From the NCBI GenBank assembly GCA_964548675.1, contig CAZJSI010000007.1:1-34465 (forward strand): a stretch of DNA of 34,465 nucleotides, in the 5' to 3' direction. Positions 1-34,465 of the stretch are shown here, one piece after another. Numbering within the stretch: position 1 is the first letter of the stretch; each line of letters begins with the position of its first letter. The stretch comes from an uncultured Eubacterium sp. GTDB lineage: Bacteria; Bacillota; Clostridia; Lachnospirales; Lachnospiraceae. The notes beneath the pieces are model-generated. The model had not been told where the DNA came from. It did not search any database and saw only the letters and a list, made by a program, of their open reading frames with translations. The position numbers and the translations under genes were made by a program.

Positions 1-47
1 AAATTTCCTTAAGAATTTCTGGAATATAATGCAGAGAATTATTTTGA

Positions 48-56
48 TGTTATAAT
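48..56 (+). promoter_or_regulatory. Extended -10 sigma-A promoter element for the acyl-transfer operon
   Basis: TGtTATAAT at 48-56, a second TATAAT at 25-30, and RBS AGGAAGGAG at 132-140 before ATG 148. Confidence 0.55.
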
Positions 57-147
57 GGACAAAAATGGAATATTCTGGAGTGAAAGAGCCCGCAGGGCAC
101 GCTTTTGCTTTCGGTTATACAGGTGGTAAACAGGAAGGAGTGGAATA

Positions 148-1653
148 ATGAGAAATGTATTGGAATGGCTGGAGAGGACTGCAGAACGCCTGCCGGACAA
201 GTACGCATTTCTGGATTTGGAAAATAAAATTACTTTTCGGGAAATTATGCAAAGAGCGAAGTCAATTGGCATGGCGCTTGCGGAGGGAAAATGGAACCGG
301 GCGCCGATTCCGGTATTTTCCGGCCGAAATGTCTTTACTCCTTCTGCATTCTGGGGAGTAGTGTACAGCGGACAGGCCTATGTGCCGATTGATTCAAAAC
401 TGCCCGGGGCAAGAATACGGAAAATCCTTTCCCAATTGGAGCCTTCTGTTATTCTGGCGGATGAGGCAAGTTATGAAACGGTACGGGAATTTGCAGGGGA
501 TACACCGATTTTAGTTGTAGAAGAACTGTGCCGGACAAAAGCAGATTCGGTTCTGCTGGATAAAATCCGCTCGGAGATGGTGGAAACTGATCCTTTATAT
601 ATTATCTATACATCGGGTTCTACAGGAAATCCAAAAGGAGTTATAACATCTCATCATGCTCTGATGTGTTATATCGACGCATATTCAAAAGTAATGAAAA
701 TTGAAGAGGAGGACCGGCTGGGAAATCAGTCTCCACTGGATTACATTGCGGCGATCCGCGATATGTACCTGCCTTTGAGACACGGATGTTCCACATTGAT
801 CATTCCGAAAGAATATTTTATGGAACCGAATATGCTGTTTGGATGCATGAATGATTATCAGGTGACGTCCGTTGGCTGGAGCGTGTCTGCTTTTACGATC
901 GCTTTATCTCTCGGGGCCTTTGAAGAAACGGGGCTGACATCATTAAGAAAAATCTGCTTTTCCGGTTCTGTGATGCCGGCGAAGTGCCTTAGGGTATGGC
1001 AGGAGAATCTGCCGGACGCCAGATTTGTGAATCAGTATGGCCCGACAGAGGCGACGGCTTCCTGTACTTATTATGTGGTAGAGCATCTGGTGTCAGAGGA
1101 TGAGGTGCTTCCGATTGGAAAGGCGTATGAGAATTATCGGGTTTTCATTTTGAATGGGCAGAATGAGGAGGCCGAAGACGGAGAGCTGGGGGAGATATGT
1201 GTCAGCGGTCCATGCCTTGCACTGGGGTATTACCATGATGCAGAGCGGACAGGGGCTGCATTCATGCAGCATCCGGGCAATGACCGCTACAGGGAATTGA
1301 TATACCGTACCGGAGATATTGGACTGCGCAGAGCAGACGGTATCCTGGAATTTCATGGGCGCAAGGACCGTCAGATCAAGCATATGGGGCATCGCGTGGA
1401 ACTGGATGAAATAGAATATGCGGCAAATCAGCTCCCGGAGGTGAAGGAGAGCTGCTGTGTTTACAGGAAGGACAAAGAGAAATTATATTTGTTTTATCAG
1501 GGAGACATTGCCAAGCGGGAACTGCTCCTGAAACTGAGGGAAATATTGCCGGGATTTATGGTCCCAAGAAAAGTGCAGCAGATGGACAAACTTCCGAAGC
1601 TGCCCAATGGAAAAATTGATATGAATAAGATAGAAGAGGAGACAAGAAAATGA
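148..1653 (+). CDS. Stand-alone amino-acid adenylation (A-domain, DltA-like) enzyme with atypical substrate pocket
   Basis: Core motifs YIIYTSGSTGNPKG, NQYGPTE, GEICVSG..LALGY, YRTGD, GRKDRQIKHMGHRVELDEIE, PNGKID; good RBS. Confidence 0.93.
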   Translation: MRNVLEWLERTAERLPDKYAFLDLENKITFREIMQRAKSIGMALAEGKWNRAPIPVFSGRNVFTPSAFWGVVYSGQAYVPIDSKLPGARIRKILSQLEPSVILADEASYETVREFAGDTPILVVEELCRTKADSVLLDKIRSEMVETDPLYIIYTSGSTGNPKGVITSHHALMCYIDAYSKVMKIEEEDRLGNQSPLDYIAAIRDMYLPLRHGCSTLIIPKEYFMEPNMLFGCMNDYQVTSVGWSVSAFTIALSLGAFEETGLTSLRKICFSGSVMPAKCLRVWQENLPDARFVNQYGPTEATASCTYYVVEHLVSEDEVLPIGKAYENYRVFILNGQNEEAEDGELGEICVSGPCLALGYYHDAERTGAAFMQHPGNDRYRELIYRTGDIGLRRADGILEFHGRKDRQIKHMGHRVELDEIEYAANQLPEVKESCCVYRKDKEKLYLFYQGDIAKRELLLKLREILPGFMVPRKVQQMDKLPKLPNGKIDMNKIEEETRK

Positions 1654-1880
1654 GAGAAACAATTTTAGATATTTTAACAGAATTAAGACCGGATGTGGAT
1701 TTTGAAAATGAGACGGCGTTGATCAAAAACGGGATTTTAGAATCTTTTGACATTGTGTCACTGGTAGCTGAATTGTCGGATGAATTTGATATTACGATCC
1801 GTCCGAAAGATCTGACCCCGGAAAATTTTAATTCATTGGATGCGATTTGCTCATTGGTAGAAGTGTTGACAGAGGAGTAG
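1650..1880 (+). CDS. Acyl/aminoacyl carrier protein (DltC-like)
   Basis: 76 aa and acidic; GILESFDI phosphopantetheine-site-like motif; PENFNS C-terminal motif; ATGA overlap with the upstream gene. Confidence 0.92.
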   Translation: MRETILDILTELRPDVDFENETALIKNGILESFDIVSLVAELSDEFDITIRPKDLTPENFNSLDAICSLVEVLTEE

Positions 1881-1883
1881 AAA

Positions 1884-3074
1884 ATGTGGAACAGTGAAAT
1901 GACGAAACCGTGTACACCCGCTTATATATTTGATGTGGATGTATTTGCCGATCGCTGCAGGCGTGTGAAATCGGCGGTGGGAGATATCCCTTTTACTTAT
2001 TCCATAAAGGCAAATCCCTTTCTGCTGAAGTGTATCCCGGAGGAGATTGCCCATGTGGAGGTATGCAGCCCGGGTGAATTGAGCATATGCATGGCGCTGA
2101 AGGTTTCGCCGGAATCTATCATATATTCAGGCGTTACCAAGGAAATGCGGGATGTAGAGCAGGCAGTTGCCTATGATGTAGGTATCCTGACGGCAGAAAG
2201 CCTGTTGCATGTCGAATTGGAGAACCAGGCTGTCAGAAAATCCGGAAAAGAGAAAAAACGGGTCATTTTGCGGCTCACCAGCGGCAACCAGTTCGGTATG
2301 TCTGCGAGTGATATCAAAACGGTCATTGCGGACAGAGACCGGTATGAAGGGCTGGAATTTTATGGAATTCATTATTATTCCGGAACTCAGAAAAAGATGC
2401 GCCAGATCAAAAAGGATATGCAGCGGCTTGAGACATTGCTGCAGGAACTGAAAGAGGAATTTGGATTTGAAGCTCAGCTGGTAGAGTATGGGCCGGGACT
2501 CGGCGTAGACTATTTTGAACCGCCTTATGAGGAGACGGATATGCAGATGCTCCGGGAAGTTATGCCGGTAATTATGGAATTTGCAGACAAATATCCACTG
2601 GGCATTGAGATGGGGCGCTTTTTGGCTGCTCCCTGCGGAAGCTACCTGACTCAGATCAAGGACAGCAAGGAGAATAGCGATACCAATTATCTCATATGTG
2701 ACGGAGGTATTCATCATTTGAAATACCATGGCCAGACTATGGCCATGCAGGTACCGCCGATCAAAGTGTATAAAGAATATGGGAGAGAATCGGAAATACC
2801 CGTACAGAGCGATACCCATATCCCGTATATGATCTGCGGGAGCCTTTGTACGGTTGCAGATGTACTGGTGCGCGAGGCAGAACTCCCACCGGTTGAAATT
2901 GGTGATCATCTGCTTTTTGGACGCTGCGGGGCATATTCCGTGACTGAGGGAACGGCGTTGTTCCTCTCCAGAACGATGCCGCAGATTTATTTATACAAAA
3001 GAGAAAAAGGATACTTGCTGGAACGAGATTTTATCGAGTCAGCTTCGCTGAATATGACAGGTGACAGAATATGA
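1884..3074 (+). CDS. Fold-type III PLP-dependent decarboxylase (DAP decarboxylase/BtrK-like)
   Basis: YSIKANP (PLP Lys), EVCSPGEL, HYYSGTQ, GPGLG, EMGRFL, GSLCTVAD (Cys), GAYS. Confidence 0.88.
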   Translation: MWNSEMTKPCTPAYIFDVDVFADRCRRVKSAVGDIPFTYSIKANPFLLKCIPEEIAHVEVCSPGELSICMALKVSPESIIYSGVTKEMRDVEQAVAYDVGILTAESLLHVELENQAVRKSGKEKKRVILRLTSGNQFGMSASDIKTVIADRDRYEGLEFYGIHYYSGTQKKMRQIKKDMQRLETLLQELKEEFGFEAQLVEYGPGLGVDYFEPPYEETDMQMLREVMPVIMEFADKYPLGIEMGRFLAAPCGSYLTQIKDSKENSDTNYLICDGGIHHLKYHGQTMAMQVPPIKVYKEYGRESEIPVQSDTHIPYMICGSLCTVADVLVREAELPPVEIGDHLLFGRCGAYSVTEGTALFLSRTMPQIYLYKREKGYLLERDFIESASLNMTGDRI

Positions 3075-4675
3075 GTTTGATTTCTTTGCAGTTCGCCATA
3101 TTTGTGTTGGCGGCGGTTGTAGTATATTATTTGTTCCCGAGGAAATATCGTTGGGTTGTGCTTCTTGCGGCCAGTTATGCATATTATCTGATCATATGTA
3201 ATAAATATATCATTTATATGATGGTTACGACGGTAAGCGCATATCTGGGAGCGCGGATCATTGAATCGGGATATCAGAAACAGTCTGCTGTCCTGAAAGC
3301 CCATAAAGGGGAGTGGAGCAGGGAAGAAAGAAAAGCGTATAAGAAAAAAGTGACAGGAAAATGCCGGGGGACGATGCTTGTAGTTTTAGTGCTGAACTTC
3401 GGCATTTTGGGGATTTTGAAATATTCCGGTTTCGCATCAGATGTGGCGTCTTCGATAGCAGGCCTGTTCGGCGCTCACGTGAAGTTCCCCGAGTTAGGTT
3501 TTCTGCTCCCGCTGGGAATTTCATTCTACACGTTCCAGACGATGGGATATGTCATTGATGTATACCAGGAGAAAGTGGCGGCGGAGAAGAATATTGCACG
3601 ATTTGCACTGTTCGTCTCTTTCTTCCCGCAGATCATACAGGGACCGATCGCTATGTATGACGACCTGGCGCATCAGTTGTACGAACCTCATGATTTTCGG
3701 TTTCGGAATCTGAAAAACGGAGCCGCCCTGATCCTGTGGGGGATTTTTAAGAAGATGGTGATCGCAGACCGGGCAGTCGCAGTGATAAACCTTGTTACTG
3801 CTGATTCCAATGCATTTTCCGGAACCTTTATATTGTTTGCGGCCCTTCTGTACGCCCTCCAGTTATATGCAGATTTTTCCGGCGGTATTGATATTGTAAG
3901 AGGTATCGGTGAAATCTTTGGTATTCGGATGGCGGAAAACTTCAGGCGGCCATATTTTTCAAAATCCCTGACAGAATATTGGCATCGCTGGCATATGACC
4001 CTGGGTAACTGGGTGAGAAATTATGTGTTTTACCCTCTGTCTATTTCAAAGAAATTTTTGAACATGGGCAAGTGGATGCAGAAACATTGTGGAAAACATC
4101 TGGCAAAAGTCGTTCCCACCAGCCTGGCATCTCTGATCACTTTCCTGATCATTGGCATCTGGCATGGGGCCAACGGAAAGTATGTGGCGTTTGGCCTGTG
4201 GAATGGCGTTGTAATTATGCTGATTGAGATATGTCGTCCTTTTAACGAAAAAGTTGGGGATGCGCTGCATGTCAATCGGGAAGGAAAGCTATATCAGCTT
4301 GCCGCCATTATATGGACGTTTATTTTAGTCCTGGTTGGATATTATTTTGATATCGCGCAGAATTTTAAAGATGCTGTGAATATGCTTGTGCGCTCTGTGA
4401 CGGACCTGCATATTTCAGATGTCGGTCAGGTGGCGTGCCTGAAACCGGCGGGGCTTGACAAATATGATTATATGATGATCCTTCTGGGGGGGATAATTAT
4501 TTTTATCATTTCTGTGATACAGGAGCGGAGCGGTCAGAGTATCAGGGAAATGCTCTGGCAGAGAAAACAAAAAGTACAGTGGGCGGCGTTCCTGATAGGA
4601 ATGGTCGTGGTTTTGATCTTCGGATATTATGGCCCGCATATGACGCCGGCAGACTTTGTTTATATGCAATTCTAA
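3071..4675 (+). CDS. MBOAT family membrane O-acyltransferase (AlgI/PatA/DltB-like)
   Basis: LPLGISFYTFQ, FFPQIIQGPI, YADFSG, ENFRRPY..S..EYWHRWHMTL, GIWHG (catalytic His), C-terminal FVYMQF. Confidence 0.95.
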   Translation: MSLISLQFAIFVLAAVVVYYLFPRKYRWVVLLAASYAYYLIICNKYIIYMMVTTVSAYLGARIIESGYQKQSAVLKAHKGEWSREERKAYKKKVTGKCRGTMLVVLVLNFGILGILKYSGFASDVASSIAGLFGAHVKFPELGFLLPLGISFYTFQTMGYVIDVYQEKVAAEKNIARFALFVSFFPQIIQGPIAMYDDLAHQLYEPHDFRFRNLKNGAALILWGIFKKMVIADRAVAVINLVTADSNAFSGTFILFAALLYALQLYADFSGGIDIVRGIGEIFGIRMAENFRRPYFSKSLTEYWHRWHMTLGNWVRNYVFYPLSISKKFLNMGKWMQKHCGKHLAKVVPTSLASLITFLIIGIWHGANGKYVAFGLWNGVVIMLIEICRPFNEKVGDALHVNREGKLYQLAAIIWTFILVLVGYYFDIAQNFKDAVNMLVRSVTDLHISDVGQVACLKPAGLDKYDYMMILLGGIIIFIISVIQERSGQSIREMLWQRKQKVQWAAFLIGMVVVLIFGYYGPHMTPADFVYMQF

Positions 4676-4693
4676 GAGAAAGGAGAGTGCAGA

Positions 4694-5794
4694 ATGAAAA
4701 AGAAAGCAGTGAAATTGACGATTTTTTTGATAATTGCATTTGTCATTTTTCTCGGATTGTCAGAGGCGTCCAAGGATATCAGCCGTACGTGTATATCCAG
4801 TATAAAAGGATTTTATACGGAGCCGGAGGATTCTCTGGATGTGGTTCTGGTCGGAGCCAGTGAAGTATATGCGGGATATTCCCCGACAGAAGCATGGAAA
4901 GAGCACGGCTATACTTCCTACGATTTAGCCAGCGCCGGTGTGCCGGGCAACTTGTATAAATCCATGCTGAAAGAAGTGATGAGGAGCCAGAAACCGAAAG
5001 TGGTTGTGTTTGAAATAAATGGTTTTCTTTATAATGAGAACTATTTTAAGGACAGCGGGAGCCTGCATAAATATATTGATAATATGAAGATATCCCAAAA
5101 CTGGATAGATACGATACGGGAAGTTATTCCGGAAGAAGAACAGGGATATTATTTTTCGCCGCTATCTACTTATCATGATAATTGGAAGAATCCCAAGGGA
5201 GCGATAAAAAGTGTTGTCACTAAAGTGCTGATCAGGCTGCATGGCCGTTCCAATCTGAAAGGGCTGGCAACTTTTTCGCAGTATAGGAACAGTAAGGACA
5301 AGCTGACTGTAGACAGCGGGATTATGCTGACGGAACAGGGAAAGGAATATCTGGAAGAACTGTGCCGGACCTGTCAGGAAGAGGGAGTGGAAAATGTTCT
5401 GTTTGTACGTTTCCCGCATTTGAGGGAAGTGGAAAATAAGGATGTTTTTCCAAAAGTAGAAGAAATCGTAAAATCTTATGGTTATGATTTCCTTAATGTG
5501 ACGGATTATGAGAGCCTCGGACTGGATAAAGACCATGATTTTTATAATAAAGATCATATGAATTATTATGGAATGAGGAAATTTACGACATATTTTGGAG
5601 AATATCTGACCCAAAATTATGATCTGCCCGTTCAGCATGATGAGGCGGTGGAAGAAGAGTGGGCTGCCTGCACGGAAAAGGCAGACGAGATCTTTCGCCA
5701 GTGTGAAGAAGACTTTGAGAAGGGACAGACCAGACATTATATGGAGACGTCCTGTTACTTTAAACCCGAATTGAGAAAAAGTAAAGTTAAATAA
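4694..5794 (+). CDS. Membrane-anchored SGNH-like acyltransferase partner (DltD/AlgJ/PatB-like)
   Basis: N-terminal basic + hydrophobic anchor; VLVGASE (GxS nucleophile block); DFYNKDHMN (DxxH-like, with N for D); directly follows the MBOAT. Confidence 0.75.
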   Translation: MKKKAVKLTIFLIIAFVIFLGLSEASKDISRTCISSIKGFYTEPEDSLDVVLVGASEVYAGYSPTEAWKEHGYTSYDLASAGVPGNLYKSMLKEVMRSQKPKVVVFEINGFLYNENYFKDSGSLHKYIDNMKISQNWIDTIREVIPEEEQGYYFSPLSTYHDNWKNPKGAIKSVVTKVLIRLHGRSNLKGLATFSQYRNSKDKLTVDSGIMLTEQGKEYLEELCRTCQEEGVENVLFVRFPHLREVENKDVFPKVEEIVKSYGYDFLNVTDYESLGLDKDHDFYNKDHMNYYGMRKFTTYFGEYLTQNYDLPVQHDEAVEEEWAACTEKADEIFRQCEEDFEKGQTRHYMETSCYFKPELRKSKVK

Positions 5795-5846
5795 AAACAG
5801 GAATTTCGGGACCTGTTGGTAAATTTGAAATCTTTGTGAATTTTCT

Positions 5847-5874
5847 TTGCTCCGTACTTTTTTTGTGTTACAAT
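5847..5874 (+). promoter_or_regulatory. Putative sigma-A promoter for the sugar transferase
   Basis: TTGCTC at 5847 and extended -10 TGtTACAAT at 5866-5874. Confidence 0.4.
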
Positions 5875-5923
5875 GCAATGCAGGTATTGTTGAAGAACTT
5901 ATTTTTGCAGAGGCTGTTTACTA

Positions 5924-7339
5924 ATGTATAAAAAAGCACATCAATCATGGGTAAAACATCTTGATTTTACAATTTTGGATTTGGCGTTATTAGGATTATC
6001 ATACTATATATCCTGTTTGCTGCGTTTTCGGATGCATATTCCTGCCGCTCAGGTTCAGATGCTGATACAATTGGGAATTGTCCTGATATTGATCTATTTC
6101 TGCGCAGCTCTATTTGGCCTGGCCTATAAAAATATTTTGAGAAGAAACAGATGGGCGGAATTGCGGTCGGTTTTGATTCAGGCAATTCTGACATTTTCTG
6201 TTTTTACCATATTTCTTTATATTACCAAACAGGGCGATCTGTTTTCACGAACGATCTATTTAGTGACAGGAATTATCAGCGCTGTTTTCATATACTGCGA
6301 GCGCATTGTCTGGAAACGGATTCTGAGGCTTCACTTCCTTAATAATGAAAATCTGCCTCACATGCTGATCGTTGCGAATGATGATACGGCGGCAGCATGT
6401 GCCCGGGCGATAAATAAACGCCGGTATAATGATTTCTTTGTAACGGGTCTCATTGTGGTTAATAAGGATATGAAGGGACAGACGATAGAAGGGTGTCCTG
6501 TCGTCTGCAATGCAGGCGAGATCAAGTCGTATGTCCTGTCAGAAGTTGTTGATGAGATTTTCCTCAGTATACGTGATGGAAAAAAACAGAACCAGCTAAT
6601 AGAATATTTTTTGGAAGCGGGTATTACCGTTCATATAAGCTTGATTTCGAATACGAAGGATCTGCCCAACAAATTTGTGGAAAAGATCGGCGGTTATATG
6701 GTGCTGACTACGAGTAACCGCATGGCCTCCGGCGGGCAGTTGTTTATGAAAAGACTGATGGATATTGTCGGAAGCCTGATCGGCCTGGCGATAACGGGGG
6801 TGCTGTTTGTATATCTGGCGCCACAGATTTATCGTGCCGATCCGGGACCGATTTTTTTTTCACAGATTCGGGTAGGCAAAAACGGGCGTCAGTTTAAAAT
6901 ATATAAATTCCGTTCTATGTATCTGGATGCGGAAAAGCGTAAAGCGGAATTGATGGCAGAGAATGAAATGAACGGCCTGATGTTTAAAATGAAAAACGAT
7001 CCCCGGATCCTGCCGGGAATAGGGAATGTGATGCGTGATTGGAGTCTCGATGAATTTCCTCAGTTCCTCAATATTTTAAAAGGAGATATGAGCCTTGTAG
7101 GTACACGTCCTCCCACAGTGGACGAGTTCAGAAAATATGATATCCATCATAAAATGAGGCTCAGTTTTAAGCCGGGGCTCACCGGTTTGTGGCAGGTGAG
7201 CGGGCGGAACAGCATAACGGATTTTAAAGAAGTTGTGGCTCTGGACAACCGGTATATTAAGCAATGGTCCATTGGCCTGGATGTTAAAATATTATTGAAA
7301 ACGATAAAAGTGGTATTGCATAGAGATGGGGCAATGTGA
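5924..7339 (+). CDS. Polyprenyl-phosphate sugar-1-phosphate (priming) transferase, WcaJ/CpsE family
   Basis: N-terminal TM segments; KRLMDI, GPIFFSQIRVGKNG..F.IYKFRSM, DPR, LDEFPQFLNILKGDMSLVGTRP, KPGLTGLWQVSGR. Confidence 0.93.
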   Translation: MYKKAHQSWVKHLDFTILDLALLGLSYYISCLLRFRMHIPAAQVQMLIQLGIVLILIYFCAALFGLAYKNILRRNRWAELRSVLIQAILTFSVFTIFLYITKQGDLFSRTIYLVTGIISAVFIYCERIVWKRILRLHFLNNENLPHMLIVANDDTAAACARAINKRRYNDFFVTGLIVVNKDMKGQTIEGCPVVCNAGEIKSYVLSEVVDEIFLSIRDGKKQNQLIEYFLEAGITVHISLISNTKDLPNKFVEKIGGYMVLTTSNRMASGGQLFMKRLMDIVGSLIGLAITGVLFVYLAPQIYRADPGPIFFSQIRVGKNGRQFKIYKFRSMYLDAEKRKAELMAENEMNGLMFKMKNDPRILPGIGNVMRDWSLDEFPQFLNILKGDMSLVGTRPPTVDEFRKYDIHHKMRLSFKPGLTGLWQVSGRNSITDFKEVVALDNRYIKQWSIGLDVKILLKTIKVVLHRDGAM

Positions 7340-7360
7340 TCAATGTTTTTGATAATACAG

Positions 7361-7389
7361 TAGACATATTTTTTTGATTATGATAGAAT
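7361..7389 (+). promoter_or_regulatory. Sigma-A promoter for the ABC/LicD/TarI operon
   Basis: TAGACA-N17-TAGAAT with TG extension at 7381-7382. Confidence 0.6.
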
Positions 7390-7467
7390 ATGTAGTCGCA
7401 AAGAATTAACTGACAAGCCGAAAAATACAGGTTGAGGTATATAAAAGTAGAGGAATCAGGGGAAACA

Positions 7468-8262
7468 ATGAAAAAATTTTTTAGAGATGTAAAGAAATAT
7501 TTTAAGTATGTGATCTTTGCCGGCCAGACTGAACTGAAAGCGGAGGTGGCAAATTCTTATTTGAACTGGTTGTGGTGGATCATAGAGCCGATCTGCTTTA
7601 TGTTTATTTATTCATTTGTGTTTGGCTTTTTATTTGGGGCAAAGGAAGCACATTTTAATATTTTTGTATATATTGGTATCACGATGTGGGATTTTTTCAA
7701 CCGGATGTTGACTTCCAGCGTACAGGTGGTCAGAAACAACAAAGCGATTGTGTCAAAGGTATATATTCCAAAATATATGCTGATCTTCATTAAAATGTAT
7801 GTAAACGCATTTAAAATGTTTGTGGCATTTATTTTGATGTTCATTATGATGGCCGTTACCAGGGTTCCCTTTACACTGCAGATTTTGTGGCTTATACCGA
7901 TTGTATTGACATTGTTCTGCATCACTTTTGCAATATGTTCTATTTTGCTGCACTTCGGTGTGTTTGTGGACGACCTGGCGAATGTGGTCAAGATCTTTCT
8001 GAGAATGATGTTTTACCTGACCGGTGTATTTTACAATTTGAGCGATAAAGTGGGAAGCGTCCTGGGGGAGAAATGGGCTATATTAATAGGACACCTGAAC
8101 CCGATGGCAAGCCTCATTACGGATATGAGGCTTGCGCTGCTTAACGGAACAATGCCGGATATAAAATTCACTGCAGTATGGTTTGTATTAGGTATTTTGG
8201 TTTCCATGCTGGGAATCCGGTTGATCTATAAAAATGAAAACAGTTATGTGAAGGTGATCTGA
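7468..8262 (+). CDS. Glycopolymer ABC exporter permease (TagG/Wzm)
   Basis: SYLNWLWWIIEP, multiple TM helices, LNPMA motif; ATG 7468 after CAGGGG preferred over the ORF-track TTG at 7432. Confidence 0.92.
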   Translation: MKKFFRDVKKYFKYVIFAGQTELKAEVANSYLNWLWWIIEPICFMFIYSFVFGFLFGAKEAHFNIFVYIGITMWDFFNRMLTSSVQVVRNNKAIVSKVYIPKYMLIFIKMYVNAFKMFVAFILMFIMMAVTRVPFTLQILWLIPIVLTLFCITFAICSILLHFGVFVDDLANVVKIFLRMMFYLTGVFYNLSDKVGSVLGEKWAILIGHLNPMASLITDMRLALLNGTMPDIKFTAVWFVLGILVSMLGIRLIYKNENSYVKVI

Positions 8263-8990
8263 TGGGTGAAATAGCGATTGAAGTAAAGGATTTGTGTATA
8301 AATTACAGGACATTGGGTTCTTATTCCATTAAAAAGATGCTGCTCCAGGGGAAAAAAAGCCAGAAAGAAGATTTTCAGGCAGTAAAACATGTGAGTTTTT
8401 CTTTGGAAAAAGGGGAAATACTAGGCATTATAGGGAAAAACGGAAGCGGAAAATCTACGATGTTAAACTCGATTGCCGGCATATTTGCCCCGAATGAGGG
8501 AAGTATTGACCTGCACGGCCACAGTGTGTCGCTGCTGTCCATCGGAGTCGGCTTCAAGAAAAATATATCCGGCCGGGAAAATATTCTGCTGTCGGGAATG
8601 CTGCTCGGATTTCCGAAGAACTATATTAAAGAAAAAATGGATGAGATTATTGAATTCTCTGAGCTGGGGGATTTTATAGACAAGCCGGTGAGGACATATT
8701 CCAGCGGTATGTATTCCAAATTGGCTTTTTCCGTTACGGCTATACTGGAGACGGAAATTATGCTGATTGATGAAGTGCTTAGTGTGGGTGACGAGCATTT
8801 CCGGAAAAAGAGCCTGGCGAAGATGAAATCATTGATCAGTGATAAAAACAGGACAGTTGTAATTGTGTCCCACAGCATTACGACTTTAAAGGAACTGTGC
8901 ACACAGGTCATGTGGATGCATGAGGGTGAGATCAAAATGCTGGGCAATCCGGATGAAGTCCTGAAAAAATACAAAGAATTTATGAAGTAG
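8262..8990 (+). CDS. Glycopolymer ABC exporter ATPase (TagH/Wzt), no C-terminal carbohydrate-binding domain
   Basis: Walker A GKNGSGKS, signature YSSGM, Walker B IMLIDE, VSH; only 242 aa. Confidence 0.94.
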   Translation: MGEIAIEVKDLCINYRTLGSYSIKKMLLQGKKSQKEDFQAVKHVSFSLEKGEILGIIGKNGSGKSTMLNSIAGIFAPNEGSIDLHGHSVSLLSIGVGFKKNISGRENILLSGMLLGFPKNYIKEKMDEIIEFSELGDFIDKPVRTYSSGMYSKLAFSVTAILETEIMLIDEVLSVGDEHFRKKSLAKMKSLISDKNRTVVIVSHSITTLKELCTQVMWMHEGEIKMLGNPDEVLKKYKEFMK

Positions 8991-8998
8991 GTGTCAAT

Positions 8999-9922
8999 AT
9001 GAAAGGGAGTCTATCAACATATTCTCTTTTTAGAAAAATGATCATAGAAAATAAAGACATCTATATGCTTTCACAGGAGGATGTGGAGGCTGTACAGAGA
9101 GTACTCCTGGGAATGATGGACGACATTCACAGGGTTTGTGAGATGAATGGACTAACATATGTCCTGAGCGGCGGCTGTGCGCTTGGCACGGTTCGTCATG
9201 GCGGTTTTATTCCCTGGGATGACGACATTGATATTTGTATGCCCAGAAAAGATTATGACAGATTCCGGGATTATCTCCTGGAGGCGTATCCGGACACATA
9301 TTATGTGCAGGAAATTCGAAGCTGTGAGAATTATGACCTGAACTTTATGAAGGTAAGGCTGAAAAACAGTGTCTTTTGTGAATTTCTTGATCCCGAACCG
9401 GAAAAGTCGGGGATCTTTATCGATATATTTCCCGTGGAAAATGTCAGCGATGGTATTTTGGCAGGAAACCTGCAATGGCTTATGTCAGACGGGATGCAGT
9501 TTATCTGTTCCTGCATAAGAATACGTAAGAAACGGGAGCGGCTTTTAGCGATGTCAGGCGGTTTGGTGGAAGCGAAACGTATGATTCGTGTAAAGTCTGC
9601 GTTAGCGTTACCGTTCAGCCTGATACCTTTTCGCAAATGGCTGCTGTGGACGGAAAAAATTTTAATGAGAAATGGAAATGATCATACAAAAAAAGTGTCG
9701 ATACCGACAGGCGGGCGGCATTTTAAGGGAGAAACATATCCCAGAGAGTGGCTGTTTCCGCCGCGATTGACTCAATTTGAAGATAGAAAATATTATACAA
9801 TGGCACATGTGGAAAAATATTTGACACAAATGTATGGGGATTATATGACGCTGCCTCCTGTTGAACAGAGGGAGAGACATGCATTGTTGGCATTTTCATT
9901 GCCGGAAGGAGATTGTAAATGA
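8999..9922 (+). CDS. LicD family CDP-alcohol-phosphate transferase
   Basis: GGCALGTVRHGGFIPWDDDIDI, IFIDIFP, YLTQMYGDYMTLPP. Confidence 0.92.
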   Translation: MKGSLSTYSLFRKMIIENKDIYMLSQEDVEAVQRVLLGMMDDIHRVCEMNGLTYVLSGGCALGTVRHGGFIPWDDDIDICMPRKDYDRFRDYLLEAYPDTYYVQEIRSCENYDLNFMKVRLKNSVFCEFLDPEPEKSGIFIDIFPVENVSDGILAGNLQWLMSDGMQFICSCIRIRKKRERLLAMSGGLVEAKRMIRVKSALALPFSLIPFRKWLLWTEKILMRNGNDHTKKVSIPTGGRHFKGETYPREWLFPPRLTQFEDRKYYTMAHVEKYLTQMYGDYMTLPPVEQRERHALLAFSLPEGDCK

Positions 9923-10974
9923 AAGATCCGTATTTGGAAGAAGATTTAAAAAATGTAGCAGCCAGGATGAAGGAACACAGGGAATTGTATGGAAGCAGCA
10001 TATTGGTCACCGGAGCAACAGGTTTGGTGGGATCCCAGATCGTAAAAGCATTGCTGATGATGAATCGCATGTATCAGGCTGATATTGTAGTGTACGCTTT
10101 CGTGAGGGACCGCGGGAAAGCAGAGAAGTTATATGATGACTTTAGAGACGATGCACTCGTATATGTAACAGGAGATTTACAGCGGGATTTGGAAATAGAA
10201 CAAAGTATTGATTATATAGTTCATGGAGCCAGCCCGACCGCATCTAAGTTTTTTGTGGAACATCCGGTAGAAACACTGGGGATCGCAATTGACGGAACCC
10301 GGAATATTTTGGAATTGGCCAGAAGGAAAGGATGCAGAGGAGTAGTATACCTGTCATCCATGGAAGCTTTTGGCATTACGGATCCCGCCCTGGAGACGGT
10401 AAAGGAAGAGGATTTGGGATATATTGATATCCATCATGTGCGCAGTTCCTATTCGGAAGGCAAGCGTGTATGTGAGTTATTATGTTCCTGCTATGCGGCC
10501 GAATATGGCGTGCCGGTGAAAATTGCCCGTCTGGCCCAAACATTTGGCGCGGGGATACCATATGAAGAGAATCGTGTATTTGCGCAGTTTGCCAAGTGCG
10601 CGATAAATAGAACTGATATTGTATTGCATACGAAAGGGTTGTCAGTGGGGAATTATTGTTATACCAGGGATGTTGTGGCAGCTCTTCTTTTGCTGTTGGT
10701 CAAGGGAGAAAACGGGGAGGCATATACTGTTGCCAATGAGGAGTCCCATATTACGATCGGCAATATGGCGGCGCTTGTGGCTGAGCGGATTGCGAATAAT
10801 GAGATTCGGGTGGTATATGATATCCCGGAAGATGCGTTGCAATATGGATACGCACCGGATGTAAAGATGCATTTGAATTCCCGGAAACTGCAGGCGTTGG
10901 GATGGAAACCGGAAGTGGGATTAGAAGAATCTTATCATAGAATGATCGCCAGTATGCTGGCTGCAAGAGAGTAA
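9919..10974 (+). CDS. NAD-dependent epimerase/dehydratase (extended SDR), probable CDP-pentulose reductase
   Basis: GATGLVGS, HGASP, YLSSME, YSEGK (YxxxK); lies near tarI/ispD. The specific activity is inference. Confidence 0.85.
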   Translation: MKDPYLEEDLKNVAARMKEHRELYGSSILVTGATGLVGSQIVKALLMMNRMYQADIVVYAFVRDRGKAEKLYDDFRDDALVYVTGDLQRDLEIEQSIDYIVHGASPTASKFFVEHPVETLGIAIDGTRNILELARRKGCRGVVYLSSMEAFGITDPALETVKEEDLGYIDIHHVRSSYSEGKRVCELLCSCYAAEYGVPVKIARLAQTFGAGIPYEENRVFAQFAKCAINRTDIVLHTKGLSVGNYCYTRDVVAALLLLLVKGENGEAYTVANEESHITIGNMAALVAERIANNEIRVVYDIPEDALQYGYAPDVKMHLNSRKLQALGWKPEVGLEESYHRMIASMLAARE

Positions 10975-10976
10975 AG

Positions 10977-11786
10977 ATGAAACATTTGTTGACATTAGAA
11001 GAGATGCATCAGAGAGAATTGGTAATGATGAGATTATTCCATGAGTTTTGTCAGGAACATCATCTGCGTTATTATATGTGCGGCGGTACGCTGCTTGGCG
11101 CTGTCCGGCATCAGGGTTTTATTCCCTGGGATGATGATGTGGATCTGCTGATGCCAAGGCCGGATTATGAAAAACTGCAGAAATTGGTCGTCAGCCAGCC
11201 ATATATGCCAAGATATGAATTTCATTCTTATTCACTGGGAAATCTGCGGGAAAATTTTACGAAGCTGGTAGATCTGCACACGCTGGTAGATAAGGATTTT
11301 ACGTTTGATGAGTATGATCAGAATTTATGGATCGATATTTTCCCGATGGACGGCCTGCCGGAAGATGATAAGGAGATTGAGAAAATCTACAAAAAGGTCA
11401 AGCGGGCGCGAAGAATTTTGAAATTTTTGAAAGCAAAGCCCGGTACAGGCTCTTCACGGGTAAAAGCTGTTGTAAAACCGCTGCTGAAACCGATTGTGGG
11501 CCTGGTCTGGTCGAAAGACGGATTGCTTCGGCATATAGATCAGATCGCGAAGAACTACGACTTTGAATCATCGGAACATGTGGGAGGCATAGTATATGGC
11601 TATGGCCCGCAGGAAAAAATGGTGAGACGGGATTATGTGAAACCGATAGAGATGCGGTTTGAAGATATGACAGCGATAGCGCCCGGATGTTATGATGAAT
11701 ACCTGCGCGCATTATTTGATGATTATATGGAACTGCCGCCGGAGGATAAACGGCAGGTGCACTTTATGAAAATATATGGATGGTAG
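10977..11786 (+). CDS. LicD family CDP-alcohol-phosphate transferase (second paralog)
   Basis: GGTLLGAVRHQGFIPWDDDVDL, WIDIFPMD, YL..LF.DYMELPP. Confidence 0.93.
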   Translation: MKHLLTLEEMHQRELVMMRLFHEFCQEHHLRYYMCGGTLLGAVRHQGFIPWDDDVDLLMPRPDYEKLQKLVVSQPYMPRYEFHSYSLGNLRENFTKLVDLHTLVDKDFTFDEYDQNLWIDIFPMDGLPEDDKEIEKIYKKVKRARRILKFLKAKPGTGSSRVKAVVKPLLKPIVGLVWSKDGLLRHIDQIAKNYDFESSEHVGGIVYGYGPQEKMVRRDYVKPIEMRFEDMTAIAPGCYDEYLRALFDDYMELPPEDKRQVHFMKIYGW

Positions 11787-11825
11787 GACAAGCAGGATAA
11801 TAGCGCCGTTGAGATGGAGGAAATT

Positions 11826-12563
11826 ATGGTACATGCAATGTTATTTGCCGGTGGAACCGGAACAAGAATGAGATCAGGAAATATCCCGAAACAGTTTATA
11901 GAAGTGGATGGAATACCGATTATAGTAAGAACATTAAGACAGTTTGAAGAGCATCCTTTTGTGGATGATATTGTGATTTCCTGTATTGCTTCGGGAATCG
12001 ATCATCTGAAAGGGTTGATCAAACAATACAATATTCAGAAGGTAAAATCTATTGTACCGGGAGGTGCAAGTGGTTTTGAATCTATCCATAATGGCGTGGT
12101 AGAGGTGGCTAAGGACGCAAAGGACACAGATGTTATTTTGATCTGTGACGGTGTAAGGCCCGTTATATCAGAGCAGTTAATTTCGGAATGTATCGAATTG
12201 ACTAAAAAATATGAGACCGCTGTTCCGGTCGTGAAAAGTATTGACTCGGTTCTGGTCAGCGAGGATGGATGCACCTGCGAACAGAATATGCCGAGGGAAA
12301 AGATGTATATTACACAGGCCCCGCAGGGATATACGATGCGAAAAATATTGTGGGCACACGACGAAGCGGTCAAGAGAGGGATTGTGAATCCGACATCATC
12401 AGCAGATCTCATGATCGCATTAGGAGAGAAGATTCGCATTTTCCTGGGAGAGCGCGATAATATCAAAGTGACAACGCCGGAGGATTTATATACACTTCGT
12501 TCACATTACTATTATGAGCATTATAAAAAGTTCGCAAGAGAAGAGATGCGGTATGAGGTGTAA
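11826..12563 (+). CDS. TarI/IspD family cytidylyltransferase (CDP-alditol synthesis)
   Basis: FAGGTGTRM..PKQF, DGVRP, QAPQ, NIKVTTPEDL; RBS GGAGG at 11816-11820 favours ATG 11826. Confidence 0.9.
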   Translation: MVHAMLFAGGTGTRMRSGNIPKQFIEVDGIPIIVRTLRQFEEHPFVDDIVISCIASGIDHLKGLIKQYNIQKVKSIVPGGASGFESIHNGVVEVAKDAKDTDVILICDGVRPVISEQLISECIELTKKYETAVPVVKSIDSVLVSEDGCTCEQNMPREKMYITQAPQGYTMRKILWAHDEAVKRGIVNPTSSADLMIALGEKIRIFLGERDNIKVTTPEDLYTLRSHYYYEHYKKFAREEMRYEV

Positions 12564-12614
12564 AAGCGCTTTTTTAAAAGACGATAGAGAGGAAGTATAA
12601 AAGGAGTCCGTAAT

Positions 12615-15329
12615 ATGAACGTATCGATTATTTTGTTTCTGTCTGAACATCAGGGAGAAAATGAAAAAACGATTGATTGTTTGAAAAAAGAACTTTTAAA
12701 CAGAGATGGCGCCGGACAAATACTGGTATATGGCGGTGGAAACAATCAGGCTGATCTCAAAGCGGTATCAGACGGTCGGAATGCAGAAGTTATTTTAGAA
12801 GGAGACGGGAGACCTGCGGCCTGCGAAGCGTATCAGGATGCAAAAAATAAAATAACAGGCGATTATGTAACTGTACTGCACGGAGGGGATACATGGTCTG
12901 CCGGAACACTTGATGCCGTAGATCATAGTGTCCGTTCATATGTTGATAACAGCATTATTATGACTCAAAAAATTATGCCTGACGGATCAGTTGGAGCGTT
13001 TTCCACTCCCGCAAATTCTGATAAGGAAACAGATATCCAGAATTTAATGACGGAATTCAGATGTTATCCGTTCTACATGGGCGGGACTTTTGTCAAGTCG
13101 GATTACCTGAAAAAGTTTGATTTTGTCCCGGAACTGGGTATGGAAGCGGAAAGGGCATTTCTGTTGGATGTATGTCAAAAAGAAATGTCTGTACTATTCT
13201 TAAATAATTTTCAGTATTATAGTACAAAGGAATGTGAGGGGGATGATACATTTTTCGAGGGGATATATGAGAAAGAATGGTACATCCAGTCATTTACTGA
13301 TTTTTGGATTCCGTATTTGCGGAAACTAAAGGAAAGCGCCGGCGGTATCCCTGAATTTATCCAATACCACCTGATGTTTACCATAAAAAGCCGGCTTATC
13401 AGTAATATGAATAATAAGAATAAGCACGTGATAGAAGAAGGACAGGAGAAAGAATGTCTGAAATTGATCGGTGATGTCCTGCAATTCATAAATGATGATA
13501 TTATGTTTGATTATCGCAGATTACCGGAAAGCAGGGTGGGAGATTCTATAAAATGGCTGTATGGCATTTTGAAATATGGAAAAGATTTCCGGTTTGAAAA
13601 GAAATATCTGTCGGGCTGCACATATTATGCTGCGGGAAATGTGGTATTTAATAAAATTGCCAGTCTGAAAACAAATATATTGTTTATGAATTATGTAGAT
13701 GGGAACCTGGAAGTGGATGGGACAACTCACCCGATTTTATTTTCCATGGCTGACACTATTTATTTCAGCCTTTCGGGAAAAAGGTATGAGCTGCAGTATA
13801 ATGAACGCTATGCCCTGGAAAAGATATTCGGCGTGAGTGTGTATAAACGACATTCTTTTCATGTGACCATACCGATGGACCAGACCCGGGAAGAGGTACT
13901 GTTTTGCTATGCAAAGATCGGTAACGAGATTCTCAGGATCCCGTTTTCCTATCAGTCGCATTTCAGCAGATTGAGCAATGCTTTTCGAAACAGTTATTGG
14001 TGTTTTGGCGATAAAGTGCACTATATGGCAGTGAATTTTAATGGAGGAATAGAGTTCCGGATCGTTCATGGCAGGATGCAGAGGGAGAGAGAGCGAAAGC
14101 TCTCAAGAGAAATGCTCGTCAGCAAAAAGATGAAGGTCTGGAAACAGCTTGCAGTCCGGAAGGCTTATTTTTTGATGAAACCCCTGATGAAGCGCAGACC
14201 GATCTGGTTATATATTGACAAGATATATAAGGCCGGGGATTCCTCGGAATATTTATATCGGTACGCAAGCGCTCAGAATGATAATATAAAACATTATTAT
14301 CTGGTGGACAAACATGCGGCAGATTATGCAAGGTTAAAGAAGGACGGTTATAAACCTTTAGTGAGAAAAAGCATCAAACATCGTCTTGTATTTTTGATGG
14401 CAGATATGGTTGTAATCTCAAATTCTACGGTATTTGCATTTAATAATTATGGTATGGATAATTCCGCTTACATCCGTGACCTGGTGAATTTCCATGTCTG
14501 TTGTGTCCAGCATGGTATGTCAGTACAGAAAATTGCGGTTGCCCAGAATCGGCTGCGGGATAACATCAGGCTGTATTTTTGCGCTTCAAAGTATGAGATC
14601 AGGAATTTATTAAAGCCGATATATGACTATGACGGATATAACGCATTGCAGTTGACGGGCGTACCGCGCTATGACGGGTTGGTAAATAACGATCAGAAAC
14701 AGATCATGATCAGTCCTACCTGGAGAATGCAGGCGGCGGTTCCGGTGCGGACAAATGAGGGTGAACAGAGAGACTATAACCCGTTATTTAAGGAAAGTTC
14801 GTATTATAAGGTATTTAACTCTCTGATCAATGATCCGAGATTGATCGAAGCGGCGAAGAAATATGGTTATAAGATCAAATATGTGCTGCATCCGATCGTC
14901 AGTGCGCAGGTGGATGATTTCGACAAAAATGAATATGTGGATGTGATACCTGCCGTGGGGGATATGAGTTATGAGAAAATGTTCTGTGAGTCCAGCCTGA
15001 TGGTCACGGACTTTTCCGGAATTCAGTTTGACTTTGCCTACATGAGAAAACCGCTGGTGTATCTCCATCATAAAGATATTCCCCAGCATTATGAAGAGGG
15101 AACATTTTTCTATGATACGATGGCGTTCGGTGAGATCTGCCATGATAATGATGAACTGATAGAACTTTTGTGTGAATATATGGCAAATGGTTGTCAGATG
15201 AAAGAAGAGTATGTAAAACGGGCGGATGATTTCTTCTATTATCGTGACAGAAATAACTGCGAACGTATTTATAATACGATGCGGGAGTATCAGGACAGGT
15301 ATATTTTCCCTACAGAAGAAAAAATTTAA
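12615..15329 (+). CDS. TagF/TarL-like CDP-alditol phosphotransferase with degenerate N-terminal GT-A-like domain
   Basis: C-terminal VQHG, TGVPRYD, SPTWR, LHP, VTDFSGIQFDFAYMRKP; N-terminus has GT2-like remnants. Confidence 0.88.
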   Translation: MNVSIILFLSEHQGENEKTIDCLKKELLNRDGAGQILVYGGGNNQADLKAVSDGRNAEVILEGDGRPAACEAYQDAKNKITGDYVTVLHGGDTWSAGTLDAVDHSVRSYVDNSIIMTQKIMPDGSVGAFSTPANSDKETDIQNLMTEFRCYPFYMGGTFVKSDYLKKFDFVPELGMEAERAFLLDVCQKEMSVLFLNNFQYYSTKECEGDDTFFEGIYEKEWYIQSFTDFWIPYLRKLKESAGGIPEFIQYHLMFTIKSRLISNMNNKNKHVIEEGQEKECLKLIGDVLQFINDDIMFDYRRLPESRVGDSIKWLYGILKYGKDFRFEKKYLSGCTYYAAGNVVFNKIASLKTNILFMNYVDGNLEVDGTTHPILFSMADTIYFSLSGKRYELQYNERYALEKIFGVSVYKRHSFHVTIPMDQTREEVLFCYAKIGNEILRIPFSYQSHFSRLSNAFRNSYWCFGDKVHYMAVNFNGGIEFRIVHGRMQRERERKLSREMLVSKKMKVWKQLAVRKAYFLMKPLMKRRPIWLYIDKIYKAGDSSEYLYRYASAQNDNIKHYYLVDKHAADYARLKKDGYKPLVRKSIKHRLVFLMADMVVISNSTVFAFNNYGMDNSAYIRDLVNFHVCCVQHGMSVQKIAVAQNRLRDNIRLYFCASKYEIRNLLKPIYDYDGYNALQLTGVPRYDGLVNNDQKQIMISPTWRMQAAVPVRTNEGEQRDYNPLFKESSYYKVFNSLINDPRLIEAAKKYGYKIKYVLHPIVSAQVDDFDKNEYVDVIPAVGDMSYEKMFCESSLMVTDFSGIQFDFAYMRKPLVYLHHKDIPQHYEEGTFFYDTMAFGEICHDNDELIELLCEYMANGCQMKEEYVKRADDFFYYRDRNNCERIYNTMREYQDRYIFPTEEKI

Positions 15330-15338
15330 TGTTATAAT
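15330..15338 (+). promoter_or_regulatory. Extended -10 element upstream of the L,D-transpeptidase gene
   Basis: TGtTATAAT immediately after the tagF-like stop; RBS AGGAGG at 15375-15380. Confidence 0.45.
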
Positions 15339-15383
15339 ATTTTATGTAATGTGCTGAATTCAAAAGTAGCAGATAGGAGGTAG

Positions 15384-17411
15384 ATGATGAAAAGAGCGAT
15401 AAGAGCTGCGGCAGTATTTTTTATGGCGGCGATTCTGATCAACGGGGCTGTTTTCACGGCGTATGCCGCGGAACTGGGCGGAACAGAATTGAGTCAGGCG
15501 TTGGCAGAGGAGCCTGCAGCGGATGACGGTGTTACAGCAGTCGGGGCAGAGGAGAATTTGCCAGGGTATGATGACGTCGACGGGGATGAGTCGGAGGAAC
15601 TTGCACCCGGCGAGGACGCGGCCGGGAATGAAGTGACCGACGGCGGGGAATCCGTTGAGATCATGCCGTCAAGCTTGTCCCTGAATGACAGCGAATCTGA
15701 TGCAGATATAGAAGATATCGAGGATACAAAGGAGGAACCGGATGGGCTGATCCGTGTAAATGGGGAACTGTATAACGGTTATTTCCTGGACGGCGACGGA
15801 CTTATATACATAGTATCCGCGGGAGAAAAAGGCAGATTGGCAAACGGCGTTATTCAGGCAGGAACAAAGTATTACGACAATCAGACGGAGAAGACACTGC
15901 AGAAGAATGCGGTGTATGTGAACGGTAAGGCTGAGAGTGTCAGATACTATATGGACGGTGGCAAATTGTATGAGGTGGCTGACGGCACACTGGTATGCGG
16001 AACCATTTCGGAAAAAACAGCGTATTACGTCTGTGAAAGTGGAGATATGCAGAAAATACCAAAACAGACGGTGTACGTCAGCGGGAAACCGCATAACGGT
16101 TATTATATGTGCAGCGCCGGATACCTGTATAAGGTGACAGACGGAACCCGCAAGTTAGTGACAGGCACTATCTTATCGGATAAGGAGAATTATTATAGTT
16201 ATAATGAGCAGAAATACAAACCGTTGGCGAAGCTGACAGTGTACGTCAGCGGAAAGCCGCATAACGGTTATTATCAGGATAGCGTCGGAAATTTGTATAC
16301 CGTGAAACAGGGTGCACGTGAGCTGAAAAGCGGTACCGTGTCAGCGGGGGCGAAGTATTATAGCATTAAGTCCGGAAAGTATTTGCCGGTGAATAAAGAT
16401 ACGGTGTATGTGAAAGGGCAGCCATATGACGGTTATTATATGTGCAGCGCCGGATACCTGTATAGGGTGACAAAGGGAAGCCGTGCACTGAAAAGCGGTA
16501 CCGTATCGTCGGGAACAAAATATTATCAATATAATACAGGGAAGACGGTAAAGATCTCAAAGAATACGGTGTATGTGAAAGGAAAAGTATATGACGGCTA
16601 TTATATGTGCAGCGCCGGGTACCTGTATAGGGTGACAAAGGGAAACCGCGCACTGAAAAGCGGTACCGTATCATCGGGAACAAAATATTATCAATATAAT
16701 ACAGGGAAGACGGTAACGATATCGAAGGATACGGTGTATGTGAACGGAACTGTTTATACCGGCTATTATATGGACAGCATCGGGAAGATGTATAATGTGA
16801 AGAAAGGCGCCCGCTCTGCTGTGAATGGCACGCTCGGTTCGGGAACCAAATATTACAGCTACAATGACGGCAGGACGCTTTCCTTGTCCTCCTCTGTTAT
16901 TTTTATAAACGGATACCATACGAATGTCTGGGCTAAAATAAACGGAACATGGTGTTACTTTGACTCCAAGGGGAATCAGAAGTTTAAGTCCAATGTATTG
17001 TATAATGCGTGGAGTAAGACCCGGTCGATGAGCAGCAGCACCAGATATCTTGTGGTGGTAGATACCTCTAATACAAAAACAATGGTCTTTACAGGTTCGA
17101 AGGGGAACTGGGTGCCGGTCTATGAGTGGCTGTGTACTCCGGGAAAACCATCGACTCCGACAGTAAAAGGGCAGTTTACGGTAGCAGCCAGAGGATACAG
17201 TTTCGGAACGCCCACCTATACCTGCTATTATTACACACAATTTTATGGGGACTACCTGTTCCATTCAATCGTATATAATAAAGGAACTTTCAATGTGCAG
17301 GACGGCAGATTGGGGCAGCATCTTTCACACGGTTGTGTGCGATTGAGTTTGGATAACGCAAAATGGATTTATAATAATATTCCGAGAGGAACAAAGGTAT
17401 ATGTTTATTAA
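15384..17411 (+). CDS. Secreted L,D-transpeptidase (YkuD domain) with 7 Tyr-rich ~55-aa repeats
   Basis: Signal peptide (..AYA), acidic linker, repeats, then C-terminal CTPGK..TPTVKGQF, YLFHS...SHGCVR. Confidence 0.92.
   Translation: MMKRAIRAAAVFFMAAILINGAVFTAYAAELGGTELSQALAEEPAADDGVTAVGAEENLPGYDDVDGDESEELAPGEDAAGNEVTDGGESVEIMPSSLSLNDSESDADIEDIEDTKEEPDGLIRVNGELYNGYFLDGDGLIYIVSAGEKGRLANGVIQAGTKYYDNQTEKTLQKNAVYVNGKAESVRYYMDGGKLYEVADGTLVCGTISEKTAYYVCESGDMQKIPKQTVYVSGKPHNGYYMCSAGYLYKVTDGTRKLVTGTILSDKENYYSYNEQKYKPLAKLTVYVSGKPHNGYYQDSVGNLYTVKQGARELKSGTVSAGAKYYSIKSGKYLPVNKDTVYVKGQPYDGYYMCSAGYLYRVTKGSRALKSGTVSSGTKYYQYNTGKTVKISKNTVYVKGKVYDGYYMCSAGYLYRVTKGNRALKSGTVSSGTKYYQYNTGKTVTISKDTVYVNGTVYTGYYMDSIGKMYNVKKGARSAVNGTLGSGTKYYSYNDGRTLSLSSSVIFINGYHTNVWAKINGTWCYFDSKGNQKFKSNVLYNAWSKTRSMSSSTRYLVVVDTSNTKTMVFTGSKGNWVPVYEWLCTPGKPSTPTVKGQFTVAARGYSFGTPTYTCYYYTQFYGDYLFHSIVYNKGTFNVQDGRLGQHLSHGCVRLSLDNAKWIYNNIPRGTKVYVY
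15750..16898 (+). repeat. Intragenic tandem repeat, ~165-bp unit x7 (first two degenerate)
   Basis: VYV starts at 16071, 16239, 16404, 16569, 16734; the units at 16404 and 16569 are nearly identical in DNA. Confidence 0.92.
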
Positions 17412-17421
17412 TACATATTCC

Positions 17422-17441
17422 GGCGTAGAGAGCGCCTTTTT
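17422..17441 (+). terminator. Weak putative intrinsic terminator
   Basis: GGCGT-agaga-GCGCC followed by TTTTT. Confidence 0.3.
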
Positions 17442-17543
17442 ATAAAACAAGAAAAGCAGCAATAAAATGAATACTGTGGTGTAAACTTACTGCTCCGCAG
17501 ATATGACAGACTACGATGAGACAAGATGAAGGAGGAAAACAAA

Positions 17544-19952
17544 TTGAAAAGTTACATAAGACGGTTTATTGCGTTCTGTTTGGCAATGGTATTGGCGCTT
17601 GCTCTGGCGGAAATTCCTGCATTTGCTGAGGAAAATGTGGGAACGGCGGATTTGCGTGACAATGTATTGGAGGAACCTGGAAAAGTGGATGCGGCAGTTT
17701 CCGGGAATGAGGCAGAAGTACAGGAAGACGCCGTAGATGAGACTTCAGAGGGGCAGGAATCAGAGGAGGCTGCGACGATTACCGGCTTTGTGGAGCTGAA
17801 CGCTATGGATCGTATGTATGATATCGCCTATAGCGATAAACCAGACCTGGAGGAACTGCTTACATATTTTCCTGAGACACTGGAGGTATACTTAGAGGGG
17901 AGTGACACTCCGGAGGAGATTCCGGTATCCTGGTTCTGTGTGGGAGTAGATTACGAAAAGGATGATTATTACTTTTACCAGTTCAGCCCGCAATGGGATG
18001 AGGAGAAGTATGTTTTGTCTGAAGACCTAGAACTGCTGACCGACGCACCTTACATTTTTGTGCGTCTGTTGGAGGAGAGCATTTCCACGTTTTCGGTTTC
18101 TCAACAGAGTTCTACGGAACAGTTGGTTTACGAATATCTGAAAAATAAGATGGGATTGAACACTGCGGCAGCCTGCGGGATAATGGCGAACATCTATAGT
18201 GAATCTGCTTTTAAGGCTAATAACCTGGAAAACAGGGGCAATATTAAGGAAAACATAACGGATGACGAGTATACCGCAGCAGTGGATAATGGAACTTATG
18301 TCAGTGTCGACGGTAAGACTTTTATCAATGATGCTTACGGTTACGGACTGGCTCAATGGACTGCTTCCAACCGCAAAGCGGCTCTTCTGGCTTATGCCCA
18401 ATCAAAAGAGGCAAGTATTGGGGACGCTGCGATGCAGATGGAATATTTTGAGACGGAACTGACAAAAAGTTATCCCGGCGTTCTTTCTACACTGAGATCT
18501 GTTCCAAATACGGCGGAAGGCGCTTATGAGGCGGCATATGTTTTCTGTTCCAAATTTGAGATACCGGCGAATACCGCCGCAGCCTCGGCCAGCCGGGGAA
18601 ATCTGGCAAAGGATACATTTTGGAAAGAGTATTCCGCGAAAGATTTGATCTATGTGGACAACAAACCTTATAACGGATATTATCTGGACAATGACGACGG
18701 GCTGATGTATAAAGTGACAGAAGGAATACGGGAGATCAAAAGCGGAACCCTTGACAAAGGAACGCCGTATTATAGCAGTAAATCCGGAACGACCAAGACA
18801 CTGTCGCGTCAGATCGTTTATGTCAGGGGGAGCGCGTATACCGGTTATTATACATGCAGCGCTGAAAAAATGTATTACGTATCTTCAGGAACCCGTGCTG
18901 CGAAAACCGGAACAGTTTCAAAAGGAACCTCGTATTATAGCTACAATGAGGGGAAAGAACTGGCGCTGCCGGAACATACGGTGTATGTCAATGGGGATAA
19001 GTATAACGGATATTATATGTGCAGCGCCGGATATTTGTATGACGTAACCGATGGAATTCGTACATTGAAAAACGGAACCGTGTCGGCAGGGGCGCCATAT
19101 TATAGTTACAATGATTGGAAAACGCTGAAAATACCGAGGCAGACGGTATATGTTTCGGGTAAGGCGTATACCGGTTACTATACGTGCAGCGCTGAAAAAA
19201 TGTATTACGTATCCTCAGGAACCCGTGCTGCGAAAACCGGGACGGTTTCAAAAGGAACTTCGTATTATAGTTACAATGCCGGAAAGACTCTGACTCTGCC
19301 GGAACATCTGGTGTACGTCAGCGGAAGCTTGTACAGCGGCTATTATACGTGCAGCGCCGGATATCTGTACATTGTATCCGATGGAGTGCGTGAGCTGAAA
19401 AGCGGAACAGTATCGGCAGGGAAAAAATGTTACAGCTACAATGACGGGAAGTATGTAACGCTGTCACAGAAAGTGTATGTTGATGGAAAACTGTACACCG
19501 GTTATTATGTCGACAGCAGCGGCAATATGTACAAAGTATCAAAAGGAACACGAACTCTGCTTACGGGAACACTGAGCAAAGGAACATCATACTATAGTTA
19601 TAATGATGGAAAAATGATGACGCTTACCGGGAGTACAACTTATTCAGGAGGACGCCCGGCGTTGGGCAAAGTATCCCTTAATAGTGTAACAAGCACTTCC
19701 AGCCGGTCGATCACGGTAAAATGGACTGCAGTTGCGGGGGTTAGCGGATATGAAATACAGTTCTGCACTACAAGCAATTTTGCCGGGACCATGGGAACTG
19801 TGACAAAAACCGGTGCCAGCACCAACAGTGAGGTCCTTTTCCCTATGCGCAACAAATTCTATTATGTTCGTGTTCGCAGTTACTATACCTCCGGCGGCAG
19901 TACCAGATATTCCGCATGGAGCAATGTGAAGAGCGTTTCTGTTGTCCAGTGA
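17544..19952 (+). CDS. Secreted peptidoglycan hydrolase: phage-tail-lysozyme-like domain + 6 Tyr-rich repeats + C-terminal FN3-like domain
   Basis: Signal peptide (..AFA); AAACGIMANIYSES, GYGLAQWT..RK, FCSKFEIP; C-terminal ITVKW...GYEIQ...YYVRVRSY..YSAWS; RBS AAGGAGG at 17529-17535 favours TTG 17544 over ATG 17526. Confidence 0.87.
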   Translation: MKSYIRRFIAFCLAMVLALALAEIPAFAEENVGTADLRDNVLEEPGKVDAAVSGNEAEVQEDAVDETSEGQESEEAATITGFVELNAMDRMYDIAYSDKPDLEELLTYFPETLEVYLEGSDTPEEIPVSWFCVGVDYEKDDYYFYQFSPQWDEEKYVLSEDLELLTDAPYIFVRLLEESISTFSVSQQSSTEQLVYEYLKNKMGLNTAAACGIMANIYSESAFKANNLENRGNIKENITDDEYTAAVDNGTYVSVDGKTFINDAYGYGLAQWTASNRKAALLAYAQSKEASIGDAAMQMEYFETELTKSYPGVLSTLRSVPNTAEGAYEAAYVFCSKFEIPANTAAASASRGNLAKDTFWKEYSAKDLIYVDNKPYNGYYLDNDDGLMYKVTEGIREIKSGTLDKGTPYYSSKSGTTKTLSRQIVYVRGSAYTGYYTCSAEKMYYVSSGTRAAKTGTVSKGTSYYSYNEGKELALPEHTVYVNGDKYNGYYMCSAGYLYDVTDGIRTLKNGTVSAGAPYYSYNDWKTLKIPRQTVYVSGKAYTGYYTCSAEKMYYVSSGTRAAKTGTVSKGTSYYSYNAGKTLTLPEHLVYVSGSLYSGYYTCSAGYLYIVSDGVRELKSGTVSAGKKCYSYNDGKYVTLSQKVYVDGKLYTGYYVDSSGNMYKVSKGTRTLLTGTLSKGTSYYSYNDGKMMTLTGSTTYSGGRPALGKVSLNSVTSTSSRSITVKWTAVAGVSGYEIQFCTTSNFAGTMGTVTKTGASTNSEVLFPMRNKFYYVRVRSYYTSGGSTRYSAWSNVKSVSVVQ
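18648..19637 (+). repeat. Intragenic tandem repeat, ~165-bp unit x6, same family as in the L,D-transpeptidase
   Basis: Units start at 18648, 18816, 18981, 19146, 19311, 19473; units 2 and 4 are near-identical in DNA (330-bp offset). Confidence 0.92.
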
Positions 19953-20026
19953 TTGGCGATGCGTCATTCTAATATCTGTTTTGCGTTTTGCAAATCACAG
20001 ATCTGAAGCGGCAGTACACATTCCCC

Positions 20027-20055
20027 TTGACATTTTTCCATGCTTCACTTAGAAT
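20027..20055 (+). promoter_or_regulatory. Sigma-A promoter of the T-box-proS transcript
   Basis: TTGACA-N17-TAGAAT. Confidence 0.8.
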
Positions 20056-20088
20056 AACTTCTAAACCAAACAACAAAACAGACAATCG

Positions 20089-20406
20089 GCTGCGACAGGA
20101 ATAGTACAGATGGGAAGATCCCCAGAGAGAGGATGTTAGAGTGTATTTTTCGCCGGAATATAAGACGACTGCAGGCAGGCTGCTGCCAAATCCAAACGTG
20201 CATGGCATTGAAGCGGCGAGCGGCACACACACTCTAAGGCTGAGACATCCTTGTTCGGAACATTTGGAACCGGCCCTTGAGCCCCGTGCGATGAGCATGG
20301 CGTAGAACCGGCGTTAACGGTATTGAGTGGATATGCATATGCGCATATTAATCAGGGTGGTACCGCCGGAACTCCGGTCCCTATTGGGATTGGGATTCCG
20401 GCGTTT
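20089..20406 (+). ncRNA. T-box riboswitch (Pro) upstream of proS
   Basis: AGTA/GAA loop E, CAGAGAG, GGCTGAGA, probable specifier CCG at 20270-20272, T-box AATCAGGGTGGTACCG at 20350-20365, terminator CGCCGGAA...TTCCGGCG at 20364-20403. Confidence 0.9.
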
Positions 20407-20443
20407 GTGATGATACCGGATTTTAAAAAAGGAGAATAAAGTT

Positions 20444-21883
20444 ATGGCAAAGGAAAAGAAATTAGTGGAAGCCATTACATCCATGGACGTGGATTTTGCC
20501 CAGTGGTATACGGATGTGGTGAAGAAAGCAGAATTGATTGATTATTCCAGTGTGAAAGGCTGCATGGTCATCAAGCCGGCAGGATATGCGATCTGGGAAA
20601 ATATTCAGGCAGAGCTTGACCGCCGATTTAAGGAAACCGGCGTGGAAAACGTGTACATGCCGATCTTTATACCGGAAAGCCTGCTTGAAGTGGAAAAGGA
20701 TCATGTGGAAGGGTTTGCTCCGGAAGTGGCGTGGGTGACGCACGGCGGTTTAAATCCGCTTCAGGAACGTCTTTGCGTGCGTCCTACATCCGAGACGCTT
20801 TTCTGTGATTTTTACAAAAATGATATTCAGTCCTATCGTGATCTGCCGAAGGTGTATAATCAGTGGTGTTCTGTGGTAAGATGGGAAAAAGAGACAAGGC
20901 CGTTCCTGCGCTCCAGGGAGTTCTTGTGGCAGGAAGGACATACTGCCCATGCAACAGCACAGGAGGCGGAGGAGAGAACAGTACAGATGTTAAATCTCTA
21001 CGCAGATTTCTGTGAGGAAGTATTGGCGATGCCGGTTATCCGCGGTAAAAAGACAGAAAAAGAGAAATTTGCCGGTGCGGAGTCTACTTACACGATCGAG
21101 GCTCTGATGCACGATGGAAAAGCGCTTCAGTCCGGAACGAGCCATAACTTTGGCGATGGATTTGCAAAAGCATTTGGTATTCAGTATACAGATAGAGACA
21201 ATAAACTGCAGTATGTTCATCAGACTTCATGGGGTATGACCACCCGACTGATCGGCGCTATCATCATGGTGCATGGAGACGATTCCGGTCTGGTGCTTCC
21301 TCCAAGAATCGCGCCTGTCCAGGTAATGGTCATCCCAATTCAGCAGCGCAAAGAGGGCGTTCTGGACAAGGCAGATGAGGTGAGAGAACGTCTCGGAAAA
21401 GTATGCCGTGCGAAACTGGATGATTCCGATAAGAGTCCGGGATGGAAGTTCTCTGAGCAGGAGATGCGCGGAATTCCGATCCGCGTGGAGCTTGGGCCAA
21501 AAGATATCGAGAAGAACCAGTGCGTGGTAGTGCGTCGTGATACAAGAGAGAAAACGATCGTGTCCCTGGATGAGGTGGACAGCGCAGTTGCAGAATTGCT
21601 GGAGACCATTCAGAAAGACATGTTCGAGCGTGCAAAAGCACATCGCGATGCACATATCAGCGATGCACATAATTATGAAGAATTCTGCTATGCAGTGGAA
21701 AACAAGCCTGGATTTATCCGTGCAATGTGGTGCGGAGATCAGGCGTGTGAGGATAAGATAAAAGAAGAGACAAGCGCTACTTCCAGATGTATGCCATTTG
21801 ATGATCAGGAGCATATATCAGATGTGTGCGCATGCTGCGGAAAACCTGCGAAAAAGCTGGTTTACTGGGGAAAAGCATATTAA
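20444..21883 (+). CDS. proS: Proline--tRNA ligase (archaeal/eukaryote-like type)
   Basis: [44 protein letters not shown]-terminal CACCG...WGKAY. Confidence 0.98.
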
Positions 21884-21982
21884 GACTGCCGCCAGTGCGG
21901 GGAAAGCGGATGCAGCCTGACGGCATAGAAATGTAAAAATTAATTTCCCCGGACAGCCAAAGCCGCAAAAGGAGGTTCGAAA

Positions 21983-23317
21983 ATGAAGATTCAATTACCC
22001 CAGAAAGTGAATACGATCATCCGGGAACTGAAACAACATGGTTTCGATGCTTATGCGGTGGGAGGATGTGTCCGGGACAGCGTGCTGGGCAGGGAGCCTC
22101 AGGACTGGGATATCACAACGTCTGCAAAGTCTGAACAGGTGAAGGAGATTTTTCACCGGACGGTGGATACCGGCATACAGCACGGAACCGTGACGGTGCT
22201 CCTGGAAAAAGAGGGATTTGAGGTGACGACCTATCGGATCGACGGTGAATATGAGGATTCCCGCCATCCGAAGGATGTTATCTTTACCTCAGATCTTCTG
22301 GAAGATTTAAAACGCAGAGATTTTACGATCAATGCAATGGCTTACAATGAGGAAGCGGGCCTGGTAGACGCCTTTGACGGGATCGGCGATCTGAAGCGCC
22401 ATGTGATCCGCTGTGTGGGAAATGCGGAGGAACGCTTCGGTGAGGATGCGCTGCGGATGCTTCGGGCGGTGCGTTTTGCGGCGCAGCTCGGATTTGGGAT
22501 CGAGGAGGAGACAAAGGCTGCAATTGTGCGGCTGGCGCCGGACCTTTCAAAAATCAGTGCAGAGCGGATTCAGGTGGAACTGGTCAAACTGATAACATCC
22601 CCGTATCCGGAAGAGATGCAGGCCGTTTATGATACCGGCATTGCAGATGTGATCCTGCCGGAATTTTCAGTCATGATGCAGACTGAGCAGCGCAATCCGC
22701 ATCACATTTATACGGTCGGGGAGCACACGATCCGTTCCATGAAAGGAATTCGTGCAGACCGCATCCTGCGTTTGACAATGCTTTTTCACGATGTGGCAAA
22801 GCCTGTCTGCCGCACGGAGGATGAAAATGGAATACATCATTTTCACGGACATCCGGAAGTAGGTGCAGAGATGACAGGGAAGATCCTGCGCAGGCTGAAA
22901 TTCGACAATGATACGATCAGGCAGGTAACAGCGTTAGTGAAAGCCCACGATGACAGGCCGCCATTGAGCGGGAAAAACATCCGCCGGGCAATTTACCGGA
23001 ACGGCATTGAGCAATATCCGGCGCTGTTTGCAGTTAAGCGTGCTGATATCCTGGCGCAGAGCATGTTCCGGCGGCAGGAAAAGCTGATGTATGTAGACCA
23101 ATATGAAAGGATTTACCTGCGGATCCGTGAGAAAAAGCAGTGTCTTTCTTTGAAAGACCTGGCAGTTACCGGTTCCGACCTGATCTCAGAGGGAATGAAG
23201 CCCGGAAAAGCAATTGGGCAGGTGTTGAACCGGATGCTTCAGGATGTGTTGGAAAATCCCGGACTGAATGAAAAACAAATATTACTTCAGAAGTATGAGC
23301 AGGGGGAGTACAATTAA
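21983..23317 (+). CDS. cca: CCA tRNA nucleotidyltransferase with HD domain
   Basis: VGGCVRD, DWDITT, EVTTYR, RRDFTINAM, RFGEDALRMLRAVRF, ERI..EL, HDVAK. Confidence 0.93.
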   Translation: MKIQLPQKVNTIIRELKQHGFDAYAVGGCVRDSVLGREPQDWDITTSAKSEQVKEIFHRTVDTGIQHGTVTVLLEKEGFEVTTYRIDGEYEDSRHPKDVIFTSDLLEDLKRRDFTINAMAYNEEAGLVDAFDGIGDLKRHVIRCVGNAEERFGEDALRMLRAVRFAAQLGFGIEEETKAAIVRLAPDLSKISAERIQVELVKLITSPYPEEMQAVYDTGIADVILPEFSVMMQTEQRNPHHIYTVGEHTIRSMKGIRADRILRLTMLFHDVAKPVCRTEDENGIHHFHGHPEVGAEMTGKILRRLKFDNDTIRQVTALVKAHDDRPPLSGKNIRRAIYRNGIEQYPALFAVKRADILAQSMFRRQEKLMYVDQYERIYLRIREKKQCLSLKDLAVTGSDLISEGMKPGKAIGQVLNRMLQDVLENPGLNEKQILLQKYEQGEYN

Positions 23318-23327
23318 AATTCCCTGA

Positions 23328-23356
23328 GCATACTTTGAAATACCCCGACATATGAT
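23328..23356 (+). promoter_or_regulatory. Sigma-E-like sporulation promoter upstream of the cotS-like gene
   Basis: GCATACT-N14-CATATGAT, matching the B. subtilis sigma-E consensus spacing. Confidence 0.6.
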
Positions 23357-23371
23357 TAAAAAGAGCAGTGC

Positions 23372-23436
23372 CAAAATCAATAAGAAAGCATATGTGTCAT
23401 GTTTGCATGTAAGTATATGCTTTCTTATTGATTTTG
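23372..23436. repeat. Perfect 22-bp inverted repeat
   Basis: CAAAATCAATAAGAAAGCATAT (23372-23393) / ATATGCTTTCTTATTGATTTTG (23415-23436). Confidence 0.9.
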
Positions 23437-23526
23437 ATAAGGCGAATGCCTGTCAACGGGAAAAACGGAGTTTTTTCGAGGGGCGCTGCGGACGAAATAA
23501 CATTAATCATATGAAGGGGTGTTTTT

Positions 23527-24519
23527 TTGTATTATCAGGTGGAACAGGTTCTGGAGAAACAGGAACCGGAAATAGAGAATTTTTATAAAGGAAGAGGCAT
23601 CTTAATCTGTGAGGCTGCGCAGGGCTTGTTTGCACTGAAGGAATATTTCGGCTCCGCAGAAAAAGCGGAATTTTTATACCGTTTGGGTGCCTATCTGGAA
23701 AGTCAGGGAATACGTTGTGACAGCATGCTGAAAAATAAGGGAGGGAATCTGATCACCGAGGGCGTTGACGGAATTTCTTATACCCTGCATCACTGGGTGC
23801 GGGGACGGGAATGTGATGTCAAAAACCGGATGGATATTTTGATGGCCGTATCTTTTCTGGCGAAGTTTCATCGCATCTGCGCCGGACAGGAATGGCAGAA
23901 CAAAGCTCAGATACCGCAGGAAGCGGAAACCCGGATTCCGACATTATACGAGGAATACCGCAGACATGACCGGGAACTGAAAAAAATAAGAAAATTCATA
24001 TCGAAGAGGCATGATAAGAGTGACTTTGAACGTCTGTATTTATCCTGTTTTCCGGATTTCTGCAGGCAGTCTGAGGAGGTTGTCGGCTTCCTGAAAGAAA
24101 ATCCGGAAAGCGACGGTGATTATACAGTCGGAATTTGTCATGGGGACTTAAATCAGCATAATATTCTGTTTACATCGGCAGGACCTGCACTGATACATAT
24201 GGAACGTGCCCGTCCCGGTGCGCAGATTTCAGACCTGAGCAATTTTATGCGCAAAATACTGGAAAAATATGACTGGGAAGAACGTCTTGGAATGGATATC
24301 CTGCAGGAATACTGCAGGGTCCATGAACTGCAGAAGACTGATCTGCAGGGATTGTATTACCGGTTGTCTTACCCGGAAAAATTCTGGAAGATCGCGAATC
24401 ATTATTATAATTCCAGCAAAGTATGGGATTCCGGGAAAAACAGAGAAAAATTATCAAAAGAGATCCGGCAGAACGTGTCACGCAGCCGTTTCCTGAAAAA
24501 ATTGAAGGAAATGCTGTAG
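23527..24519 (+). CDS. CotS-family spore coat protein (kinase-like fold)
   Basis: LAKFH, ICHGDLNQHN, DL.NFMRKILEK..W, YPEKFWK.ANHYY; TTG start. Confidence 0.85.
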   Translation: MYYQVEQVLEKQEPEIENFYKGRGILICEAAQGLFALKEYFGSAEKAEFLYRLGAYLESQGIRCDSMLKNKGGNLITEGVDGISYTLHHWVRGRECDVKNRMDILMAVSFLAKFHRICAGQEWQNKAQIPQEAETRIPTLYEEYRRHDRELKKIRKFISKRHDKSDFERLYLSCFPDFCRQSEEVVGFLKENPESDGDYTVGICHGDLNQHNILFTSAGPALIHMERARPGAQISDLSNFMRKILEKYDWEERLGMDILQEYCRVHELQKTDLQGLYYRLSYPEKFWKIANHYYNSSKVWDSGKNREKLSKEIRQNVSRSRFLKKLKEML

Positions 24520-24612
24520 TATCTGAAACGCTGCCCGCAGCAAAACGATTGCGAAAAGATCACGAAAATGCAGGTTTTTCCTGCAAATCCGGTTTATTTT
24601 TAGGGTAAAATA

Positions 24613-24621
24613 TGATATACT
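24613..24621 (+). promoter_or_regulatory. Extended -10 for pgm
   Basis: TGaTATACT; RBS AGGAGG at 24645-24650. Confidence 0.5.
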
Positions 24622-24657
24622 TAACTCAAAATATTGATTTTTTCAGGAGGAATAATT

Positions 24658-26397
24658 ATGGGTTACAGAGAAGTATATGAATCATGGTTGAACAATCCTT
24701 ATTTTGATGAGGGGACAAAAGATGAGTTGAAACAGATCGCAGATAATGAAAAAGAAATAGAAGATCGCTTTTACATGGATCTGGAGTTTGGTACGGCAGG
24801 CCTGCGCGGAGTGATCGGAGCGGGAACCAACCGCATGAATGTTTATACGGTGCGCAAGGCGACGCAGGGACTGGCAAACTATATTATCAAAGTTGGCGCA
24901 CAGGCAAAAGGCGTGGCAATTGCATATGATTCCAGAAGAATGTCGCCGGAGTTTGCAAAAGAAGCGGCGTTATGTCTGGCAGCAAACGGAATCAAAGCTT
25001 ACATATTTGACAGCCTTCGTCCGACTCCGGAATTATCCTACGCAGTACGTTATCTTGGCTGTACAGCCGGAATCAACATTACTGCAAGCCATAATCCTCC
25101 TGAATATAACGGATATAAAGTGTACTGGGAGGACGGCGCTCAGATCACGCCACCGCATGACAGCGGCATTATGGATGAAGTAAAAAATGTAACTGATTAC
25201 GCCACAACAAAGACAATGGATGAGGAAGCTGCAGCTGCAGCGGGCCTGTATGAAGTGATCGGAGCAAATATTGATGATCCGTACATTGCAGAACTTAAGA
25301 AGCTTATCTTAAACCAGGATGCGATTGATGCGGCTGCGGATTCTCTGAAGATCGTATATACTCCGCTTCATGGAACCGGAAATATCCCGGTGCGCAGAGT
25401 GTTAAGGGAGCTGGGCTTTAAACATGTATATGTAGTGCCGGAGCAGGAACTTCCGGACGGTGAATTCCCGACAGTAAGTTATCCGAACCCGGAGGCGGCG
25501 GAAGCGTTTGCGCTCGGTCTTGCAATGGCAAAAGATCTGGATGCGGATCTGGTGCTGGCTACAGACCCGGATGCGGACCGTCTCGGCGTGTATGTAAAGG
25601 ATCAGGAGACAGGGGAATATCATTCCCTGACCGGAAATATGTCCGGCTGCCTGATCGGAGCTTATGAGATCAGCCAGAGAAAAGAAAAATATGGACTTCC
25701 GGATGACGGTGCATTTGTAAAATCCATCGTTTCCACCAATTTGGCTGATGCGATCGCAGCAGACTATGGCGTAAAACTTTACGAAGTTCTGACCGGATTT
25801 AAGTTTATCGGACGCAAGATGCTGGAATTTGAGACAACAGGAAACGGAACGTATTTGTTTGGTATGGAAGAGAGCTACGGATGTCTGCCGGGAACATACT
25901 GCCGCGACAAAGATGCGGTCGTAGCGTCCATGGTGCTCTGCGAGGCAGCAGCTTATTACAAGAACCAGGGCAAGACTCTGTGGGATGCAATGCTTGAACT
26001 CTATGGAAAATATGGATATTACAAAGATGATGTAAAATCCATCACATTAAAAGGTATCGAGGGCCTTGAGAAGATTCAGACGATCATGTCCACGTTGAGA
26101 GATAATACCCCAAGTGAGATCGGCGATGCAAAGGTATTGTATGCAAGGGACTATAAGAAAGATACCATTACAAATATGGCTACCGGAGAAGTAACGCCGA
26201 CAGGCCTTCCGGCTTCCAATGTACTGTATTATGAGCTTCCGGATGATGCATGGGTATGCTTCCGTCCGTCAGGTACAGAACCGAAACTGAAATTCTACTA
26301 TGGTGTAAAAGCAGACACAATGGAGGGCGCTGAGGAAAAAGCGGCTTCTCTGGGGGCAGCAGTGCTCGCAATTGTGGAACCGATGCTCAATGCATAG
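24658..26397 (+). CDS. pgm: Phosphoglucomutase/phosphomannomutase
   Basis: FGTAGLRG, TASHNP, DPDADR, EESYG, RPSGTEPK; ATG 24658 follows AGGAGG. Confidence 0.95.
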   Translation: MGYREVYESWLNNPYFDEGTKDELKQIADNEKEIEDRFYMDLEFGTAGLRGVIGAGTNRMNVYTVRKATQGLANYIIKVGAQAKGVAIAYDSRRMSPEFAKEAALCLAANGIKAYIFDSLRPTPELSYAVRYLGCTAGINITASHNPPEYNGYKVYWEDGAQITPPHDSGIMDEVKNVTDYATTKTMDEEAAAAAGLYEVIGANIDDPYIAELKKLILNQDAIDAAADSLKIVYTPLHGTGNIPVRRVLRELGFKHVYVVPEQELPDGEFPTVSYPNPEAAEAFALGLAMAKDLDADLVLATDPDADRLGVYVKDQETGEYHSLTGNMSGCLIGAYEISQRKEKYGLPDDGAFVKSIVSTNLADAIAADYGVKLYEVLTGFKFIGRKMLEFETTGNGTYLFGMEESYGCLPGTYCRDKDAVVASMVLCEAAAYYKNQGKTLWDAMLELYGKYGYYKDDVKSITLKGIEGLEKIQTIMSTLRDNTPSEIGDAKVLYARDYKKDTITNMATGEVTPTGLPASNVLYYELPDDAWVCFRPSGTEPKLKFYYGVKADTMEGAEEKAASLGAAVLAIVEPMLNA

Positions 26398-26425
26398 GAT
26401 TTGTGGGGGTATGATTAGAAATATC

Positions 26426-26454
26426 TTGACAAACATAGGGAAAAACAGTATAAA
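26426..26454 (+). promoter_or_regulatory. Sigma-A promoter for hup
   Basis: TTGACA-N17-TATAAA. Confidence 0.7.
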
Positions 26455-26518
26455 TATTCTATAACAAAAAAATAGAGAATAAACCTGAAACAGTGAGGTT
26501 CTATAGGAGGACGTAATA

Positions 26519-26794
26519 ATGAACAAGACAGAATTAGTTGCAGCTATTGCAGAGAAGGCTGAATTATCCAAAAAAGACGCAGAGAAAGCTCTCGCAGCAT
26601 TTACAGATGTAGTGGCAGAAAGCTTAAAGAACGGCGATAAAATCCAGTTAGTAGGTTTTGGTACATTTGAAGTATCCGAGCGGGCTGAGAGAACAGGAAG
26701 AAATCCTCAGACAGGAGAGAATATTACAATTCCGGCTTCCAAAGCTCCGAAATTCAAAGCTGGAAAAGCTTTAAAAGATATTGTAAACGCATAA
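26519..26794 (+). CDS. hup: DNA-binding protein HU
   Basis: [29 protein letters not shown]. Confidence 0.98.
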
Positions 26795-26808
26795 AAGAAT
26801 CAGTTTGT

Positions 26809-26842
26809 GAGCCGTTTCCCAAGGGAAGCGGCTCGTTCGTTT
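26809..26842 (+). terminator. Hairpin/terminator after hup
   Basis: GAGCCGTTTCCC-aa-GGGAAGCGGCTC followed by a weak T-tract (gttcgttt). Confidence 0.6.
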
Positions 26843-26917
26843 GTACCATAGGAAATTGCTCCGCAATATTCCTATGATACAAAATCCCTACGGGAAAACG
26901 ATGCGCAAGGAGGAATT

Positions 26918-27157
26918 ATGAGATTAGACAAATTTTTAAAGGTATCCCGCCTGATCAAACGCCGTACTGTCGCAAACGAGGCCTGTGATGCAGGTCGTGT
27001 CATGGTGAACGGCAAGCCGGCGAAGGCGTCATTGAATGTGAAAGTCGGGGATATCATTGAGATTGCATTCGGAAATAAATCCGTAAAAGTGGAAGTACTT
27101 CAGATCGCGGACACTTCCAGAAAAGAAGAAGCAAAAGAAATGTTTCGATACCTGTAA
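26918..27157 (+). CDS. yabO: S4-domain RNA-binding protein YabO/RqcP
   Basis: MRLDKFLKVSRLIKRRTVA...GRV.VNG..AK....VKVGD; conserved position. Confidence 0.95.
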   Translation: MRLDKFLKVSRLIKRRTVANEACDAGRVMVNGKPAKASLNVKVGDIIEIAFGNKSVKVEVLQIADTSRKEEAKEMFRYL

Positions 27158-27187
27158 CTGTTTCATAGACAAGTTTTTCAATTGTTG

Positions 27188-27216
27188 TAATATCTGTAAG
27201 AAACCTCCCATATAAT
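27188..27216 (+). promoter_or_regulatory. Sigma-E-like promoter of yabPQ
   Basis: ATA at 27190-27192, 16 nt, then CATATAAT at 27209-27216; yabPQ is sigma-E dependent in B. subtilis. Confidence 0.6.
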
Positions 27217-27241
27217 AGAAACAACGAGGGAGGTTTTTTGT

Positions 27242-27526
27242 ATGGAAGAGAGACAGGCATCCAGACAGCACAAAATAATTCTCACGAACAGAGGAACTTG
27301 TGCATTAAATGGAATTTCGGATATTTTATCCTTTGACGTAAATGAGATTTTACTTGAAACAGATATGGGAATGCTCATGATACGGGGAACAGATCTGCAT
27401 GTGAACCGCCTGACGCTGGAAAAAGGGGAAGTAGATATATCAGGAAAAATAGATTCCCTGCAGTACTCAGATATGGCGAAAGGAGGCAGACAGGGAGAAT
27501 CGCTCCTCAGTCGTCTGTTCAAGTGA
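27242..27526 (+). CDS. yabP: Sporulation protein YabP
   Basis: H.I.L.NR....L.G..D..SFD..EILLET.MG.L.IRG..LH...L.LEKG; synteny. Confidence 0.95.
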   Translation: MEERQASRQHKIILTNRGTCALNGISDILSFDVNEILLETDMGMLMIRGTDLHVNRLTLEKGEVDISGKIDSLQYSDMAKGGRQGESLLSRLFK

Positions 27527-28017
27527 TGATCAACCAGGATATTCCACAGCAGGCAAGGCTGTTTTTGATGGCGGCGTCAACCGGCATAGGAATGTTGTTC
27601 GTGTATGACCTGTTCAGAATTTTCCGGCGGGTGGCAAAGCATGGAACAACCTGGATCGCCATTGAAGATATGTTTTTCTGGGTCGGCTGTGCCTTTTGGC
27701 TCTTTCGGCTTATGTACAGGCAGAATGACGGAAATATCAGAGGATTTGTGATCCTCGGGGTATTTGCAGGAATGTTGCTCTACAGCCTGGGATGCAGCCG
27801 TTTCATTGTAAGGGGCGGAACGGCAATACTGCAGTTCATTGTAAAAATAATGGCGAAAGCCGTGAGGGGGCTGTCCGCCCCATTCCGGTTCGTCGGGCGG
27901 CGTATCGGGCTGGGAGCAAAGTCGGCCGGACATTTATGTAAAAAAAATGGCCGCTATATGAAAAAACGATTGAAAAAATTGTGCAAAGCAGTTAGAATGG
28001 GTTTATGCAAACTTTGA
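27526..28017 (+). CDS. yabQ: Spore cortex biosynthesis protein YabQ
   Basis: YDLFRIFRR, EDMFFW, DGNIRGF, TM helices, basic tail; follows yabP. Confidence 0.92.
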   Translation: MINQDIPQQARLFLMAASTGIGMLFVYDLFRIFRRVAKHGTTWIAIEDMFFWVGCAFWLFRLMYRQNDGNIRGFVILGVFAGMLLYSLGCSRFIVRGGTAILQFIVKIMAKAVRGLSAPFRFVGRRIGLGAKSAGHLCKKNGRYMKKRLKKLCKAVRMGLCKL

Positions 28018-28034
28018 TGAAGGTGGCGTTACAT

Positions 28035-28334
28035 ATGCAGAAAATGAAAAAGAAGAAAAAGAAACAAAATCGTGCCGGTAAAATATGCATTTCCTGCATA
28101 GTGTTGGTGATGACGTTGATCCTGTCTGTTCAGATCGTGCGGCTGTATGGGAAAAATGAGGAATATAAACAACAGCAGAAACAGCTGGAGGCACAGCTTC
28201 AGGAGGAACAGGAGAGGGCGAAGGATTTACAGGAACAGGAAGATTATGTTGGTTCGGACCAATATGTGGAAGATACCGCCAAGTCCAAATTGGGAATGGC
28301 TTATGAGGATGAAATCGTATTTAAAGAGCAGTAA
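28035..28334 (+). CDS. divIC: Septum formation initiator DivIC/FtsB
   Basis: Basic N-terminus, TM, coiled coil, YVEDTAKSKLGM...EIVF; start 28035 after GAAGGTGG. Confidence 0.9.
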   Translation: MQKMKKKKKKQNRAGKICISCIVLVMTLILSVQIVRLYGKNEEYKQQQKQLEAQLQEEQERAKDLQEQEDYVGSDQYVEDTAKSKLGMAYEDEIVFKEQ

Positions 28335-28338
28335 CAGT

Positions 28339-28370
28339 AAGACCATCGTGTGAAACGGTGGTCTTTTTTT
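28339..28370 (+). terminator. Rho-independent terminator after divIC
   Basis: AAGACCATCGT-gtgaa-ACGGTGGTCTT followed by TTTTT. Confidence 0.85.
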
Positions 28371-28458
28371 AGGAAATTACCCTGCAATATCCGGAAAAAC
28401 TTCTTAAAATACTTGAGCACCATAAAATCGATTCGAAAAGATAAAGGGAAACGAACTT

Positions 28459-28523
28459 TGCCGAAAAGTTTTTAAAAAACGGACAATCGTTTGACAAAGA
28501 TTTTTGACCGGACGTTTTAGAAT
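28459..28523 (+). promoter_or_regulatory. Spo0A-dependent spoIIE promoter
   Basis: 0A box TGCCGAA at 28459-28465; TTGACA 28491-28496 (overlapping TGACAAA), N21, TAGAAT 28518-28523. Confidence 0.7.
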
Positions 28524-28557
28524 ATCTCCCAGACTAAAATGTCAGGAGGAATAAATT

Positions 28558-30393
28558 ATGAAACGATTTGATCTGAAGCAACTGGTAATCTGTATTTTGG
28601 CGGTATTATCGTCCCGGTTTGAGGTGGCGGGGGTGCATCCGCTCGTTCCGACTATTTTTATGACCGGATTTCTGTCCGGCGTCAATCGAAGCCTGCTGTT
28701 TTTGTGTACGATCGGCGGTCTGATCGTATTGGCGCCGGTCACGGCGCTCGTCAAATACGGGCTTGCCGTGATCCTTTCCGCAGTACTTGTGAAATTGTTT
28801 GAATGGTATTTTCAGAAATGCAGAACCTTCGTGGCGGCTGCGTTGGCAGGTATTGTCACCGTAGGGATCACTCTCTCCTGGGAGATGATGAAGATTCACA
28901 ATACGAGTACCGTGCTGATCGGAGTTCTGGAAGGAGTGTTTATCTATGGATTTGTTTACGTGTGTACCCGGCTTTCCTATCTGTTCCTGGACTGGGAACC
29001 CTATATGCAGGGGGCAGGGCCGGTATATGTTCAGGGAGGACAAAAACTGAGTGATTATGCGGAATCCTTTGAAAAATTGTCCAGGACATTCCATCAAATG
29101 AATCGCTACAAGGACGATTTTACGGCAGAGGAGCTGAGCAGGATGCAGAGCGAGGTCACAGGGAGAGTCTGCGTGTCCTGCAGCCAGTGCGCGGTATGCT
29201 GGGAAAATGATGAGACGCCCATGTATCAGATCTTGTACCGCTTTCTGCAGTCCCTGCAGCGGGGGAAAGATGTGGAGGACAGCAGGGAAGAGCTGAATCA
29301 GTATTGCCCTTATACGCAGGAGCTGGTGGAGCAGGTGTTATTGGTCTTTGAAAAGGCACATCTGAATATGGCATGGTATAACCGCCTGCAGGAGAACCGG
29401 GATGTTATCGCACAGCAATTGGATGCGATGGCCTATATCATGGAGGACTGTGCACGGGAAGAGCAGGATGTGACGGCAAAAGAGGGAAAGATAACTGCAA
29501 CGGTTCGTTACGCTTGGAAAGAAAGAGGGGTAATGATTGAAAGCCTGCGCATTTTACAGAACGCGGGAGGCAAGCTTAAAATTCTGTTCAGGGGAAGAAC
29601 AAGAGGAAATAAATGTATATCTGTGAAAGAAATGGCAAAAATAATCAGCAGTATGACGGGGCGCAGCTTTGCCCCGTCTAAGGACAGCAAGGCCCTGCTT
29701 GGGGAAAAAAGTGCATCGCTCATATTTCTGGAGACCTGCCGTTTGACTGCGTATTACGGCGTGGCGCGGGCGGTGCGGGAGGATGAACAGGTATCGGGAG
29801 ACAATTTTTCCTTCCAGATGCTTGACAACGGAAAGTGTGTCATGAGCGTTTCGGATGGCATGGGAAGCGGTTATGCGGCTTGTAAAGAAAGCGAAATGGT
29901 GATAGATTTAATAGAGAAATTCATGGAGGCCGGGTTTCGTCCGGACACGGCGCTTCGGATGATGAATTCCGCGATGGTGACGCACGGAGAAAACAATTTG
30001 TTTTCTACTGTGGACATGATGTATCTGGATCTGGACAGCGGCGTCGGTGAATTTTATAAGGTCGGGGCGTCGGTGACTTTTATCCGCCATGGGAAGGATG
30101 TGCTTTGTGTGGATTGTGTCAGTATGCCGGTTGGCGTATTTGCCAATCAGCAGGCGCCAAAAAGCTGTGAGGAGCTGGGTAACGGTGATTTTGTTGTGAT
30201 GGTGACGGACGGCGTGCTGGAGCATCTGCATGTGGAGGATCCGAAAGAGACAGTGATGGATATTATCCGGGCAGTGGATACGAACAATCCCGCGCAGTTT
30301 TCCAGGGAGATATTGGAACAGGTATTGTTATACACCGGAGGGAGAGTGCGGGATGATATGACTGTTTTAACCGCGGGGATATGGGAAAAGTAG
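28558..30393 (+). CDS. spoIIE: Stage II sporulation protein E (PP2C phosphatase)
   Basis: N-terminal TMs, CVSCSQCAVCW, VSGD, SDGMGSG, MVTDG, DDMTV; position before tilS. Confidence 0.92.
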   Translation: MKRFDLKQLVICILAVLSSRFEVAGVHPLVPTIFMTGFLSGVNRSLLFLCTIGGLIVLAPVTALVKYGLAVILSAVLVKLFEWYFQKCRTFVAAALAGIVTVGITLSWEMMKIHNTSTVLIGVLEGVFIYGFVYVCTRLSYLFLDWEPYMQGAGPVYVQGGQKLSDYAESFEKLSRTFHQMNRYKDDFTAEELSRMQSEVTGRVCVSCSQCAVCWENDETPMYQILYRFLQSLQRGKDVEDSREELNQYCPYTQELVEQVLLVFEKAHLNMAWYNRLQENRDVIAQQLDAMAYIMEDCAREEQDVTAKEGKITATVRYAWKERGVMIESLRILQNAGGKLKILFRGRTRGNKCISVKEMAKIISSMTGRSFAPSKDSKALLGEKSASLIFLETCRLTAYYGVARAVREDEQVSGDNFSFQMLDNGKCVMSVSDGMGSGYAACKESEMVIDLIEKFMEAGFRPDTALRMMNSAMVTHGENNLFSTVDMMYLDLDSGVGEFYKVGASVTFIRHGKDVLCVDCVSMPVGVFANQQAPKSCEELGNGDFVVMVTDGVLEHLHVEDPKETVMDIIRAVDTNNPAQFSREILEQVLLYTGGRVRDDMTVLTAGIWEK

Positions 30394-30406
30394 AAGTGGA
30401 GGCGCT

Positions 30407-31873
30407 ATGCAAAAGAAAATACAGATATTTTTGGAAAAGTATCATATGATAGAACAGGGTGATCATATCATTGCGGGCATTTCCGGAGGTGCGGATTCTG
30501 TCTGCCTTCTGTTGGTCTTAAAGAAACTGCAGGAGACGATAGATTTTAACCTGACCGCTGTCCATGTAGAACATGGAATCCGGGGTGAGGAGAGCCTCCG
30601 GGACGCCGCATTTGCAGAAAAATTCTGTCAGGAGCAGCAGATTCCGTTTCTGATGTTTTCTGTGGACGCCCCCAAAAAGGCGGAGGAAGGCCGTCAAACG
30701 TTGGAGGAAGCCGCAAGAGAACTGCGTTATAACTGTTTTTATCAGGCATGTCAACGCTGCGGGGGAAATAAGATCGCAGTGGCGCATCACGGAGATGACT
30801 GTGCGGAGACGATATTGTTTCATTTAAGCAGAGGAACCGGAATACGGGGGCTTTGCGGTATTGTTCCGGTGCGGGACGGCCCGGCGGATTTTTTTGCACC
30901 GGAAGCCGGGGAACCGTCGTATCCGGTGATCCGTCCTCTGCTCGGAGTGACTCGGACGGAAATTGAGCAGTTTCTGGAAAAGCGGGGACAGACGTACTGC
31001 ATGGACAGTACAAACGGCGACATGTCGCTGACAAGAAACCGGATCAGAAACAAAGTTTTGCCGGAGCTTGAAGCCGTCAATTCACAGACAGTACAGCATA
31101 TGGTCAGGACGGCAGGATATCTGGAGGAGGTGTGTGATTTCCTTGATACTGCGGCGTGGGAGGCCGGTAAAGAGTATGTGATCTGCGCCTATGAGAGAGA
31201 ACAGATACAGGAAATACGCATTTTGGCGGAAGGTTTTGCGGCGCTCCATCCGGTTCTTCAGAAAAATCTGATCCATCGGCTTTTGGGAGAAATCGCAGGC
31301 AGCCGAAAGGATATCACCGCTTCGCATATAGATTCGGTCTGCAGCCTGTTTGAACACGGCGTGGGAAAGGTTCAGTCGCTTCCGTATGGAATTTGGGCAA
31401 AAAGAGAATACGATGCCGTGGCGTTTATGCGCCGGGAGAATATGAGTGGGCGTTTGGACAAAAATGAGAATGAAGAAAAGGAATTACAGATTCCCGGTGA
31501 GACTGTTTGGGATGACAGCCTGCACATACGGACAGAAATCTTTCCGTATGATGGAAATTTTAAAAAAATTCCGCAAAAAACATATACGAAATGGTTTGAT
31601 TATGATAAAATAAAAAATACTGTTCAGGTGAGAACAAGACGGCCGGGAGATTATTTTCAGGTAGATGGATCCGGCGGACATAAGAAGCTGAAGAACTTTT
31701 TGATTGATGCAAAAGTCCCGCAGGAGAAGCGGAGCAGGATAGTGCTTCTGGCGGAGGGCAGCCATATTTTGTGGGCAGTCGGTTATCGCATCAGCGAAGC
31801 TTATAAAGTAACACAAAAGACAAAGCGCATTTTATCTATATGCGTAGATGGAGGAAAAAACGAAAATGAGTGA
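30407..31873 (+). CDS. tilS: tRNA(Ile)-lysidine synthetase
   Basis: SGGADS, HVEHGIR, EEAARELRY, AHH.DD.AET, IRPLL, RNRIR, C-terminal KKLK.FLIDAKVP. Confidence 0.97.
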   Translation: MQKKIQIFLEKYHMIEQGDHIIAGISGGADSVCLLLVLKKLQETIDFNLTAVHVEHGIRGEESLRDAAFAEKFCQEQQIPFLMFSVDAPKKAEEGRQTLEEAARELRYNCFYQACQRCGGNKIAVAHHGDDCAETILFHLSRGTGIRGLCGIVPVRDGPADFFAPEAGEPSYPVIRPLLGVTRTEIEQFLEKRGQTYCMDSTNGDMSLTRNRIRNKVLPELEAVNSQTVQHMVRTAGYLEEVCDFLDTAAWEAGKEYVICAYEREQIQEIRILAEGFAALHPVLQKNLIHRLLGEIAGSRKDITASHIDSVCSLFEHGVGKVQSLPYGIWAKREYDAVAFMRRENMSGRLDKNENEEKELQIPGETVWDDSLHIRTEIFPYDGNFKKIPQKTYTKWFDYDKIKNTVQVRTRRPGDYFQVDGSGGHKKLKNFLIDAKVPQEKRSRIVLLAEGSHILWAVGYRISEAYKVTQKTKRILSICVDGGKNENE

Positions 31874-32390
31874 ATCGATCAGAGTTATGTTTACCGAGGA
31901 GCAGGTAGACGGCAAAATCAGAGAACTTGGCGCGAAAATCAGTGAAGATATGGATGGGGAACCGTTGAAGGTTATCTGCATTTTAAAGGGCGCCAGTTTT
32001 TTTGCGTGTGAACTGGCAAAGCGTATTACAGTCCCGGTTTCCATTGATTTTATGTCCGTGTCCAGTTACGGAGACGGAACGGAATCAACGGGCGTGGTGA
32101 AGATCGTGAAAGATCTTGACAGTCCCGTTGAAGGGGAAAATGTGCTGATCGTGGAGGATATTATCGACTCCGGAAACACATTAAATTTCCTGGCGGAGCA
32201 TTTTAAAAACAGAGGGGCAAAGAGCGTCCGCATCTGTGCTCTGCTGAGTAAGCCGTCACGCCGGGTAGTAGAAGTTCCGGCTGATTATATCGGCTATGAG
32301 ATACCGGACGTATTTGTCGTTGGGTATGGACTTGACTATGCGCAGAAATATCGGAATCTGCCATATATAGGAGTTGTTGAATTTAATTAG
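31866..32390 (+). CDS. hpt: Hypoxanthine phosphoribosyltransferase
   Basis: ILKGA, VSSYG, VEDIIDSGNT, FVVGYGLDY...YRNLPYIG; GGAGG at 31850 favours ATG 31866. Confidence 0.97.
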   Translation: MSESIRVMFTEEQVDGKIRELGAKISEDMDGEPLKVICILKGASFFACELAKRITVPVSIDFMSVSSYGDGTESTGVVKIVKDLDSPVEGENVLIVEDIIDSGNTLNFLAEHFKNRGAKSVRICALLSKPSRRVVEVPADYIGYEIPDVFVVGYGLDYAQKYRNLPYIGVVEFN

Positions 32391-32410
32391 AAAAAAGGAG
32401 GACCTTGAGA

Positions 32411-34270
<1,860 letters not shown>

Positions 34271-34406
34271 CAGATAATTGTGTAGATTTCTGTGAAAATC
34301 GGAGATGGTTACCTAAAAGTAATGGGAAAAGTGTACAAAAAATAAAGAGAAAAATTGTCAAGTTTATGCACACTTATTTGATAGGATTTGTTATTATAAT
34401 ACCTGT

Positions 34407-34465
34407 AAATACCCCCAATACATTATATAGTTTTTTGCTACCCCCATAGTAAAAAATACCTTCTC
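34407..34465 (+). ncRNA. Candidate small RNA with C-rich motifs (cut by window edge)
   Basis: TATAAT at 34395-34400; TACCCCCA twice, plus TACCTTCTC; hairpin TTTTTTGCTA-CCCCCA-TAGTAAAAAA. Confidence 0.3.

Follow-up and report, generated by a model that had tools for sequence, protein, structure and literature searches.

A conserved five-gene cassette in Clostridia that may load, decarboxylate and export an omega-amino-acyl group to the cell surface

Five adjacent genes at the start of a contig from an uncultured Eubacterium sp. probably encode a pathway of side-chain loading, on-carrier decarboxylation and MBOAT/SGNH relay to a surface glycan. The adenylation enzyme would activate an acidic amino acid via its side-chain carboxyl and load it on the cassette's own carrier, where the decarboxylase would remove the free alpha-carboxyl to leave an omega-amino-acyl group of the GABA or beta-alanine type. 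This group would then pass across the membrane via the terminal tyrosine of the MBOAT and the serine of the SGNH protein, and would end as a cationic ester on a cell-surface glycan. The order of these steps, like the substrate, the chemistry on the carrier and the acceptor, is what we infer from genes that are themselves plainly present.

All five are intact on the forward strand and tightly coupled, as the initial annotation had described and an ORF check bore out: an adenylation enzyme (148..1653, 501 aa), a carrier protein (1650..1880, 76 aa), a fold-III PLP decarboxylase (1884..3074, 396 aa), an MBOAT (3071..4675, 534 aa) and an SGNH/DltD-like protein, ORF5 (4694..5794, 366 aa). Stop and start codons do overlap as ATGA at 1650 and 3071, and the remaining gaps within the cassette are 3 and 18 nt. 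The gene identities held as well, by profile for AMP-binding, PP-binding, PF02784 with PF00278 and MBOAT, and by fold for the SGNH/DltD-like protein. The window, that is, the whole stretch of 34,465 nucleotides analysed, starts at the first base of its contig and covers 34 kb, and only 147 nt precede the first gene of the cassette. A promoter/terminator consensus scan of the window gave results near shuffle level.

The grouping of the five genes is not due to chance, since all of them occur together in 69/80 and 45/58 related loci. The adenylation enzyme, carrier and decarboxylase stand together in 78 of the 80 loci, and the MBOAT is found in 74/80. Across 300 genera of the host family, related adenylation enzymes are present in 108 and the decarboxylase family in 61. 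Many Clostridia from gut and rumen keep the five genes together.

The adenylation enzyme is a stand-alone, DltA-like protein that matches AMP-binding PF00501 (E 1e–61) and falls below the DltA equivalog cut-offs (297 bits versus 476 and 282 versus 560). With the register set by alignment to Bacillus cereus DltA, its pocket code reads I-A-R-G-C-S-Q-A-S-K, which defines an 'IAR' clade. In GrsA numbering the pocket carries Ile at 235, Arg204 at 239 and Asp198 at 233; Ile200 aligns with the amino-binding Asp197 of B. cereus DltA and Arg replaces its Met201. Cultured bacteria with the IAR type include Ruminococcus albus, Agathobacter ruminis and Roseburia porci. Ile at 235 is present in 80/80 IAR enzymes, while position 239 is Lys or Arg in 146 and Asp233 is kept in 145 of the 148 adenylation enzymes of decarboxylase loci. 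Compared with the majority DVK type, for which a beta-alanyl product may be proposed, the IAR pocket has smaller residues at 278, 299, 330 and 331. The Ile235/Arg239 pocket of the window is a derived type and hints at loading of Glu and a GABA product. Given the pathway, conversion of L-Glu to 4-aminobutyryl is favoured for this copy because Asp235 is gone from the pocket while Asp233 and Arg239 remain, and because of the smaller residues; we put it a little short of an even chance. Conversion of Asp to beta-alanyl is a substantial possibility, and another substrate, for example aminoadipate, is a minor one.

Other sources said little about the substrate. A fold search with the model of the enzyme (pLDDT 92.9) returned generic A domains and gave no clue, HitB, IdnL1 and CmiS6 are only distant matches, VinN is not among the PDB matches listed, and papers on specificity codes of side-chain-activating domains have little bearing on this pocket. 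More is learned from a sister clade, DAK, with Lys239 and Tyr233. An aspartate-racemase-family neighbour is present in 23/30 DAK loci, the decarboxylase is absent within 1.5 kb in 30/30, and the cassette decarboxylase was not found in 27/30 DAK genomes. The pairing of Lys239 with this racemase-family gene points to acidic substrates; the DAK-linked racemases also exceed the cysteate-racemase cut-off. The pocket type of the adenylation enzyme varies with the partner gene, in a pattern that comprises a few clades and not independent events. One DAK enzyme adjoins a decarboxylase (L118), and for one IAR enzyme (G022) the decarboxylase was not found in its genome. The initial proposal of a dicarboxylic substrate is supported indirectly, by the basic residue at 239, the absence of Asp235 and the racemase-family gene of the sister cassette.

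One DVK locus, in genome G173, shows a different context: the adenylation-decarboxylase head closes a panG-panB-panC-coaBC operon that has no panD, and the carrier gene is on another contig. This position hints at a link of the DVK type to beta-alanine. It should be noted, however, that in the sister genome G751 the head is located elsewhere, so the pan-operon link is a single case. A general role as PanD replacement was rejected: panD is found in 16/61 cassette genomes versus 78/300 overall, and panC without panD occurs in 4/80, two of which carry the cassette.

The carrier is a stand-alone protein of the DltC/type II PCP kind with its phosphopantetheine site at Ser32, unchanged in 58/58 homologues. 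Its PP-binding match (20.0 bits) lies slightly below the cut-off of 20.8, it scores 38.5 bits against NF003464 (cut-off 68), and its PDB profile matches are aminoacyl and D-alanyl carriers.

The decarboxylase is BtrK-like and keeps Lys42, His163, Glu242, Arg245, Cys322 and Tyr351. BtrK is its best solved relative by sequence (E 1e–29), and in a profile search BtrK scored 208 bits, the next entry 183 and the first plain DAP decarboxylase 162. An intact catalytic Lys/Cys pair, BtrK as the closest enzyme, and a carrier and loader encoded alongside are the features of a carrier-dependent decarboxylase. Structure prediction of the decarboxylase dimer with the carrier gave a score of 0.45 versus 0.00 for the best control, with at least 82% contact agreement between runs and partner pLDDT of at least 85. 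The support is weak, as this mark is reached by 116/157 solved and 2/215 mismatched pairs, and those that reach it yet stay at or below 0.60 comprise only 18 solved pairs and both mismatches. IAR and DVK cassette decarboxylases differ at only four diagnostic positions, so that this enzyme shows no clear counterpart to a substrate change from Asp to Glu.

Precedents for such a head module exist in natural-product pathways. According to the portions of PMC11284099 and PMC11350588 consulted, VinN/VinL/VinO (vicenistatin) and FlvN/FlvL/FlvO (fluvirucin) combine an adenylation enzyme, a stand-alone carrier and a PLP decarboxylase, and decarboxylation of the VinO/FlvO type follows thioester formation on (methyl)aspartate. 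The available text of PMC11350588 describes BtrK and FlvO as acting on carrier-bound Asp or Glu. Excerpts of PMC7183216 present BtrJ/BtrI/BtrK and CtaD/CtaE/CtaF as systems in which a fold-III decarboxylase works on gamma-Glu- or beta-Asp-carrier, and report that CtaF (closthioamide, Ruminiclostridium cellulolyticum) uses carrier-bound but not free Asp. BtrK, the precedent originally invoked, is still the closest enzyme of solved structure and has Cys-Thr like the cassette decarboxylase, yet it is distant, and in these excerpts the Btr (butirosin) and Cta systems have ATP-grasp loaders and antibiotic products, whereas the cassette has an adenylation enzyme as loader. VinN/L/O, FlvN/L/O and CtaF are the closer precedents; the cassette head is likened to the Vin/Flv trio by description. 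The Vin/Flv product starts a polyketide, whereas the cassette has no PKS and continues with MBOAT and SGNH genes. An uncharacterised exosortase-associated ligase/decarboxylase pair, TIGR03098/TIGR03099, is also similar, as among NCBIfam models TIGR03099 fits the decarboxylase best, but the score (166 bits) is far below the cut-off of 478 and the window has no exosortase; our literature search found no paper on this pair.

The order of loading and decarboxylation could also be reversed: the enzyme might first act on free Glu or Asp, and GABA or beta-alanine would then be loaded, giving the same kind of ester with no on-carrier step. Loss of Asp235 suits a substrate without an alpha-amino group, and the operon position in G173, with its carrier gene on another contig, is simplest if free beta-alanine is made. 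On the other hand, the conserved Arg/Lys at 239 calls for a second acid group in the substrate that is loaded, the characterised relatives need a carrier according to the excerpts of PMC7183216 and PMC11284099, and the predicted decarboxylase-carrier contact, weak as it is, speaks for the on-carrier order. We consider prior decarboxylation of the free amino acid unlikely.

For export, the MBOAT is of the PatA/AlgI type (PF03062), with catalytic His365 and a C-terminal acyl-shuttle hexapeptide, FVYMQF (Tyr531), and scores 155 bits on the DltB model (cut-off 375). The catalytic His is present in 95/95 MBOATs; the C-terminus reads Y-x-x-F/Y in 145/145 and the strict FxYxxF, an acyl-shuttle motif defined in the section of PMC12148441 consulted, in 91/145. 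The partner, ORF5, is predicted to be a membrane-anchored, DltD-like acyl relay with a single N-terminal hydrophobic segment (residues 5–23) and invariant Ser56 and His288. ORF5 has no Pfam or NCBIfam match, sequence and profile searches of the PDB gave no significant match for it, and 9/56 members of its family match Lipase_GDSL_2. Its top three Foldseek matches are DltD (E 7e–5 to 1.4e–4, TM ∼0.36); alignment to DltD in VIA (Z 12.0, rmsd 5.3, 244 aligned) is tied with other SGNH esterases, and the SGNH motif is N-K-D-H, not D-x-x-H. Thus likeness to DltD is at the level of fold, and Pfam DltD has no match in the window's genome. The MBOAT His, C-terminal FxYxxF and Ser/His of the SGNH partner are those of an MBOAT-SGNH acyl shuttle. 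The relay proposed by the initial annotation is consistent with residues and fold, but not as a Dlt-type system: it is PatA-type, with the shuttle fused to the MBOAT in place of DltB plus DltX. PatA/PatB and AlgI likewise combine a fused C-terminal FxYxxF, a catalytic His and an SGNH partner. As described in the part of PMC12148441 seen, those pathways use an acyl-CoA donor and no carrier protein, whereas the cassette encodes a carrier and loading enzymes.

A candidate acceptor pathway lies directly downstream on the same strand (5924..15329). Profile matches give the order WbaP-type transferase, Wzm, Wzt, LicD, epimerase/reductase, LicD, IspD/TarI-like and TagF-domain protein, suggesting a polyol-phosphate polymer; the label 'teichoic-acid-like' is fair given this gene set. 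A separate promoter likely precedes wbaP, judging from a possible extended –10 promoter read at 5847..5874 on the forward strand (TTGCTC, 16 nt, TG-T-TACAAT), which the consensus scan did not list. Across related loci, co-occurrence with polysaccharide genes did not emerge as a rule: two or more glycan genes lie within ∼9–10 kb in 14/80 and 6/58, and teichoic-type genes near 6/80 and 0/58 cassettes, counts that are inflated because the queries were taken from those same loci. The counts do not support a general association with teichoic or capsule loci. The adjacency is real, but the rarity of such neighbours and the likely separate promoter leave the adjacent polymer as a candidate acceptor, and we give it this role with about an even chance.

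The same chemistry might instead modify peptidoglycan, lipoteichoic acid, a lipid or a small molecule that is secreted. The majority of cassettes are not close to glycan loci, and LtaS-like sulfatase-fold genes adjoin two loci (L111, L193). Against this, the characterised MBOAT-SGNH pairs in the consulted text of PMC12148441 acylate envelope polymers, and the window is joined by two other groups of loci with teichoic-type neighbours: the IAR cassettes L043/L045 adjoin a gene set similar to the window's glycan locus, and TagF/TagO/LCP genes adjoin those of L073/L075/L077. An acceptor other than wall polysaccharide has a low probability. In support of the main proposal, loci without MBOAT have the adenylation-carrier-decarboxylase head inside glycan clusters: in L119 its neighbours are an amino-sugar aminotransferase and an N-acyltransferase that is LpxD-like and acyl-carrier-dependent, and in L133 it lies within a nonulosonic-acid cluster.

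Public sources label relatives of the decarboxylase 'diaminopimelate decarboxylase', and a search of the window's genome, which is 76% complete, found no lysA; a second PF02784 match there was rejected as lysA since its sequence reads YggS-like. A diamino-diacid such as meso-DAP might be loaded and then lose a carboxyl group on the carrier, yielding a lysyl ester; alternatively, the enzyme might stand in for lysA and supply a Dlt-like lysylation with lysine. However, Cys-Thr is found in 90/91 cassette decarboxylases versus Cys-Glu in 9/12 other fold-III enzymes, and the R-P-x-x-Y of LysA is absent, with Tyr281 in place of Arg. Cys-Glu and R-P-x-x-Y, which we take to be substrate determinants of LysA, are present in the lysA-like genes of congeners, and 6/6 congeners checked have a separate lysA-like gene in addition to the cassette enzyme. 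The lysA equivalog model gives 142 bits (cut-off 298), and cassette decarboxylases form their own group apart from lysA-like rows (support 98) in FastTree trees of thinned rows, which kept about 1 in 4 to 1 in 6 IAR, 1 in 2 to 1 in 4 DVK and 1 in 2 DAK. The decarboxylase is likely not LysA, and both diaminopimelate scenarios are quite improbable. The originally proposed on-carrier chemistry draws indirect support from BtrK as best relative, the missing LysA residues and the separate lysA-like gene of congeners.

That the operon is a divergent D-alanylation (Dlt) system with the decarboxylase as passenger is very improbable: DltA is the top match for the pocket region, the ORF5 fold is DltD-like and other Dlt genes were not found in the window's genome, but the DltA, DltB and DltC cut-offs are all missed, Ile and Arg stand in the places of Asp197 and Met201 in B. 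cereus DltA, and the decarboxylase almost always accompanies the adenylation enzyme and carrier.

In Dlt itself, as outlined in the portion of PMC12148441 consulted, the MBOAT, the tyrosine shuttle and the SGNH protein are likewise supplied by an adenylation enzyme and a carrier that stand alone. The cassette shares the adenylation enzyme, carrier, MBOAT and DltD-fold SGNH protein and differs in its decarboxylase, in a pocket without Asp235 and with Arg239, and in a shuttle motif fused to the MBOAT, with no DltX-like motif in ORFs of at least 20 aa within the 147 nt upstream of the first gene. D-alanine is the only carrier-delivered cargo for MBOAT-SGNH envelope acylation described in the parts seen of PMC12148441 and related literature, and we found no description of the five-gene combination or of such a wall modification in the literature searched, which Schultz 2023 lies outside. 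A broader and doubtful view would be that gut and rumen Clostridia have an undescribed set of carrier-fed MBOAT cassettes whose heads can be exchanged, so that each adds its own acyl group to the surface: D-aspartyl-type (racemase head, DAK), beta-alanyl (decarboxylase head, DVK), GABA (decarboxylase head, IAR, as in the window) and imported non-amino acid (symporter head, VML). On this view the window's copy would esterify a teichoic-acid-like polymer with GABA and make it zwitterionic. In the cassette, a starter module of the natural-product kind is coupled with an MBOAT-SGNH export relay. If the proposed pathway is true, many abundant anaerobes would own a non-Dlt route to positive surface charge, which could bear on resistance to cationic peptides, phage binding and immune recognition.

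The five-gene cassette is real and conserved. Our reading of the window bears out all five plus-strand ORFs of the initial annotation (loader, 148..1653; carrier, 1650..1880; decarboxylase, 1884..3074; MBOAT, 3071..4675; ORF5, 4694..5794) together with the two ATGA overlaps. Family scans identified the first four as adenylation enzyme, carrier, fold-III PLP decarboxylase and MBOAT and gave no match to any family for ORF5. The SGNH/DltD-like label proposed for ORF5 holds up nonetheless: the three best Foldseek matches of its model (pLDDT 95.3) are DltD (E 7e-5 to 1.4e-4), and Ser56 and His288 are invariant across 56 homologues. The alignment with DltD covers 244 residues (Z 12.0, rmsd 5.3) and is tied with other SGNH esterases; the only hydrophobic segment of ORF5 is N-terminal. 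The host is a spore-forming clostridium, with spoIIE, yabP/Q and cotS in the window. A 565-aa ORF antisense to ftsH and overlapping it (32453-34150, minus strand) is probably a shadow frame.

Relatives of the decarboxylase number at least 7055 at E 1e-20, distant ones counted in, and among the GTDB matches listed the nearest named homologues are mostly from Lachnospiraceae and Oscillospiraceae. A neighbourhood survey finds that the five genes do co-occur: of the best 80 of 584 GTDB loci, 69 contain the complete set, 78 the head (loader, carrier and decarboxylase) and 74 an MBOAT. The host family was sampled evenly, with about one genome for each genus, and 61 of 300 genomes match the decarboxylase at E 1e-60. 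Of these, 60 regions were taken, G201 being left out; once the distant L160 and L163 are dropped, 45 of 58 loci contain all five genes, 55 the head and 47 an MBOAT. Of five genomes with an MBOAT-less cassette that were checked, four have a cassette-type MBOAT elsewhere. In a sample spanning the phylum, 10 of 400 genomes match at E 1e-50, and four of these matches are distant. Since gene order varies between loci and congeners of the window mostly carry another subtype, the cassette looks like an exchangeable unit. Two different MBOAT-SGNH pairs flank cassettes in L010, L015-L017, L019, L021-L023, L027, L028, L044 and L164, and two SGNH genes occur in L005, L006 and L020. The decarboxylase of L169:7032-8217 (G623) is split over two frames and the MBOAT of L123:7566-9099 (G175) in two, each a broken copy or an assembly error.

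The best solved relative of the decarboxylase, by sequence and by profile, is BtrK. Lys42, His163, Glu242, Arg245 and Cys322 are invariant in 91/91 cassette decarboxylases, the residue following Cys is Thr in 90 of them, and the R-P-x-x-Y of LysA is replaced; the LysA residues compared (Glu after Cys, R-P-x-x-Y) serve in substrate binding. A PF02784 gene is present in 30/30 congeners, and all six checked carry the cassette decarboxylase alongside a separate lysA-like gene, which scores slightly below the cut-off (∼279 versus 298 bits) and has Cys-Glu and R-P-x-x-Y. Against a non-LysA reading counts the failure to find lysA in the window's own genome, which is 76% complete. The characterised relatives work on Asp or Glu bound to a carrier: VinO (PMC11284099), CtaF, which does not turn over free Asp (PMC7183216), and BtrK and FlvO (PMC11350588). 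Complex prediction lends weak support to decarboxylase-carrier binding: the decarboxylase dimer with the carrier scored 0.45 against 0.00 for the best control, with contact agreement of at least 82% and partner pLDDT of at least 85. The benchmark mark was reached by 116/157 solved and 2/215 mismatched pairs, of which 18 solved pairs and both mismatches scored 0.60 or under. In L118:9288-12443 a 1051-aa frame joins a decarboxylase to Rib and transglutaminase domains; it adjoins a DAK-type loader and has a 1046-aa relative (P0161).

Loader types are named here by the first three pocket-code letters. The window code is IARGCSQASK, with these three positions fixed in 80/80 clade members; aligned with B. 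cereus DltA, Ile200 falls on Asp197 and Arg204 on Met201. The 63 cassette loaders of the family sample comprise 57 DVK, five IAR and one DAK, all three types sharing a basic residue at 239. In FastTree trees of thinned row sets the IAR loaders group into a single clade (support 98-99). The decarboxylases that accompany them are separated from DVK ones by four positions only and nest within the latter (support 99), so IAR looks like a derived type. Of the 149 loaders that have Asp233, 146 come from a locus with an intact decarboxylase, versus one of the 38 cassette loaders lacking Asp233, a pattern that rests on few clades, with Asp233 loaders mostly gathered by decarboxylase searches and DAK loci short. 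Exceptions are the IAR loader of G022, in whose genome no decarboxylase was found, and the DAK loader beside a decarboxylase in L118. Judging from the pocket, residue 239 would bind the second acid group of the substrate and Asp233 would hold the amine of a substrate turned with its side-chain carboxyl toward ATP. Arg239 may be common in side-chain-activating domains. In the standard code Asp235 anchors the alpha-amino group (PMC8788816), and one reported aminoadipate code has Arg at the third position (PMC12283262). A pocket that has lost Asp235 and carries smaller residues at positions 278, 299, 330 and 331 would suit a longer acid, Glu.

A hint of the product comes from G173, where a DVK head (loader and decarboxylase, L146:9338-16379 on G173:C12, the carrier being on another contig) closes a panG-panB-panC-coaBC operon and panD was not found in the genome. 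The window's own genome has panD in that operon place, hence the hint that DVK cassettes make beta-alanine. Against it weigh a sister genome (G751) without the linkage and the lack of panD depletion in cassette genomes. The operon without panD also occurs in G297 and G032 (L188, L189), which carry a DVK and a DAK cassette, respectively.

On the export side, His365 of MBOAT is invariant (95/95). The window protein ends in FVYMQF; a Y-x-x-F/Y ending is found in 145/145 full-length cassette MBOATs, strict FxYxxF in 91. In such systems the shuttle tyrosine passes the acyl group on to the serine of the SGNH protein, and MBOAT-SGNH pathways other than Dlt are stated to have no carrier protein (PMC12148441). 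Because the cassette has both carrier and shuttle motif, its donor side is Dlt-type and its membrane side PatA-type. The own genome encodes a phosphopantetheinyl transferase; the cassette MBOAT is the sole one found there, and Pfam DltD has no match.

As to the acceptor, the initial annotation was right that teichoic-acid-like genes follow the cassette in the window (WbaP, Wzm/Wzt, two LicD, epimerase/reductase, IspD/TarI-like and a TagF-domain gene by family scans, with a possible separate promoter 5' of wbaP), but a general link is weak: such genes lie near 6/80 of the best GTDB loci and 0/58 of the family sample. They also adjoin IAR cassettes in L043/L045 (LicD, TarI, epimerase-TagF, Wzm/Wzt) and L073/L075/L077 (TagF, TagO, LCP). 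Two or more glycan genes are near 14/80 and 6/58 cassettes versus 4/180 overlapping windows of the own genome, the cassette counts being inflated by queries drawn from the same loci. MBOAT-less heads sit within glycan clusters, beside an LpxD-like N-acyltransferase, a DegT aminotransferase and amino-sugar enzymes (L119:4431-13731), nonulosonic-acid genes (L133:6473-18622), or pyruvyl-transferase and Stealth genes (L142:6301-12963), which supports a glycan as the probable general destination of the head's product. In L133 and L142 the gene immediately before the carrier is unannotated (347 and 411 aa), and the two genes are dissimilar. At 12615-19952 of the window, the first 520 residues of the TagF-domain protein match no family, and L,D-transpeptidase (YkuD) and phage-tail-lysozyme-domain genes lie 3' of the glycan locus.

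A search from the loader side brought up sister cassettes that share the carrier-MBOAT tail but differ in the head. DAKCAGLGMK loaders have an aspartate-racemase-family gene in 23/30 loci, over the cut-off for TIGR00035 and also for cysteate racemase; in none of the 30 does a decarboxylase lie within 1.5 kb. This cassette (L195:1629-6809, L198:7501-12706, L203-L232: racemase-family gene, loader, carrier, MBOAT and, where the locus reaches, SGNH) is a candidate for D-aspartyl-type surface acylation. In L195 and L198 a transglutaminase-domain surface protein gene precedes it. In two loci with a VMLFMGMDIK loader (L199:3052-9666, L200:8109-14542), whose pocket lacks Asp235 and a basic 239, a sodium:solute symporter stands between loader and carrier and would import a non-amino-acid cargo.

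We found no description of the five-gene combination or of beta-alanyl or aminobutyryl wall polymers in the literature searched, and the word 'alanine' does not occur in the searched passages of a review from 2025 on surface polysaccharides in the gut (PMC12413058). This analysis adds three points: the IAR pocket, which looks derived; the sister cassettes headed by a racemase or a symporter; and the finding that cassettes are in general only weakly linked to polymer loci. For the five-gene cassette we consider it fairly probable that an acidic amino acid is loaded, decarboxylated on the carrier and relayed to a surface glycan.
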